From an uncultured Candidatus Saccharibacteria bacterium (lineage in GTDB: Bacteria; Patescibacteriota; Minisyncoccia; Phycocordibacterales; UBA9973), in NCBI GenBank assembly GCA_964571085.1, contig CAZMZT010000002.1:2784-66783 (forward strand): a stretch of 64,000 bases of DNA, written 5' to 3'. The notes under the pieces were generated by a model. It did no database searches. It saw nothing but the letters and a program-made list of their open reading frames with translations, and was not told the origin of the DNA. Position numbers and translations under genes: made by a program. Shown here in pieces: positions 1-64,000 of this stretch (position 1 is its first letter; each line of letters starts with the position of its first letter).

Positions 1-495
1 CCACTTCTTGATCATGTTGCCATCTTTATCGACTTGCACAAGTGTGTGCTGGTATGTGACACCGTACTTTTTCTTTAACTCTGTTTCCTTGTCATAATCA
101 GTTTTCAGTATAGTCACTCCTTCTGGGATAGATTTAAGGTTAGCTTCGATACTTGAATTAAGTCCACGGCATGATGGGCACCATGAAGCATGGAAGAATA
201 GTACTACGTCACCATTCTCTGCCTTTGCTATCTTTGTAGCGCTGTATGCCTCGTATGAACCGGCGACCATCATAGTTTCGTCCCTCTCTTCCATATTGGC
301 CCCATCTTTTTGCATCATGGCGTCCTTTTCTTCCATTGCCTTCTTTTCCATCATCATTTTTTCATCGGCCATCTTTTTGTTGTCCATAGCACTATCTACA
401 GCCACCTCACTCTTGTTATTCATAGATGCATATACACCTCCAATGATAACCAACAATGCGATGATACCAACTATAACACCTGTGTTTTTCTTCAT
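1..495 (-). CDS. Thioredoxin-fold protein (N-terminal 165 aa; the C-terminus lies beyond the window edge)
   Basis: The reverse-strand ORF starts at the ATG at 495. It has an N-terminal TM/signal segment, a Lys/Met/Glu-rich linker, then ...VVLFFHASWCPSCRGL..., which carries the thioredoxin CxxC (WCPSC) active-site motif. It is absent from the ORF track because it runs off the window. Confidence 0.6.
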   Translation of the reverse strand, partial: MKKNTGVIVGIIALLVIIGGVYASMNNKSEVAVDSAMDNKKMADEKMMMEKKAMEEKDAMMQKDGANMEERDETMMVAGSYEAYSATKIAKAENGDVVLFFHASWCPSCRGLNSSIEANLKSIPEGVTILKTDYDKETELKKKYGVTYQHTLVQVDKDGNMIKKW

Positions 496-540
496 AATAT
501 ATTTTTACTTACTTATATACCTACTAGTATAATTGAAACA

Positions 541-574
541 AAACTAGATGTAAAGTAAACTTTACATCTAGTTT
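541..574. terminator. Hairpin with a near-perfect 14-16 bp inverted repeat (AAACTAGATGTAAAGT / ACTTTACATCTAGTTT); likely a terminator or operator between convergent/adjacent minus-strand genes
   Basis: The palindrome is read directly from the sequence. It lies 60 nt downstream of the stop of the minus-strand ORF 635..997 and is followed on the minus strand by a T-rich stretch. Confidence 0.35.
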
Positions 575-634
575 GTGGACAACCGCTGTAAGCGAGCGGT
601 AGTCGCATGACTGCAACCGCTGTAACTCCGAGAT

Positions 635-997
635 CTATAGGTTCTTGTCGCTCCAGTGCCTGGTGGCTATTTTTACCATTACCATAGTTATAAGTGCGAC
701 AACAAGCCAAGGGTCCACAGTGTGGGTGTATCCTTGGATTACAATACCAAGCATCAGCACTCCAGAACCAGCAAGGAATGCATTCCTACCTGCTAGGGAC
801 TTGTGCTGTTCGTCTCTTTCGTCAACTGACTTTTCCCGAAGTATAAAGCTTGCAAACACTCCAAATACAACCAAAGCAGTGGCGAGCATACACATGACCA
901 TCATATCTGGCATCCAAAAGTGGAAAGGGTTCAGTAGTAGTATCGCTATCGCTACCAAAGCCACTGTTGCTATAGTTTCTCTAAGATTATTTTTCAT
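635..997 (-). CDS. Small integral membrane protein (3-4 TM), partner of the XRE regulator (DUF2178-like arrangement)
   Basis: 120-aa hydrophobic ORF that overlaps the stop of the upstream XRE gene. An HTH regulator paired with a small membrane protein is a common two-gene cassette. Confidence 0.45.
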   Translation of the reverse strand: MKNNLRETIATVALVAIAILLLNPFHFWMPDMMVMCMLATALVVFGVFASFILREKSVDERDEQHKSLAGRNAFLAGSGVLMLGIVIQGYTHTVDPWLVVALITMVMVKIATRHWSDKNL

Positions 998-1199
998 AAG
1001 ATATTTTAAATATTTTCTCGACAGGAACCTTGAAGAAGCCTGCGATTTTTAATGCTAGTAATATCGACGGGGTATAGTTGCCTTTCTCCAAAGCAATGAT
1101 AGTTTGGCGACTTACATTTACTTTAGAAGCGAGGTCTTCTTGGGTTACACCCGCATCTGATCTGTATTTACTTACTTCGTTTTTTATTTTCTCTGTCAT
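987..1199 (-). CDS. XRE-family helix-turn-helix transcriptional regulator
   Basis: ...SDAGVTQEDLASKVNVSRQTIIALEKGNYTPSILLALKIA... is a classic Cro/C1-type HTH. The start is taken at the internal Met (MTEKIK...) at 1199. Confidence 0.7.
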   Translation of the reverse strand: MTEKIKNEVSKYRSDAGVTQEDLASKVNVSRQTIIALEKGNYTPSILLALKIAGFFKVPVEKIFKISYEK

Positions 1200-1331
1200 A
1201 TATTGTGTTGCCTCGATTATACATACAGAGAACAACAATGTAAACCTATCTTTACTTTAGTATAGTCACAAACTGGTTTGCCTGCGCGTATCTACCCTTA
1301 GATCACTGGCATTATTCTTGTCATTAACTAG

Positions 1332-1730
1332 TTATGCTACTTTTATCTTTTTTAGCACTCCCTTTCTTTTGACTATGTTTTTGTAGTCCCATCGGATGTC
1401 TTTTGCTTTCTTTAGCCAGCGTTTGAGGTCCTTTAACTTTATTTGTGACACTTCGGTGTATCTGACTTCAGATGCCTTGAAGCTACCTTCGTTCTGCAAT
1501 CCTTCCTCCTTAAAGGACTGCCCACTCCAGAAGAGTAGTCGTACAGAGTCCTTTAGTTTGTCGTAGCCGACAACAGGGTTGCCATCTAGGAACCAGACAG
1601 GATTCCGGTGCCAGATCTTGTTCTCGGCCTTAGGAAGTGCTTTGTCTATCTCACTAGCAAGTAGGGTACATATCTTCTTGTCTTCTTTTGATAAGGCAGA
1701 GTTATATGATTTTATTTCTTTTGAGATCAT
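1332..1730 (-). CDS. DUF1801 (YdhG-like) domain protein
   Basis: 132-aa ORF with ...NPVWFLDGNPVVGY... resembling the DUF1801 family. The assignment is by recollection only. Confidence 0.35.
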   Translation of the reverse strand: MISKEIKSYNSALSKEDKKICTLLASEIDKALPKAENKIWHRNPVWFLDGNPVVGYDKLKDSVRLLFWSGQSFKEEGLQNEGSFKASEVRYTEVSQIKLKDLKRWLKKAKDIRWDYKNIVKRKGVLKKIKVA

Positions 1731-1820
1731 AGAGGTATTATAACATCATTTAAATAGCCTCCTCTAGTGTAGTTATTCTGGTGGTTTTTCTATGGTTTTA
1801 TGGTAATATATCGAGGTTAT

Positions 1821-1894
1821 TGCCGATTCGTCTAATGGTAGGACACATCCCTCTGGAGGATGGTATTGGGGTTCGAGTCCCTGATCGGCAGCCA
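1821..1894 (+). tRNA. tRNA-Gln (anticodon CUG), 74 nt with encoded CCA
   Basis: Cloverleaf folded by hand: acceptor TGCCGAT/ATCGGCA (7 bp); D-stem GTCT/GGAC; anticodon stem CATCC/GGATG with loop CTCTGGA (U33, CUG at positions 34-36); T-arm TGGGG-TTCGAGT-CCCTG; discriminator G73 plus CCA. The U1:A72 pair and G73 are known tRNA-Gln identity elements. Confidence 0.7.
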
Positions 1895-1906
1895 ACTTGA
1901 GCTAGC
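1895..1906. repeat. 12-bp att-like core ACTTGAGCTAGC immediately 3' of the tRNA. It is repeated exactly at 17039..17050 and is embedded in the 14-bp palindrome TTGAGCTAGCTCAA
   Basis: There is an exact 12-mer match between 1895..1906 and 17039..17050. The flanking 8 nt are also similar (GGCAGCCA vs GCCAGCAA). Confidence 0.55.
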
Positions 1907-2043
1907 TCAAAGATAGCTAGTAAAAGATAACTATACTGTAAATTGCATACCTGCTGAGAGCAGTATTCAGAACAAAAAGCACTTCCGATACGGAGGTGTT
2001 TTTTGTTGTTTTATATTACAACAAAGTATGCTATAATCTTTTT

Positions 2044-2250
2044 ATGAAAGATGATGCCAAAAAGTTGGGAGAAAATCTCAAAAAACTTAGGATCAAAAAA
2101 GATATTAGCCAAATAGAACTCGCCAGAATATTAGGCGTTGATCGATCTTTTGTGAGCAATATCGAAAACGGAAAGAATAATCCGACTCTTTCAACCATTA
2201 CTAGCTTAGCCAAGGCGTTAGGTGTTTCAACTAACGAACTTTTAAAATAA
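2044..2250 (+). CDS. XRE-family HTH regulator positioned like a restriction-modification controller (C) protein
   Basis: 69 aa: ...ISQIELARILGVDRSFVSNIENGKNNPTLSTITSLAKALGV.... Its stop is 1 nt before the start of the helicase/nuclease gene. Confidence 0.65.
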   Translation: MKDDAKKLGENLKKLRIKKDISQIELARILGVDRSFVSNIENGKNNPTLSTITSLAKALGVSTNELLK

Positions 2251-2251
2251 T

Positions 2252-5200
2252 ATGTCGTCATCAATAACAAACACCGGTGATAATACGCTTTCGTCAAACT
2301 TAAAGAGCATTTTGCCTAATTGTGACAAGGTAGATGCTTTGGTTGGATATTTTTACTTTTCTGGTTTTCGAGATTTACATCATGAGCTAAAAGACAAGCA
2401 GATCAGAATTTTAGTAGGAATGGATATCGATAAGAAAATACTTGATAGAGTTTCCACTCTTAAGGATTTAAATTTGGATTCATATACAACTGACACAAAG
2501 ACATCTTCTCGATCTATTGCAAAAGATGACTATATAGAAAACTTTTCAAGAATTTTCAACGATACTGATTTTTTCGATAATGATGAATCACAGCAAGCTT
2601 TTGAGATTTTTTTAGACAAAATTAAGGATGGAAGTTTGCAAATCAAAAAGACTGCACAAGCAAATCACTCAAAGTTCTATATTTTGCATAATAAACCTGA
2701 ATTCTCAACAAATGGAATCACACCAGGAATTGTTATTGAGGGTTCAAGTAATCTAACTTTTTCAGGATTAAAAGGACAAGGAGAACACAACCGTATTTTA
2801 ATGGAAAAACATTATTACGAGGATGATGTTAAACGTTTTGAATCTGTATGGGCTGATCCAGATAACATAGTTATTACTGATCTTGATTCAGCAGAGACAT
2901 TCATAAAAGAAGTAAAAGAAAAGATTTGGCTGTATGCTTTACCAAACCCACTCTTGATGTACTACAAAGTGCTCAATGAATATTTTGCTGTAACTGAAAT
3001 CGAAAACATGAAAACCCCAAAGCATATCACTGGGGGTAAATTTTCTGATCTTAAATACCAAAAGGATGCAATTAATTTAGGGATAGATCGTATTAAGAAA
3101 TTTGGCGGTGTGATTATTGCCGACGTGGTGGGTCTAGGAAAAAGTATTATTGCTTCTGCAATTGCTCACAACCTGGGCTATAAGACTATCATTATTGCAC
3201 CCCCTCACCTTGAAAGTCAGTGGAAAGATTACACAGCAGAGTTTGATTTTAAGGGTCACATCTATTCAACTGGAAAAATTGAAGAAGCATTACAACGACA
3301 CGGTAATGATGAAAGTAAGCTTTTGATAATTCTTGATGAAGCACACAAGCACCGAAATGAGGATACTGATAACTATAAGGTTTTACACAGACTTTGTGCT
3401 GGTAACTATGTAATGGCATTGTCTGCCACTCCTTTCAATAATGATCCAAAAGATATTTACGCACTAATTAAATTATTTAGTACCCCAGGACAATCAACTA
3501 TTAGAACAGTTGAAAATCTAAGTATGTCTTTCCATATGCTTTTCAAGCGATATAAAGCAGTTCGAAGAGATCTACGAAAGAACACAAAAGATGAGGGTGA
3601 TAATTCTGAAATTAAAATCGAACTACATTCAATCGCAGATGAATTGAGAAAAATGATTGAACCTTTGATTATTCGAAGATCTCGTCTTGATCTTGAAGAA
3701 ATAGAAGAATATAAGGATGACTTAAAGGCTCAAGGTGTTGCTTTTGCAAAAGTGAAAGATCCACAGCTTTTGGAATATGATCTTGGTGACATGTTTGATA
3801 TTTACGTTAAGACTCTTGAAAAAATTGCTCCAGAAGATAGAAGCACTAGTTTTATTGGTGCTAGATATAAACCAGCTTCATATATAAATCAAGGATCAAA
3901 ATTCCTTGAAAAACTTATTGAACAAGACGACGAAGACGGTATGTCTGCCGAAGAAAAACTTCAAAGAATTACACAAGCTCAAAGCAACCTTGCTCGATTC
4001 ATGAGAAGACTTCTTGTTCGTCGTTTTGAAAGTTCTGTTGGTGCTTTTAAATTATCATTAAGAAATATGATCACTTCTTCTGAAGCGATGCTTGATTGGT
4101 ATGAGAATCGACAGGAAGTTCCAATATTTAAAAAAGGTGTCTTGCCTGATTCTGAATATTTAAGTGAACTAGATGAAAAAGAATTAGAAGATACATTAAA
4201 TAAACTTGAAGATAAGGGTCTTATTAGAATTCCACTAAGCGAATTACAACCACAATTTGGTGACCACTTGAAACACGATATTGCTCTCCTCAAAGAGATT
4301 GATTCTGAATGGTCTGATAAAAATAGTGATCCAAAGTTTGAATTCTTTAAACAAAAGATTTCTCAATCATTAGCAGAAAATCCAAACAGAAAAATTGTCG
4401 TGTTTACAGAATTTTCTGATACTGCAAACTATGTATTCCAAAAACTACAAAAAGACGGCTTTGATCGTGTATTTAAGTATAGTTCAGAAGATGCTTCAGA
4501 TGAAAATAAGAGAATAATTAGATCAAACTTTGATGCAGGTCTTGAAGAATCAAAACAATCAAATGACTTCGATATTATTATTGCTACAGATGCAATTTCT
4601 GAAGGGTTCAACTTACACCGAGCAGGAGCAATCATCAACTATGATATTCCATACAACCCAACTCGTGTAATTCAACGTGTAGGACGTATTAACCGTATCA
4701 ACAGAAAAGTCTTTGACGAATTGTATATTTACAACTTTTTCCCAACACTTACTGGTGAATTAGAAACAAGAACAAAGGCAATCTCAACTTTGAAAATGGA
4801 TCTTATCCATACTCTTTTAGGTGAAGATACAAAGACTCTTACATCAGAAGAAGATTTGAAAAACTATTTTGCAAAACAGTACAAGGAAGAAAATAGTAAA
4901 AATGAAAGTCTATCCTGGGACGCACCATATCGAAATGCTTGGCTCAAGATTAAAGATGACAAGAAAATAATGGAGCAAATATCTCGAATTCCACACCGTT
5001 CAAGAATTGCTCGAAAAACAAAAGATATCAGTGGCGTAGTCGCTTTTGCAAAGAAAAGTGGAAACTATGTATTTGCTTTTGGAAAGACACCTGAAACTGT
5101 CGAAATCGTATCTCCTCAAGTAGCTCTTCCTTTGTTTAATCAAGTAATTGACTCAGAAGAATCACTACAAACAACAGTAAACTTTGATCCTATTTATAGA

Positions 5201-5545
5201 ATGGCAAAGGAACATATATTCAAAGACAATACAAAGGCCTCTGTTGATGGTGGTCGAAAACAAGATGCACTTAATCGAGTTAAGTTGCTTGGTGAATTAT
5301 ATCCTCAAGCAAAAGATCTTTGTTTGGACATAATAAGAGCAATAAAAGATCTTGACGCTCTTCCAAATGGTGTGCTTAAGGAGATTGTAGAACTTCGTAT
5401 TGATAAAACTAATCCAGAAAAAGCATATCTTGAACTCAAAGAACTTATTCCAAGCAAGTATATTGAAAGTATCTTTGAAACAGCAGATCGAGCTAATGAT
5501 GACGGTAAACTCATTGTTCTGTCTGAAGAATTAATCGCACTATGA
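2252..5545 (+). CDS. PLD-family nuclease domain fused to an SNF2/SF2 helicase (DEAH-box ATPase); the restriction/translocase-like subunit of a two-gene RM-like module
   Basis: The N-terminus has HSKFYILHN...GSSNLTFSG, a PLD-like HxK...GSxN motif. The helicase motifs are: I, VGLGKSIIAS; II, ILDEAHKHRN; III, LSATPFNN; VI, QRVGRINRI. The ORF is 1097 aa and shares a 4-nt overlap (ATGA) with the downstream methyltransferase. Confidence 0.75.
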   Translation: MSSSITNTGDNTLSSNLKSILPNCDKVDALVGYFYFSGFRDLHHELKDKQIRILVGMDIDKKILDRVSTLKDLNLDSYTTDTKTSSRSIAKDDYIENFSRIFNDTDFFDNDESQQAFEIFLDKIKDGSLQIKKTAQANHSKFYILHNKPEFSTNGITPGIVIEGSSNLTFSGLKGQGEHNRILMEKHYYEDDVKRFESVWADPDNIVITDLDSAETFIKEVKEKIWLYALPNPLLMYYKVLNEYFAVTEIENMKTPKHITGGKFSDLKYQKDAINLGIDRIKKFGGVIIADVVGLGKSIIASAIAHNLGYKTIIIAPPHLESQWKDYTAEFDFKGHIYSTGKIEEALQRHGNDESKLLIILDEAHKHRNEDTDNYKVLHRLCAGNYVMALSATPFNNDPKDIYALIKLFSTPGQSTIRTVENLSMSFHMLFKRYKAVRRDLRKNTKDEGDNSEIKIELHSIADELRKMIEPLIIRRSRLDLEEIEEYKDDLKAQGVAFAKVKDPQLLEYDLGDMFDIYVKTLEKIAPEDRSTSFIGARYKPASYINQGSKFLEKLIEQDDEDGMSAEEKLQRITQAQSNLARFMRRLLVRRFESSVGAFKLSLRNMITSSEAMLDWYENRQEVPIFKKGVLPDSEYLSELDEKELEDTLNKLEDKGLIRIPLSELQPQFGDHLKHDIALLKEIDSEWSDKNSDPKFEFFKQKISQSLAENPNRKIVVFTEFSDTANYVFQKLQKDGFDRVFKYSSEDASDENKRIIRSNFDAGLEESKQSNDFDIIIATDAISEGFNLHRAGAIINYDIPYNPTRVIQRVGRINRINRKVFDELYIYNFFPTLTGELETRTKAISTLKMDLIHTLLGEDTKTLTSEEDLKNYFAKQYKEENSKNESLSWDAPYRNAWLKIKDDKKIMEQISRIPHRSRIARKTKDISGVVAFAKKSGNYVFAFGKTPETVEIVSPQVALPLFNQVIDSEESLQTTVNFDPIYRMAKEHIFKDNTKASVDGGRKQDALNRVKLLGELYPQAKDLCLDIIRAIKDLDALPNGVLKEIVELRIDKTNPEKAYLELKELIPSKYIESIFETADRANDDGKLIVLSEELIAL

Positions 5546-8500
5546 AATTAAACGAAAAATACAATCCAGAATCTTTTGTTAATTTCATTCAAGATTTTCT
5601 TCCTGAAGATTTTAAATTAAGAGAAGAAGATATTGTAATTAACAAAGATAGATATAAAGAGATAACCAAAGCAAAGATTTTGGGTTTTTGTGAATCACTT
5701 GATTTGCATGTTTTGGAAATGGATCATACTCATGATAAAGATCCACGAGTAGCTATTGCGACGGATGCTTTTAAAATTTTGGCAGATCACTGGATCCACA
5801 GGGCTTTAGTTATTTTCAAGAGTAATGATTCTGATAATTATCGCTTTTCGTACCTCACGATAACTCTAGATCTCAATGATAAAAATAAAGTTATTAAAAA
5901 ATACTCTAATGCACGACGGTACTCTTTTTATCTAGGAAGTAGTGCAAAAGTAAGAACTCCAGAACAGCAACTTATTAAGAAAGGAAAGATTAAAGATGTA
6001 GATGACTTACTCAACCGTTTCTCCGTTGAGGTTGTAAACAAGCAATTTTATCTAGAAGTTGCAAAATTCTTTGATGAGCTTGTTTCTATAGAAGATCAAA
6101 ATCTTATTCTTCCTGGAGTGTCTGAGACAGATATAAATACTCGCAAGAGCTTTGCTGTTCGCCTTATTGGACGAGCAATGTTTTGTTGGTTCTTAAAGCA
6201 AAAGAAGTCAGATAACGGTCAGCTTGTTCCCGATGAAATCTTATCTTCAAAAGTTGTGTCAGATAATTATTATCATAATGTACTGGAACCTCTGTTCTTT
6301 GGAGTTTTGAATACTAGTATTGATGCTCGTGATATACGAACTGAACTTTTTGATAAAGTACCATACCTAAACGGTGGTCTCTTTAATCCTCAAACTGATG
6401 ATTATTATGAACTCGACCGTGGTACATTTGCTTCGAAATATATCAATACCCTCAAAATAAGTGATAAATGGTTTAAAGAATTTTTTGAGCTTCTTGAAAC
6501 ATACAATTTTACTATTGATGAAAACACGGTATTTGATCAAGAGCTTTCAGTTGATCCTGAAATGCTTGGTCGTATTTTTGAAAATCTCTTGGCTGAAATT
6601 AACCCAGAAACTGGAAGCAGTGAACGAAAGCGAACAGGAAGTTTTTATACTCCAAGACAGATTGTTGAATATATGGTTGATCAGTCTTTGATTGAATACT
6701 TTAAAACCAAAACAGATATTGAAGACAAGAAACTAAACGCCCTGGTTAGTTACGATTTAACTGACGATACTGAGTATCCTCTAGAACAAAAAGAAAAAGA
6801 GCAAATTATTAACGCGATAGAATCACTTAAAATCCTTGATCCTGCTTGTGGGTCAGGAGCATATCCTATCGGAGCACTTCAAAAGATTGTTTATATTCTG
6901 CAACAAGTAGATCCAGAGTGTACTCTTTGGCTTGATAAGAAACTTCAAGGTGTTCCTGATTTATACAAACAAAAGATAATCAACGAAGTAAAGCAAAACC
7001 CATTTGATTACACACGAAAACTGGATGTAATAAAAAACTCTATCTTTGGAGTAGATATTCAACCAATTGCGGTAGATGTATCTCGTCTGCGATGCTTTTT
7101 GACCTTGGTTGTTGAATCTGAAATTGATGATAATAAACCAAATCGTGGGATAGAACCACTTCCAAACTTGGACTTTAAATTCGTATGTGCGAATAGTTTA
7201 GTTCCTGCCCCAGAACAAGAAAAAACACAAGATCATTCATTATTTGGTGATGAGTTTCAAGATAAACTTTCGGTTGCTGTTGATGCCTACTTTTCTTCTT
7301 CAGGTGAAAATAAAAGAAATGCGAATAATGAAATCCATAAACTGATTGATAATAAAGTTAGGGAAAAATTAGCTCATCTAACTGGTCTTGTTTCTTATAA
7401 TGGAGATAAAAAAATGGAAGATATTCTAGCAAAAATGAATAAGAAGCAAATTGATAAGCATTCTAGAATATTAATCTTGTGGTCTAGTTATAAAAATATC
7501 TTCACAAATAAACCAGTGGATTTCTTTGACCCTCATTATTTTTTTCCTAGTGTTAAAAATGGATTCGATATTATTATTGCTAATCCACCATACGTAAGTA
7601 TTAATCAAATATCAAAAAACAAAGATTCCTTTACCTCTTACCTAAAAAGTGGAGATGCATCTTTGGGTAATTATTTAGGCATAAATTTACACAGCACTCC
7701 GATGTCTAGAAAAAAATATCCGCCGAAGCCTAATTTATACGCATTCTTTTTTGTAATGGCAAAAAAATTATGCACTAGTAATGGGATAATATCTTTCATT
7801 GTCCCGAAAGGGGTTCTAACAGCTAAAGATTTAGATACACTCAGATATTTATTCTTATCTAAAATGCAGCTTTTCTTACTTACTTCATTCAAAGAGGGTG
7901 TATTTAATCATAGTGAGACATCTAGTGGAAAGATTGCCACAAGTAGTTTGTTGGTTTTTTTAAAAAATACGACTATCGATAGCAACCATAAAATCAATAT
8001 ATCGAATGTAACAATTGGAGAATTGGGCAACGATGTATCTTCAAAAATTGACTCCAATATCCTTTTAGAGAATATAGATAATTGGAATTTAATATCAATG
8101 TCTGCTGAACAGTTATCTATACTAGCAAAATATAATAAAGGTAAGGATTTAAGTATTTATTATAATCATGAATCGGAAAGAGAGTCGATTCATAAATTTT
8201 ATTTTGATGTAGGTTTTACCCTAGATAAAAATAAAATAATCAAGGAGGAACCAATAAATCATTCTGAATACTATAGACTTTTTGAGTTTAAGGGAATTAA
8301 AACATACCGTCTTGAAACTAAAGATTATTATCCAAAAAATAAAAATTATATTGCACTTACTAAAAATAGCCAAGGTTATATAGTTCTAGATCAACAATAT
8401 AAAATTATTTGGAGTGTTAAGAACCCATCTGCTTTTGGTTTTACGGATGAAGAAGTTATATTTCCAATGGGTAAAGCCGCTATAATTGCTAGTAATGATA

Positions 8501-8814
8501 AAAATGAAATATTATTTTTACTTTCTATTTTAAATTCTAAAATTACTTGGTTTATTTTAACCATATTATTAAAACACGAGGGCGAAAAAGATATGCTAGT
8601 TCCAATTTCGTCAATAAAAAATTATATTAGAATACCAGATATTAAAAAAGAGCAAAAAAATGAAATTATAAAAATTTCTAATGAAATTACACAGTATAAA
8701 ATAAAAAATGATGAAAAGATGTCTGTAGAGCTTGAGAAAAAGATAGACGATTTGATATTAGATTATTTTGGTTATACTGAAGCTGAAAAAGAAATTATAA
8801 GAAGCTCTAACTAA
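5542..8814 (+). CDS. Eco57I-like gamma-class N6-adenine DNA methyltransferase with a long AT-rich C-terminal tail (target-recognition-like; ~1090 aa)
   Basis: The motifs are: X, TGSFYTPRQIVEYMVD; I, ILDPACGSGAYPIGAL; IV, FDIIIANPPYV. The X-I-IV order indicates gamma class. The ~450-aa C-terminal tail sits in very AT-rich DNA. Confidence 0.8.
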   Translation: MKLNEKYNPESFVNFIQDFLPEDFKLREEDIVINKDRYKEITKAKILGFCESLDLHVLEMDHTHDKDPRVAIATDAFKILADHWIHRALVIFKSNDSDNYRFSYLTITLDLNDKNKVIKKYSNARRYSFYLGSSAKVRTPEQQLIKKGKIKDVDDLLNRFSVEVVNKQFYLEVAKFFDELVSIEDQNLILPGVSETDINTRKSFAVRLIGRAMFCWFLKQKKSDNGQLVPDEILSSKVVSDNYYHNVLEPLFFGVLNTSIDARDIRTELFDKVPYLNGGLFNPQTDDYYELDRGTFASKYINTLKISDKWFKEFFELLETYNFTIDENTVFDQELSVDPEMLGRIFENLLAEINPETGSSERKRTGSFYTPRQIVEYMVDQSLIEYFKTKTDIEDKKLNALVSYDLTDDTEYPLEQKEKEQIINAIESLKILDPACGSGAYPIGALQKIVYILQQVDPECTLWLDKKLQGVPDLYKQKIINEVKQNPFDYTRKLDVIKNSIFGVDIQPIAVDVSRLRCFLTLVVESEIDDNKPNRGIEPLPNLDFKFVCANSLVPAPEQEKTQDHSLFGDEFQDKLSVAVDAYFSSSGENKRNANNEIHKLIDNKVREKLAHLTGLVSYNGDKKMEDILAKMNKKQIDKHSRILILWSSYKNIFTNKPVDFFDPHYFFPSVKNGFDIIIANPPYVSINQISKNKDSFTSYLKSGDASLGNYLGINLHSTPMSRKKYPPKPNLYAFFFVMAKKLCTSNGIISFIVPKGVLTAKDLDTLRYLFLSKMQLFLLTSFKEGVFNHSETSSGKIATSSLLVFLKNTTIDSNHKINISNVTIGELGNDVSSKIDSNILLENIDNWNLISMSAEQLSILAKYNKGKDLSIYYNHESERESIHKFYFDVGFTLDKNKIIKEEPINHSEYYRLFEFKGIKTYRLETKDYYPKNKNYIALTKNSQGYIVLDQQYKIIWSVKNPSAFGFTDEEVIFPMGKAAIIASNDKNEILFLLSILNSKITWFILTILLKHEGEKDMLVPISSIKNYIRIPDIKKEQKNEIIKISNEITQYKIKNDEKMSVELEKKIDDLILDYFGYTEAEKEIIRSSN

Positions 8815-10126
8815 GAGATATTATTTTATTCTTCAATATAATTTTACTCTTAAAACAAGTTAGCAATTCTCGCTTCTCTTCAACTAATCCGTCTTTTAAA
8901 ATAAATTTGGCGTAGTCTCTGATGTCTACGTCTTTTATTTGTATCTGTTGTTTCGTATTCAAGACAGATTGATTAAATCTTTTTATTCTTTCCACCTCAT
9001 ATTTAATCTTTTCTCTCATGCCAATCTCATTGATATTTACTTGATCAATAAGCTTTTCGAATTGCTGTATTAGTTCGATTTCGTTTATATAACCACACTT
9101 ACAGTTCTTATCTTTCGATCTGGTGCATCCATAGTAGATGTGTCTATTTACTGATCCGTCTTTTAGCTTTTTAAACTTTTCATCTGCACATATACCAGAT
9201 CCACAAAGCCCACAGGTCATCATTTTTGTAAAAGCAAATTCTTTTGGTTCTTGAGTTCGTAATGCTTGGCTTTTAACTTGTTCTTGAACCAATTCAAAAA
9301 GTTCTTTATTGATTATTGGTTCATGTCTACCTGTATAAAAGTTTCCGCTTTTTCGTGGATATTCAAAAACTCCATAATAAAATGGATTTTGAAGTATGAG
9401 ATAAATATTACTAAGGGTGAGACCCTTGTTTCCACTTCTAGTTTTAAAATTCAGATCAAATTTAAGCCAGTGAAAAAGCTTTCTACCAGACCACTTTTCG
9501 TAGGCTACTTTTTCAAACATTTGTTTTACTATTGGTGCTCGTTCTGGATCTATGACTACTTCGCATTTTTTGTCCATTCGCTTTTCATTGAGATACCCAA
9601 CAACAGCAGGACCTGGGCGAAGTCCCATTTCACATCTTGTTCGCAATCCTCGTTTTACGTTAATACTTTTATTATCGTTCTCGAGTTTAGCTTGTGAACA
9701 TAGAATCATCAAAAGAAATTTCTCGTTTGGAGAATTTTTGAAATGTTGCCCATATGTTCTAATCTCAAGAATTTTTGTCTCGTCCATAAGATCAACTACT
9801 GAACCAAGATCACCAGCGTTTCTTGATAGACGATCTGGTGCCCAAGTCAGTATTCCGTTATATCTACCTCGACGTATATCCTCCAAGACTTCTCTAAATA
9901 CTGGTCGTTGTCCAGATTCTTTAGCTGAATGAGATTCACGCCTAATATCTACGACGGTTAAGCCGTCACGATCGGCTATTGCAAGCATTTCTTTAACCTG
10001 GGATTCGATAGACAGGGCTTGCTTTTCGTCTGATTCGGTTGATTTTCGAGCATACAGGACATACCGAATCTTGGTTTTTGGTACCTCTGTTCTAACCCCC
10101 AAATTGCTTATATATTGCGTCTCCAT
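8807..10126 (-). CDS. Large serine recombinase (integrase)
   Basis: The N-terminus IRYVLYARKSTESDEKQALSIESQ is a resolvase-type catalytic motif. The size (439 aa), the recombinase domain and a Cys-rich zinc ribbon (CGLCG...C...C..C) follow. Confidence 0.8.
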   Translation of the reverse strand: METQYISNLGVRTEVPKTKIRYVLYARKSTESDEKQALSIESQVKEMLAIADRDGLTVVDIRRESHSAKESGQRPVFREVLEDIRRGRYNGILTWAPDRLSRNAGDLGSVVDLMDETKILEIRTYGQHFKNSPNEKFLLMILCSQAKLENDNKSINVKRGLRTRCEMGLRPGPAVVGYLNEKRMDKKCEVVIDPERAPIVKQMFEKVAYEKWSGRKLFHWLKFDLNFKTRSGNKGLTLSNIYLILQNPFYYGVFEYPRKSGNFYTGRHEPIINKELFELVQEQVKSQALRTQEPKEFAFTKMMTCGLCGSGICADEKFKKLKDGSVNRHIYYGCTRSKDKNCKCGYINEIELIQQFEKLIDQVNINEIGMREKIKYEVERIKRFNQSVLNTKQQIQIKDVDIRDYAKFILKDGLVEEKRELLTCFKSKIILKNKIISLS

Positions 10127-10198
10127 ATTATATTAATGACGCAACTTGAGCGTTTTGCTAAGTCTATGCAGAACTAGTGAAATATTGCATACTCGCGA

Positions 10199-11695
10199 CT
10201 ACTTTTTTTGATCCATATCTACATAATCTCTAAAGTACAGAGGTTCATCATCTCCCATCCAGTACATAAGCCATGTAGATTCTCCAGAGTGTTTATCCAT
10301 CGTTGAGTTAATCAAGAGAGAAAATGCGTCTGCTAAGTCGTCATGTTTTTCTACTCCAAATCCAACAAGTTGCTCGATAAGTCTTTCACACCCTTGTCTC
10401 GGGAATAAAATTTTTGCTGATTTTATTGCAGTTGAAGTAAGGGCAAGTCGTGTCCGCTTGTCTCCTTTGGGTTTGATTGCAGTTGCCTTAACTCCATGAT
10501 GTTCAAGCATTTGCGGTAAAGCTTCCTGATATGCCACGCTTTCAACAAATAACTCATCAGAACTTCTTGTAAGTAAAGTATTGCGAATATCTTTCATGAG
10601 ATCCACCTGTGCAGGAAAATTAAGTTTCTTTGCAATAGGGTTAGGTAGGATGTAGATTCGCAATTTTTCACGGCGTGAATATATGTGAGCGAATACCACG
10701 GCAGTATCATCGGCAGTTTCTGACGCTGATATAGCAAGATCAACTCCTGCATAAGTACCACGATATCCTCGATGTTTTTCTCCTGGTAGTTCGTCATAAA
10801 ATTGAATCCATTCAGGGTAAATAACCTGATCGTCACTTGGAATGATGCGGAGTAAGTATTCCCGTTGCCATGAAATTTCACTAGTAACTTTTAGTTTCTC
10901 GTCTTCTAGATCTTTTTCTGTTGCATATTTTCCAGACCACAAGCACACACCATTTCTATCAATCAATGGATACTCTTTGAATATTCCTTTTGCTTTACCT
11001 TTAGCAATCTCGTCTTTGATACGCATTAAGAGCGAGTCCTCATGAAGTAAGTTTCCAACAATAATTAGTCGAGTATTTCTATCTCCAGCAGGGATAACTT
11101 CACCACGGAGCCAGTTATAGGTCTTTTCTCGACCCTCACGAGTTTTAGCTGATTGCACATCTTCAACATCGTCACAGATTATTAAGTCTGGGCGGTGTTC
11201 ATTGTGGCGAATACCACGAATACTTTGCTCTGCAGAAGCCACGGTGATTCTTGCTCCATGCTTTTTGAATACAAGAGAGAATGAACCCCATTCATCACTC
11301 TCTTCTTGGAATGGTCCAAGATCCTTTTTGAGAACATCGTTACCCTCAAGTTCTGTGCGGATATTCATCATGTGTTGTTTTGCCTGTGCTCGTGTTTGGC
11401 AGAAAATGATACAGAATTTCTTTTGTTGTTTTCCAAGGATTGCCCAGATTGGGTAAGCAGTCGTCACCATTGTTGATTTTCCAGAACCTCGAAATGCGAC
11501 CACATACAAGTTTTCAGTAGTGCTTTTTTCTAGGTTATGAATAATCTCTTTTTGAAAGTCTGCTGTTTCGTACTTCACATAGTGTGCATAGTAGAAGTGG
11601 AAGAAATACAAGAAACTGTCTTTTGTAATCGATGTTCGCACTGAACGATCTTTTATCATCGTATTAACCAGTGCTTTTGGAATTATTTTAGTCAT
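10199..11695 (-). CDS. Phage terminase large subunit (ATPase + nuclease)
   Basis: Walker A is at ...VAFRGSGKSTMV.... The C-terminal acidic nuclease-like region is ...GVDLAIS...DDTAVVFAH.... The size (498 aa) and its position after a small-terminase-like gene fit a large terminase. Confidence 0.6.
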   Translation of the reverse strand: MTKIIPKALVNTMIKDRSVRTSITKDSFLYFFHFYYAHYVKYETADFQKEIIHNLEKSTTENLYVVAFRGSGKSTMVTTAYPIWAILGKQQKKFCIIFCQTRAQAKQHMMNIRTELEGNDVLKKDLGPFQEESDEWGSFSLVFKKHGARITVASAEQSIRGIRHNEHRPDLIICDDVEDVQSAKTREGREKTYNWLRGEVIPAGDRNTRLIIVGNLLHEDSLLMRIKDEIAKGKAKGIFKEYPLIDRNGVCLWSGKYATEKDLEDEKLKVTSEISWQREYLLRIIPSDDQVIYPEWIQFYDELPGEKHRGYRGTYAGVDLAISASETADDTAVVFAHIYSRREKLRIYILPNPIAKKLNFPAQVDLMKDIRNTLLTRSSDELFVESVAYQEALPQMLEHHGVKATAIKPKGDKRTRLALTSTAIKSAKILFPRQGCERLIEQLVGFGVEKHDDLADAFSLLINSTMDKHSGESTWLMYWMGDDEPLYFRDYVDMDQKK

Positions 11696-11697
11696 AA

Positions 11698-12105
11698 TTA
11701 TTTTTTACGATTAATGTTTTTAATAGATTTCGACTTGGTAATTTTTGCTAGCTTGAGAGCTTGCTTTACAATTTTTGCCTGTGAGGGTGTCAGCTCCTCA
11801 TTGTCGTCTTTAGTGGTAATCTCAAGTTTGTTTTTGTAATTATCATTTCGATGACGAAGCCAGAAACTAATCGCAGGATAGTTTTTCTCTTTGATAAGGG
11901 TCAGCAGTTGGCTTTCACTCATGTCATTTACCAATGCGACACCCTCAGAAAGTGCAATATCCATTTTCTTGAGAAAATCTTTGTCTTCTTTTCGCCACCG
12001 ATAGATACTGTTTCGAGATAATCCTGTCTTCTCACATGCAACCTGAACAATTGGTACTTTTCTCAATTCTTCTAAGAACTGATCCTGAAATTTATTCTTT
12101 TTCAT
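11698..12105 (-). CDS. Terminase small subunit-like HTH protein
   Basis: 135 aa with an N-terminal HTH (...TGLSRNSIYRWRKED...). It sits immediately upstream of and is co-oriented with the large terminase. Confidence 0.45.
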   Translation of the reverse strand: MKKNKFQDQFLEELRKVPIVQVACEKTGLSRNSIYRWRKEDKDFLKKMDIALSEGVALVNDMSESQLLTLIKEKNYPAISFWLRHRNDNYKNKLEITTKDDNEELTPSQAKIVKQALKLAKITKSKSIKNINRKK

Positions 12106-13369
12106 AGAAGTTATTAATTACTTGAGCTTTGTGACCAGTCAGCTTTTCATATCGACGAATTGCTAAATCACAAAACACAGGTTCTATCTCTAGGGAATAG
12201 ACCTTTCGACCTAATTGTTCCGCACAGATCATGGTGCTAGCAGATCCAGAGAAGGCGTCAAAAATGATGTCTCCTGGCTTGGTGCAACGCATAATAAACT
12301 TATGGTGCAGTTCAGGATTTTTACTTGTCGCATGTTCCATTTGATTTGCAGGTAATCGTTTAGTTGCCCAAATGTTCGAGATATCTTCCAGAAGTTGATT
12401 ACCAGTTCCATAATCTTTGTTTTGAACTTCATTGAGATTCTTTACCAAATCAGAAATATACGGAGACCCCGTTGTTCCATATACGCAATATTCAAGGCAT
12501 TTATTAAACGCTACGGCAGGTGTCGGCGAAGCATTGTTTTTAATCCAGACATTGAGCCGTCTGTTTTTAACTCCATGTTCCATATAGAGTGTTTGAAATA
12601 CCCACACCCACGCTTCATCGCACCAGAAAGCCACATGTGCATCTTTCGTCGATATAGCGAGTGAAGATTTAAGAACCTTGCGGATAAATTCTTTGTATTC
12701 TTCAGGTGATTGATTATCGTCAAATGTACCTCCGTAGTTGGATTTATTACCAACCCCTTTGTCATAGGAGAGCCCGATATTAAAAGGTGGGTCATTGTAT
12801 ATGGCGGTAGCTTTATCATTTCCAAATAGCTTAGTAACCGCATTCATATCGGTTGAACTAGCACACAATAACTTGTGACCACCCATAACAATAAGATCAC
12901 CAGGCTTTGTTTGTGGTGTTTTGATTTTCTTTAATTCTTTTTCAACATCGAATTTGTCATCCTTGGTATCTTTTTCTTCGTCCCAAAACTTAACTAATTC
13001 TTTTTCGTTGAATCCAGCGAACTGCAAAAGCTCCAGGTCAAAAGACTTAAGCTTTTCAAAATCCCATTCGCCATCGTTGATATTGCTTTCAATAGCAATC
13101 TTGCGACGCTCGTCATCTGATAGTTTGCGATCAGGAATTAATACGTTTACCTGCCTGATACCAAGCTGTATCAAAGCAGTTTTTCTTTGATTGCCTGAAA
13201 TAATCGTATTGTCCGTATCAATAACGATTACACTATGAAAACCACTTTGAATGATTTTCTCTTTTAATTTTTCCATAGCGACCCGTGAGATTTTTCTTGG
13301 GTTTTCTTTCCAAGGGAGTAGGTCTTTGACCTCTCGAACTCCTGTTGTCCATGAAAGTTTTTTATTCAT
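12092..13369 (-). CDS. ParB-like nuclease domain fused to a beta-class DNA (N6A/N4C) methyltransferase
   Basis: The N-terminal ParB/Srx-like region is ...VIVIDTDNTIISGNQRKTALIQLG.... MTase motif IV (IYNDPPFN) precedes motif I (DIIFDAFSGSASTMICAEQLGRK). This is the beta-class order and is typical of phage orphan methyltransferases next to terminase genes. Confidence 0.7.
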   Translation of the reverse strand: MNKKLSWTTGVREVKDLLPWKENPRKISRVAMEKLKEKIIQSGFHSVIVIDTDNTIISGNQRKTALIQLGIRQVNVLIPDRKLSDDERRKIAIESNINDGEWDFEKLKSFDLELLQFAGFNEKELVKFWDEEKDTKDDKFDVEKELKKIKTPQTKPGDLIVMGGHKLLCASSTDMNAVTKLFGNDKATAIYNDPPFNIGLSYDKGVGNKSNYGGTFDDNQSPEEYKEFIRKVLKSSLAISTKDAHVAFWCDEAWVWVFQTLYMEHGVKNRRLNVWIKNNASPTPAVAFNKCLEYCVYGTTGSPYISDLVKNLNEVQNKDYGTGNQLLEDISNIWATKRLPANQMEHATSKNPELHHKFIMRCTKPGDIIFDAFSGSASTMICAEQLGRKVYSLEIEPVFCDLAIRRYEKLTGHKAQVINNFYEKE

Positions 13370-13542
13370 AGAGTTTTTATTTGATTACTTATAAATTTGT
13401 AGATGACTAATCTACTAACTCTATGAAATCAAAAAGGTACATGGTCATGTAATTGTCATAAAATTGAGTTGCATAAAGAAAAAACGCCTATTTAAAGGCG
13501 ATTTTTCAAAGTTATCCACTCAACTTGGTGTCAACTTAGGAA

Positions 13543-14175
13543 TTATTCTTTTTCTATGTGGATTTTTGGATTGATACGATACCCAGATCCTTTCTTTCCT
13601 TGAATAAGTTTTGTCTTCTTTGGGAGTCTCAAAGTATTTATTGCGTAATCATTAAAAGTCTGCACCATTTTTGCTACCGCTTGTGATGAAGGGCAGGATA
13701 GTATTCTCTGTAGGTCTTTTGTTTGTACATATGCATCTCGATCAAGTAGTGTTTCAAGTAATTTCTTTCTTTTTCCATTTTCAGTAAGGTCATATGAAAA
13801 TAGTTTGTCGCCCAAGTGTCTGTCGAGCGATCCATTATCTCTATCGTAGATAATCACATTACTGTCTTGGCTTGAAGATAGAAGTCGCTTGTGATTTTTA
13901 TTTAATTCTTGAAGTTCTTCTAAGATGTCATATTCAACAGGGCGACGGAATACTATTTCAGGATATTCTACTGGTTCAAAAAGTTTTACTTGTTCACGGA
14001 CTCGATTCATTTGCTCAATAATCGGCTGAGCGACTTTTCTTACATTCTCAATCATTTCTGCATGCCTTTTGCCTAATTCTCGAAACTGAGAAATCTGCCC
14101 CTCGCTTAAAGTAGGGGGATGTATTTTTGCCACTAGTTCACCAACGGTTATTGGTTTTTTCTGCTCATCTGCCAT
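13543..14175 (-). CDS. Hypothetical DNA-binding protein (C-terminal winged-helix-like)
   Basis: 210 aa. The C-terminus ...QGKKGSGYRINP resembles the end of a winged HTH. It is divergent from the LexA-like repressor gene. Confidence 0.3.
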   Translation of the reverse strand: MADEQKKPITVGELVAKIHPPTLSEGQISQFRELGKRHAEMIENVRKVAQPIIEQMNRVREQVKLFEPVEYPEIVFRRPVEYDILEELQELNKNHKRLLSSSQDSNVIIYDRDNGSLDRHLGDKLFSYDLTENGKRKKLLETLLDRDAYVQTKDLQRILSCPSSQAVAKMVQTFNDYAINTLRLPKKTKLIQGKKGSGYRINPKIHIEKE

Positions 14176-14195
14176 GTAGTTATGATAGCAAATAC

Positions 14196-14224
14196 TTGCT
14201 TTTTTGTATAGAGTAATTTATACT
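14196..14224 (+). promoter_or_regulatory. Sigma70-like promoter for the LexA-like repressor gene (TTGCTT, 17-nt spacer, TATACT)
   Basis: The hexamers and spacing are read from the sequence. The ATG at 14234 follows 10 nt after the -10 element. Confidence 0.4.
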
Positions 14225-14233
14225 ATTTATACC

Positions 14234-14851
14234 ATGACTAATAACCTTAGTGACAAAGATAAAAAAGCGTTTGCCCTTATCCGTAACAAGATTGTTCATT
14301 ATGGCAAAAGCCCTACGCTTAGTGAGATTAATGAGGTTACAGGTGGAGCTTCTCCACGATCTGCGAGCCTTGTAATTAATCGATTAATTGACGCAGGACT
14401 TATAAAGAAAATCGGACGACAACTTATCCTTACTGGATCGCAGAAAACAGCTTCAATAAGTACTATTGATGTTCCTTTGGTTGGTGCTGTGACTTGTGGT
14501 ACTCCTGTTCTTGCCGAAGAAAATATCCAAGCCTTAATTCCTGTATCAACAGGACTAGCTAAAAAGGGTTCAAAATATTTTCTTTTGCGTGCAATTGGAG
14601 ACTCGATGAATCTTGCAGGAATTAATAGCGGTGATCTGCTTCTGATTCGACAGCAAGACACAGCAGAAGACAATGACAAAGTTGTTGCTCTAATAAATGA
14701 CGAAGCAACCGTCAAAGTGTTCAAGAAAGCAAATGGTGCTGTTGTACTTCAACCGAAATCAACAAACAAAGACCATAAGCCGATTATATTAACAGATAAC
14801 TGCATCATACAAGGAGTAGTCGTTGCTGTGCTTCCTGGTGATCTATATTAA
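14234..14851 (+). CDS. LexA/CI-like repressor (N-terminal wHTH + C-terminal S24 peptidase)
   Basis: The C-terminal region ...LRAIGDSMNLAGINSGDLLLIR...VKVFKK... carries the S24 Ser (GDSM) and Lys dyad. The N-terminus is a LexA-type DNA-binding domain. Confidence 0.7.
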   Translation: MTNNLSDKDKKAFALIRNKIVHYGKSPTLSEINEVTGGASPRSASLVINRLIDAGLIKKIGRQLILTGSQKTASISTIDVPLVGAVTCGTPVLAEENIQALIPVSTGLAKKGSKYFLLRAIGDSMNLAGINSGDLLLIRQQDTAEDNDKVVALINDEATVKVFKKANGAVVLQPKSTNKDHKPIILTDNCIIQGVVVAVLPGDLY

Positions 14852-14855
14852 ATTT

Positions 14856-15368
14856 ATGTCTTATAAAAATAAAACATACGTAGCTTTTGATGGAGATAAT
14901 GATATGAAATATTATCGTTTAATGACTGCATGGAAAGAACATGATCATATAGAATTTGATTTTTTAAATGCTCATGATTTAAATAGCGCAAGAGATACAA
15001 GTACCGAAGAATCAATAAAATCACAACTTAGAATACGAATGGCAAATTCAAAGCAAATGCTTTTATTAGTTGGAGATAATACAAAATATTTAAGAAAGTT
15101 TTTGCCTTGGGAGATAGAACTTGCAAGAAAGAAGGATATACCAATTATTATTGTTAATTTAAATAACAAAAAAGGTTACGACGACAATCTTTGTCCATCA
15201 GCTATTAAAGATTGGAAATATACAATTTCAGTACCTTTTAAACTAAAGGCAATACAATATGCTTTGGATCATTTTCCAGACAACTATCATAAATGGAAAA
15301 ACCACCCTGATTATCAAGACCACAGGTATATCTATACAGATTCAACCTATAACCAACTAGGCATATGA
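14856..15368 (+). CDS. DUF1863/MTH538 TIR-like domain protein (ThsB-like), paralog 1
   Basis: The N-terminus MSYKNKTYVAFDGDNDMKYY, plus ...NSKQMLLLVGDNTKYL...WEIELA...IPIIIVNL..., matches the TIR-like PF08937 pattern. It is paralogous to 16215..16757. Confidence 0.55.
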   Translation: MSYKNKTYVAFDGDNDMKYYRLMTAWKEHDHIEFDFLNAHDLNSARDTSTEESIKSQLRIRMANSKQMLLLVGDNTKYLRKFLPWEIELARKKDIPIIIVNLNNKKGYDDNLCPSAIKDWKYTISVPFKLKAIQYALDHFPDNYHKWKNHPDYQDHRYIYTDSTYNQLGI

Positions 15369-16210
15369 TGAATAGTATTTTTTCAAAAAGAATGGCAATT
15401 AAATTAAGTGTTAATTTTTTTGTCTCACTAGGTGTAATAAGTTCGATAATTCAAATTATTACTTCAAGTTATCCAGACCTTATTTCTAATTATAAATGGA
15501 AAGGATGGTTCCTGTCTGTTTTTATTTGTTTGGTCTTTGCTTTTATTAGAGCATGGCCAAAGAGAAGTTTCTCTGAAACTTTTTCAAATCCTGACGTTAG
15601 AATTGGCATTAAGATTGGAAATATATTTGATCAATCTGGTCATCTTGTTATTGGTTTTAGCGACACTTTCGATACAGAAATTGGTGATGTAGTAAGTAAA
15701 GATAGTATGCAAGGTCAGTTTTTAATTTCTATGTATGAAAATAATCAAAATAAACTTGATACTGATCTTGATGCATTACTTAAGAATGAGGAATCTGAAG
15801 AAGATACTACAAAGACGCGTGGTAAAAACAAGAGATATAAGATTGGTACAGTTGTAGCATTGTCTGGTTTAAATAGAAAATTCTTTTGCTGTGCATATAG
15901 TCGTATGGGATCTGATCTTAAGGCAACATCTGACATAAATAACTTGTGGTCTTCATTACAAAATCTCTGGACTAAAATAAGAGTAGAGGGAGAGCAAAAA
16001 ACTATAGTGATGCCAGTTATTGGCACTAACTTAGCTAGAATTCCTGGTATCTCATTTAAATTGCCAATAAATCTTATTCTTCTTTCATTTATTATTAATT
16101 CAAGAGTGGAACCAATATCGAAAGAGTTAGTACTTATTATACGTGAAGAAGATAAGGAGAAAGTTAATTTATTGGAAATTCAAGATTTTCTAAAATCTCT
16201 TCATAACTAA
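15365..16210 (+). CDS. Membrane protein with two N-terminal TM helices and a C-terminal Macro-like (ADP-ribose-binding-like) domain; ThsA-like effector candidate
   Basis: There are two hydrophobic helices in the first ~65 aa. The C-terminal region ...TIVMPVIGTNLARIPG... resembles the Macro-domain IAFPxISTGxxGxP motif. It overlaps the upstream gene by 4 nt. Confidence 0.45.
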   Translation: MMNSIFSKRMAIKLSVNFFVSLGVISSIIQIITSSYPDLISNYKWKGWFLSVFICLVFAFIRAWPKRSFSETFSNPDVRIGIKIGNIFDQSGHLVIGFSDTFDTEIGDVVSKDSMQGQFLISMYENNQNKLDTDLDALLKNEESEEDTTKTRGKNKRYKIGTVVALSGLNRKFFCCAYSRMGSDLKATSDINNLWSSLQNLWTKIRVEGEQKTIVMPVIGTNLARIPGISFKLPINLILLSFIINSRVEPISKELVLIIREEDKEKVNLLEIQDFLKSLHN

Positions 16211-16214
16211 TCTT

Positions 16215-16757
16215 ATGGCTTACAGAAGTGGAACATACATAGCTTTTCATGCAGACGGAGAAAGTAATCCAACTGCCTCTGATATGAAATACTACAACAC
16301 ATTAAAAATGTGGAAAGTTAGAGATGATGACTTTAGTTTTGTTAATAGTCACGAGAAAACAGGAGCTGTAAGAGACTCAAGTAAAAAAGATACTCTACGG
16401 AGATCTTTAATATCGAGAATGAATAATTCTAAAAACCTATTATTAATAATAGGCTCAACAACAAAAAATGATACAGACTGGGTTCCTTTCGAAATTAATT
16501 ACGCTGTAGAAACTTGTAATATTCCAATTATAGTTGCCTATACGGGGTACAATAAAATAATGGCTCCGTCTGAGCTTTCTCATTTGTGGCCAGCCGAATT
16601 GGCTAAGGCAATTAAAAACAAAACAGTCGGTATTATTCATGTTCCGTTTAAAAAAGAACCCATAGCAGATGCAATCTCTCAATTTGATATGAATAATCAT
16701 CCTAAAACATCCCTTAATTATTACACTGCAGAAACTTATATTAATTGGGGTTTATAA
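16215..16757 (+). CDS. DUF1863/MTH538 TIR-like domain protein (ThsB-like), paralog 2
   Basis: The motifs GTYIAFHADGE...MKYY, ...NSKNLLLIIGSTTKND...FEINYA...IPIIVAY are collinear with those of 14856..15368. Confidence 0.55.
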   Translation: MAYRSGTYIAFHADGESNPTASDMKYYNTLKMWKVRDDDFSFVNSHEKTGAVRDSSKKDTLRRSLISRMNNSKNLLLIIGSTTKNDTDWVPFEINYAVETCNIPIIVAYTGYNKIMAPSELSHLWPAELAKAIKNKTVGIIHVPFKKEPIADAISQFDMNNHPKTSLNYYTAETYINWGL

Positions 16758-16988
16758 ATAAAATTACACTAATCTGTAACTTTTATACTCAAACCTGTGT
16801 CACTTTTGTCACTTTTTATGAACAAGGAAGATAAAAGAAATCCTAAAAATTGGACTAAAGAAGAGACCGATAGAGTGGTCGCAGTATTTCAATGGCTATT
16901 GGAGCAAGATAAAAAGCAGAATCCAGATCGGTATAAAAAACCTACTGCTCAAAGACCGTCGAAATGATAGAATAAACTTATTAAAAAT

Positions 16989-17050
16989 GTCCTTACGGGG
17001 CTTGACCCACCACGGTTCTGGCTCAAGGACGCCAGCAAACTTGAGCTAGC
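16989..17050. repeat. Element-end repeat R1 (~50-bp family repeat plus the 12-bp att-like core ACTTGAGCTAGC at 17039..17050)
   Basis: GTCCTTACGGGGCTTGACCCACCACGGTTCTGGCTCAAGGACGCCAGCAAACTTGAGCTAGC differs from R2 at about 9 of 48 positions. The last 12 nt are identical to the tRNA 3' flank. Confidence 0.6.
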
Positions 17051-17129
17051 ACGAGATGCTTATAAATTGAGCTTTCGAATTAGCAAAAGATCTATACAGT
17101 TATTGAAGAAGCCGTAGGCTAATCCAGAC

Positions 17130-17165
17130 AAAAAACACTTTCAAAAATGAAAGTGTTTTTTGTTG
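17130..17165. terminator. Rho-independent, bidirectional-type terminator (AACACTTTCAAAAATGAAAGTGTT followed by T-run)
   Basis: A perfect 9-bp stem is flanked by an A-run and a T-run. Confidence 0.55.
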
Positions 17166-17208
17166 TTGACTTCTAAAACCATATACCCTATACTATAGGG
17201 TATATGGT
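17166..17208 (+). promoter_or_regulatory. Promoter (TTGACT, 17-nt spacer, TATACT) overlapped by a perfect 31-bp palindrome ACCATATACCCTATACTATAGGGTATATGGT; CsoR-type operator
   Basis: The palindrome spans 17178..17208. It contains ATACCC...GGGTAT half-sites like known CsoR operators, and it covers the -10 element and the csoR start codon. Confidence 0.6.
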
Positions 17209-17491
17209 AAAACAAACACACAATCATGTTCACAAGCACGGTGAGCCAAACACAAAGGCTCGCAAAGTTATTAATATGGCAATAGGAAGTGTTGCTAAGA
17301 TTCCTGAGATGGTCGATGATGGACGATACTGCCCTGAAATTATTCAGCAAATTGATAGTGTCGTAGGTCTTTTACATAGTGCACGAAAAGAATTACTAAA
17401 GGGTCACTTAGAGTCTTGCCTTGCTGAAAGATTAAAGACCGACAAGGAGGGTTCAATCAAAGAATTGCTAAAAATCTACAACATGCAGTAG
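17204..17491 (+). CDS. csoR: CsoR/RcnR-family metal-sensing transcriptional repressor
   Basis: 95 aa with a His-rich N-terminus. ...RYCPEIIQQIDSVVGLLHSARKELLKGHLESC carries the C-H-C metal-ligand signature of the family. Confidence 0.7.
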   Translation: MVKQTHNHVHKHGEPNTKARKVINMAIGSVAKIPEMVDDGRYCPEIIQQIDSVVGLLHSARKELLKGHLESCLAERLKTDKEGSIKELLKIYNMQ

Positions 17492-17529
17492 ATTTTTAGT
17501 GTTTTATTATTAAATTTATATAAAAAATT

Positions 17530-18093
17530 ATGTCTAAAATTTCAACAACATTAGCAATTTCTCTTATGGTAGTAACAAGTGTTTTGGGGTGGGTTGCTGG
17601 GTATGCCAGTACTGCTGACTATAAAATGAGTATGTACGACAAAACAACTATGGATTTTGGTCGTCCAGATCGAACACTCGACCTTCGTTATATTAATGCA
17701 ATGATTGCTCATCACAGAGGAGCTATGCTCTTGGCTACACAAGCAGGTACACAGACACAGCGACAAGAGATGAAAGATCTCTCTGCAATGATTCTTCGCG
17801 ATGAACCAAAAGCAATTGATGAGCTATACACATGGAAAAAAGACTGGTATGGAGATACAAAACAAGTAAAGGACCCAATCGTTTCTAATCTTGGAACGTA
17901 TGATGAGAAATTTGATCTTCGCTTTCTTAATGCACTTATCGCACACCATGAAGCTGGATTGCTCATGACAAAAGAAATAAAGACCAAGTCTAGTAGAACT
18001 GAAATTTTAAATAATGCGGATGCAGTTGATACATTCCTTACAACAACACTTAAACTCTTCAAAGACTGGAGAACACAGTGGTATAACATCTAA
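17530..18093 (+). CDS. DUF305 family secreted/lipoprotein (metal-homeostasis associated)
   Basis: There is an N-terminal signal/TM segment. The duplicated motifs LRYINAMIAHHRGAMLLA and LRFLNALIAHHEAGLLM are the paired HH motifs of DUF305. Confidence 0.6.
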   Translation: MSKISTTLAISLMVVTSVLGWVAGYASTADYKMSMYDKTTMDFGRPDRTLDLRYINAMIAHHRGAMLLATQAGTQTQRQEMKDLSAMILRDEPKAIDELYTWKKDWYGDTKQVKDPIVSNLGTYDEKFDLRFLNALIAHHEAGLLMTKEIKTKSSRTEILNNADAVDTFLTTTLKLFKDWRTQWYNI

Positions 18094-18107
18094 TATAAAA
18101 TCCCTAT

Positions 18108-20378
18108 ATGACAAATAAAACACTAAAAATTAAAGGGATGCATTGTGCAAGTTGTGCAACTATTATCACCAACAAGGTTTCTAAACTTGGAGGTGTAGAT
18201 GCTGTTAGCGTTAATTTTGCGACGGAAAAAGCAAATGTGTCTTTTGATGATGCTGTTGTTTCTATCCATCAAATGAATAATGAGGTTGAAAAATTAGGGT
18301 ACACATTTATTGATGAAACGAGTTCACATCCTATGGAAGACCACAGTATGCATACTGGAATCAACGAATCAAAAGACGAAAAAATGAAAGAGCTTCTTGT
18401 TATGAAGACAAAAACTCAGTTTGTACTACCGATTGCTCTTCTTGTCTTTATTTTGATGATGTGGGATATAGGAGCAAAATTATTTACTTCAGTTCCAAAT
18501 CTTCCGTTACCGATGTCCATTTTCAACACCATCTCTATGGTACTTGCTAGTGTTGTATTGTTTTGGATTGGACAACCCTTTTTACAAGGAGTAGTAAAAT
18601 TTGCTAAATATCGTGTTGCTAATATGGATACTCTCATTGGTATTGGAACATTTGTTGCATACCTTTACAGTATCTGTATCACGTTATTCCCTTTAATGAG
18701 GGTAGCTTTAAAACTTCCTGAGACCACTTACTTTGATGTCACTATCGTAGTAATTGGTTTCGTGATGTTAGGTAAATACCTCGAAGCACGATCAAAACTT
18801 CGTACAGGTGAAGCGATAGAAAAACTTCTCGGACTCCAAGCAAAAACTGCATTACTATGGCGTAATGGTACTGAAGTAGAAGTACCAGTCAGTGAAGTGC
18901 AGATTGGAGATATTATTATCGTAAAACCAGGATCAAAGATTCCTGTAGACGGAATTATTGTGGAAGGATATTCATCTATTGATGAGTCAATGATTACTGG
19001 TGAACCAATTCCTGTTGATAAAAAAACTGATGATTTTGTTGTTGGAGCAACAATCAATAAGCAAGGAAATTTCAAATTCAAAGCTACAAAAATTGGATCC
19101 GACACTGTGCTCGCTCAAATCATAAAGATGGTTGAGGATGCTCAAGGATCAAAAGCTCCCATACAAGCAATGGCTGACAAAATTTCTAGCGTGTTTGTGC
19201 CAATCGTACTTGGCATAGCGGTACTCACTCTACTCCTTTGGCTTACCGTAGGTACATCAGCTCTCGGTTTCTCAACAGCACTTTCTTATGGAATTCTTTC
19301 TTTTGTAGGAGTTCTTGTTATCGCATGTCCATGTGCATTAGGACTCGCCACACCTACAGCTATTATTGTCGGGGTAGGAAAAGGAGCAGAACACGGAATC
19401 CTCATTCGCAATGCTGAAACCCTCGAAAAACTTAGCCATGTAGATACTGTCGTTCTTGATAAGACAGGAACGATCACAAAAGGAAAACCTGAAGTAACCG
19501 ATATTATTTCTCTTGATACTGCATGGACAGAAACAGATATACTACGAGCAAGTGCTAGTGTAGAAAAGCTTTCTGAACACCCTCTCGCAGATGCTGTTGT
19601 CGTTAAGGCAACCGAACAAAACATACTTCTTGAAACGGTTACAAATTTCCAAGCACTCGAAGGTGTCGGAGTAGAAGGAATGATTGGTAATAAGCACATA
19701 GTAATCCATAAGCCATCGAAAAGTGGCACTGTTACAGATAATATTAAAGAACTACAAGAACAAGGTAAGACAGTTGTTATTATAGAAGTTGGTAAAAAAC
19801 AGATCGGTCTTATCGCACTATCAGATACTCTAAAAGAAGAGTCAAAAGAAGCTGTAGCAAAACTTCATACAAGAAATATTAAAGTAATAATGCTCACAGG
19901 AGATAACTATTTGGCAGCAAGCTATATAGCGAAACTTGCGGGCATTGATGCTGTTATTGCAGAAGTAATACCTCAAGAAAAAGCTGGAAAGATAAAAGAA
20001 TTACAAGATGGTGGTGCGATTGTTGCAATGGTTGGCGATGGTATTAATGATGCCCCTGCTCTTGTACAGGCCGATGTCGGTATTGCTATGGGTACAGGTA
20101 CAGATGTGGCAATAGAATCAGCAGGTATCACGCTCCTCGGAGGAGACGTTTCAAAGATTGCACAAGCGATCAAGTTATCAAAAATGACAATGCGAGGTAT
20201 AAAGCAAAATCTTTTCTGGGCTTTTATATTCAATGTGGTAGGCATTCCTCTTGCTGCAGGACTCTTTTACCCAGCATTTGGATGGTTGTTAAATCCAGCG
20301 TTTGCAGGACTCGCTATGGCATTCTCAAGTGTCTCTGTAGTATCGAACTCATTAAGAATTAAGGCAAAGAAATTATAA
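18108..20378 (+). CDS. copA: Copper-translocating P1B-type ATPase
   Basis: The N-terminal HMA domain is [11 protein letters not shown]. The motifs include the CPC in ...[12 protein letters not shown]..., DKTGT, and [10 protein letters not shown]. There are 8 TM helices. Confidence 0.9.
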
Positions 20379-20379
20379 T

Positions 20380-21387
20380 ATGAAAAATTACATACTACAT
20401 GTTTCTGGAACTCATTGTGCGTCATGCAAAATACTAATTGAAGATATTCTTGTTGATCAAGATATTGTCAAAGGTGTTAATGTAAATCTAAAAAATGAAA
20501 TTGTCCATATTGATACTGATAGCAATAGTAGCCCAGAGGAGATAGCGTCATTACTTACTGAAAAAATTAAATCGCACGGATACACTCTTTCTGTTGAGAA
20601 AATAATCAAAGAAAAACAATCTGATGACATTATTTGGAAAGCAATACCAATTGGTCTTGTGTTCTTGATATTATTCTTCATTCTTCAAAAATCAGGTATT
20701 TTGAATCTCGGCATTGGTGGAAAAACTACACCTGCTACAAGTTTTATTATCGGGATCGTAGCTTCAGTTTCGAGTTGTCTTGCAATCGTAGGAGGTCTTG
20801 TGTTATCACTCTCAGCAAAAATATCACAAGATAATGTGAGTGATACAAAAACTTTTGCACTTTTCCATATTGGAAGAATCGGGAGCTTCGCACTACTCGG
20901 CGGAGTACTAGGACTAGTCGGGAATGCTATCGGTATTAGTTTTACATTTACTGCAATTTTAGGAATTATTGCTTCTCTTGTTATGCTATTTCTCGGATTA
21001 AATTTAGTCGGTGTATTCGAAAAAAATAAAATTACATTACCTTCAGGAATCTTCAACTTTTTTCGCAAAATTGAACATAAAACTTTTACACCTCTGATAA
21101 TTGGTTTTGGTACATTCTTCTTACCTTGTGGTTTTACTCAATCAATGCAAGTAGTTGCACTCTCTAGTGGATCATTTATCTCTGGAATGATGATTATGCT
21201 TGCATTTGCTCTTGGGACTCTTCCTGTTCTCTTACTCTTATCATTTGGTGGAGCTTCACTTGCTCACGGGAAGCATGCACCACTATTCTTTAAGTCAGCA
21301 GGTGTCGTAGTGATCGGTCTTGGGATCTTCGCATTGCTCGCTGGTCTTGTAGGTGTCGGTATTATTAACCCTTTGTTTAATATATAA
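20380..21387 (+). CDS. HMA-domain (GTHCASCK) fused to a multi-TM permease-like domain (CcdA/TauE-like); putative copper chaperone-permease
   Basis: The N-terminal metal-binding HMA fold is followed by ~8 hydrophobic helices with a ...FFLPCGF... motif. The start is 1 nt after the copA stop. Confidence 0.4.
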   Translation: MKNYILHVSGTHCASCKILIEDILVDQDIVKGVNVNLKNEIVHIDTDSNSSPEEIASLLTEKIKSHGYTLSVEKIIKEKQSDDIIWKAIPIGLVFLILFFILQKSGILNLGIGGKTTPATSFIIGIVASVSSCLAIVGGLVLSLSAKISQDNVSDTKTFALFHIGRIGSFALLGGVLGLVGNAIGISFTFTAILGIIASLVMLFLGLNLVGVFEKNKITLPSGIFNFFRKIEHKTFTPLIIGFGTFFLPCGFTQSMQVVALSSGSFISGMMIMLAFALGTLPVLLLLSFGGASLAHGKHAPLFFKSAGVVVIGLGIFALLAGLVGVGIINPLFNI

Positions 21388-21394
21388 TTATCAT

Positions 21395-21790
21395 ATGAAT
21401 AAAACTGTCTCAATTATTATCATTAGTGCACTTCTTATAGGTATAGGAATCGTTGTTTTGGGTGGGGCATCAAAGGGTGGATCAGAAAGTGCTACAGGAG
21501 TGCAAAACAGCGAAATAAGAGACGGTGTACAGTACATAACCATAGATGCCAAAGCAGGATATTCTCCCAGGGTATCTATGGCAAAAGCAGGTATCCCTAC
21601 AAAGTTAATAGTAAAAACCAATGGTACTTACGACTGCTCTGCTTCTTTGGTTATTAAATCATTAAACTATCAAAAAATTCTTTCTCAGACAGGAGAAGAA
21701 ATTATCGATATTGGGACACCGGTAGCAGGAACTCCGTTGAGAGGGGTCTGTGGTATGGGAATGTATAACTTCCTTATTAACTTTAGTTAA
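21395..21790 (+). CDS. Small secreted cupredoxin-like protein
   Basis: It has a signal anchor and a beta-rich ~100-aa domain with C/M residues (...RGVCGMGMY...). It sits at the end of the copper operon. The fold assignment is tentative. Confidence 0.35.
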   Translation: MNKTVSIIIISALLIGIGIVVLGGASKGGSESATGVQNSEIRDGVQYITIDAKAGYSPRVSMAKAGIPTKLIVKTNGTYDCSASLVIKSLNYQKILSQTGEEIIDIGTPVAGTPLRGVCGMGMYNFLINFS

Positions 21791-22259
21791 GGTATATACA
21801 TTTTTCTTTAAGTACTATTTTACTTTTAAAACAAGTTAGTAACCCCCGCTTTTCTTCAATAGAACCATCTTTCAAAATAAATTTAGCATAGTTACGAATA
21901 TCAATATCGTTTACTTGTATTTCTTGTTTGATGCCAAGAACCGACTGTTGAAACTTCTTTATTCTCTGAACCTCTTCCTTAATCTTATCTTTCATTCCTA
22001 TCTCATTAATACTTATCTGATTGAGTAGTTTTTCAAATTGTTCTATAAGTTCAACCTCGTTGATATAGCCACATTTACAATCTTTGTCTTTGGCTTTCGT
22101 ACATCCATAGTAGATATGACGATTAACAGATCCGTCTTTAAGCTTCTTAAACTTCTCATCAGCACATATACCAGAACCACATAGACCACAAATCATCATT
22201 CTGGTAAAAGCAAATTCTTTAGGTTCTTGCGTTCTTAATACTTGGCTTAAAAAGACCAA
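21783..22259 (-). pseudogene. 5'-truncated paralog of the large serine recombinase (C-terminal ~158 aa only)
   Basis: ...LRTQEPKEFAFTRMMICGLCGSGICADEKFKKLKDGSVNRHIYYGCT... aligns with residues ~285-439 of the 8807..10126 product. The N-terminal catalytic domain is missing. Confidence 0.7.
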
Positions 22260-22610
22260 TAGTCAAGAAGACCTTGTTTATTTTATAGAAAAAATAAAAT
22301 CCGAGTTTACTAATCTTGATTTTCTTGCACGTATATTATTGGCTAACCCAAACGAGTTATTTATTAAATCTTTAGCAAATGCAATTTTGAGTACAAAATT
22401 AGAAGAAGAGGGTAAAATAACAAATTTGAAAGTTCCTGAAGTAGAGACTGTTGTTAGAAATATAAATGTAATTCATATTGATTTTTCTGGTATTGACCTT
22501 AAAGAGAGAGGTACAGATGAAGGGCCACTAGCAGTAAAGGATAATTCAGAGTTCTAGTTTGTTTAAGTGCTCAAAGACCATCAAAAAGTTAAGATAAAAT
22601 TGTTAAAGAT

Positions 22611-22660
22611 AACCTTACTGGACTTGCCCGACCACGGCTCTTGCTCAAAGACGCCAGCCA
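22611..22660. repeat. Element-end repeat R2
   Basis: AACCTTACTGGACTTGCCCGACCACGGCTCTTGCTCAAAGACGCCAGCCA is a close copy of R1 and R3. Confidence 0.6.
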
Positions 22661-22784
22661 GGAACAGGGTGAGGAATATCTAAGGCTTAATCCAGAGAAG
22701 ACATGAGAATGATAGTCCTCACATTAACCAGTGCCACTTTTATCGTATTTTATAAAATCTATTTAATAATCTATAATAGACATT

Positions 22785-23396
22785 ATGAATTTATTGGAAA
22801 ATCTATTATTTTCGCTTATTACAGGTATTATCTCAAGTATCATTGTAGTTATATATTTTGAATATCAGCAGAATAAAAAGCATAAACTCTCGCATGCACA
22901 TATTTTACATAAATTTATCAGTCAAATGTTCGGCATCCTAACAGTTATCAGGGTTTCTGCCGATTTGCCATATCCAAGAGGCAACAATCAGAATGAGATA
23001 CTAGTAAAACTAGAGGAAATATTGGGTCGAAAGAACCCAAGTGTACTTATGGGAAGAATACCTAATTTGGGTGGAGATAAACATAAGTACATTTATGAAC
23101 AGCTCCTTATGGCTCGGCAGTCATTATCGATGCTTTTTTCTGATTCAATTGCACACAAAACCATTGACGGAAAAATTTCTGCTTCTATAGCCGAGGCTCA
23201 AGTTTGGGTTGAAGCAGTCCTTTCTAACTACCAGTTATTTCCAGAAATTTTAAATAATCAGGCTGATACTTTAATGATAACGAGTTGGACTACTAGTATA
23301 TTTAATCTTACGGAAAATACCTTTGGGATACTCACTAATACATTAGCTAGAAAGGAGGTTCCAGATGAAATGTTACGTTGGGGTACTCGTGGATAG
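22785..23396 (+). CDS. Hypothetical protein with an N-terminal TM helix (sole ORF of mini-element 3)
   Basis: 203-aa ORF between repeats R2 and R3 with no recognizable motifs. Confidence 0.3.
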   Translation: MNLLENLLFSLITGIISSIIVVIYFEYQQNKKHKLSHAHILHKFISQMFGILTVIRVSADLPYPRGNNQNEILVKLEEILGRKNPSVLMGRIPNLGGDKHKYIYEQLLMARQSLSMLFSDSIAHKTIDGKISASIAEAQVWVEAVLSNYQLFPEILNNQADTLMITSWTTSIFNLTENTFGILTNTLARKEVPDEMLRWGTRG

Positions 23397-23441
23397 TATG
23401 TCTGAGAAGGTTTGAAATGGTATAATAAAAGTGTTAGTAAT

Positions 23442-23491
23442 AACCTTACTCTACTTGACCGACCACGACTCTTGCTCAAAGACACCAGCCA
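23442..23491. repeat. Element-end repeat R3
   Basis: AACCTTACTCTACTTGACCGACCACGACTCTTGCTCAAAGACACCAGCCA. Confidence 0.6.
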
Positions 23492-23555
23492 AGTCGTGCT
23501 AAATCGAGATTCGTCGAAACCCCATTGGTTGCATTGTTTATAGTATAATTAAAAA

Positions 23556-23894
23556 ATGAAAGTCATAAAAAAATCAAATGAAACTTTTGTTCGTGGAGAT
23601 GCTCACGGAGGGAGTGGTGGTAGAAAGTTGTTAGTAGCTGACAACGAAATGAAAAATGTACAAGGTATGACATATGGTTTTTTGCCTGCAGGTTCAAAGT
23701 TTGCTTGGCATAATCATGACAAATTGAATGAGGTTATGTATGTAATAAAAGGAAAAGGAACAGTTCGCGATGAAGATGATACATACTCTTACTCTGCAGG
23801 AGATTTATTTATATTTCCAGAAGAAGTTTTTCACGAAATTGAAAATACATCGGAAGAAGAGAACGAATATATTTTTGTGCGAGTTTACAAATAA
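23556..23894 (+). CDS. Cupin-domain protein
   Basis: ...WHNHDKLNEVMYVIKGKGTV...GDLFIFPEEVFHEIEN... is a cupin_2-like two-motif pattern. Confidence 0.5.
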   Translation: MKVIKKSNETFVRGDAHGGSGGRKLLVADNEMKNVQGMTYGFLPAGSKFAWHNHDKLNEVMYVIKGKGTVRDEDDTYSYSAGDLFIFPEEVFHEIENTSEEENEYIFVRVYK

Positions 23895-23900
23895 AATATA

Positions 23901-24440
23901 ATGACCAAACAAAAATTATCCTCAAAACAGTTTCTCTTGATAGTAAATGGACCATCTTGTGGTGGTAAATCTTCTGTTTCAAATATTATATTTGAGAAAT
24001 ACGGAGGAATATTCAATGCAAACAGCGATCGTATCAAGTGGCTGATATCTGACTATGAAGCTACCACTCACAGGAATATTGTTCACAAGATGACTCTCGA
24101 GCTTATAAAGGTTGCCTTAAAAGAAGGTCTATCAATACTTAAAGAAGGTGGTTTATTTAATCCAGAAGAAGTTGTGCAGATTGCAAAAGATCACGACATA
24201 CCTCTCTTTATTGCAAATATTTCTGCTCCAAAGGAAGTCCTGGATCAACGATTCCTAGAGAGGATAGAAGCCAAGAAAAATGGAGCCAAGATTTCAAACG
24301 TAGACCCAGAACGCTTCAATGAGCTTTTTGAGATGTATCTGGATACCAAGATGGATTCTCCTCTTGAGTTTGACTCCTCTGTACAAACACCTGAACAAAT
24401 ATCCACTGCTATAACTGATTACATCCAAACACATATTTAG
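23901..24440 (+). CDS. P-loop kinase (CPT/zeta-toxin-like small kinase family)
   Basis: Walker A is at LIVNGPSCGGKSSVS. The protein is 179 aa. Confidence 0.4.
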   Translation: MTKQKLSSKQFLLIVNGPSCGGKSSVSNIIFEKYGGIFNANSDRIKWLISDYEATTHRNIVHKMTLELIKVALKEGLSILKEGGLFNPEEVVQIAKDHDIPLFIANISAPKEVLDQRFLERIEAKKNGAKISNVDPERFNELFEMYLDTKMDSPLEFDSSVQTPEQISTAITDYIQTHI

Positions 24441-24479
24441 TTTATTATATAGTTTTTACTATTTTAAGTAATAACCCTC

Positions 24480-24851
24480 ATGAAAACTTTCTCTAGTGTA
24501 CAAGAATACATAAAAGACGTTCCGAAAGAATTCCTCCCAAAGGTAAAAGAAATGAGAGCTTTGGCAAAGAAGTTTGTTCCCAAAGGCAAGGAGAGTATAA
24601 AGTACGGCATACCCACTATAGAGCTAGATGGGGAGAACTTCATACATTTTGCCGGGATGAAAGGCCATCTAGGGTTCTATCCAGCACCATCTGGGGTGAA
24701 GGCTTTTGAAAGCGAGCTCAAGAAGAAAGGTATCAGCTATTCCAAAGGTTGCATCAGGTTCCCTTATGACCAGCCACTCCCAGTACCTCTAATCACCAAG
24801 ATTATAAAGTTTCGCCTAAAGGAAAACCTTGGTAAAATAAAGAATAAGTAA
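24480..24851 (+). CDS. DUF1801 domain protein
   Basis: 123 aa with a YdhG-like pattern (...KYGIPTIELDGENFIHFAGMKGHLGFYP...). Confidence 0.4.
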   Translation: MKTFSSVQEYIKDVPKEFLPKVKEMRALAKKFVPKGKESIKYGIPTIELDGENFIHFAGMKGHLGFYPAPSGVKAFESELKKKGISYSKGCIRFPYDQPLPVPLITKIIKFRLKENLGKIKNK

Positions 24852-24875
24852 ATTATAAGAATAATATATAAACAT

Positions 24876-25334
24876 ATGAAAGAAAAAATGCATTTCGAGA
24901 TGGAGATCTACGCTCCTGTACAGAAAGTATGGGACACAATGCTAGAAAAGGAGTCATACAAAGAGTGGACTACTGCTTTTGACCCGACTTCATCCTACGA
25001 AGGTTCATGGGAGAAGGGGAGCAAGATGAAGTTCATATCTACTACCAATGGCGACGGCATGATATCTGAAATAGCAGAGAACATTCCTTACAAGTTTATC
25101 TCTATCAAGCATTTAGGCGAAATAAAGGGTGGAGTAGAAGACACCACCAGCGACAAAGTCAAAACATGGACCCCAGCCTATGAGAACTATACATTTGCCG
25201 ACAAAGGTATGGGGACGCTACTTGCTGTAGATATGGAGTCGCCATCTACTCCAGAATCCAAAGCTATGAAAGAAATGTTTGAAGACATGTGGCCCAAAGC
25301 ACTCCTTAGGCTAAAGGAAATCTGCGAGAGGTAG
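24876..25334 (+). CDS. SRPBCC superfamily protein (AHSA1/polyketide-cyclase-like)
   Basis: 152-aa ORF with the N-terminus ...HFEMEIYAPVQKVWDTMLEKESYKEW.... Confidence 0.45.
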   Translation: MKEKMHFEMEIYAPVQKVWDTMLEKESYKEWTTAFDPTSSYEGSWEKGSKMKFISTTNGDGMISEIAENIPYKFISIKHLGEIKGGVEDTTSDKVKTWTPAYENYTFADKGMGTLLAVDMESPSTPESKAMKEMFEDMWPKALLRLKEICER

Positions 25335-26198
25335 AAAACTCAGGCAAAAGATTATAGCTCGCCATAAAAAGGCTCTGACATAGATTTGATGTCAGAGCCT
25401 TTTTATGGTAGTTTTATGGAAACATCATCATTAACCCTAAAATCAATGCTTATGACAAAGAAGGTTTTTGTCCCTAGGATGAATGGGCTAAGTGATGCCC
25501 AGATAGATAATGAACTAGATCGTATAAAAGAGACCTACAAATTCCTAACACCAAAGGATATGGAATGGATAAAGCAATATAGCGAACCCTATTCAGATCA
25601 CGAAGGAGTTATCCTTACAGAAGGCGGGACATATCCTGTCTATCCTTCATTTGATATGAATCGCACATCTTTTCTCAGAAATAATCGCGGTGGGGAGGTC
25701 TGGAAATTTGAATCCGAAAAATGAATGACTGCTTTCATACCATGAAGGCAGTCATTTTAATACCAATCTGATATAATAATTTTATGCAAAAATCCGTACA
25801 CAATGCACCCCCAATACTTTACCGGCTCTCAGCTGACCTCATATTTATCTTTCACTTCACAGTGGTGATGATCATACTCTTTGGCTGGCTTGTTCCTGCT
25901 ATATGGCCACTGTATATGTTCACACTTGTCGTGTCTCTTGTCTCTGACGTTGTGTTTGGCTACTGCCTACTGAGCAAATGGGAGTTTGTTCTACGTAAAA
26001 AGTTCAACCCAAGCATAGACTACCACTACGACTTTACTACTTACTATACATACCGACTGACCAACCGCACCATACGCGACAGCTTTATGAAAACTGCTGC
26101 GATTACTTTTATATCGCTTTCAATCTTGATCAGCATTGTGTTTCGTTTTTTGGTATAATGTAAATAGTAAAATATTTACCCTTAATTTATTAAATCAT

Positions 26199-26954
26199 AT
26201 GTCAAAAGTAACAATTGGTGCGCTAGTAGCTATAGTATTAATAGTCGGTGGGTACCTTGCCTTTAAAGGCAACAAAGAAGTAGACACAATCAACATCTAC
26301 AACAGTGAGGGTACTGAGGTAAAGAACGATAGTGGCAAGAAGATGGCCTTCTCGCAGTTTATCAAGAATCCAGGTGGTTCATACAAATGCGAGGTCAAGC
26401 AAGTGATTAGTGATTTTGATACTAGTGGCACAGTTTATGTAAGTAACGGCAAGATAAAGGGTGACTACACTACAATAGCCGAAGGCAAAACAATGAAGAC
26501 TTCATTCATCATGCGTGACGGGTATTCATATATGTGGGGAGACATGATGATGGGCTCAGGATTCAAAGTAAAGATTCCTGATATCACTACTGCTACAAAT
26601 ACCAATCTGGACACATCAGGAACATACACTTGGAATGCAGAGCAGATAGGTGACTATGATTGTCAGCCATGGGTGGCCAGTGAGGCCATGTTTAGCTTGC
26701 CAGCTAAAGTTGTATTTAAAGACCTGAGTCAAAATGAAGTCAGTATACTGCCTCCGCCTCAGATAGATGTTGCTGGTGTTTGTACAAACACTGGGGGTAC
26801 ATGGTCTGCAGAGTACCGAGAATGTAACGGTATAAACGAGAACATTTGTAAAGCAATAGGAGGCACGTACAACGGATGTGCCTCAGCATGCCGACATGAC
26901 CCAAAGGCAGAGATGTGCACAATGCAATGTGTCCAGATATGTACGCTTAAATAG
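26199..26954 (+). CDS. Secreted Cys-rich protein (signal anchor; C-terminal multi-Cys module)
   Basis: The start is taken at MSKVTIGALVAIVL. The C-terminal ~70 aa contain 10 Cys. Confidence 0.35.
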   Translation: MSKVTIGALVAIVLIVGGYLAFKGNKEVDTINIYNSEGTEVKNDSGKKMAFSQFIKNPGGSYKCEVKQVISDFDTSGTVYVSNGKIKGDYTTIAEGKTMKTSFIMRDGYSYMWGDMMMGSGFKVKIPDITTATNTNLDTSGTYTWNAEQIGDYDCQPWVASEAMFSLPAKVVFKDLSQNEVSILPPPQIDVAGVCTNTGGTWSAEYRECNGINENICKAIGGTYNGCASACRHDPKAEMCTMQCVQICTLK

Positions 26955-26968
26955 AATTATTCAAAAGT

Positions 26969-27412
26969 ATGAAGAAGAATTTCGATCCCGAGTTCAAGCC
27001 TGACCTGACACCCAAGCAGATGCTTGCGCTCGGGGTTTTCGATGGTTGGTATGTCGACAACGACTATATAAAAGAATTCCCAAAGGATTGGTTTACTCGA
27101 GCAAAACTTTCGAAAACTAACGGGCCTGATGTAAACCTTAACTTCTTTAAAGTTCATGCTAGTCAGCCACTCTCAGTGTGGCAGAAGAAGGGCTGGATAC
27201 ACAAGGACGACCCTAGAGGGTGGTTTCAGTGGTACTGCAGGTACTACATGGGTCGCAGGCACCAGGATGATGCTAGACAGATAAAGAGGTGGAAGGCTAT
27301 GAGCCGACATGTGGCCCAGGTATCAAACAATTGCCGAGCAGGGGACATAAACTGCCGTCCCCGCCAGCGCCAAGCCCTACTCCACTGGGCTTATGATAGT
27401 AGGAAGATATAA
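26969..27412 (+). CDS. Hypothetical protein (GC-richer than its surroundings)
   Basis: 147-aa ORF. Codon usage shifts toward G/C-ending codons. Confidence 0.3.
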   Translation: MKKNFDPEFKPDLTPKQMLALGVFDGWYVDNDYIKEFPKDWFTRAKLSKTNGPDVNLNFFKVHASQPLSVWQKKGWIHKDDPRGWFQWYCRYYMGRRHQDDARQIKRWKAMSRHVAQVSNNCRAGDINCRPRQRQALLHWAYDSRKI

Positions 27413-27628
27413 ACTGTTGACAGGAACTATAGATAGGTGTAATAATTAAGATTCAAGACAATTGAATTGTTATTTGAAAAATGTAAGGCCCAATCGATAT
27501 ATTTACAATCTAACGATATGCAACCTGACTATTGCAGGTCTATATGTATCCGTTATTTCCAATAAATATAGTGCTTTACCAAATAGTAAAATAGCTTTTC
27601 TATTTTTTTAATTCTTAAATTTTAAGAC

Positions 27629-28075
27629 ATGAAAAAGATCTTTGTTGCACTCATTCCGATTTTTGCGATTTTTATTGTAGCCACAGCATTTGCCGCTCCG
27701 CCTGACGTTGGAAAGCAGAAGAATGACCAGGTTACACTGGCGACACAGCCGCAGGAAGATATGTGCATCGCCACGACTGATGCCACATTACTGCCCGGTT
27801 TTACAGAAGCTGTTTCCGGTATTAATGATGTTAAGAAAGCTGCTTACCCCAATCTGCCCGGAGGTGCTGTTTTTACTGACAACATTGAACTGGCTTCAAA
27901 TGCAATCAACAACACTACAGCGGTAAAAAAAGAAGCTAAAAAATATGATGCCAGCCTTTGCCAGGATTCAGGAGTGTATATTGGGAATCAACAAAACAGT
28001 TCTGATAACAATCTGATCAACCGGAATAATGATGTAGCTGCCCCCAAAGACACGGAACCCGTGCAAACTGAATAA
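27629..28075 (+). CDS. Secreted hypothetical protein with a signal peptide
   Basis: The signal peptide is MKKIFVALIPIFAIFIVATAFAAPP. A TTGACA-17-TAATAA promoter lies at 27416..27445. A terminator hairpin at 28107..28140 follows. Confidence 0.4.
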   Translation: MKKIFVALIPIFAIFIVATAFAAPPDVGKQKNDQVTLATQPQEDMCIATTDATLLPGFTEAVSGINDVKKAAYPNLPGGAVFTDNIELASNAINNTTAVKKEAKKYDASLCQDSGVYIGNQQNSSDNNLINRNNDVAAPKDTEPVQTE

Positions 28076-28161
28076 GAAAAAAGAAAAGAACACAAATGCA
28101 GATAAGGTTCAGATTCGCTCTGAACCTTATTTTTTATTTACAAATACGTTATAATACTCTC

Positions 28162-28506
28162 ATGCTTTTCCAAATCTTACACATACGAAAACAAGTCCGC
28201 GAACTCAAAGAAGACCCAGGCAAGTTTGCCGGAGGCCAGGCAGGGGAGGTGCTGATGGGTATAGTCATACTACCTATTATTATCCTTGTGCTAGGACTTG
28301 TGTTCCTGTTCGTACTTGCTTTTACCGAGCTCCTCGGAGGGCCTTATCTCTTTTTTAAAATTATATTTTTTATAGGGCTTTTTGTTAGTGTTGGCATAGC
28401 GTCACTTTTATACTCTGTAGCATCACTTGTGAAGCGTGTTACGAAAAATGCAGTAAACAAAACAGTAGAGACTATCTCTATCAAGCCTGATGAAGTAAAG
28501 AAGTAG
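28162..28506 (+). CDS. Small membrane protein (hypothetical)
   Basis: The hydrophobic core is ...LMGIVILPIIILVLGLVFLFVLAF.... The start is placed after the upstream terminator. Confidence 0.3.
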   Translation: MLFQILHIRKQVRELKEDPGKFAGGQAGEVLMGIVILPIIILVLGLVFLFVLAFTELLGGPYLFFKIIFFIGLFVSVGIASLLYSVASLVKRVTKNAVNKTVETISIKPDEVKK

Positions 28507-28613
28507 CTTACTCTCCAAGCACCTTATCTACAAAAATGCTATAATAATAGTATCGAAAGGTCGGACTATCTATCGAGAGGACGCCTTATTAAATAATCTC
28601 TAAAATATAATAT

Positions 28614-29687
28614 ATGAATAAAAATACAGTCATTGGATTGTTGGTTTTGATCGTTGTCCTTGGAGGAGGGTATTACCTTTTAAACAATAAAGGTATAAAG
28701 GACGATTCAACTAATACACCAATCAATGATGGAACTGGAGCCCCAGTCACACCATCTACACCTAGCGCTCCATCTGTCGAGACAGTAAAGAGCAACTCAA
28801 CATCGAATTCTACAGCATCTATAACTGGATTAATAAATCCAAATGGAGCATCTACAAATTATTGGTTTGAATATGGAGAGGGAACTTCTATTGGCAAGAA
28901 GACAGCAGAACAAGTGCTAGGAGCAGGGTACTCAGCTACACCAGCTCCTGGGTTTATAAATGGTCTAAGTGCTAACACAGTTTATTCTTATCGCTTAAGC
29001 GCCAAGAATAGCTTTGGGGTTGTAAACGGAGCTGTTTATACTCTACAGACCAACAACACACCACCAGCAAAGACATCACCACCAACAACTCAGACAAATA
29101 ACGCAGTGGATATAGAGCGTATGACTGCTACTCTGAAGGGTCAGGTGAATCCAAACGGTTCAGCTACTAGCTACTGGTTTGAATACGGCAATGATAAGGA
29201 CTTTGGTCATGTCACTACATACCAGACTACAAACGCAGGGTCTTCGTTTATGGTTGTTTCTGGCAACATAACAAGCCTCTCACCACTTACGAAGTACTAC
29301 TTTCGTTTAAATGGTCAGAACCAGTTTGGAACTGTAAATGGTGCAACTATGACATTTACAACTGATGGCCCAGCTGCTTTCAGTAAACCAACAGTTTCGT
29401 CACCTACTTCTAGTGCAGTAAATTCTTCTAGTGCGATGCTAGGAGGACGGATCAATGCAAACGGAGCAGATACTACTTACTGGTTTGAGTATAGTACTGA
29501 TTCATTGCTTGGGAATCTGATTGGCAGTGGTACAACCAAGAAAACAGTCACAGGCATGAATACACAGACTATCCAGACAAAGGTAGATGGACTGAATTCA
29601 GGGACAAAGTATTTCTATCGTCTAGTAGGCAAGAGCGAGTACGGCACAGTTTATAGTGACTCTGCTTCTTTTACAACAAAAAAGTAG
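28614..29687 (+). CDS. Membrane-anchored surface protein with three tandem ~100-aa beta-rich repeats
   Basis: The repeat signatures are NGASTNYWFEYGEGTS, NGSATSYWFEYGNDKD and NGADTTYWFEYSTDSL. The N-terminus has a TM anchor. Confidence 0.5.
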   Translation: MNKNTVIGLLVLIVVLGGGYYLLNNKGIKDDSTNTPINDGTGAPVTPSTPSAPSVETVKSNSTSNSTASITGLINPNGASTNYWFEYGEGTSIGKKTAEQVLGAGYSATPAPGFINGLSANTVYSYRLSAKNSFGVVNGAVYTLQTNNTPPAKTSPPTTQTNNAVDIERMTATLKGQVNPNGSATSYWFEYGNDKDFGHVTTYQTTNAGSSFMVVSGNITSLSPLTKYYFRLNGQNQFGTVNGATMTFTTDGPAAFSKPTVSSPTSSAVNSSSAMLGGRINANGADTTYWFEYSTDSLLGNLIGSGTTKKTVTGMNTQTIQTKVDGLNSGTKYFYRLVGKSEYGTVYSDSASFTTKK

Positions 29688-29796
29688 ACATACGAAGCCT
29701 TAGTAAAAGCCCCACAGTTGGGGCTTTTACTATCTATCAGGTATAAAAAATGGCTGTGTTGCTTTCTGCAACACAGCCAGTGTTTTTTGAGGATAA

Positions 29797-30621
29797 TCAC
29801 TTGTCCTCACTTTCAAAAATAAAATTAAGGCTAAAGTTCAAGCCTATGGGAGGGTTGTGGGAGTATTTACCATATTGGTAAACTCCGAATTGGTCATTGT
29901 AAGAATACTTTTGACCCTCAGTCCTGATGTTTGGTCCGACAAAGAATATTGCCGGTCCAAATTTTAAGCATAAACCTCCTATCAGATTGCTCCTCCTATC
30001 AGATTGCCTACTCTGTTGGAAATTTACACCTGGTACCTGCCTCTCATTGTTTCCCATTATTTCCATTCCATAGATAGCCTTAAGGCCTATGGTTTTGTTG
30101 AAAAAGTAGAGTATCTCCACTTCTCCAAGGAGCATGTTTTTTGCCCAATCATTTGAATTTTTAGGCGGTAACATGAGGAAGGTTAGATCTCCACCAATGT
30201 GGACAGAATTTACGAAATTCATGTGAGCAGTTGCCCCATAGAAAATCGAACTTGTCTTAGGGACACTCCCATGATTAGGGATGATACCTATAGTAGGACC
30301 ACCACCAAAGGCTACTTTAGATTCTTTGGAAAGATGTTTGATCTTTCCAATACCTAAAGAAACAATAGTGTATTGTTCCAATGGATGGCCGCTTTTGTGG
30401 CCCAACGGTTGCACCCTGAGTGCATGGTAAGCGAGGCCTAATTTGTTGCCTCCATATACTCCCTGTATCTTCCCATAGAGGTTCTTCTCAGAACCTCCTG
30501 AGTAATCCTTACCGGTATTCATACCAACAGTAACTATTGTGAAGTACTCGGGGGTTTTTCCTTGTGATTGTGCTTTATGCACAAAAAAAGCCATAAAGGC
30601 CAAAGCTAACATTTTTCTCAT
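29797..30621 (-). CDS. Secreted beta-rich protein (hypothetical); contains a 16-bp tandem nucleotide duplication
   Basis: The signal peptide is MRKMLALAFMAFFVHKAQS. The duplication is at 29975..30007. Confidence 0.35.
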   Translation of the reverse strand: MRKMLALAFMAFFVHKAQSQGKTPEYFTIVTVGMNTGKDYSGGSEKNLYGKIQGVYGGNKLGLAYHALRVQPLGHKSGHPLEQYTIVSLGIGKIKHLSKESKVAFGGGPTIGIIPNHGSVPKTSSIFYGATAHMNFVNSVHIGGDLTFLMLPPKNSNDWAKNMLLGEVEILYFFNKTIGLKAIYGMEIMGNNERQVPGVNFQQSRQSDRRSNLIGGLCLKFGPAIFFVGPNIRTEGQKYSYNDQFGVYQYGKYSHNPPIGLNFSLNFIFESEDK

Positions 30622-30696
30622 GAGTGGTTTTTTATTTGTGATTTAAAAATTTGTACAGTTTATTGTATATTTAATAACATTTCCAAGGCTAAAAGT

Positions 30697-30745
30697 CAAG
30701 CAAAACCCTCCCCTAGGCTTGACCTAGGGGAGGGTTTTGGGGCTC
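30697..30745. terminator. Strong GC-rich hairpin terminator (CAAAACCCTCCCCTAGG...CCTAGGGGAGGGTTTTG)
   Basis: A 17-bp perfect stem lies between convergent minus-strand genes. Confidence 0.5.
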
Positions 30746-30751
30746 TATAGA

Positions 30752-31876
30752 TTATTTGTTGTTTGCGAAGTCCTCGGCTGTGGCTGTGTAGGTAGTTGGC
30801 TTCTTGATCCTTTTCTTCAGCTCTGCTAGTAGCTCGTCTGATTGTGTGGTCATTGTTGTTCCAAAGTAATTCTGCACCTCTCCTGTTGTTAGCTCGATGC
30901 ATTCCCCAGTTGGTTTACCCATTTTATCTACAAGACGTAATAGTACTTTGTGTTCGGATTTACTTGTATTAAGGTTTCCGGCATCTGTTATGGATTTTGT
31001 ATCTCGCACGGCGGCACACAAGAATCCAATCAAATGCCTGTTGGTACCCCATATTGATTCACCCCATTCTGCGTATGCAGAGTACGGGTCAGCTTCTTTC
31101 GATTTAGTTTCTTCTGGTTCAGTATATACGATGTCTACTGCTGGTGGAGTATAATACTTGCGGTATTTTTCTGCATCTGATATGTACCCTTTTCCTACTA
31201 ACTCTTCAGGAGAGTACTTACCACTCTTAAGTGTATTTATGAGCCACTTTTCATATTCTGCTCCTCCTTTGCCGTCACCTGACTTAGCAGGTTTCAATTC
31301 TTCACCAGGAGCTACTTTCTTATAATATGTTTTCTTTCCATCAACATGAGACTTTACATATCCTGGTGGGACTTGTTTTACTTTCTTGCCTCCTTCTCCT
31401 GGGTCAGTGTTTATATACTCGGTAGTATTTTTATTACTAGAGAATTCTTTCTCTGCACTATTGTTGATTGTCGCGTTCGCTGCTCCTGCTAGAGTTATGA
31501 ATCCGAGTGTCATGAATAGTTTATCTTTTGCGTCTTTCAAGGACTCAACTGCATCTTTCAAGGACTTAACTATACCTTTCTTTTCTTGTTTCACTACCGT
31601 AGCAGTATTCTCGTTTTCTGTGAATGGGATTTCTTGTGCCACCCACACTGGTTTCTCTGGAGGGTAGGAACTGAGTAGATCTTCTCGGACTTCTTTTAAT
31701 TTACCTTCTTCAGTTACCTTCAACGAGTTGCCAGGTCTAACTGCATCTTTATTTGATTCTCCAGTTTGAGAATTCAAGAATTCGTTAACTTTTTCTGTGT
31801 TTTTACCAACACTTTTTTTGTTTTCTTTGGCCTCGCCGTCTGGGCGACCCAACTGCATCTTGATTTTATCTGGCAT
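30752..31876 (-). CDS. Hypothetical secreted/Lys-rich protein
   Basis: 374-aa ORF with no recognizable motifs. Confidence 0.3.
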   Translation of the reverse strand: MPDKIKMQLGRPDGEAKENKKSVGKNTEKVNEFLNSQTGESNKDAVRPGNSLKVTEEGKLKEVREDLLSSYPPEKPVWVAQEIPFTENENTATVVKQEKKGIVKSLKDAVESLKDAKDKLFMTLGFITLAGAANATINNSAEKEFSSNKNTTEYINTDPGEGGKKVKQVPPGYVKSHVDGKKTYYKKVAPGEELKPAKSGDGKGGAEYEKWLINTLKSGKYSPEELVGKGYISDAEKYRKYYTPPAVDIVYTEPEETKSKEADPYSAYAEWGESIWGTNRHLIGFLCAAVRDTKSITDAGNLNTSKSEHKVLLRLVDKMGKPTGECIELTTGEVQNYFGTTMTTQSDELLAELKKRIKKPTTYTATAEDFANNK

Positions 31877-31984
31877 AGTTTCGATACGATTTATGGTTAA
31901 TTGTTCTTACATTATACCAAATCACAATACAGTTGTCATAACCTTGTTTCTTTTGACTTCAAAACCTAGTATACTTGTCTCCAT

Positions 31985-32914
31985 ATGAAAATACTTCGCA
32001 ATATAGGCGCGAGTGGTCCGATACTGATAGTAACAGCAGCAGTCCTATGGGCTCTCGACGGGGTTATACGTAGGCACCTTTACTCGCTCCCACCTATAAC
32101 CATCATATTCTTTGAGCATTTGGTGGGCCTGATCATCATACTGCCTTTTGTATGGAAGAACTTCGTAAAGGAAAGGCCCGGCAAGCGCGAATTCCTACTA
32201 CTCTTACTAGTCGCAGTGCTCAGTGGTCTACTAGGCACACTATGGTTCACAACAGCACTTTTGAAAGTCCACTTTATATCTTTCTCTGTTGTATTCTTGC
32301 TCCAGAAGCTCCAGCCGATATTTGCGATAGCATCTGCCTCCATATTCCTCAAAGAAAAGTTTGATCATCGTTATACCAGGTGGGCACTGCTTGCACTGGT
32401 GTCGGCATACTTTGTGACCTTCCCTAACGGTCATGTGAATCTAAGTACTGGCGAGGGGACAGCCATAGCAGCCCTCTATGCACTTGGGGCGGCTTTCGCT
32501 TGGGGTACATCGACTACATTCTCAAAGATGATACTCAACAAAGTTTCATACAAAGTCAGTACATTCTATAGGTTCCTTATCACTACAGTTATTGCGTTTA
32601 TTCTAATCCTAGTCTCTGGTTACTTGCCATCACTAGGAACTCCGACACTTCCGCAGTTTGGGCTCTTTGCACTGATAGCAGTGTCTACTGGAGTAGTTGC
32701 ACTTATGATTTACTATAAAGGTCTCTCAAAAACTCCAGTTCACATAACTACTATGCTCGAGCTTACATTCCCATTCATAGCAATATTTATAGATATGACT
32801 TTGTACAACACAACCCTATCAGTTTCTCAGCTGATCTTTGCTGTGGTACTTTCTTTTGCAATTTATAAGATAGCAAAACTTCAATCCAATGCTGTTGTCA
32901 TCAAAACAAATTAG
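31985..32914 (+). CDS. EamA/DMT-family transporter
   Basis: 309 aa with ~10 TM helices. The EamA-like repeats are ...VTAAVLWALDGVIRR... and ...ALGAAFAWGTST.... Confidence 0.6.
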   Translation: MKILRNIGASGPILIVTAAVLWALDGVIRRHLYSLPPITIIFFEHLVGLIIILPFVWKNFVKERPGKREFLLLLLVAVLSGLLGTLWFTTALLKVHFISFSVVFLLQKLQPIFAIASASIFLKEKFDHRYTRWALLALVSAYFVTFPNGHVNLSTGEGTAIAALYALGAAFAWGTSTTFSKMILNKVSYKVSTFYRFLITTVIAFILILVSGYLPSLGTPTLPQFGLFALIAVSTGVVALMIYYKGLSKTPVHITTMLELTFPFIAIFIDMTLYNTTLSVSQLIFAVVLSFAIYKIAKLQSNAVVIKTN

Positions 32915-33260
32915 AGGCCAAGGGCGGGGACACAAAGTAGGGTTCCCAACTATAAACCTAGTTGTACCAAAAGACCTTTCTTTAGATGAAGGCATCTATG
33001 CTGTCTGGGTAGTTATAGATGGGCGCACTTATAAAGGAGCGCTTCACTATGGAGCCATACCGACTTTCCAATTGAAAGACAAGACTATGGAAGTCCACCT
33101 CATCGACATCACGGACGACACAGTTCCAGTAACAGAAGATAAAGTTATCGAGATAGATGTAGTAGAACCTATACGAGGAGTTAGGAAGTTTGATGATGCA
33201 GAATCCCTCGCTATACAGATAGCAATCGATATCAAAAACGTCAATGCTATTTTAAAGTAG
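32889..33260 (+). CDS. Riboflavin kinase (monofunctional flavokinase domain)
   Basis: ...RGQGRGHKVGFPTINL... matches the flavokinase G-GRG--LGFPTAN motif. Confidence 0.6.
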   Translation: MLLSSKQIRGQGRGHKVGFPTINLVVPKDLSLDEGIYAVWVVIDGRTYKGALHYGAIPTFQLKDKTMEVHLIDITDDTVPVTEDKVIEIDVVEPIRGVRKFDDAESLAIQIAIDIKNVNAILK

Positions 33261-33300
33261 ACATTTTCCGCTTTCTATTTATGTGAAAATGCGGTAGTAT

Positions 33301-34782
33301 GTGACCCATATGTCGCACGGCGAAGCAGTAGTAAGATTTGAAAAAGTCTCATTTGAATACGGACACAACAAGCCCATCCTAGATGCGGTGGATTTTGTGA
33401 TCAAGCGTGGTATGAAAGTCACAATCATGGGACAGAACGGTGCTGGCAAAAGCACGCTGTTCTCACTCATTACCCGCGCTAATCCACCTGAGAGTGGCAA
33501 CATCCACCTAGCTCAGCGTGCGACTGTAGCACTTTCTCGCCAAGTCATACCTCGCGACGAACTCGAGCTCACAGTCAGAGAGTTCTTCGAAAAGTGCTTT
33601 AAGGAAAAGGTTTATGACATAGACCCACGCATCGATGATGTGCTCGAAGTTGTAAACCTTAAAGGCCATGAAGAAGTCCATGATCGTATCGTAAAGTCTT
33701 TCTCTGGTGGTCAGCAGGCACGCCTACTACTCGCGTCTGCTCTAATCCAAGAACCCGACATACTACTCCTCGATGAGCCGACCAACAACCTCGACAAAGC
33801 AGGTATTGCACACCTTACAGACTTCCTTGTGAAGTACAAGAAGACAGTGGTAGTCATATCGCACGATGCGGAGTTCCTCAATGCATTTACAGACGCGGTC
33901 CTATACCTAGATGTCTATACCAAGAAGATCGAGCAGTATGTCGGTAACTATACAGATGTACGAAGTCAGATAACAGCACGTATGGAGCGCGAGAACCGCA
34001 AGAACGCACTACTCTCAAAAGAAATCCAAGCCAAGAAAGACCAAGCAAATGCTTTCGCCATGAAAGGAGGCAACCTGCGTGCTGTGGCCAAGCGCATGCG
34101 TGACCTCGCAGAAGAACTCGAAGAAGAGAAGGTAGATGTCAGAAAAGAAGACAAGACTATCCGCCCTTTCACCATCCCATTCCAAGGCGATCTAATAGGT
34201 GACATACTCAAACTCACTTCGATATCAGTACTCAAAAAAGGTAAACCAACCAAGAAGAAAGTGAGTGTCGCACTTCGCAAGAACAAGCATTTACTACTAT
34301 CCGGTCCCAATGGCATAGGCAAGAGCACTCTGCTTGAGTCTATAGCTCGAGGTGAAGTAGAGGGTACAGAGATACTGAAAGGCACTCGCATAGGTTACTA
34401 TCGTCAGGACTTCTCGACTCTAAACTTTGAAGACACAGTTTTCGAATCTCTTGCCAACATTAGTCGCTCTGTTGTCGGTCGTGTAGATGAAGAACGAATT
34501 CGTGCAGTTGCTGCTTCTTTCCTAATAGTAGGCGACATGGTGCACACTCGTATTGGCAGTCTATCAGAAGGTCAGAAGGGCTTGGTTGCCTTTGCAAGCT
34601 TGGTGCTACTTCGCCCAGGTCTACTCATACTAGATGAACCGACCAACCATATAAATTTCCGCCATCTACCAGTTATCGCAAAAGCGCTTGATGAATACGA
34701 AGGAGCTATGATACTGGTGTCTCACGTAGCTGACTTTGTTCACCAGATTCGTATTGATGATACTCTAGACCTAGAGAAGTAA
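33301..34782 (+). CDS. ABC-F family ATPase (tandem ABC domains, no TM domain)
   Basis: The first cassette has GQNGAGKST, LSGGQQARL and LLDEPTNNLD. The second has GPNGIGKST, LSEGQKG and LDEPTNHI. Confidence 0.8.
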   Translation: MTHMSHGEAVVRFEKVSFEYGHNKPILDAVDFVIKRGMKVTIMGQNGAGKSTLFSLITRANPPESGNIHLAQRATVALSRQVIPRDELELTVREFFEKCFKEKVYDIDPRIDDVLEVVNLKGHEEVHDRIVKSFSGGQQARLLLASALIQEPDILLLDEPTNNLDKAGIAHLTDFLVKYKKTVVVISHDAEFLNAFTDAVLYLDVYTKKIEQYVGNYTDVRSQITARMERENRKNALLSKEIQAKKDQANAFAMKGGNLRAVAKRMRDLAEELEEEKVDVRKEDKTIRPFTIPFQGDLIGDILKLTSISVLKKGKPTKKKVSVALRKNKHLLLSGPNGIGKSTLLESIARGEVEGTEILKGTRIGYYRQDFSTLNFEDTVFESLANISRSVVGRVDEERIRAVAASFLIVGDMVHTRIGSLSEGQKGLVAFASLVLLRPGLLILDEPTNHINFRHLPVIAKALDEYEGAMILVSHVADFVHQIRIDDTLDLEK

Positions 34783-34823
34783 TTTCTTTGTGCAAGGCCT
34801 ATTGATGTAGTATATTTATATTT

Positions 34824-35444
34824 ATGGATAACAGTCGCCACGAGAAAGAACTAGTCTTTGCTCAAATACTCTACTTATATATCATCCCTACATTGCTCCT
34901 ATACTATGGAGTCATCCCTGGTCAGTTTAGGATCCTTATGCTTTTTACTGTGTCGCTACTTATGTATGGAATCATAAAGCGATCTCATTGGACTTATGCT
35001 GATCTAGGCATCACAAAAAACTTCCTCAAAGACATAGCACCTTATACAATTTTTACACTGGTTGGAGTCGGGTTTATCCTATGGCTTTCTCAGATAACTT
35101 CTATGCACCTGAAGTTTTCTTATCAATGGTGGTCTGATATGAAGTTCCTCTTACTATTCATACCTATTAGCGTACTACAGGAAGTAGTATTTCGAGGGAT
35201 ACTCATGAGGCTACTTCGTCATGCATTTAAAAACACAGCTTTTATCATAGTCCTCAATGCGTCTTTGTTTGCATTGATACATGTTATATACGACAACTCA
35301 ATTTTCATACTACCGATGACATTTATCGGAGGGATAGGCTTTGCTTGGATATACTACAAATACCCCAACCTCATACTCGTGTCTATCTCACATACTATAT
35401 TAAACTTTACGGCCATGGCCTTAGGATTCTTTGTTGTCCGATAA
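34824..35444 (+). CDS. CPBP-family (CAAX) intramembrane metalloprotease
   Basis: The family motifs EEVVFRG, FALIHV and SHTILNF appear in a 206-aa polytopic protein. Confidence 0.65.
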   Translation: MDNSRHEKELVFAQILYLYIIPTLLLYYGVIPGQFRILMLFTVSLLMYGIIKRSHWTYADLGITKNFLKDIAPYTIFTLVGVGFILWLSQITSMHLKFSYQWWSDMKFLLLFIPISVLQEVVFRGILMRLLRHAFKNTAFIIVLNASLFALIHVIYDNSIFILPMTFIGGIGFAWIYYKYPNLILVSISHTILNFTAMALGFFVVR

Positions 35445-35463
35445 TCTAGTATAATAGTATCGT

Positions 35464-36777
35464 ATGCGTGATACTGGATTAACAAAAAGGAAAATAAAAG
35501 CAATGCTCAGGGACCCTATAGTTAGGACTGTATTGGTTAGTGCTTCTACTATAATCATTACCTTGGGTTTAATATTTGCTGTAGTCTGGCACTATCGTGA
35601 ACCTATACTCAAAATCTTGGCTTCCAAGTACTCGTCTGTGACCAAACCGATCGAATCGAACTTGGTGTATGAACCAATAACAGAACAAGAAGAGATCGCA
35701 CAAACTACTGCCGTAGTAGAAGAACCAGAAGTTGCTGTGGTAATAGATCCAGAACAAAGTGTTGTCGACATCGTTAGGAAAGCCAAGCCTGCAGTGGTGT
35801 CTATTGTTGTTAGCAAGATGGTCCCTATATATGGGGTTTCTTATCAGCAAATTCCTGGGACTCTTTTTAAAACTCCGGTATATACAGAGAGTGGTAAAGA
35901 AAAGAAACAAACAGGTAGTGGGTCAGGATTCTTTATCTCATCAGATGGGTTGATAGTTACTAATAGGCATGTAGTATCTGAGAAGGATGCTATCTACGAT
36001 ATCATTCTTAACAACGGCAAGACTTATACGGGTACAGTACTTGCTCGTGATACAGTCCTTGATTTTGCTTTGATAAAGATTGAAGGGAAGGGGTTCTCTT
36101 ACTTGGAGTTAGGTGACTCTGACTCTATAGAAGTTGGAGAGAGTGTCATAGCCATAGGTAACACCCTAGGGAAGTACGACAATACTGTGTCTACCGGGAT
36201 AGTCTCTGGTCTCTCTCGTTCACTCACGGCTTCAAATAAATCAGGTGGCACAGAAAGACTCGACAAAGTTATACAGACAGATGCCGCTATAAATCCAGGT
36301 AACTCTGGGGGTCCACTGATAAACTTGAAGGGTAAAGTCATAGGTATCAATGTTGCTGTAGTTGAGGGCTCTTCAAATGTAGGGTTCGCACTTCCTTCAA
36401 ACAGTGTAAAGAGCTCTATAAGTTCTGTGAAGAGTACTGGGAAAATTATCAGACCGTATGTAGGGGTAAGGTATATTCCTATCACAACGGAGTTGAAATC
36501 CAAGAACAACCTTTTGGTTGACTATGGCATCTGGGTAAAGCAAGGGAGTAGTGCGGGAGACCTAGCTGTTGTGCCTGGGTCTCCAGCTGAGAAAGCAGGT
36601 ATCAAAGAAGGTGACATCATCCTTACTGTAGATGGACAGGCAATCAACGAAGACCAGAGCTTTTCTTTCCTTATCAACCAGAAGAAAGTGGGTAATACTG
36701 TAGTACTCCGAGCCTTGTCAAACAACACTGAGAAGACATTTGCTGTAAAGCTGGAAGCGTCCCCAGAGAGCCTATAA
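35464..36777 (+). CDS. htrA: HtrA/DegP-family serine protease with PDZ domain
   Basis: The catalytic triad contexts are TNRHVV, DFALIKI and GNSGGPLIN. A C-terminal PDZ domain follows. Confidence 0.85.
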   Translation: MRDTGLTKRKIKAMLRDPIVRTVLVSASTIIITLGLIFAVVWHYREPILKILASKYSSVTKPIESNLVYEPITEQEEIAQTTAVVEEPEVAVVIDPEQSVVDIVRKAKPAVVSIVVSKMVPIYGVSYQQIPGTLFKTPVYTESGKEKKQTGSGSGFFISSDGLIVTNRHVVSEKDAIYDIILNNGKTYTGTVLARDTVLDFALIKIEGKGFSYLELGDSDSIEVGESVIAIGNTLGKYDNTVSTGIVSGLSRSLTASNKSGGTERLDKVIQTDAAINPGNSGGPLINLKGKVIGINVAVVEGSSNVGFALPSNSVKSSISSVKSTGKIIRPYVGVRYIPITTELKSKNNLLVDYGIWVKQGSSAGDLAVVPGSPAEKAGIKEGDIILTVDGQAINEDQSFSFLINQKKVGNTVVLRALSNNTEKTFAVKLEASPESL

Positions 36778-36814
36778 GCTCGCATATTTTTAGTAAACGG
36801 AATATAATCACTTT

Positions 36815-37315
36815 ATGTCAGAAACTAATCATGAATCATACCAGAGACCTTCATGGGATGAATACTTTATCCAAATGGCTGATTTAGTAGGTACTAGAGG
36901 CACTTGCGATAGAGGTAGAGCAGGTGCGGTTATTGCAAAAGATAAACGCATACTCTCTGCTGGTTATGCAGGTTCGCCTGTAGGACTTCCACATTGTGAT
37001 GAAGTAGGCCATGAAATGCATACGGTTACAAACGAAGATGGGACTACTTCACGCCACTGTATACGTACTGCACATGCAGAGCAGAATGCAATTGCGAATG
37101 CTGCTCGTGTTGGTGTTGGTGTCGAAGGTGCTACTCTATACTGTAAAATGCTTCCATGTTACATTTGCGCTAAAATGATTATAAATGCAGGAATAAAGAG
37201 AGTTGTCGCTTTGAAAGATTATCACGCCACAAAAAGGTCTAAGGAAATTTTTAGTGATGCTGGTATTGAATTGGTTATTATTAACAATGAAGTTGAATCT
37301 TATAAAGACCAGTAA
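36815..37315 (+). CDS. dCMP deaminase (cytidine/deoxycytidylate deaminase family)
   Basis: HAEQNAI and PCYICAKMI zinc-binding motifs. Confidence 0.8.
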   Translation: MSETNHESYQRPSWDEYFIQMADLVGTRGTCDRGRAGAVIAKDKRILSAGYAGSPVGLPHCDEVGHEMHTVTNEDGTTSRHCIRTAHAEQNAIANAARVGVGVEGATLYCKMLPCYICAKMIINAGIKRVVALKDYHATKRSKEIFSDAGIELVIINNEVESYKDQ

Positions 37316-37318
37316 TAT

Positions 37319-37648
37319 ATGGTAAATCTAAAAGAATTACAAAAGGAAGTAATGAGGAATAAACTAGAGAAGGGCTTCAACACGACCGATGTGGCGCTTG
37401 AGTTTTGTCGTGCTCATGAGGAGCTCTCAGAAGCATTTTCGAAGTTCAACAAAAACCAAGATGGAGTTGCTGAAGAGTTTGCCGATGTGGCTGTGTTCTT
37501 GCTAGGTATGTGTGAGATACTCGGATACGACCTAGAAGATGAACTAATACGTAAGATTGAAATAAACAAAAACCGTAAATATAAAAAGATGAAGTCCCCA
37601 GACGGCAAAGACATATTTATAAGAGAGAAGTCAGACATAGATCCATAA
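37319..37648 (+). CDS. MazG-like nucleotide pyrophosphohydrolase
   Basis: ...AHEELSEAF...EEFADVAVFLL... is an EExxE/D acidic pair pattern. Confidence 0.5.
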   Translation: MVNLKELQKEVMRNKLEKGFNTTDVALEFCRAHEELSEAFSKFNKNQDGVAEEFADVAVFLLGMCEILGYDLEDELIRKIEINKNRKYKKMKSPDGKDIFIREKSDIDP

Positions 37649-37663
37649 AAAATCCGCTTAGCA

Positions 37664-38185
37664 TTAAGCGGATTTTTTGTATTCTACAAATGAGTAGGGG
37701 ATCTTGTTCGTGTCATCTTCTGCGTGGTCTTCTCTAGAAACTTCCTTCCAGATATCCTTATCTATTTCTGGGAATAGTGTGTCACCTTCAAAGTCTTGGT
37801 GAACTTCGGTGATGTAGAGTTTCTGGGCTTTATCGATAGCCTGCTTATATATTTCTCCGCCACCTATTACAAAGGCCTCTACTTCGTCCTGGTTCTCTTC
37901 AAACTCTTTGCCGTGCTCAAGTGTGATGAGCCGGATAGCTTCCTCGAGTGAGTTCACTACATCGATTCCATCCTTCATATAGCTTGCATCTCGAGTGATT
38001 ACTATGTTCTTGCGGTTAGGAAGTGGGCGACCGATGCTCTCATAAGTCTTCCTACCCATGATGACTGTATGACCGCTAGTAGTAGTCCGGAAGTGCTTCA
38101 TGTCTGTAGGCAAATCCCAGAGCAGAGTATTACCTCCACCTATGACTCTATTCTTTGCGACTGCAGATATAAGAGAGAGAATCAT
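37664..38185 (-). CDS. folA: Dihydrofolate reductase
   Basis: The N-terminus ...ISAVAKNRVIGGGNTLLWDLPTDMKHFRTTTSGHTVIMGRKTYESIG... is classic DHFR. It sits downstream of thyA. Confidence 0.9.
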   Translation of the reverse strand: MILSLISAVAKNRVIGGGNTLLWDLPTDMKHFRTTTSGHTVIMGRKTYESIGRPLPNRKNIVITRDASYMKDGIDVVNSLEEAIRLITLEHGKEFEENQDEVEAFVIGGGEIYKQAIDKAQKLYITEVHQDFEGDTLFPEIDKDIWKEVSREDHAEDDTNKIPYSFVEYKKSA

Positions 38186-38187
38186 AA

Positions 38188-39129
38188 TTATACGGCTATA
38201 GGCGCCTTTATAGAGTCGTGAGGGTTGTAATCGACAAGTTCAAAGTCTTCGATAGTAAAGTCTTCTACATTTTTCTTATCTCCATTTATCTTCATGGTTG
38301 GCATTGGGCGTATATCATCCTTGCGAGAAAGCTGGAGATCTGCTTGCTCTAGGTGATTGAGGTAAAGATGTGTGTCACCACCAGTCCATACAAATTCTCC
38401 TGGCTGGAGTCCCGTCACTTGTGCGATTATCATTGTTAGAAGTGCATAAGAAGCGATGTTGAATGGTACTCCTAAGAATGTATCACAACTCCGCTGATAT
38501 AGCTGGCATGAAAGTTTGCCATCAGCAACATAGAACTGGAAAAGACAGTGGCAAGGTGGAAGCCCAGCCTTAGCCATCTCGTCTATATCTGCTACATTCC
38601 AAGCGGACACTATAAGCCTACGAGAATCTGGAGAACTTTTTATCTGTTCGATTACATTTTTGAGCTGGTCGATATGCTCTCCATTCGGAGCTGGCCAATT
38701 ACGCCATTGGTATCCATATATAGGACCCAGGTTTCCATAATCTTTTGCAAAAGATTCATCTGTTTTTATCCTCTCAACAAATTCTTTTATCCCAGTATTC
38801 CATTCATCGCTACCAGTTTTTGGTACATGTATATTGTTTCTTATTAAATAAGATTTATAAGGCCACTCATCCCAAATGTGAACATTGTTGTCAGCAAGGT
38901 ATTTTAGATTTGTATCTCCACGGAGGAACCAGATCAGCTCGTGGATTATGGACTTGATAGGTAGCTTTTTAGTAGTAAGAAGAGGGAACCCTTTAGACAA
39001 GTCAAAACGCATTTGATGGCCTAGCAATGAAAGTGTACCAGTCCCAGTACGGTCAGTCTTTTTCACACCTTCGCGCTTTATACGCTCTATAAGGTCGAGA
39101 TAAATAAGGTCTACATGTTCTTCTTTCAT
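38188..39129 (-). CDS. thyA: Thymidylate synthase
   Basis: ...[12 protein letters not shown]... carries the catalytic Cys. The protein is 313 aa. Confidence 0.9.
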
Positions 39130-39233
39130 GACATCATTATACTCCCTTTTTCTTAAATTAAAAATTTGTAGAAAAAGCAGTCCTCGTGAGGGTAGTTTTT
39201 GATTTCTTGTTCAACATGCTAAAATCGTAGTAT

Positions 39234-40493
39234 ATGTATATCAAACTACAAGACGAAGAAATATTAAAAGCAATTGAAGGTGAGGCACTTCGTGAGGAAG
39301 ATGGACTTGAATTGATACCTTCTGAGAACTACGTGTCCATGGCTGTTCGTGAGGCCAATGGCTCTGTTTTTACAAACAAGTACTCTGAAGGCTACCCAGG
39401 CCGTCGCTACTATGGCGGACAGGACTTCACAGACGTAGTTGAGCGCCTAGCTATTGAGCGTGCATGCAAGCTATTTGATGCCAAGTATGCCAACGTCCAG
39501 CCACACTCTGGTGCACCAGCCAACCTCGCTGTATATTCTGCACTACTTGAACCAGGGGACACAGTGCTAGGCATGGACCTCTCTCACGGAGGCCACCTTA
39601 CTCATGGACACCCTATGACTCTACCTGCTAAAATCTACAACTTCGTCACTTACAAAATGAAAGACCCAGAGACTGGTGAGATAGACTACGAAGCCCTCCG
39701 CCAAGTAGCACTCGAGAAGAAGCCGAAAATAATTCTTGCAGGGTTCTCTGCATATCCACGTTCACTCGACTATCAGAAGTTTGTCGACATTGCGAAGGAA
39801 GTCGGCGCAATAACTATGGCTGACATGGCGCACATTGCTGGGCTCATCGCTGCAAAAGTTCTACCAAACCCGTTCGACTTTGGGTTCGACATCATTACTA
39901 CTACAACCCACAAGACTCTCCGTGGTCCACGCGGTGGGATGATACTCACTCGTGAGAGCGAGGAGATAGCCAAGAAGATCGACAAAGCCATCTTCCCAGG
40001 CATCCAAGGTGGCCCACACATGCACACTATCGCTGCGAAAGCTGTGGCATTTGGTGAAGCCCTCCGCCCTGAGTTTAAAGTTTATGCCGAGCAAGTTCTC
40101 AAGAATGCGAAAGCAATGGAGAAAGTATTGAAAGACGAAAGTGTGCGAATGATCGGAGGAGGGACAGATAACCACTTGATACTCGCCGACGTGTTCGGTT
40201 CGCTCGGAGTCACAGGTAAAGAAGCTCAGACAGTGCTAGATGAAGTAGGCATCACTCTCAACATGAACTCCATCGCTGGTGACACTCGTAAACCTCTAGA
40301 CCCATCTGGCATTCGCTTCGGCACCCCAGCCATAACTACCCGAGGATTTAAAGAAGATGACTGTGCAGAAGTTGCCAAGCTACTGATCGAAACCCTTCGC
40401 AACAAAGACAACGCAGACAAGAAAACTGAGATAAAATCCAAAGTAAAAGCCCTCGCCCACAAACATCCGATTCCTAAGAGTTTTATAGCATAA
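39234..40493 (+). CDS. glyA: Serine hydroxymethyltransferase
   Basis: ...[15 protein letters not shown]... is the PLP-binding Lys motif. The protein is 419 aa. Confidence 0.95.
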
Positions 40494-40494
40494 T

Positions 40495-41145
40495 ATGCAA
40501 TTCAAGCCAGACAAACCAGCTAGCAATATAGAGAAGCAGAGCATTTGGAATGAATGGTCAAAAAAAGTCGAAAAAGTTACGGATGGCATAGGTTACCCAA
40601 TAGATCCAGGTATTAAAGACTCGGTGGTTGCTTTAAATGTTTTTGGTATTAAAACTGACGGTTCATGTGAAGGGCATCTAGATAGAGGACTGCCATATCC
40701 ATGGATAGATGTTCCAGTTATCTCTGATGAGTTGCGGGAAGAATTTTCAATAGCTCAAGAAAATATAGCCAAGAAAAAGTATTCTAACGAAGAAGAATTT
40801 AAAAAAGATGACCCCATAATGTATCAAAAAATGATGGAAATAAGAGCAAAACACCAAGAAGAAAGGAATAGAGTTAAAAGCAAGATTGATATACTTCTAA
40901 GTGAGTTCTATAATGAGCATACCCCTCATTCTACCGAATCCCAGATAATTCCTCATTATTCTCCAATGGGGTTTAGGGTCGAATTATATGGTAGCCGAGG
41001 ATTGGGTTTAGGGAATTGGAAAAAGTATGATGATAAAATTGGAAAATTATCACTTAAAGAAAAAGAAGTGTATCTAAAAAATAATCAAAGCGAGATGAAA
41101 GCTTTTACGGGATTTTTAAAAAATAAATTCTTGAATGAAAAATAA
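40495..41145 (+). CDS. Hypothetical protein
   Basis: 216-aa AT-rich ORF with no motifs recognized. Confidence 0.3.
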   Translation: MQFKPDKPASNIEKQSIWNEWSKKVEKVTDGIGYPIDPGIKDSVVALNVFGIKTDGSCEGHLDRGLPYPWIDVPVISDELREEFSIAQENIAKKKYSNEEEFKKDDPIMYQKMMEIRAKHQEERNRVKSKIDILLSEFYNEHTPHSTESQIIPHYSPMGFRVELYGSRGLGLGNWKKYDDKIGKLSLKEKEVYLKNNQSEMKAFTGFLKNKFLNEK

Positions 41146-41536
41146 TATGCCATTATTTAATGAAGGAAAAATGAATACACCAGAGTGGACACCAAGGATT
41201 ATTGAAACAGAGGGTGATTTTTGGGATGTTTTATATGATGCAAAGAACCAATTTTCTCAGATGCAATTTGCTGTGCACTTAAATACAAACAACGAAGAAG
41301 ATATAATAAAGCAAAACAACGAATTTACATATCTAAATTTTATTGACTACATAAAAACGCGCAATGAAACTCTATCTGAAAAAATTAAAAATCACAAAGG
41401 AGTGCAGGAAATGATAAAGGTCTATGATGGATTAATAGAAAGAGCTAGAAATGCTGACTCAAAAGAAAAGATGATGCAAATCGTGAAAGACAAAACAGAC
41501 TTTATAAAGAAGTACGATCTAGGGTTAGATAATTAA
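41135..41536 (+). CDS. Hypothetical protein
   Basis: 133-aa ORF. Confidence 0.3.
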   Translation: MKNNMPLFNEGKMNTPEWTPRIIETEGDFWDVLYDAKNQFSQMQFAVHLNTNNEEDIIKQNNEFTYLNFIDYIKTRNETLSEKIKNHKGVQEMIKVYDGLIERARNADSKEKMMQIVKDKTDFIKKYDLGLDN

Positions 41537-41537
41537 C

Positions 41538-42005
41538 ATGCCACATATCCATGAAAAAATTGATTTTACGGTAGAAGTATTCATTGTTTACAAAGACAAG
41601 GTCTTACTTCGTATGCATGATAAGTATGGTATCTGGTGCTCCGTAGGTGGGCATATAGAACTTGATGAAGATCCAATACAGGCTGCATATAGGGAAGTAA
41701 AGGAAGAAGTGGGTTTGGATGTAACTCTTGTAGGCAAGGATATACCTATACTTGAAAACGATAAGAATTTTGAAATCTTGATGCCACCGCAGTACTTTGG
41801 TCGCCATCGTGTCAGTGACACTCACGAGCACCTTGTGTCTGTTTACTTTGCTAGAGCTACTACTGACCAAGTTGCAGATTCAGAAAGCGAACATGAAAGG
41901 AGTGAGACACGTTGGGTGACAATGGAGGAACTCGACACCATGGATCTAGTTCCCAATATTAAATTCTATGCACAGGAAGCATTAAAGGAATTAGGAACCA
42001 AATAA
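41538..42005 (+). CDS. Nudix hydrolase
   Basis: The Nudix box is GGHIELDEDPIQAAYREVKEEVGL. Confidence 0.75.
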   Translation: MPHIHEKIDFTVEVFIVYKDKVLLRMHDKYGIWCSVGGHIELDEDPIQAAYREVKEEVGLDVTLVGKDIPILENDKNFEILMPPQYFGRHRVSDTHEHLVSVYFARATTDQVADSESEHERSETRWVTMEELDTMDLVPNIKFYAQEALKELGTK

Positions 42006-42007
42006 TT

Positions 42008-42415
42008 ATGAAGATATATTTTGCAGCATCAATACGAGGAGGTAGGGATGATCAAGGTCTATACCTTGAGATTGTTAGCTTGCTCAAGGATTATGGCGAA
42101 GTACTCACGGAGCATATTGCTGATGTGAAAATATCTCAAATGGGGGAGTCGGAAGCCAACGATTTTATATATGAAAGGGATATGGGCTGGCTCAAGGAGT
42201 CTGACATAGTGGTGGCTGAAGTTACCACTCCTTCACTTGGTGTTGGCTACGAGCTTGGGATTGCCGAGACATTGAAAAAGAAAGTCTTGTGTCTGTATCG
42301 CGAAAGCCCAGAGAGGTCATTGTCTGCTATGGTGCGAGGTAACAGTGCTTTCCAGGTGGAGAACTACAAGGAACTTGAAGATTTGAAAGAAATTTTTGAT
42401 AAACTTTTAAAATAA
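42008..42415 (+). CDS. Nucleoside 2-deoxyribosyltransferase / DNPH1 (Rcl)-like protein
   Basis: The ...PSLGVGYELGIAE... motif and its ~135-aa size match the Rcl/NDT fold family. Confidence 0.5.
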   Translation: MKIYFAASIRGGRDDQGLYLEIVSLLKDYGEVLTEHIADVKISQMGESEANDFIYERDMGWLKESDIVVAEVTTPSLGVGYELGIAETLKKKVLCLYRESPERSLSAMVRGNSAFQVENYKELEDLKEIFDKLLK

Positions 42416-42416
42416 T

Positions 42417-43115
42417 ATGAAGAAGAAAAAGGGTAAATTCATAGTTATAGATGGCACAGATGGGAGTGGCAAGGCTACTCAGGTGGATTTGCTGACCAAG
42501 AAGCTCAGGAAGGATGGCTACACTATCAAGAACGTCGACTTTCCAGAATACTACAAGAACTTTTTCGGCAAATTCATCGGCCACTGCCTTTCCGAGCAGT
42601 ACTACAACTTTGTAAAAGTGCATCCGAAAATTGCCTCAGTACTTTACGCGGGGGATAGGTTTGAGTCCAAGGAGCAGATCGAAAAGTGGCTTGCGAGTGG
42701 CTACGTAGTACTTGCGAACAGGTATGTGAGTGCAAACCAGATCCACCAAGGAGGCAAGATCAAGAACGCCAAGAAGCGCGCTGACTTTATAAAGTGGCTC
42801 GACGAGATGGAGTACAAAGTTTTCAAGATTCCTAGACCAGATGTGGTCTTCTACTTGGACCTACCTATTTCAATATCAAAAAAGCTCATGAAGGAGAGGA
42901 ACAAGAATTCATCGCGTTCATATCTGGGTACCAAGAAAGACGCACACGAGAAAGACACAGAGTTCCTCGAGAATTCTCGCAAGAGCGCTCTCTGGCTTAC
43001 TAAAACTCAAAGTTACTACAAGAAGGTGGACTGTGCAATAAAGAACTCAATTCGTAGTAGGGAAGATATACACGAGGAGATTTATAGGAAGGTAAAAGGG
43101 TTACTAAAAAAATAA
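42417..43115 (+). CDS. tmk: Thymidylate (dTMP) kinase-like P-loop kinase
   Basis: KFIVIDGTDGSGKATQ matches the tmk P-loop (IEGxDGxGKsT). It lies in the thymidylate cluster. Confidence 0.6.
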   Translation: MKKKKGKFIVIDGTDGSGKATQVDLLTKKLRKDGYTIKNVDFPEYYKNFFGKFIGHCLSEQYYNFVKVHPKIASVLYAGDRFESKEQIEKWLASGYVVLANRYVSANQIHQGGKIKNAKKRADFIKWLDEMEYKVFKIPRPDVVFYLDLPISISKKLMKERNKNSSRSYLGTKKDAHEKDTEFLENSRKSALWLTKTQSYYKKVDCAIKNSIRSREDIHEEIYRKVKGLLKK

Positions 43116-43422
43116 AAGGCATTATCTTTACGACAATGCCCTCCTCTTTCTGTTTAATTTTCTAGTTAATCTTTTTCGGGAGATTTTCCATCCCCCCTAC
43201 GTTTTTTGGTTTGGCCCACATTTTTCGGGCGCTTAGTACTGTTTGATTTGAAAACAGGTTTTACTCCCTGTCTGCGACGAGAGCCATTATTATTTTCTTT
43301 GAGCCTCTTTGGGCTTCCCATTCTGTCCATTGGTTTTAGTATTGGTGACTGCAAAAGACAAATCATTATCTTCTCTAGTCACCAATAAAACCTTTTCTAT
43401 ATTATATCATTTTTTAGTACTC

Positions 43423-44007
43423 ATGTCAAACAATAAACTCACCAATAAAATTATGGTATATTTACTAAGTATGATGATCCCAATAGTAAATGATCAAGAC
43501 GAAGTTATAGGAGAAGAAGAAAGGTCTATTGTTCATGAAAAAGGTATAAAGCATAGGGAAATCCACGTTTGGTTGGTGACTTCTAATAAAGAGTTCATAT
43601 TCCAAAAGAGAGGTTTGCAACAAGATACATGGCCTGGATTCCTGGATGTAACAGTTGGTGGGCATTTAGATACTGCTTCTGAAACATATCAAGAGGCCGC
43701 AGAGAGAGAGCTTTTTGAAGAGACAGGGGTCAAAGCTACAGTTCAATTTATAATGAAGGGATATTCAGAAAGATATGATCCAAATACAAAAAGCCAGAAC
43801 AATGCATTTCGCACAACTTTTGCAGTTAAATTTGAAGGAAGTATAGAAGACTTAAAAGTTGAAGATATAGCAGGTCTTGGGTTTGTTAAATTTTCTATCA
43901 ATGATTTGCATAATATGAAAGAGGAAGAAAAAGAAAAGTTCATCCCTAGGTTTCTTGAAGAATCATATTTTGATGTATACGAAAAGATTATAAATACTTT
44001 ATTCTAA
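43423..44007 (+). CDS. Nudix hydrolase
   Basis: The Nudix box is GGHLDTASETYQEAAERELFEETGV. The start is at MSNNKL. Confidence 0.7.
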   Translation: MSNNKLTNKIMVYLLSMMIPIVNDQDEVIGEEERSIVHEKGIKHREIHVWLVTSNKEFIFQKRGLQQDTWPGFLDVTVGGHLDTASETYQEAAERELFEETGVKATVQFIMKGYSERYDPNTKSQNNAFRTTFAVKFEGSIEDLKVEDIAGLGFVKFSINDLHNMKEEEKEKFIPRFLEESYFDVYEKIINTLF

Positions 44008-44430
44008 ATGAAAATCAAAGTTAAAAAACTAAAAGAAGGTGCAAAGTTGCCGACATACGCCCACCCAGGGGACATAGGGCTAGATCTGTACGCAATGGAA
44101 GACAAAGTACTAGCACCTATGGAGCACTACCGATTCTGGCATGGGTTTGCGCTCGAGTTCCCAGAAGGTTATGGTGCTATAATAATGGACAAGGGTAGTA
44201 TATCTAAAGCAGGGTTACACCACATGGGTGGAGTGTACGATGCTGGATATAGAGGTGAATACAACACTCTGCTTGTAAACTTGGGTACTGAGCCCTATGC
44301 CTTTGAGAAGGGTGACAAAGTATCTCAGCTAGTAGTAATGCCAATAGTGATAGCCGAACTTGAAGAGACAGATACACTGAGCGATTCATCGAGAGGTGAA
44401 GGTATGTTTGGGAGTACAGGGAAAAAGTAA
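44008..44430 (+). CDS. dut: dUTP diphosphatase
   Basis: ...AHPGDIGLDLYA..., ...GVYDAGYRGE... and the C-terminus ...RGEGMFGSTGK are dUTPase motifs. Confidence 0.85.
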   Translation: MKIKVKKLKEGAKLPTYAHPGDIGLDLYAMEDKVLAPMEHYRFWHGFALEFPEGYGAIIMDKGSISKAGLHHMGGVYDAGYRGEYNTLLVNLGTEPYAFEKGDKVSQLVVMPIVIAELEETDTLSDSSRGEGMFGSTGKK

Positions 44431-44431
44431 T

Positions 44432-46132
44432 ATGGATATTAAAGAAAAAATAGAGAATTTAATAAAAGATGCACTAAAAAATCTCAGCATAGAAGCTGAG
44501 GACATTGTCCTCGAGCATCCAGCGGACATAAAGAATGGTGATTATTCTACAAACGTCGCTCTTGCTTGCGCGAAGGTTGCGAAAGTTAACCCGCGAGAAC
44601 TCGCCGACAAGATAAAGGCAGAACTCGAGAAGGACTTGCCAGAAGATATTTCTAAAGTTGAAGTCGCAGGAGCAGGGTTTATCAACTTCTACTTGTCTCG
44701 AGAATTTTTTGCAAATGCTACGAAAGATATTCTCAAGCAAGGCGACAACTGGGGTAAAAATGATTTGCTTGCGGGTAAGAAAGTCATGGTTGAGTATACT
44801 CAGCCGAACCCTTTCAAGCCGTTCCATATAGGTCACCTTATGAGTAACGCTATCGGTGAATCAATATCTCGCGTAGTAGAGTTCTCCGGTGCCAACACCA
44901 TCCGCGCCAACTATCAGGGCGATGTAGGTCCACATGTGGCCAAAGCTATCTGGGGGATAATGAACTCAGGCGAGGTGTATGAAGACCAAGGTGCACTATG
45001 GGTAGGTCAGCAATACGCCAAGGGTTCTGATGCATATGACAACGATGAAGAAAAGAAGAAAGAAATCGATGCGATAAACAAGAAAGTATATGACAAGAGC
45101 GATGAAGATATAAATAAAATATATGAATGGGGGAGGAAAGTCACCCTCGATGCATTTGAGGAGATCTATAAAACTCTTGGCACAAAGTTCGACTACTATT
45201 TCTTTGAGTCAGAAATGGCTCCAATAGGTGAGAAGATTGTCCGAGAGAACCTTGGCAAAGTATTTGAAGAGTCCGACGGCGCAATAGTGTTCCATGCGGA
45301 CAAATACGACCCCAAGCTCCACACTCGAGTATTCATAACTTCTATGGGCATACCTCTGTATGAGACTAAAGAAGTTGGCCTCATAGTCACAAAGTTTGAG
45401 AAAGAGAATCCAGATATATCTATTATCACTACTGCTATCGAGCAGGGTGAATATATGAAGGTAGTGCAGAAAGCAGTGTCTCTCATCCACCCTGACTATG
45501 AATCGAGGATGAAGCACGTGACTCACGGCATGATGCGCCTAGCTACTGGCAAGATGTCTTCTCGTAAAGGTAATGTGGTCACTGGAGAATCTTTGCTGAC
45601 TGATTCTATGGATGTTGTCCGCGAGAAAGTAGCCGATAGAGAGTTGTCTGAAGAAGAAAAGGAAACAATTTCTAGGGTTGTCGGTGTGTCTGCACTCAAG
45701 TACTCTATACTTCGTTCATCTATTGGTTCAGACATTGTTTATGACTTCGACAAGTCTATATCATTTGAAGGTGACTCTGGTCCATATCTGCAATACACTG
45801 CAGTGCGTGCAAACTCTATACACAAGAAAGCCGAGGCAGAAGGAATATGTGTAGCATATAAAGATACACCAAGCGAGGTATCCAACCTTGAGCGATCATT
45901 GTATCAATTCCCTGAAGTCGTCGAGCGTGCGTACCTGTCACTAGAGCCTCACCACATCGCTACTTACCTGACAGAGCTCGCAAGCGCGTTCAATGCTTTC
46001 TATGCCAATACTCAGATAGTAAATAAATCTGATCCATATGCACCATACCGCGTAGCACTTGTAGAAGCTTTCTATCAGACTATGAAGAATGGCCTTTACC
46101 TTCTGGGTATCAAAACTCCAGAGAAGATGTAA
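44432..46132 (+). CDS. argS: Arginine--tRNA ligase
   Basis: PNPFKPFHIGHLMSNAIGE is the HIGH region. A C-terminal DALR-type anticodon-binding domain follows. The start is at MDIKEK (44432). Confidence 0.9.
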   Translation: MDIKEKIENLIKDALKNLSIEAEDIVLEHPADIKNGDYSTNVALACAKVAKVNPRELADKIKAELEKDLPEDISKVEVAGAGFINFYLSREFFANATKDILKQGDNWGKNDLLAGKKVMVEYTQPNPFKPFHIGHLMSNAIGESISRVVEFSGANTIRANYQGDVGPHVAKAIWGIMNSGEVYEDQGALWVGQQYAKGSDAYDNDEEKKKEIDAINKKVYDKSDEDINKIYEWGRKVTLDAFEEIYKTLGTKFDYYFFESEMAPIGEKIVRENLGKVFEESDGAIVFHADKYDPKLHTRVFITSMGIPLYETKEVGLIVTKFEKENPDISIITTAIEQGEYMKVVQKAVSLIHPDYESRMKHVTHGMMRLATGKMSSRKGNVVTGESLLTDSMDVVREKVADRELSEEEKETISRVVGVSALKYSILRSSIGSDIVYDFDKSISFEGDSGPYLQYTAVRANSIHKKAEAEGICVAYKDTPSEVSNLERSLYQFPEVVERAYLSLEPHHIATYLTELASAFNAFYANTQIVNKSDPYAPYRVALVEAFYQTMKNGLYLLGIKTPEKM

Positions 46133-46339
46133 AAAACCGCCTGCAATGCTAAGATTGCTGGCGGTAAAATTGAGCACATAATGTGTTTAGGTTGACTACA
46201 ACAAGTAGATACTAATACGCCGGAAGGCATGGCATATTAATTTGTAATCATTTTTATGTAGGATTCCCTGCAATTAGCCCAGACACACTGGAGAAGGTTC
46301 AATTTGAACTTTATATTACTTATTTATATTACAATTGCA

Positions 46340-46535
46340 AGTTTTGCAATAAGGTAATTTTTATAGTATCTTATATATATGCATTGAAGAGGCTATCACC
46401 TCGGAGCATTGGGAAGAAACCACACGGTGGGAGTAGAGCCCTATAAAATGAGAAGTAAGCAAGGTGGTACCACGAGAGAAACTCGTCCTTGTATAGCAAT
46501 TTTTATTGTTATACGAGGACGAGTTTTTTAGTTAT
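46340..46535 (+). promoter_or_regulatory. T-box riboswitch leader (Ile specifier) for ileS
   Basis: The T-box sequence AAGGTGGTACCACGAG lies at 46461..46476. A candidate specifier loop GGCUAUCACC has AUC followed by A at 46395..46398. The terminator hairpin CTCGTCCTTGTATA...TATACGAGGACGAG plus U-run is at 46481..46528. Confidence 0.6.
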
Positions 46536-46541
46536 AAAATT

Positions 46542-49500
46542 ATGGAAAATAATACAAAAGGTAATAAATCAGAAGCAGCACTCCGCGAAGAGGGTGTTTT
46601 GGAGTTTTGGAAGGATAATGATATCTTCTCAGAGACTTTAAATCAATCTGAAGGCAAGGAAGAATTTGTCTTCTATGAAGGCCCTCCTACTGCTAACGGA
46701 AAGCCAGGTATCCACCATTTAGAAGCCCGAGCATTCAAAGACGCTATCCCTCGATACAAGACTATGAGAGGCTACCATGTTCGTCGCAAAGGGGGCTGGG
46801 ATACTCATGGGTTGCCAGTAGAACTTCAAGTAGAAAAAAAATTAGGCCTTGATTCCAAGAAAGCTATAGAAGAATACGGAATCGCAGAGTTCAACAAACA
46901 ATGTAAAGAAAGCGTATGGGAATATTTAGATATATGGAATAAATTTACCAAGCGCATAGGATACTGGGTAGACCAAGAGAATCCATATGTGACTTACCAT
47001 AACAACTACATAGAATCTGTATGGAATGTATTGAAACAAGTTGAAGATAAAAAACTTCTATATAAAGATTACAAAGTCGTACCTTGGTGTTCTCGTTGTG
47101 GTACCGCTCTTTCTTCGCATGAGCTTGCGCAAGGGTATGAAGATGTTAAAGATTTGTCAGTCTATGCGAAGTTCCCAATAGTTGGTTTTGATAAAGCGTA
47201 TTTTATTGCTTGGACTACAACTCCGTGGACATTAGCAGGTAACGTGGGGTTGGCTGTAGGACCTGATATAGATTATGTCGAAGCAAAAGTTGGAGACGAG
47301 ATATTGGTTCTAGCGAAAGAACTTCTCAGTAAGGTCACTGAACCATATGAAATAATTGCAGAGCATAAAGGTATTGAGATGGTGGGCATGGAGTACGAAC
47401 CACTTTATCCATATTTGAAAGATGCTCTACTTGTAAAGGGTGAAGATGTGAGTAAAGCGTTTAAAGTTTACGAAGCTTCATTTGTTACTACAACTGACGG
47501 TACTGGAATAGTGCATACAGCAGTTATGTATGGGCAAGAAGACTTTGATCTGGGTACAAAAGTTGGTTTACCAAAGTTCCACACAGTCGACGACACTGGG
47601 CACTTCATCAAAGGCACAGGGTTCCTAGAAGGAAGGTTCGTAAAAGATGAAGATGTGGCTGTGGATATCATTAAAGACCTTGCACATAGAGGACTACTCT
47701 TCAAGAAAGAAAAGTATGAACATTCATACCCACACTGCTGGCGATGTAAAACTCCACTTATCTACTATGCACGCGATTCTTGGTATATTCGCATGTCAGA
47801 TGCAAAGATAAAGAGTCAGTTGATAGAAGAGAATAAAACTATAAACTGGGAGCCAATGCACACTCGAGATGGGCGTTTTGGTGAGTGGCTCAAAGACATC
47901 AAAGACTGGGCAATATCACGTGAGCGTTATTGGGGTACACCACTACCTATCTGGCAGAAGGCCGACGGCAGTCGTATGGTGATAGATTCAATAGATACTC
48001 TTAAAAAGCATGTAAAGAAAAGTGGCAACAATTACTTTGTAATGCGACATGGTGGTACTGAAGGCAACCTCAAGGAACTAGTCAGCTATAAAGATCAAGA
48101 GAATGACAATCTAACTAGAGAAGGTGAAGCTCAAGTCCGACAGTCTGCAGAGAAATTGAAAGATAGCAAAATAGACCTAATCATATACTCTCCGTTTGTT
48201 CGTACCACTGAGACTGCTTCTATAGTGCGTGAAGTTTTAGGTTTAGATAAGGACCAGATGATCTCTGACCAAAGACTTATAGAAGTAGCTCCAGGAGAAT
48301 TTGATGGAAAGAACTGGAATGAATATCATGAACATTTGTATAATATGGAGCACGGATGGTTTGAAAGGAAAATCCCTGGAGGTGAATCGCTCCAAGATGT
48401 TACAGAGAGGACTGGAGCTGTGCTGTATGACCTTGAGGACAAGTACTCTGATAAAAATATTTTGATAATTACTCATGGCGGCCCAGCATGGACTATGTAT
48501 GTAGCGGCTGGTCTGTATGAGAAGCGTAATACTGAATATAAGAAAGCAGACACCCATGTATTCGTCAAAGAATTCCAGAGGTTCGACAATGCAGAGGTTC
48601 GTAGTCTACCTTTTGTTCCATTGCCACACAACAAATTTAATATTGTAGATTTACACAGACCTTATATTGATGAAGTTGAGCTTATGGATGAAGAAGGTAG
48701 TTCGATGATTCGCGTGAAAGAAGTAATGGATGTATGGTTCGACTCTGGCGCTATGCCTTTTGCCCAAGATCATTATCCATTTGAAAATAAGGAGTGGGTA
48801 GATGGCAAAGGATTCCCAGCGGACTATATTTCAGAAGCGATCGACCAGACTCGTGGATGGTTCTATACATTGCATGCTGTAGGGGTCCTGATGGGGCGTG
48901 GCAAAGCCTACAAGAACGTCATCTGCCTTGGGCACATCCTTGATGATAAAGGGAAGAAGATGTCCAAATCGCAGGGCAACATTGTAGACCCATGGCTCAT
49001 GATAGAGAAGTACGGCGTAGACACTCTTCGTATGTGGATGTATTCAGTCAACCAACCAGGTGAATCCAAGAACTTCGACGAGAAGACCGTAGCTCTACTT
49101 CATCAGCAGGTATTTAAACTTCTATACAATGTGCTGGCTTTCTATGAACTCTACAGAGATAAAGATTTAGAGGGTGATGAATACAAAGAGTCAGGCAACA
49201 TCCTCGATCAGTGGATAGTGGTAAGACTTACTGAACTCACTGACCTTGCAACCAAGAACCTGGATAATTATAAACTTCTTGAACCTACACGCGCGATACG
49301 TGAATTCATAGACGACCTCTCTACTTGGTACCTTCGTCGTTCACGCGACAGAATAAAGGAAGCAAATACGAAAGATAGTAAAGAAGCAAAGCAGACTCTA
49401 TACTTTGTATTGAAGAACTTAGCTAAACTTATGGCCCCACTTGCGCCGTTTACTGCTGAAGATATCTGGCAAAAGTTAAGGAATGATAAAGACGAAGATA

Positions 49501-50006
49501 GTGTGCATCTAAGCAAATGGCCTGTGGGGGGAGATGTTAGCTTGAAAATTTTAGAGAAAATGGAAACAGCCCGATCTATAATTACCCAAGGATTAGAACT
49601 TCGCCAGAAATCAGGAATCAAAATTCGACAACCGCTCCAGTCGCTTTCTTTTGAAGCAATCGAACTGGAACAGTACTACGGCATTATCAAGGACGAATTA
49701 AACGTAAAACAAATTATTTCAGGTATCCTTGCTCTTGATACAGAAATTACTCCAGAACTTAAACAAGAAGGCCAGTATCGCGAGGTTGTTCGTGCTGTTC
49801 AAGACATGCGTAAAGCGGAGGGACTCAGCCCGAGTGATGTGGTAGTGCTTGAAGTTGCAACCAATACTGATGGCCAAGAAATAATAAATAAATTTAAAGC
49901 TGAATTGATAAAAATCGTCGGTGCAAGCGAAGTGAAAATTGCTGAGAATGAGGGAACTGAAGTAAAGATTGATGAGTTAGTATTTAGAATAAATATCATA
50001 AAATGA
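46542..50006 (+). CDS. ileS: Isoleucine--tRNA ligase with an inserted histidine-phosphatase (PGAM-like) domain
   Basis: Class I motifs are ...PPTANGKPGIHHLEAR... (HIGH-type) and KMSKSQGN. The CP1 editing region is present, then DWAISRERYWGTPLP and DVWFDSG. Between the last two motifs sits ...NYFVMRHGGTEGN...YSPFVRTTETA...ITHGGPAW..., a complete RHG...HG phosphatase signature at ~48020..48660. Confidence 0.85.
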   Translation: MENNTKGNKSEAALREEGVLEFWKDNDIFSETLNQSEGKEEFVFYEGPPTANGKPGIHHLEARAFKDAIPRYKTMRGYHVRRKGGWDTHGLPVELQVEKKLGLDSKKAIEEYGIAEFNKQCKESVWEYLDIWNKFTKRIGYWVDQENPYVTYHNNYIESVWNVLKQVEDKKLLYKDYKVVPWCSRCGTALSSHELAQGYEDVKDLSVYAKFPIVGFDKAYFIAWTTTPWTLAGNVGLAVGPDIDYVEAKVGDEILVLAKELLSKVTEPYEIIAEHKGIEMVGMEYEPLYPYLKDALLVKGEDVSKAFKVYEASFVTTTDGTGIVHTAVMYGQEDFDLGTKVGLPKFHTVDDTGHFIKGTGFLEGRFVKDEDVAVDIIKDLAHRGLLFKKEKYEHSYPHCWRCKTPLIYYARDSWYIRMSDAKIKSQLIEENKTINWEPMHTRDGRFGEWLKDIKDWAISRERYWGTPLPIWQKADGSRMVIDSIDTLKKHVKKSGNNYFVMRHGGTEGNLKELVSYKDQENDNLTREGEAQVRQSAEKLKDSKIDLIIYSPFVRTTETASIVREVLGLDKDQMISDQRLIEVAPGEFDGKNWNEYHEHLYNMEHGWFERKIPGGESLQDVTERTGAVLYDLEDKYSDKNILIITHGGPAWTMYVAAGLYEKRNTEYKKADTHVFVKEFQRFDNAEVRSLPFVPLPHNKFNIVDLHRPYIDEVELMDEEGSSMIRVKEVMDVWFDSGAMPFAQDHYPFENKEWVDGKGFPADYISEAIDQTRGWFYTLHAVGVLMGRGKAYKNVICLGHILDDKGKKMSKSQGNIVDPWLMIEKYGVDTLRMWMYSVNQPGESKNFDEKTVALLHQQVFKLLYNVLAFYELYRDKDLEGDEYKESGNILDQWIVVRLTELTDLATKNLDNYKLLEPTRAIREFIDDLSTWYLRRSRDRIKEANTKDSKEAKQTLYFVLKNLAKLMAPLAPFTAEDIWQKLRNDKDEDSVHLSKWPVGGDVSLKILEKMETARSIITQGLELRQKSGIKIRQPLQSLSFEAIELEQYYGIIKDELNVKQIISGILALDTEITPELKQEGQYREVVRAVQDMRKAEGLSPSDVVVLEVATNTDGQEIINKFKAELIKIVGASEVKIAENEGTEVKIDELVFRINIIK

Positions 50007-50464
50007 TAAAAGTTAATCAAACAGCATTTGGTGTGGTAACCGCTATCAAAGAAGATGGCGAATATAAATTCTTGTTATTGTTACAAAGTAGAAAATACCA
50101 AAACTGGAGTTTTCCTAAGGGTAAGACTGAAGAAGGGGAAACTGATCCTCTCTCAATCGCTATGCGTGAGCTGGGCGAGGAGACGGGTATTACAGAAATC
50201 GAGATTCTAGACTTCCCACTAATAGAAGAAGAGTACGAGTTGGTACGGAAAGATAAGATTTTCTCTAGGACTAATAAGTACTTCTTAGGAATAGTAAAAA
50301 GTAAATCTGTGACAGTACAAGAAGGAGAAATTTTCGACTATAAGTGGGCAACTTATGATGAAGCATTTGAAACCGCTGTTTTTCAAAGAGAAACTCGATT
50401 GAAAGTTCTAAAGGAAGCCAAAGAATACCTAGATGAATATGATTCAAAAAATGTGGTAAAATAG
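50003..50464 (+). CDS. Nudix hydrolase
   Basis: The Nudix box is ...FPKGKTEEGETDPLSIAMRELGEETGI.... Confidence 0.7.
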   Translation: MIKVNQTAFGVVTAIKEDGEYKFLLLLQSRKYQNWSFPKGKTEEGETDPLSIAMRELGEETGITEIEILDFPLIEEEYELVRKDKIFSRTNKYFLGIVKSKSVTVQEGEIFDYKWATYDEAFETAVFQRETRLKVLKEAKEYLDEYDSKNVVK

Positions 50465-50468
50465 ATTC

Positions 50469-50861
50469 ATGAAGACTATTCTAGTAGATGCAGTATATTG
50501 CTTTGTTGTTAAAGACGAAGGCAAATTTGGCATATTTGACCAAATGCATGATTTACTTGAAAAATATCCTAACAATAAAATAATTCTTACCAATGCAAGT
50601 GACGATAAATTTGAAGAGTATGGTTTTCACAACATGCCTTATGAAGTATTTACACTAAAGCATAATCCAGAAAAAACAGATCCAGAATACTTTATAAAAT
50701 TATTGAATCATTTAAACCTGGGTGCAAAAGATGTTGTATACTTTGAACATAACATTGAGGCAGTTAAGAGCGCTCAATCGGTCGGCATAATTTCATATTT
50801 TTATGATGAAAACAAAAGAGACCTAATAAGATTAGAGACTTTTCTTGCTAAAAATTTGTAA
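50469..50861 (+). CDS. Small HAD-like hydrolase-fold protein (tentative)
   Basis: 130 aa. The N-terminus ILVDAVYCFV and the ...VVYFEHN... pattern are HAD-like but degenerate. Confidence 0.3.
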   Translation: MKTILVDAVYCFVVKDEGKFGIFDQMHDLLEKYPNNKIILTNASDDKFEEYGFHNMPYEVFTLKHNPEKTDPEYFIKLLNHLNLGAKDVVYFEHNIEAVKSAQSVGIISYFYDENKRDLIRLETFLAKNL

Positions 50862-50867
50862 TATAAT

Positions 50868-51452
50868 ATGCACCACATTTACCACACACATGGATTTGTA
50901 CTGAGCTCTCGCAATAGTGGCGAGGCGAACAAAATGCTCACTATATATACTCGCGAGATGGGGTTGGTGCGGTGTGCAGTCCAAGGTGTGCGACTACACA
51001 AGTCCAAACTTCGCTTTGCTATTCAAGACTTCTCTTATGCCAATGTGGACCTGGTGCGGGGTAGGGATGTATGGCGGGTAACTTCAGCTACCAACATCAC
51101 TTCGTTCCCATACGCACGTGCCGAAAGAGAGTCACTCCTACTCATCGCTCGCATTAGCAAGCTCATCGAGAGGCTCTGCGATGGTGAAGAAGCCAACGAG
51201 AGAATATTCGACGACTTTATCCAAGCTCTCTACCTCCTCGATGACCCAGAACTTGTGCCCGGGACTCGTACAGCACTAGAGCTCCACCTAGTTCTGCGGA
51301 TTATGAATACACTAGGATACATTGGTGATTCTGAAGTTCTGGCTCAATACCTCTCAGTACCGTTTGATGGAGTGCAGACAGAAAGCTTGCTCAAGGAAAG
51401 GCAGTCTATAATATCGCATATAAACAAGGCTCTAAACGAAAGCCAGCTTTAA
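50868..51452 (+). CDS. recO: DNA repair protein RecO
   Basis: ...HGFVLSSRNSGEANKMLTIYTREMGLVRCAVQG... is the RecO N-terminal OB-fold pattern. Confidence 0.7.
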   Translation: MHHIYHTHGFVLSSRNSGEANKMLTIYTREMGLVRCAVQGVRLHKSKLRFAIQDFSYANVDLVRGRDVWRVTSATNITSFPYARAERESLLLIARISKLIERLCDGEEANERIFDDFIQALYLLDDPELVPGTRTALELHLVLRIMNTLGYIGDSEVLAQYLSVPFDGVQTESLLKERQSIISHINKALNESQL

Positions 51453-51485
51453 AATAAGGTCTACTATGCTATAATAAGGTTTACA

Positions 51486-53393
51486 ATGCCTGACGATAAA
51501 CATAAAATCGAAGATATAAAGCGACGACTCTATGACCGCGAAGACACTGTATCGGGCAGACCGCATGTAGGTGTGCTCCACCCTATAGACCACAAAGTAG
51601 ACACAGCATGGAAGAGCGACACACCACCAGTTAGCAACAATAATTCATTCTCACTAGACAGCAATATGAAGAAACCACCTACATCATTCTTTAAAAAGTT
51701 CTTTATTGGAGCGATCGTTTTCTTTTTCTGCTCACTTATGTTTGCTGGGTACATGTTCTATAGTGGTGGCGTATCAGTATCAAGTGAGAACATAGATATC
51801 ATTGTTCTCGGCAATGCATTTACTAAAGGAGGCGAAGAACTTCCACTCCAGATCGAGATAATAAACCGCAACAAAGCCAAGCTTGAACTTGCAAACCTTG
51901 TTATATCCTATCCTCGAGGTGCCAGTGATAGTACCGCAGACATGATTCGACTCCCTCGTGAATCTATAGGCACAATAAATGCTGGTGACACTATTACTCG
52001 CAATGCAAGTGTGTCGCTCTTTGGTGATGAGAAGTCTATCCGTAATGTAAAGATAAGTTTGGAGTACCATCCCGAAGGTTCGAATGCTATATTTACCAAA
52101 GATGTTATATACCCAGTGACCATAAGTTCTGCGCCACTCTCACTACTACTTGATGCACCTGACCAAGTCACATCTGATCAACTTACGACAATCAAGGTCA
52201 CTGCATCTTTGAACACTTCACTTCCAGAAGGCGCCACCATGCTCCAAGTTGCATATCCAAATGGATTCGTGTTTGATAGCGCTGTTCCTACGCCAAGTGT
52301 TGGCAACTCTGTTTGGAATCTATCAGAACTTACTACTACCAACCCTGTGTCTATAGAAGTTAAAGGCCGAATAATAGGCCAAGATGGGGAAGACAAGGTT
52401 TTTCATGTGTATGCCGGAACTACTAGTCCAACAGATCAATCCAAGGTAAATGTAGTCTACAACTCACTACTACATAGTATGAAGATAGCCAAGCCGTTCC
52501 TAGAAGCTCGAATACTAGTAAACAACCAAGACCTCACTACATATACTGCAAGTAGCAGTGAGACCATCCAAGGCGAAGTGTCATGGACCAACAACCTTCC
52601 GTCACGGATTACTGATGGGCAGATCATAGTCACACTCTCAGGCAATGCTCTAGATAAAAGCAGTGTAAATCCACTCGAAGGATTCTATGACTCAGCCAAC
52701 AATCAGATAATCTGGGACAAGAACACGATATCTGACTTTGCAAGCATCGAGCCAGGAGCAAGCGGAACTGTCAGCTTCAACTTCAAGTCCATCTCGCTCT
52801 TGGGCCCTTCGGTCACTATCAAAGACCCACAGATAGCGCTCGATGTCAGTATCCGTGGCAGGCAACCATCACTAGGCTCTACATATACTGATGTCAACAA
52901 CTTTGCGAAGAAGGTGGTAAAGATACTCTCTGACTTCCAGATAGCGTCATCGGGTTCATATGCTTCTGGGGCACTTCCACCAAAAGCAGAAACAGAAACC
53001 AAGTACACCATAACTTGGACACTCTCCAACTCTGCAAACAACATTACTTCTGCGCAAGCACGCTCTGTACTACCTATATATGTAAAGTGGGGAGGTGTGT
53101 CTGGTGCAGGTGAAGATGTGAAGTACAACGAAGTCACTCGTGAAGTAGTATGGAACATCGGCTCTGTAAGACCAAACACAGGGTTCGGATCCAACCGAGA
53201 AGCATCATTCAACTTACTACTCAAGCCTTCGACTTCTCAGATAGGGAGCGTACCTCAGCTCATGAAAGACACATTCCTCACTGGTACAGATGCGTTTACA
53301 GGAACTCCTGTGAAGAGTAAGCGTGGACCTATCACAACATTATTATCCAATGACCCGAGTTTCCAATCTGGAAACGAACGTGTTATACAGTAG
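51486..53393 (+). CDS. Large membrane-anchored extracellular protein (hypothetical)
   Basis: There is a single TM at ~aa 70-90 (FFIGAIVFFFCSLMFAGYMF), then ~540 aa that are Ser/Thr-rich and beta-rich. Confidence 0.4.
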   Translation: MPDDKHKIEDIKRRLYDREDTVSGRPHVGVLHPIDHKVDTAWKSDTPPVSNNNSFSLDSNMKKPPTSFFKKFFIGAIVFFFCSLMFAGYMFYSGGVSVSSENIDIIVLGNAFTKGGEELPLQIEIINRNKAKLELANLVISYPRGASDSTADMIRLPRESIGTINAGDTITRNASVSLFGDEKSIRNVKISLEYHPEGSNAIFTKDVIYPVTISSAPLSLLLDAPDQVTSDQLTTIKVTASLNTSLPEGATMLQVAYPNGFVFDSAVPTPSVGNSVWNLSELTTTNPVSIEVKGRIIGQDGEDKVFHVYAGTTSPTDQSKVNVVYNSLLHSMKIAKPFLEARILVNNQDLTTYTASSSETIQGEVSWTNNLPSRITDGQIIVTLSGNALDKSSVNPLEGFYDSANNQIIWDKNTISDFASIEPGASGTVSFNFKSISLLGPSVTIKDPQIALDVSIRGRQPSLGSTYTDVNNFAKKVVKILSDFQIASSGSYASGALPPKAETETKYTITWTLSNSANNITSAQARSVLPIYVKWGGVSGAGEDVKYNEVTREVVWNIGSVRPNTGFGSNREASFNLLLKPSTSQIGSVPQLMKDTFLTGTDAFTGTPVKSKRGPITTLLSNDPSFQSGNERVIQ

Positions 53394-53400
53394 AGAGTAT

Positions 53401-54696
53401 ATGGAAAAACAAGACAATAAAATGGAAAAGATAATATCATTAGCCAAGCGCCGGGGCTTTGTATACCAAGGCTCTGAGATCTATGGCGGGCTTGCAGGTA
53501 CTTGGGACTACGGTCCTCTAGGAGTAGCTATCAAGAACAACATCAAGGATGCATGGCGCAAGAAGTTCGTATCATCTCGCGATGATATGTACGAAGTAGA
53601 TGCTGCTATACTGATGAACTCTAAAGTCTGGGAGGCATCTGGCCACGTGGCTGGATTCTCGGATCCACTGGTTGAATGCAGTAAATGTAAACGTCGTTTC
53701 CGCGCTGATCAACTTGATGATCCAAAGGTTTGTCCTGACTGTAAAGGTACACTCGGTGAAGCACGCCAGTTCAACATGATGTTCGCCACTCAGATTGGTG
53801 CGATGGAGGATTCATCAGCGACTGTGTACTTGCGACCTGAAACTGCCCAAGGAGTATTTGTAAACTTCAAAAACATTGTAGACTCCTTCCATCCAAAGCT
53901 TCCTTTTGGAATAGCACAGATAGGTAAAGCATTCCGCAATGAGATAACTCCTCGCGACTTTGTGTTCCGAGTACGTGAACTGGAGCAGATGGAAGTAGAG
54001 TACTTTATACGTCCAGAGGATTGGGAGAAGCATTTCCTCTACTGGCGTGACTCTGTTGTAGAATTTGTTGAGCAACTTGGACTTGATATGGCGCTCCTTC
54101 ACGAAGTAGAAGTAGGGGACGGTGACCGCGCTCACTATTCCAAACGCACTATCGACTTTGAGTTTGACTTCCCGTTTGGACAGAAAGAACTCTTGGGCCT
54201 CGCATACCGCGGTAGCTTTGACTTAGATAATCACAAGCTAGACTACATAGATGAAGAAGCCAAAGAAAAGATAGTGCCTCATGTTATCGAGCCATCTATG
54301 GGAGTGGACCGCATGATGCTCGCACTTATGGTGTCTGCATATAGAGAGGATGAGCAGAATGGAGATACGAGGAGCTACCTTGCCTTCAAGCCTTCAGTTG
54401 CACCTGTTATCTGTGCAGTGTCACCACTTCTAAAGAACAAACCAGAACTCGTAGAGAAAGCTCGCATCGTATACGGCGAGCTCAAAGCGGAGTTCGGCCG
54501 AGTCATGTGGGACGACAATGGCAACATAGGCAAACGCTACCGCAGACAAGACGAGATAGGCACACCATACTGCATTGTCATAGACTTCGATACACTAACA
54601 GATGACGCAGTGACTATCCGCGATCGAGACACAGGAGTCCAAGAGCGTATCAGTGTTTCAAAAATTGTTGAATATATAAAGGATAAACTAAATTAA
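53401..54696 (+). CDS. glyQS: Glycine--tRNA ligase (homodimeric class II type)
   Basis: ...LAKRRGFVYQGSEIYGGLAGTWDYGPLG... is the class II motif region. The size fits glyQS. Confidence 0.9.
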   Translation: MEKQDNKMEKIISLAKRRGFVYQGSEIYGGLAGTWDYGPLGVAIKNNIKDAWRKKFVSSRDDMYEVDAAILMNSKVWEASGHVAGFSDPLVECSKCKRRFRADQLDDPKVCPDCKGTLGEARQFNMMFATQIGAMEDSSATVYLRPETAQGVFVNFKNIVDSFHPKLPFGIAQIGKAFRNEITPRDFVFRVRELEQMEVEYFIRPEDWEKHFLYWRDSVVEFVEQLGLDMALLHEVEVGDGDRAHYSKRTIDFEFDFPFGQKELLGLAYRGSFDLDNHKLDYIDEEAKEKIVPHVIEPSMGVDRMMLALMVSAYREDEQNGDTRSYLAFKPSVAPVICAVSPLLKNKPELVEKARIVYGELKAEFGRVMWDDNGNIGKRYRRQDEIGTPYCIVIDFDTLTDDAVTIRDRDTGVQERISVSKIVEYIKDKLN

Positions 54697-54697
54697 T

Positions 54698-55132
54698 ATG
54701 CAGAAAGGAATTGATTATGTAGGTATTACTGTCTCATACTTATGTCATGATGGGCAGGGTAACTTTGTTATGAATAAGCGCAGCACTAATTGTCGTGATG
54801 AGCATGGAGCTTGGGATTTTGGTGGTGGTGGTGTAGATTTTGGCGACACAATTGAGCAGACTCTTTTAAAAGAAGTAAAAGAAGAATATTGTGTAGAACC
54901 TTCTTCTTATGAATTCATGGGATATTTTGACATATTTCGTACTCATAATAATAAGAAGACCCACTGGCTATCAATGATTTTTTTGGTAGAAGTAAATAGA
55001 GATGAATTACAAAATGGTGAGCCACATAAATTTGAAGAAATTAAATGGGTAAGATTGGATAGTTTACCCACTCCACTTCATACTGCATGGCAGTATGTTC
55101 TACCAAAGATTATAGATAAACTACCAAAGTAA
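54698..55132 (+). CDS. Nudix hydrolase
   Basis: ...GGGVDFGDTIEQTLLKEVKEEYCV.... Confidence 0.65.
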   Translation: MQKGIDYVGITVSYLCHDGQGNFVMNKRSTNCRDEHGAWDFGGGGVDFGDTIEQTLLKEVKEEYCVEPSSYEFMGYFDIFRTHNNKKTHWLSMIFLVEVNRDELQNGEPHKFEEIKWVRLDSLPTPLHTAWQYVLPKIIDKLPK

Positions 55133-55186
55133 AGATTTTGACAAGTATCCTAGTATCTAGTATTGTGAACAAAAAACTAGATAACT

Positions 55187-55759
55187 ATGCCAAGATACCT
55201 CCTTACCTTTACAGGACCGAGAGGTGCTGGCAAGGATACAGCACTTGGAAAAGTGTTGGAAGAATACCCTAGAATTCACAGGATTGTCCCGTGCACTACA
55301 AGATCGCCTCGCATTGGAGAAGTTAATGGAATACATCAGTATTTTATTTCAGAACAAGTTTTTGCTGAAAAAGAAAGGAATTGCGAATTTGTTTTTGTTA
55401 ATCCAATGAATGATAGTGGCTACCGCTCAGGAACATTAAAATCAGAACTCCTACATGATATATGTGCTGTAGATATAACAGCATATGGAGCAAATATCAT
55501 GCGTGACTACGTTCTTTTAAATGGAGGTTCTGTTCTTTCGTTTTTCATTTATGCAGGCTATCGTACTCGTTATAAAAGAATAAGAAAAAGGCAACCTGAT
55601 AAAACTCCACTTGAAGTTAAGCAAATGATGATAGGTGATCCTACAATACCTAATCCAGAATCTCACCCTGATTGGTATAAAAAGATTCACAATCCAAATA
55701 AGGGATTGGAACAGGCTTTGAATAATGTTTATTCATATATTGATGAATTTTTAAAATAA
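55187..55759 (+). CDS. Guanylate kinase-like P-loop kinase
   Basis: TGPRGAGKDT is the P-loop. ...PCTTRSPRIGEVNGIHQYF... matches the TTR-PR-GE-G-Y-F motif. Confidence 0.55.
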   Translation: MPRYLLTFTGPRGAGKDTALGKVLEEYPRIHRIVPCTTRSPRIGEVNGIHQYFISEQVFAEKERNCEFVFVNPMNDSGYRSGTLKSELLHDICAVDITAYGANIMRDYVLLNGGSVLSFFIYAGYRTRYKRIRKRQPDKTPLEVKQMMIGDPTIPNPESHPDWYKKIHNPNKGLEQALNNVYSYIDEFLK

Positions 55760-55832
55760 TCTCCTGTTTAGTAGGAAGAGCTGATTTATCAGCTCTTTTT
55801 TATGTCATACTTTTATGTGATATATTGAATAT

Positions 55833-57104
55833 ATGACCAAACCAATAAAGAAAACATTAAAGAACGGCTTGCGGGTTATAACAGTGCCAATGAAAGACAA
55901 CCCGACAGTCACAGTGCTTGTGCTTGTAGGTACAGGGAGCGACTATGAGGAGAAGAAGGTGAATGGCATCTCGCACTTCCTCGAGCACATGTGCTTCAAA
56001 GGTACAATCAAAAGGCCAAATGCACAGGCTATATCGAACGAGCTTGATGCACTCGGTTGCCAATACAACGCCTTCACAGATCATGAAATGACTGGCTACT
56101 ATGCTAAAAGTGATGCCAAGAATTTCAAGAAGGTTTTTGATGTAGTTTCAGATATTTACTTGAACTCTACATTCCCAGAGGCAGAGATAGAGAAGGAGAA
56201 AGGTGTGATAGTAGAGGAGATAAACATGTACGAGGACATGCCAGCACGCCACGCCGTAGACCTATTCCAAGAAGTCCTGTATGGTGACCAGCCAGCAGGC
56301 AGAAACATTGCTGGCACCAAAGATCGCGTGCGTGCCATGACTCGCAATGACTTTGTAAAGTACAAGAAAGAACACTACGTGGCCAAAGGTACAGTAATAG
56401 TCGTCTGTGGAAGTGTCACAAAAGCAGAAGTAGACAAAGAAGTCGCCAAGCATTTCTCGAATGTCCCGACAGGTCAGAAAGGCAATAAAGTAAAAACAAA
56501 GGACGCCCAGACAAAGCCAAAAGCATTTGTGAAATATAAAGATACAGATCAGACCCACTTTGTGCTAGGAGTGCGTTCGTTCCCACTGTTCGACAAACGC
56601 AACTATCAGTTACTTTTATTAGGCGCAGTACTGGGCGCAGGGATGAGTTCACGGTTGTTTATAAAACTACGTGATGAGATGGGTGTGGCTTACTATGTGC
56701 GTGCTTACAACGATGCGTCTATTGACCATGGAAGCTTTCAAATATCTGCTGGTGTCAACAACGCTCGCACAGAAGAAGTTATAAAAGAAATATTGAAAGA
56801 ATGCACTAGACTTGTGAAGGAAAAGGTCACTGACCGCGAACTGACAAAAGTTAAATCATTCTTGGTGGGGAACATGAAGCTGTCGCTTGAAGCCACAGAT
56901 GATGTTGCCAATTTTTACGGTACCCAGGAACTCATGCGTAGGGATGTCAAAACTCTCGACGAGAAGATAAAAGCAATTATGAAGGTAACTCCAGCTGAAA
57001 TCCAGAAAATGGCTCAAACAATATTTAAAAACAAGAACCTAAATCTCGCTCTCATAGGCCCATACAAAGAAAGCAGTAAATTACAGAAAATTCTAACATT
57101 TTAG
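55833..57104 (+). CDS. M16-family (pitrilysin-like) zinc peptidase
   Basis: The inverted zinc motif HFLEHMCFKGT (HxxEH) is present. The protein is 423 aa. Confidence 0.8.
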   Translation: MTKPIKKTLKNGLRVITVPMKDNPTVTVLVLVGTGSDYEEKKVNGISHFLEHMCFKGTIKRPNAQAISNELDALGCQYNAFTDHEMTGYYAKSDAKNFKKVFDVVSDIYLNSTFPEAEIEKEKGVIVEEINMYEDMPARHAVDLFQEVLYGDQPAGRNIAGTKDRVRAMTRNDFVKYKKEHYVAKGTVIVVCGSVTKAEVDKEVAKHFSNVPTGQKGNKVKTKDAQTKPKAFVKYKDTDQTHFVLGVRSFPLFDKRNYQLLLLGAVLGAGMSSRLFIKLRDEMGVAYYVRAYNDASIDHGSFQISAGVNNARTEEVIKEILKECTRLVKEKVTDRELTKVKSFLVGNMKLSLEATDDVANFYGTQELMRRDVKTLDEKIKAIMKVTPAEIQKMAQTIFKNKNLNLALIGPYKESSKLQKILTF

Positions 57105-57137
57105 GTACAGACTAGCAGATTGTGGTAAAATACTCAT

Positions 57138-58205
57138 ATGGAGCAAACTCCACAAACTACCAAGATATCAATATCCACAGGAACAATAATCCGCGTCATA
57201 CTCCTAGGGGTGGTGTTCTTTGCGCTTGTTAAACTCACAAGCATCATACTCATCATACTTACATCTATAGTCATAGCTTCCTTTATAGAAGGAGCTGTCA
57301 AAAGGATGAAGCCATATATAAAGAACCGCACGCTTTCTGTTTTCCTAATATATCTAACATCTATAGCTGCTATCTTCGGTCTATCTTATGTTTTTATTCC
57401 TGTGTTTATAGGCGAAATGTCTACATTGGTAGCACAACTTGGTAAGTACATACCAGACGGAAGCTTACTGAACACATTCCAAAAAGACACTATACTAGGA
57501 GCTAAGGGAGTGATATCGACAATCTCACAGAATGGCACACTTCCTGATGTTATAGATAGCACTAAGGATTTTGCAACAACTCTATCAGGAGGATTCTTCA
57601 ATATCTTTGGTCAGGCATTTGGTGGGGCTCTCAACCTGATCCTTATTATGGTGGTGTCGTTCTATCTATCAGTAACCGAGCGTGGGATAGAAAGCTTCCT
57701 TCGTATTGTCACTCCATCGACTCATGAAGAATATGTCATAAGCCTATGGCAGAGGACTGAGCGCAAGATAGGGCTATGGATGCAGGGCCAGATGCTCATG
57801 GGTGTGATCATAGGTATGCTTACATATCTCGGCCTTACTATCATAGGGGTCAAGTATTCTCTTGTCCTGGCTTTGCTTGTGGTTGTCGCAGAGCTCATAC
57901 CTTTCGGACTTATACTCGCTGCTGTACCTGGAGTTATATTTGCTTATATTGATGGTGGGGTTACTCTATCTGCTATGACACTTGCTCTTTACTTCATACT
58001 CGGACAGTTTGAGACTTACTTGATATATCCTTTGATAGTTAAGAAGGCGACAGGAGTGTCACCGCTTGTAGTGATCATATCGCTCCTGGTTGGAGCCGAG
58101 CTAGCTGGATTGTGGGGTGTTATACTAGCTATTCCGTCTGCAGTTTGCTTGCTTGAATTCCTCGATGACTTAGAAAAGAAAAAGATTCTAGCAAAAGCAA
58201 TTTAA
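57138..58205 (+). CDS. AI-2E/PerM (UPF0118) family membrane transporter
   Basis: 355 aa with ~8 TM helices. The family pattern is ...LIPFGLILAAVPG.... Confidence 0.65.
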   Translation: MEQTPQTTKISISTGTIIRVILLGVVFFALVKLTSIILIILTSIVIASFIEGAVKRMKPYIKNRTLSVFLIYLTSIAAIFGLSYVFIPVFIGEMSTLVAQLGKYIPDGSLLNTFQKDTILGAKGVISTISQNGTLPDVIDSTKDFATTLSGGFFNIFGQAFGGALNLILIMVVSFYLSVTERGIESFLRIVTPSTHEEYVISLWQRTERKIGLWMQGQMLMGVIIGMLTYLGLTIIGVKYSLVLALLVVVAELIPFGLILAAVPGVIFAYIDGGVTLSAMTLALYFILGQFETYLIYPLIVKKATGVSPLVVIISLLVGAELAGLWGVILAIPSAVCLLEFLDDLEKKKILAKAI

Positions 58206-58206
58206 T

Positions 58207-59652
58207 ATGCCTAAACCGTTCTACATTACAACTACGCTTCCTTATGTAAATGCACCACTACACATGGGGCATGCGCTAGAGTTTGTTCGTGCTGACACTA
58301 TTGCCCGCTACAAGAAGCTTGTGGGCTATGATGTATTCTTCAATACTGGTACTGATGAGCACGGTATAAAGATATACGAAAAGGCACAAGAGCAAGGCCT
58401 GGATGTGCAGTCATTTGTTGATCAAGGATTTGCAACATTTAAAGATAGTTTGTCTATGTTTGGAATAGATACAAGTATTTTGCACTATATTCGAACTACA
58501 GATAAGAATCATGAAAAATCCGCACAAGAATTTTGGAAGAAGGTTCGAGACAATGGATATATTTATAAAAAACTTTATCAGGCAAAGTACTGCGTAGGGT
58601 GCGAGAGTGAAAAGACAGATTCAGAACTCAATGATAAAGGCGAGTGCCCAGACCACCCTGGGATACCTCTTAAACTTATCGAAGAAGAGAATTACTTCTT
58701 CAAGTATAGTGATTTTGGAGAAAAGCTGCTCGACTTCTATGAAAAGAATCCGACATTCGTGATCCCTGAATTTAGATTCAATGAGATGAAAGCCTTTGTA
58801 TCTCGTGGGTTGCAAGACTTTTCTATATCACGACTAAAAACCAAAATGCCGTGGGGGATAGAAGTGCCAGGGGACCCTGACCATGTCATGTATGTATGGT
58901 TTGATGCATTGACCAACTATATAAACACCCTCGGCTGGCCAGATGAAAGTGGGGATTTTGAGAAGTATTGGGTGAACGGTACGCCGACACAATACTGTGG
59001 CAAGGACAACACTCGGTTCCAGAGTGCTATGTGGCAAGCAATGCTTATGGCAGGAGGGGTACCAAACTCACACCAGATAGTAGTAAATGGTTTTATAACC
59101 GGTGATGGAGGAGTAAAAATGTCCAAAACTCTAGGTAACGTAGTAGACCCTCGCGATATTGTAAACGAGTATGGTACAGATGCACTCCGATACTTCTTGC
59201 TTCGAGAGGTGTCTTCGTTTGAAGATTCTCCGTTTACGATTGAAAGATTTAAAGATTCTTACAACTCAGGCCTTGCGAATGGGATAGGGAATCTTTCAAG
59301 TCGGATATTAACACTTTCTGAAAAGTATTTAGATAAATGTCCTGAAATCCCAGAAATGTCTATTCCACAAGAGTTCTTTGATATACTAGAAACTTTTGAT
59401 ATTAAAAAAGCAACAGATTATGTTTGGTCAGAGATTGAGAAACTTGATAAGTTTATACAAGAAACTGAACCATTTAAGGTTGTAAAGATTGATGAGGTAA
59501 AGGGGAAGGAGCTTATAACACAAATGGTGTTGAGGCTATATACTATTGCTCGTATGTTAAATCCTGTAATACCTGAAACTAATATAAAATTAAAATCACT
59601 TATAAAAGCAAATAAAAAGCCTGAAGCTCCATTGTTTGCAAGAAAAGACTAA
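58207..59652 (+). CDS. metG: Methionine--tRNA ligase (minimal form)
   Basis: PYVNAPLHMGHALE is the HIGH region. KMSKTLGNVV is the KMSKS motif. Confidence 0.9.
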   Translation: MPKPFYITTTLPYVNAPLHMGHALEFVRADTIARYKKLVGYDVFFNTGTDEHGIKIYEKAQEQGLDVQSFVDQGFATFKDSLSMFGIDTSILHYIRTTDKNHEKSAQEFWKKVRDNGYIYKKLYQAKYCVGCESEKTDSELNDKGECPDHPGIPLKLIEEENYFFKYSDFGEKLLDFYEKNPTFVIPEFRFNEMKAFVSRGLQDFSISRLKTKMPWGIEVPGDPDHVMYVWFDALTNYINTLGWPDESGDFEKYWVNGTPTQYCGKDNTRFQSAMWQAMLMAGGVPNSHQIVVNGFITGDGGVKMSKTLGNVVDPRDIVNEYGTDALRYFLLREVSSFEDSPFTIERFKDSYNSGLANGIGNLSSRILTLSEKYLDKCPEIPEMSIPQEFFDILETFDIKKATDYVWSEIEKLDKFIQETEPFKVVKIDEVKGKELITQMVLRLYTIARMLNPVIPETNIKLKSLIKANKKPEAPLFARKD

Positions 59653-60491
59653 TGCCAAAATATATCGATATACATTCTCATGTAAATTTCAAAGCATTCG
59701 ATGAAGATCGTGATGAGGTTATTAAAAGTGCCCTGGAGAACGATACTTGGGTTATCAATGTAGGCACACAAATCGATACCTCAAAGAAAGCAGTAGAAAT
59801 GGCAAACCAATATAAGGAAGGAGTGTACGCTATCATCGGCCTCCATCCGATACATACAGGTGCTTCGTACCACGACGAGAAGGAGCTTGGAGAAGGTGGC
59901 AAAGAGTTTACATCTCGTGGAGAGAACTTTGATAAAGATGCATACCGAGAACTTCTAAAAGACCCAAAAGTTGTCGGCATAGGGGAGTGTGGGCTTGATT
60001 ACTTTAGGCTCACAGAGGAATCTGTAGAGAAGCAAAAGAATGACTTCATAGCGCAGATAGAGCTTGCCAATGAGTTTAACAAACCTTTGATGCTCCATAT
60101 ACGCAACAACCCTGAGGACAAGTCTCACAATGCATATGCTGACGCTATTGAGATACTGAAAGCTTGCTCAAAGGTAAAAGGAGACGTGCATTTCTTTGCA
60201 GGAAGTGTTGAGGATGCCAAGGCATTTGTAGACTTCGGTTTTACTCTCTCATTTACAGGAGTTATCACTTTCGCTAGTAGTTATGATGAAGTTATAAAAG
60301 CCACACCACTTGATATGATAATGTCCGAGACTGATTCACCATACGTGACCCCAGCTCCTCATAGAGGCAAGCGCAACGAACCTGTCTATGTGTCTGAAGT
60401 AGTCAAAAAAATAGCTGAAATCAAGGGTTTACCAGAGGTAGAGGTAGCTCAAGCAATCTTAGCTAACGCCAAGCGAGTTTTTGACATGTAG
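59652..60491 (+). CDS. tatD: TatD-family metal-dependent hydrolase (DNase)
   Basis: IDIHSHVNF and GECGLDY motifs. Confidence 0.85.
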   Translation: MPKYIDIHSHVNFKAFDEDRDEVIKSALENDTWVINVGTQIDTSKKAVEMANQYKEGVYAIIGLHPIHTGASYHDEKELGEGGKEFTSRGENFDKDAYRELLKDPKVVGIGECGLDYFRLTEESVEKQKNDFIAQIELANEFNKPLMLHIRNNPEDKSHNAYADAIEILKACSKVKGDVHFFAGSVEDAKAFVDFGFTLSFTGVITFASSYDEVIKATPLDMIMSETDSPYVTPAPHRGKRNEPVYVSEVVKKIAEIKGLPEVEVAQAILANAKRVFDM

Positions 60492-60611
60492 GCTTATTTC
60501 TGCTAATATAACTCCACGTCTTACTTGTCCCGGCACTGAATCCGGTACACACAGGTCCATAGTAAAACGGTATTAAAAGTAACAATTATCGCGTTTTACG
60601 CGACTTAAACA

Positions 60612-61100
60612 ATGGCAAAAGAGAATATAGAGGTAGAAGGCGATGCTAAAGAAGCAAAGCAAAGTGTTTATGAGGTTGGCTACATAATGGTGCCAACAAT
60701 AGCAGAGGAGAACCTAGGTGGGGAAGTCACAGCATTCAAGGATGCATTGGGAGAGCAGGGAGTGTCTTTTATCTCTGATGAATACCCAAAGATGATGGAA
60801 CTAGCGTATGAGATGTCACGCTCCATTCAAAACAAGAAGCAGAAGTTCTCTTATGGATACTTCGGTTGGGTTAAATTTGAGTGTACAACAGCTCAAGCAA
60901 AAGTTATCAAAGAATGGCTCGACAAGAACGAGACACTTGTCCGTTATCTTATGATCAAGACAGTTCGTGAGAGCACTATGTCTAGTAAGCGTCCATACGG
61001 CAAGACTGATGGAGCAAAGCGCCGAACTAGAAGTGTAGAGGAAACAGGCCCAATCAATGAGGAAACTATTGATAAAGAAATAGATGCACTTGTAGTATAA
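60612..61100 (+). CDS. rpsF: 30S ribosomal protein S6 (with C-terminal extension)
   Basis: The S6-like core is YEVGYIMVP...LAYEM...GYFGWVKFE.... It heads the operon rpsF-ssb-rpsR. Confidence 0.65.
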   Translation: MAKENIEVEGDAKEAKQSVYEVGYIMVPTIAEENLGGEVTAFKDALGEQGVSFISDEYPKMMELAYEMSRSIQNKKQKFSYGYFGWVKFECTTAQAKVIKEWLDKNETLVRYLMIKTVRESTMSSKRPYGKTDGAKRRTRSVEETGPINEETIDKEIDALVV

Positions 61101-61135
61101 TAGTGGTATTAGTAATATAACTAACTATTAAACAT

Positions 61136-61582
61136 ATGTATCTAAACAAAGCATTAATTATAGGGAACCTTACTCGCGACCCAGAGCTCAAGGCTATCCC
61201 GTCTGGGATCAAGGTTTGCAGTTTCTCTGTCGCTACCAATCGCGTCTGGAAAGACAAGAATGGTGCCAAGCAAGAAGCCGCTGACTACCACAATGTTGTA
61301 GTATTTGGTCGCCAAGCAGAGACAGTTGCTCAGTATATGAAGAAGGGTTCTCAGGTCATGGTAGAGGGTCGTATGCAGACACGAAGTTGGGATGATGCAG
61401 GAACTGGTACCAAGAAGTACCGTACTGAGATAATCGCTGACCGAGTACAGTTCGGAGGTGGAGCACCATCTGGCGGATCAAAATCATCACCTGCAGGTAC
61501 AGCTCCAAAGGAAGAAGATGATTCACTCGACACTATCGAGTACCCAGATGAGCAGATCAATGCCGAAGACATCCCGTTTTAA
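61136..61582 (+). CDS. ssb: Single-stranded DNA-binding protein
   Basis: The OB fold is ...LIIGNLTRDPEL...VATNRVWKDKNG.... There is a Gly-rich linker and an acidic tail ending in DIPF. Confidence 0.9.
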   Translation: MYLNKALIIGNLTRDPELKAIPSGIKVCSFSVATNRVWKDKNGAKQEAADYHNVVVFGRQAETVAQYMKKGSQVMVEGRMQTRSWDDAGTGTKKYRTEIIADRVQFGGGAPSGGSKSSPAGTAPKEEDDSLDTIEYPDEQINAEDIPF

Positions 61583-61607
61583 AATTATTAATTAGAAATT
61601 ATCAAAC

Positions 61608-61808
61608 ATGAAACAAGATTACTTTTCATCAAACAACATAAAGCATATCGACTACAAGGATGTAGAACTTCTACGAAGGTTCCTATCCCCAAGTGCTCGA
61701 ATGCTGGCTCGACGCCGTACAGACGTTACAGCCAAGAACCAGCGCAAGCTAGCAGAAGCTATCAAACGCGCTCGATTCATGGGACTACTACCATATATAG
61801 CTAAATAA
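61608..61808 (+). CDS. rpsR: 30S ribosomal protein S18
   Basis: ...[14 protein letters not shown]...[22 protein letters not shown] is the S18 signature. Confidence 0.9.
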
Positions 61809-61816
61809 CAATAATA

Positions 61817-61850
61817 AAAATACCCTTCGATTAGTTGGGTATTTTTATTT
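61817..61850 (+). terminator. Rho-independent terminator (AAAATACCC...GGGTATTTT followed by T-run)
   Basis: Hairpin plus U-tract immediately after rpsR. Confidence 0.6.
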
Positions 61851-61876
61851 TAAAATTAAAGCTGTATAATAAGCAT

Positions 61877-62386
61877 ATGTATAAAAAAGGCTTTACCTTG
61901 TTAGAATTACTCATTGTCGTTTCTATTATAGGCATTTTGGCTGCCTTGATTTTGGCAAGTATCAATAATTCTAGAGGTAGAGCAAGAGATACAGCCATAA
62001 AACAGTCAGTCCTTGAAATGAAGAAGTTGCTAGAACTAGAGTTCCTTAATTCTGGGACTTATACCAATTTATTTACTGCAGTTACATGGCTACCATTTTA
62101 CGGGACCTGTAGCACTCAATTTTCTGGTAATTATGCAACAAATGCAAGGTCAATCTGTAATGACATAATAAGGAATTCTGAAGCTAATTCATGGGCTGAT
62201 GTTAGATTAAACATAAATTCAGGCCCTGTAACAAACTCTTATTCTATAGAAGCTTGGCTCCCAAATAAACAAGTTTACTTATGTGCTGGTAGTAACGGTC
62301 AGACTTCTGAGTCAACTACCGCATCCCAAGCTCAAGGAGGTTTCACTAACATGGCACCTGGTTGCCACACTCAAAATCCTTGGTAA
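61877..62386 (+). CDS. Type IV pilin-like protein (prepilin N-terminal cleavage/methylation domain)
   Basis: The N-terminus MYKKGFTLLELLIVVSIIGILAA is a class III signal peptide. A C-terminal Cys pair is present. Confidence 0.75.
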   Translation: MYKKGFTLLELLIVVSIIGILAALILASINNSRGRARDTAIKQSVLEMKKLLELEFLNSGTYTNLFTAVTWLPFYGTCSTQFSGNYATNARSICNDIIRNSEANSWADVRLNINSGPVTNSYSIEAWLPNKQVYLCAGSNGQTSESTTASQAQGGFTNMAPGCHTQNPW

Positions 62387-62402
62387 AGTTTACCAAGGAT
62401 TT

Positions 62403-63110
62403 TTATTTTAGGTTTAGTGATTTTAATAGTTCGTCGAGTTCTTTGCCTTTTATTTCTTCAAATGCCCCTAATGGGATTTTATTGAGCTCGATGTTCATTA
62501 TGCGGATACGTTTGAGGTCTACTACGTTGTGGTGAAGGGCCTCTGACATCCGACGGATCTGACGCTTCTTGCCTTCTGTGAGGATGATGTGGAATACATT
62601 GCTACTCTTTCTCCAGACTTTACATTTCTTACTGATGAAGCCATCAAACTTCACACCCGCACCCATCTTGGTAACAAATGCATCATTGAATGCTGGATCA
62701 ACTTTGACCACGTATTCCTTCTCATGGACGTATTTGGGGGATAGGAGACGGTCTGTTACACGACCGTCGTTGGTCATGAGTATGAGTCCATGTGAGTCTT
62801 TGTCGAGTCGACCGACAGGGAACACTCGCACAGGGAACTTTGTCGTCTGAAGGATATCTTTGCTTCCAGGGTCAGGGTTTGTCGATACCCCAGTTGCTTT
62901 ATTGTAAGCATAGTATACGTAGTTGTCTTTTGGAGCCTTCTTACTTACTTCTACTTTGTCTCCCTCTTGTACTTGGTCGCCTAGAACAGCCTTACGACCG
63001 TTTATAGTGACGAAGCCTTTTTTTATAAGTTCATCTGCTCCAGTACGGGTGGCGTAGTTGTGCAGTGCGAGGTATCTATTTATTCGTATTGGGTATAAGT
63101 TCTGGTCCAT
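62403..63110 (-). CDS. Pseudouridine synthase, RsuA/RluB family (S4 domain + catalytic domain)
   Basis: ...FPVGRLDKDSHGLILMTNDG... is the catalytic Asp motif. The N-terminus has an S4 RNA-binding domain. Confidence 0.85.
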   Translation of the reverse strand: MDQNLYPIRINRYLALHNYATRTGADELIKKGFVTINGRKAVLGDQVQEGDKVEVSKKAPKDNYVYYAYNKATGVSTNPDPGSKDILQTTKFPVRVFPVGRLDKDSHGLILMTNDGRVTDRLLSPKYVHEKEYVVKVDPAFNDAFVTKMGAGVKFDGFISKKCKVWRKSSNVFHIILTEGKKRQIRRMSEALHHNVVDLKRIRIMNIELNKIPLGAFEEIKGKELDELLKSLNLK

Positions 63111-64000
63111 GAGAGTGTTTAAGTTTGGTTACATAATAAAGTCCGGCGAGCACAAATATTGCAAGTATAGTAAATAAGCTTTTAAACGGAAGGAATATAA
63201 ATACAAGCGACCCAAGTAGTGGAGCTACCATGTATGCTACTGGGGTCATGTCACGAAATACTCCGAGTAGGTAGGCATCTTCTTCTCGGACATGAGTAAA
63301 GAAGTATATTTCTGAAGTTGCTTCAACGATACTTGCTCCTACGCGAGTAGTAAATAGCACTAGTGCCCAGAGGGCAACACTTGTGGTGCTAATATAAGCA
63401 ATAGAGAGGGTAGATATACTCATGATGACGAATCCTATTGCAAGCAAGGTACGCTTCTTTACGTGGTATTTATCTATAAGTATACCTACCGGTAAGCCAA
63501 ATATCACAAACGGCGCAAGCATGATAGTAAATACGACTCCTATCTGGTCCCATGTGAATCCTAAATGCTCTATGAGGTATATAGGCGTGTATACAACCAT
63601 CCATACAAAGAAGAACTGGAGTATGAAGTTGATAAGTGTTATTGCAAGCATGTGCTTGTTAGTTTTCAGATATCTATAAGTCTCTAAGAATGGCGTCTTT
63701 CTATATGATTTATCCCTAAACTTTCTTACAGACAACGATAGCCCTATAGTTGTGAGTGCGGTCACAAAGAATGCAATTGCATATATCGCTAGGTACCCAT
63801 CACCACTTCCTATGAGTAGGGCTGTGATAAGAGGTGACACCATCCATGCAAGGCTGATGATGGTTAAGTATAGACCCCTAGTTTTACCTATTGTCTTTGG
63901 ATCACCAAAATGTTCTATAAAAATGTCTATAGAGAATAATGTCAGTACGTTTGTTGTTATAAATGAAATGAAAGAAACAGCTATAACTCTAGGGTCGACA
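63076..64000 (-). CDS. MFS-family transporter (N-terminus beyond window end)
   Basis: The reverse-strand ORF stays open to position 64000. It has multiple TM helices. Confidence 0.55.
   Translation of the reverse strand, partial: VDPRVIAVSFISFITTNVLTLFSIDIFIEHFGDPKTIGKTRGLYLTIISLAWMVSPLITALLIGSGDGYLAIYAIAFFVTALTTIGLSLSVRKFRDKSYRKTPFLETYRYLKTNKHMLAITLINFILQFFFVWMVVYTPIYLIEHLGFTWDQIGVVFTIMLAPFVIFGLPVGILIDKYHVKKRTLLAIGFVIMSISTLSIAYISTTSVALWALVLFTTRVGASIVEATSEIYFFTHVREEDAYLLGVFRDMTPVAYMVAPLLGSLVFIFLPFKSLFTILAIFVLAGLYYVTKLKHSHGPELIPNTNK

What the first reader, a model, noticed from the sequence alone, without database searches (positions are those of the whole stretch)
48020..48660. Histidine-phosphatase (PGAM-like) domain inserted inside the catalytic core of isoleucyl-tRNA synthetase
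The ileS ORF is continuous for 1166 aa. Between the conserved ...DWAISRERYWGTPLP... and ...DVWFDSG... blocks of the aminoacylation domain it contains a ~210-aa segment with the full histidine-phosphatase signature. The signature consists of a catalytic RHG motif (FVMRHGGTEGN), a middle block (LTREGEAQVRQSAEKL...IDLIIYSPFVRTTETA) and a distal HG motif (ILIITHGGPAW). Class I synthetases tolerate connective-peptide insertions, but an intact phosphatase-fold enzyme domain embedded in IleRS is highly unusual. It suggests an added activity such as nucleotide or aminoacyl-adenylate dephosphorylation, Ap4A-type metabolism, or regulation. The gene also has a T-box leader, so it is presumably the functional housekeeping copy.
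Basis: seen in the sequence. Interest (0 to 1): 0.65.

Follow-up and report, generated by a model that had tools for sequence, protein, structure and literature searches.

The report
Active phosphatase domain nested inside IleRS
The isoleucyl-tRNA synthetase gene of this uncultured Patescibacteria (CPR) bacterium carries a complete histidine-phosphatase domain, with all catalytic residues intact, in a surface hairpin of its catalytic core; hundreds of related species share this architecture, and I found no paper describing it.

Summary
One ORF (ATG 46542 to stop 50006, 1154 aa) encodes a type-2 IleRS (TIGR00392, 881 bits). About 208 aa (nt 48015-48638) replace about 5 residues at the tip of the hairpin between WAISRERYWG and DVWFDSG. 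This insert is a His_Phos_1 domain (E 6e-31; insert-only AlphaFold pLDDT 90).

It is not a chimera. All 120 best full-length homologues (62-100% identity) have the same architecture, and a scan of GTDB species genomes gave 449 matches; the 80 loci returned are nearly all titled Patescibacteria. The six catalytic residues are conserved in 119-120 of 120 sequences, and non-synonymous change is far below saturated synonymous change.

In Gracilibacteria/Peregrinibacteria-type IleRS, the same domain family sits at three further insertion points. Up to three copies occur per IleRS, and four in one ValRS-like protein. Those loops also host GNAT, HAD, kinase-like and DUF559 domains.

The best reading is a bifunctional housekeeping enzyme: a normal T-box-controlled IleRS plus an autonomous small-substrate phosphomonoesterase of the PhoE/iPSP/CobC type. 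The link is by tethering and co-expression, not by precise geometry. The substrate is unknown.

I found nothing on this in the literature available to me. I rate it a new variant of a known kind.

The parts
46375..46532 (+). ileS T-box leader. It has an ultrashort Stem I hairpin GAGG-CUAUCA-CCUC (46389-46402) with the Ile specifier AUC at 46395-46397 followed by A. The T-box sequence AAGGUGGUACCACG lies at 46461-46474. The terminator hairpin is at 46479-46526 and is followed by a U-run.
   Evidence: Rfam RF00230 scores 42.8 bits, E 3.7e-8, below the gathering score of 93. The leader fold has z = -6.5 and a 25-bp terminator stem. The motif is conserved upstream of ileS in 38/74 related loci, and the specifier hairpin shows compensatory changes in more than 20 loci.
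46542..50006 (+). ileS coding sequence (1154 aa plus stop): a type-2 IleRS with a nested phosphatase domain. The ORF listing starts at TTG 46506, inside the terminator stem.
   Evidence: TIGR00392 881 bits, cut-off 621; best structural and sequence match is P. megaterium IleRS2, 8C8W. An identical protein, P0121, is in public collections on a 72-kb contig.
46707..46718 (+). Class I signature motif in the non-canonical form G-I-H-H (aa 68-71 of the 1166-aa numbering) in place of HxGH.
   Evidence: The motif class is defined in PMC10485003 as G/AXHH, linked there to mupirocin hyper-resistance of IleRS2.
46542..48014 (+). IleRS N-terminal part: first half of the Rossmann fold, the CP1 editing domain (WTTTPWTL, GTGIVH motifs), and the WAISRERYWGTPLP block with the first arm of the hairpin that hosts the insert.
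   Evidence: aligns to 8C8W residues 10-478; invariant columns.
48015..48638 (+). Inserted histidine-phosphatase (His_Phos_1, branch 1) domain, aa 504-711. The Pfam core is aa 511-668 (nt 48036-48509). Catalytic codons are R514 48045-47, H515 48048-50 (nucleophile), N521 48066-68, R566 48201-03, E593 48282-84 (acid/base) and H657 48474-76.
   Evidence: Pfam E 6.2e-31. Insertion limits come from the alignment to 8C8W. Catalytic residues are conserved in 119-120/120. The insert-only AF2 model has pLDDT 90 and pTM 0.89. Foldseek best matches are iPSP 4IJ5/4IJ6, 6S2Q, 9MMH, GpgP 4PZ9 and PhoE 1H2E. Coordinates were checked.
48639..50003 (+). [quoted passage not shown]
   Evidence: aligns to 8C8W residues 484-1019.

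Best explanation
This is a bifunctional housekeeping enzyme.

The IleRS2 body keeps every element needed for aminoacylation and editing: the GIHH signature, KMSKS, the CP1 editing motifs, and the anticodon-binding and type-2 C-terminal domains. It is expressed from a tRNA-Ile-sensing T-box leader.

A complete PhoE/iPSP/CobC-like histidine phosphatase of about 205 aa was captured in frame at the tip of a surface hairpin of the catalytic domain. This is the CP3 / second zinc-knuckle hairpin, and its zinc cysteines have been lost in this clade.

I infer that the inserted domain folds independently and works as a phosphomonoesterase. His515 would be the phospho-acceptor, R514, R566, N521 and H657 would bind the phosphate, and E593 would be the acid/base. 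The substrate would be small, because the active site keeps the roughly 35-residue cap segment typical of small-molecule phosphatases of this family.

I also infer that the link to IleRS is tethering and co-expression under Ile-starvation control, together with protection from gene loss inside an essential gene, rather than a precise spatial relation to the synthetic site. The substrate is unknown. A phosphorylated metabolite or nucleotide used in salvage is my best guess.

Shown: the architecture, its conservation, the intact catalytic residues, purifying selection, and recurrent independent insertion.

Inferred: catalytic activity, substrate class, and the reason for the fusion.
For: - **Architecture and insertion point:**
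- **Not an artefact:** all 120 best full-length homologues (62-100% identity) carry PF00300 at the same place, several on contigs of 0.6-0.8 Mb. The GTDB species-genome scan gave 449 matches. The 80 best loci all cover the whole 295-aa query and are nearly all titled Patescibacteria, Paceibacteria, Nomurabacteria or Minisyncoccia.
- **Selection for catalysis:** R514, H515, R566, E593 and H657 are conserved in 120/120 and N521 in 119/120, while average column conservation of the insert is only 0.60 against 0.75-0.80 for the body. pN of the insert is 0.13-0.39 against saturated pS of 0.67-0.9.
- **Autonomous fold:** the insert alone models at pLDDT 90 and pTM 0.89. The insert is also the best-modelled stretch of the full-length model (10-residue block means mostly 83-95).
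- **Small-molecule phosphatase relatives:** iPSP, PhoE and CobC by sequence (E 4e-9 to 1e-6). iPSP, GpgP, the riboflavin-pathway HFP and PhoE by fold (target-normalised TM 0.70-0.77). The E-to-GES cap segment has the same length as in iPSP in the printed alignment.
- **Loose geometry:** in Gracilibacteria/Peregrinibacteria-type IleRS, the same domain family with intact catalytic residues sits at three other points (S1b, S2, S3) in many combinations. The same loops host GNAT, HAD, AAA_33/AAA_18 and DUF559 domains.
- **Charge:** the domain is acidic (pI 4.9, net charge -11), which does not suggest RNA backbone binding.
- **Housekeeping status:** T-box leader. Synteny argS-ileS-recO-p635 holds in most loci: argS 63, recO 73 and p635 71 of 80.
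Against: - No activity or substrate has been measured.
- The insert reaches no NCBIfam equivalog cut-off, so its specificity cannot be transferred from any characterised enzyme.
- The repeated capture of this one domain family by IleRS, and by a ValRS-like protein (P0288), at several sites may mean a real functional tie to class Ia synthetases. 'Co-expression' does not explain that.
- I could not inspect model coordinates, so the orientation of the phosphatase pocket relative to the synthetic site and the tRNA acceptor path is unknown.
- Whether the genome has a second IleRS could not be checked from a 64-kb window.
Confidence: 0.5

Rival explanations
1. The phosphatase is mechanistically coupled to the synthetase cycle. 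One version has it removing a 2'/3'-terminal phosphate from tRNA-Ile so the tRNA can be charged, which would be end-healing or reversal of a toxin modification. Another has it dephosphorylating a nucleotide product such as AMP next to the active site.
For: - The host hairpin lies within the catalytic domain.
- The same domain family has been inserted independently at four or more points of IleRS, and in a ValRS-like protein. Both hosts are class Ia editing synthetases.
- Partner domains in relatives include P-loop kinase-like (AAA_33/AAA_18), HAD, HD and GNAT domains. From my own knowledge, members of these families act on RNA ends or aminoacyl-tRNA in repair and toxin systems.
- NCBIfam's second-best hit is the phosphatase half of the bifunctional RNase H/acid phosphatase.
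Against: - The four insertion points lie in different loops, including one 76-81 residues after KMSKS, so no common geometry toward the CCA end is evident.
- The domain is acidic (pI 4.9, net -11; group means pI 5.9-6.8), unlike typical RNA-binding modules.
- It keeps the capped pocket of small-molecule phosphatases.
- The same loops also accept unrelated domains such as DUF559 and an IS200-type transposase domain, which suggests permissive sites.
- There is no PADLOC defence-system match.
Confidence: 0.2
2. The domain is a non-catalytic structural or regulatory module. It would replace the lost zinc knuckle as a stabiliser of the hairpin, or bind a phosphorylated ligand to modulate IleRS allosterically.
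For: - The zinc cysteines of the hairpin are absent in the window's clade (sequence compared with 8C8W). About half of the tip-type insertions lack CxxC/CxC motifs.
- The junction residues S506, G507, N508 and Y510 are nearly invariant in the clade, which suggests a fixed packing against the body.
Against: - All six catalytic residues are conserved across 120 sequences, and in all other insertion groups, while the rest of the domain drifts. These include the nucleophile His and the acid/base Glu, which binding alone does not need.
- Relatives that keep the zinc cysteines also carry the domain (P0352).
Confidence: 0.07
3. The domain is a protein phosphatase that acts in cis or on partners. For example, it could reverse an inhibitory phosphorylation of the synthetase near the KMSKS loop by HipA-like kinases.
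For: From my own knowledge, the superfamily includes protein phosphatases (SixA, PGAM5, Sts-1). Two of the alternative insertion points flank the KMSKS region. The SixA model gives a weak match of 39 bits.
Against: The SixA cut-off (74.5) is not met. The domain has the long cap segment that SixA lacks, since the SixA match covers only the first ~100 residues. Nothing in the window suggests a cognate kinase.
Confidence: 0.04
4. It is an assembly chimera, a frameshift-masked pair of genes, or a decaying pseudogene.
For: Some database entries are fragments. One related contig (L081) shows ileS cut into five pieces, with the phosphatase called as a separate 'PhoE' gene.
Against: - The reading frame is continuous here and in 120 of 120 best full-length homologues from different samples and assemblers.
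- Composition is uniform across the junctions.
- Purifying selection acts on the insert.
- L081 is broken throughout the gene, not only at the domain borders, which fits sequencing errors.
Confidence: 0.01

Closest known systems
Small-substrate histidine phosphatases of branch 1 (B. stearothermophilus PhoE 1H2E, H. thermophilus iPSP/PspA 4IJ5, CobC alpha-ribazole phosphatase 3HJG, mycobacterial GpgP 4PZ9)
   Same: The fold is the same, and so is the RHG...R...E...H catalytic set, the cap segment length and the overall size of about 200 aa.
   Different: Those enzymes are free-standing. This domain is nested in another enzyme. Identity is only about 22%, and no NCBIfam equivalog cut-off is met, so the substrate cannot be inferred.
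Bacterial type-2 IleRS with the non-canonical G/AXHH signature motif (Brkic et al. 2023, PMC10485003; structures 8C8U-8C8W)
   Same: The body aligns end to end with P. megaterium IleRS2 (E 6e-241). It carries GIHH in place of HxGH and has the type-2 C-terminal domains.
   Different: None of the described IleRS2 enzymes has an extra enzyme domain in the catalytic core. The hairpin zinc cysteines are also lost here. That paper does not mention phosphatase, and neither does a 96,219-sequence IleRS survey (bioRxiv 10.64898/2026.02.03.703510).
CP1 editing domain of class Ia synthetases (IleRS, ValRS, LeuRS)
   Same: It is the precedent for a hydrolytic domain nested in the Rossmann fold of the same enzymes. 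The window protein also keeps CP1.
   Different: CP1 is universal, has a different fold and acts on the enzyme's own mischarged product. The phosphatase insert is clade-specific, is recruited from a free-standing enzyme family, and has no demonstrated link to the reaction cycle.
NCBIfam NF040702 'isoleucine--tRNA ligase, N-acetyltransferase domain-containing' (ileS_w_GNAT)
   Same: It shows that database curators have met IleRS proteins with an extra enzyme domain. GNAT-bearing IleRS appear among the Gracilibacteria/Peregrinibacteria relatives found here, often together with His_Phos_1.
   Different: The window protein scores 327 bits against a cut-off of 1999 and has no GNAT domain.
Bifunctional RNase H / acid phosphatase (NCBIfam NF005567)
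   Same: A CobC/PhoE-like histidine phosphatase is fused to a nucleic-acid enzyme. It is the second-best NCBIfam match of the insert (82 bits).
   Different: From my own knowledge, that is an end-to-end fusion, not a nested insertion. The cut-off of 326 is not met.

Membership tests
Isoleucyl-tRNA synthetase, type 2 (IleRS2) | Whole-protein score above the curated ileS equivalog cut-off | tested here: met
   TIGR00392 scores 881.2 bits against a cut-off of 621.4.
Isoleucyl-tRNA synthetase, type 2 (IleRS2) | Class I signature motifs (HxGH or its G/AXHH variant, and KMSKS) and CP1 editing motifs | tested here: met
   GIHH is at aa 68-71 and KMSKS at aa 818-822. WTTTPWTL and GTGIVH are invariant in the alignment. 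The G/AXHH variant is defined in PMC10485003.
Isoleucyl-tRNA synthetase, type 2 (IleRS2) | Type-2 C-terminal organisation (no C-terminal zinc-binding domain; DUF5915-type domain) | tested here: met
   PF19302 matches at aa 1075-1164. The best PDB matches are IleRS2 8C8W/8C8U and T. thermophilus 1ILE, well ahead of type-1 1FFY.
Isoleucyl-tRNA synthetase, type 2 (IleRS2) | Aminoacylation of tRNA-Ile | not testable with these tools
   Needs an enzyme assay. Indirect support comes from the Ile-specifier T-box leader.
Plasmid-type mupirocin-resistance IleRS (MupA / MupB) | Score above the exception-model cut-off | tested here: not met
   MupB scores 767 bits and MupA 751 bits against a cut-off of 1900.
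Histidine phosphatase superfamily, branch 1 (Pfam PF00300) | Profile match above the gathering score | tested here: met
   108 bits against 21.7, E 6.2e-31, aa 511-668.
Histidine phosphatase superfamily, branch 1 (Pfam PF00300) | Catalytic set: RHG Arg and His, Asn, second Arg, Glu acid/base, distal His | tested here: met
   R514, H515, N521, R566, E593 and H657 are present. They are conserved in 119-120/120 homologues.
Histidine phosphatase superfamily, branch 1 (Pfam PF00300) | Alpha/beta fold of the family | tested here: met
   The insert model has pLDDT 90. Foldseek matches iPSP, GpgP and PhoE with E 1e-13 to 1e-10 and target-normalised TM 0.67-0.77.
Histidine phosphatase superfamily, branch 1 (Pfam PF00300) | Phosphatase or mutase activity through a phospho-histidine intermediate | not testable with these tools
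   Needs biochemistry.
Cofactor-dependent phosphoglycerate mutase (dPGM) | Equivalog or subfamily score | tested here: not met
   TIGR01258 pgm_1 scores 19.4 against 81.7, and dPGM_arch 71.1 against 225. The segment after the catalytic Glu reads IEVAPGEFDG. From my own knowledge, dPGMs have an E-R-H-Y-G motif there.
Alpha-ribazole phosphatase CobC, phosphoserine phosphatase PspA, GpmB, SixA | Equivalog cut-off | tested here: not met
   cobC 84.8 against 162.9; PspA 67.3 against 350; GpmB 54.2 against 261; SixA 39.4 against 74.5.
T-box leader (Rfam RF00230) | Covariance-model score at or above the gathering score | tested here: not met
   42.8 bits against 93. There is no hit in the gathering-threshold scan of the window. 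The shortfall comes from 76 Stem I model positions reduced to 6 nt.
T-box leader (Rfam RF00230) | Specifier codon matching the regulated gene, the conserved T-box sequence with a UGGN bulge, and a terminator that competes with it | tested here: met
   AUC followed by A sits in the loop at 46395-46398. AAGGUGGUACCACG is at 46461-46474. The terminator is at 46479-46526. These features are conserved, with compensatory stem changes, in related loci.
Intein or other self-splicing protein insertion | Hint-fold domain with a nucleophile at the N-terminal junction and HN plus Cys/Ser/Thr at the C-terminal junction | tested here: not met
   No intein family appears in the Pfam output. The whole insert is accounted for by the phosphatase fold. 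The C-terminal junction reads PHN-K (consensus PHN-E), with no +1 nucleophile.

The most novel reading that the evidence does not exclude
Class Ia synthetases of CPR bacteria (IleRS, and at least one ValRS-like protein) may serve as platforms that repeatedly capture whole enzyme domains in frame at a few surface loops. In this reading the histidine phosphatase, the commonest passenger, has a synthetase-linked job. One candidate is clearing a blocking phosphate from the tRNA 3' end, which would be a built-in tRNA end-healing or anti-toxin activity. Another is removing a phosphorylated inhibitor or by-product at the active site. That would be a second proofreading or repair activity nested in an aaRS, besides CP1 editing.
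Probability: 0.12. Interest if true: 0.85.

Novelty: new variant of a known kind. Interest (0 to 1): 0.68.

Why it matters
Apart from the CP1 editing domain, I know of no described bacterial aminoacyl-tRNA synthetase with a second catalytic domain nested in its Rossmann-fold core. Domain accretion in synthetases is usually discussed as a eukaryotic theme.

Here an apparently active phosphatase has been kept inside an essential translation enzyme across a large radiation of uncultured, host-dependent bacteria. Sister lineages have repeated the capture at other loops, with up to three copies per IleRS, and with other enzyme domains as well.

That gives three things:
- a natural map of permissive insertion sites in a class Ia synthetase, which is useful for protein engineering;
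- a case study of how reduced genomes may shelter accessory enzymes inside genes that cannot be deleted;
- a testable candidate for a new synthetase-associated activity.

It also matters for annotation. These proteins are labelled only 'class I tRNA ligase family protein' or, in fragments, 'histidine phosphatase family protein'. Surveys that cut IleRS into canonical domains would not register the insert.

Tried and rejected
- **Artefact or chimera:** rejected.
- **Natural split gene:** the one candidate, P0013 plus P0032 on a single contig, turned out to be an ileS broken into five pieces along its whole length. That looks like a frameshifted assembly.
- **Functional link to the downstream Nudix gene**, which overlaps the ileS stop: rejected as a general partner. 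Nudix is found in only 8 of 80 related loci, while argS-ileS-recO-p635 synteny holds in most (argS 63, recO 73 and p635 71 of 80).
- **Intein-like element:** rejected (see the membership test).
- **Phosphoglycerate mutase, CobC, PspA or SixA identity:** none reaches its curated cut-off.
- **Defence-system association:** no meaningful PADLOC match for the insert.
- **Phage origin:** no relative in viral contigs.
- **dN/dS:** synonymous sites are saturated (pS 0.67-0.9), so only the qualitative statement pN << pS can be made.
- **Geometry:** I could not read model coordinates, because only FASTA files are exposed. The position of the phosphatase pocket relative to the synthetic site is therefore unresolved.
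- **AlphaFold-database fold search:** the afdb50 library was not available.
- **Literature:** nine searches and five papers read gave no description of an IleRS-phosphatase fusion.
- **Single versus multiple origins of the inserted domains:** mean identities between insertion groups (0.29-0.31) are at the family background. They neither support nor exclude one origin followed by intragenic transposition.
Full report
**1. The observation**

The window has a single uninterrupted ORF on the + strand, 46506..50006, 1166 aa from a TTG. Base composition is even across it.

Pfam splits it into tRNA-synt_1, then His_Phos_1 (aa 511-668, E 6.2e-31, 108 bits against a cut-off of 21.7), then tRNA-synt_1 again, Anticodon_1 and DUF5915. 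NCBIfam calls the whole protein ileS (TIGR00392, 881 bits, cut-off 621).

The true start is probably ATG 46542 (1154 aa). The listed TTG lies inside the stem of the leader terminator.

**2. Where the insert sits**

Against solved structures, the best match is P. megaterium IleRS2 (8C8W, E 6e-241). Chain residues 10-478 align to query 12-491, and chain 484-847 to query 700-1058, in 1154-aa numbering. About 208 residues (nt 48015-48638) therefore replace about 5 residues.

The site is the tip of the hairpin between WxISRxRYWGxPxP and DxWFDSG. From my own knowledge of T. thermophilus IleRS, the equivalent hairpin binds a zinc ion through CxxC...CxC. The yeast IleRS paper lists CP3 among the connective peptides. 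The window protein has no cysteines at those positions.

The full-length AF2 model (pLDDT 76.8, pTM 0.65) superposes on IleRS2 structures. The insert is its best-modelled stretch, with 10-residue block means mostly 83-95. The insert alone models at pLDDT 90 and pTM 0.89.

**3. What the insert is**

By sequence, its nearest solved relatives are:
- metal-independent phosphoserine phosphatase iPSP (4IJ5, E 3.6e-9);
- a histidine-family phosphatase (9MMH);
- PhoE (1H2E);
- CobC (3HJG).

By fold, the same group plus mycobacterial GpgP comes first, with target-normalised TM 0.67-0.77 at about 22% identity.

The catalytic set is complete: R514-H515-G516, N521, R566, E593 and H657. The segment between the catalytic Glu and the GES motif has the length seen in iPSP in the printed alignment. 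This is the capped pocket of small-molecule phosphatases.

No NCBIfam equivalog cut-off is reached for cobC, PspA, dPGM, GpmB or SixA. The domain is a member of the superfamily but of no characterised specificity group. It is not a phosphoglycerate mutase.

**4. It is real and widespread**

A search of 5.8 billion proteins with the full-length sequence returned an identical public protein (P0121, 72-kb contig). All of the 120 best full-length hits, at 62-100% identity, carry PF00300 together with the IleRS domains. Several are on contigs of 0.6-0.8 Mb. Where a name is given, it is almost always Patescibacteria, Paceibacterota, Nomurabacteria or Minisyncoccia.

A scan of one genome per GTDB species found 449 matching places. 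The best 80 all span the whole 295-aa query of insert plus flanks, and they come from the same groups. A few records titled Burkholderiales, Nitrospira or Sedimentisphaerales are probably mis-binned contigs; that is my inference.

Gene order argS-ileS-...-recO-p635 is conserved in most of the 80 loci (argS 63, recO 73, p635 71). The Nudix gene that overlaps the ileS stop codon occurs only in the 8 closest.

**5. Selection**

In an alignment of 120 sequences, the insert is less conserved than the body (mean consensus match 0.60 against 0.75-0.80). Yet R514, H515, G516, R566, E593 and H657 are invariant and N521 is 119/120.

Synonymous sites between the window and its closest relatives are saturated (pS 0.67-0.9), while pN of the insert is 0.13-0.39. 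So the insert is under purifying selection, though it evolves 1.2-2.5 times faster than the body.

This pattern is what an active enzyme domain shows. A scaffold would not be expected to keep the nucleophile and the acid/base.

**6. A wider phenomenon**

Searching 1.84 billion cluster representatives with the insert alone gave 57 hits at E <= 1e-30. Most long proteins among the best 150 carry the match at residues ~480-750, as the window protein does, so I read them as IleRS-embedded. A few had several copies.

Following these with a third homology search led to IleRS of Gracilibacteria, Peregrinibacteria and Peribacteria. These have a canonical HYGH motif and are 1200-1859 aa long.

Mapping the domain against landmark motifs gives four insertion points:

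| Site | Position | Count |
|---|---|---|
| S1a | hairpin tip, before HRPYID (the window's type) | 179 proteins |
| S1b | same hairpin, after the second zinc knuckle | at least 9 |
| S2 | between DxWFDSG and DQTRGWF | at least 19 domains |
| S3 | 76-81 residues after KMSKS | about 60 domains |

Combinations up to S1+S2+S3 occur. Among the proteins analysed from that search, 19 have no phosphatase domain, and most of these are 1019-1106 aa with no extra domain at all.

One ValRS-like protein (P0288) has four copies.

All these copies keep the catalytic residues.

The same loops hold other domains in other members:
- GNAT, HAD, AAA_33/AAA_18 kinase-like and DUF559 nuclease-like domains;
- once, an IS200-type transposase domain.

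A close relative of the window protein has a C-terminal HD domain (P0192).

Mean identity between the insertion groups (0.29-0.31) is no higher than the background of the family. The groups are either separate captures or very old.

**7. How it most likely works**

The IleRS body has everything needed for activation, transfer and editing, and it sits behind a T-box leader with an Ile (AUC) specifier. I take it to be the housekeeping synthetase.

The phosphatase is a self-contained fold joined by two short linkers at the end of a hairpin. It should therefore work as an independent phosphomonoesterase with His515 as the phospho-acceptor.

Three observations argue that the benefit of the fusion does not depend on a fixed geometry toward the synthetic site or the tRNA:
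- the same domain functions at four different loops;
- those loops accept unrelated enzymes;
- the domain is acidic (pI 4.9, net -11) with a capped pocket.

The most economical reading is a tethered, co-regulated small-substrate phosphatase. Being inside an essential gene may also protect it from the deletion pressure of a reduced genome. I give this 0.5.

The main rival, at 0.2, is a real coupling to the synthetase cycle, such as removing a phosphate from the tRNA 3' end or acting on a nucleotide product. Its support is the striking recurrence of this one family in class Ia synthetases and the kinase, HAD, HD and GNAT company it keeps.

A purely structural or sensor role (0.07) is disfavoured by the conserved catalytic residues. 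A protein-phosphatase role gets 0.04. An artefact is excluded as far as sequence data allow (0.01).

**8. Comparison with what is known**

The body is a member of IleRS2, and specifically of the G/AXHH signature-motif class that Brkic et al. linked to mupirocin hyper-resistance. The insert is a member of histidine phosphatase branch 1.

I did not find the combination described. Neither the IleRS2 structural paper nor a 2026 survey of 96,219 IleRS sequences, including its supplement, mentions phosphatase. Seven further full-text searches returned nothing relevant (review read).

The nearest curated precedent is the NCBIfam model for IleRS with a GNAT domain.

I therefore rate it a new variant of a known kind: a multi-domain synthetase carrying a known enzyme fold in a new, nested and recurrent arrangement. 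It is public in databases, but I found no description of it.

**9. The T-box**

Rfam finds no T-box at the gathering threshold. A local scan gives RF00230 at 46375-46493 with 42.8 bits and E 3.7e-8. The deficit comes from Stem I, where 76 model positions are replaced by 6 nt.

The leader has:
- a 4-bp hairpin with the loop CUAUCA (AUC followed by A);
- a Stem II-like region with an AGUAGA element;
- the T-box sequence with a UGGU bulge;
- a 25-bp terminator followed by a U-run.

The T-box motif is found upstream of ileS in 38 of 74 related loci. A 4-bp hairpin with an NNAUCR loop was found in 27 of the 40 motif-bearing loci re-scanned, and more than 20 of them show G/C-rich stems with compensatory changes: GAGG/CCTC, GGAG/CTCC, GACA/TGTC, AGGG/CCCT.

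Noticed in passing
window 46375-46532; related loci L003-L080 upstream of ileS: The ileS T-box has an 'ultrashort' Stem I: a 4-bp hairpin with the AUC specifier in a 6-nt terminal loop and no distal tRNA-elbow platform. Yet it is followed by a strong intrinsic terminator. A review (PMC7583486) describes ultrashort Stem I as a feature of translational T-boxes and calls the platform essential in transcriptional ones. These CPR leaders may be an exception. Rfam's gathering threshold misses them.
   Followed up: partly
window 46707-46718: The class I HIGH signature is G-I-H-H, the G/AXHH variant that Brkic et al. 2023 tied to mupirocin hyper-resistance in IleRS2. It is nearly invariant (GIHH) across the window's clade. 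Phosphatase-bearing IleRS of Gracilibacteria/Peregrinibacteria mostly have the canonical HYGH.
   Followed up: partly
proteins P0361, P0346, P0395, P0399, P0383 and others: IleRS of Gracilibacteria, Peregrinibacteria and Peribacteria carry one to three histidine-phosphatase domains at three further insertion points (S1b, S2, S3). Total lengths reach 1859 aa. The closest insert-free relatives are about 1020-1080 aa.
   Followed up: partly
protein P0288 (1161 aa, ENA contig 3.9 kb): A ValRS-like protein (PPPNVTGNLHLGHA, WCISRQIWWGHRIPVWY) has four histidine-phosphatase domains, one before and three after the WCISRQ block. The association therefore extends beyond IleRS.
   Followed up: no
proteins P0386, P0421, P0439, P0445, P0446, P0471, P0352, P0192: The same surface loops of CPR IleRS also hold GNAT acetyltransferase, HAD phosphatase, AAA_33/AAA_18 (Zeta-toxin-like) kinase and DUF559 nuclease-like domains. 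In P0352 an IS200-type Y1 transposase domain sits inside CP1. P0192 has a C-terminal HD domain. In-frame nuclease and transposase domains inside an essential gene suggest capture of mobile genes.
   Followed up: partly
window 47940-48010 and 48640-48720: The zinc-binding cysteines of the hairpin (CxxC...CxC in P. megaterium and T. thermophilus IleRS2) are absent in the window protein. About half of the tip-type insertions lack them, while relatives such as P0352 keep both the cysteines and the phosphatase.
   Followed up: partly
window 50003-50861: A Nudix hydrolase gene starts 4 nt before the ileS stop (ATGA overlap). It is followed by a 130-aa ORF with a weak HAD-IA match. The Nudix gene accompanies ileS only in the 8 closest of 80 related loci, so it is not a conserved partner.
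   Followed up: yes
window 51486-53393: A 635-aa protein has no Pfam or PADLOC match and a hydrophobic segment near its N-terminus. It is conserved next to recO downstream of ileS in 71 of 80 related loci. Its function is unknown.
   Followed up: no
window 1821-13369: tRNA-Gln (CTG) at 1821-1894 is followed by a probable mobile or defence island. It holds a PLD plus SNF2-helicase protein (2252-5545), an Eco57I-type methylase fusion (5542-8814), a large serine recombinase (8807-10126, minus strand), a DEAD-box helicase (10199-11695) and an N4/N6 DNA methylase (12092-13369).
   Followed up: no
window 44396-59652: Four synthetase genes lie within 16 kb: argS, ileS, glyS-type (53323-54696) and metG (58207-59652). 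Only ileS has an extra domain; the others are compact (457-578 aa).
   Followed up: yes
locus L081 (JGI contig Ga0558717_13791), 1-3563: A related ileS is called as five separate genes, with the phosphatase annotated as a free-standing 'PhoE'. The breaks run along the whole gene, which points to frameshift errors. Fragments like this explain database entries named 'histidine phosphatase family protein, partial'.
   Followed up: yes
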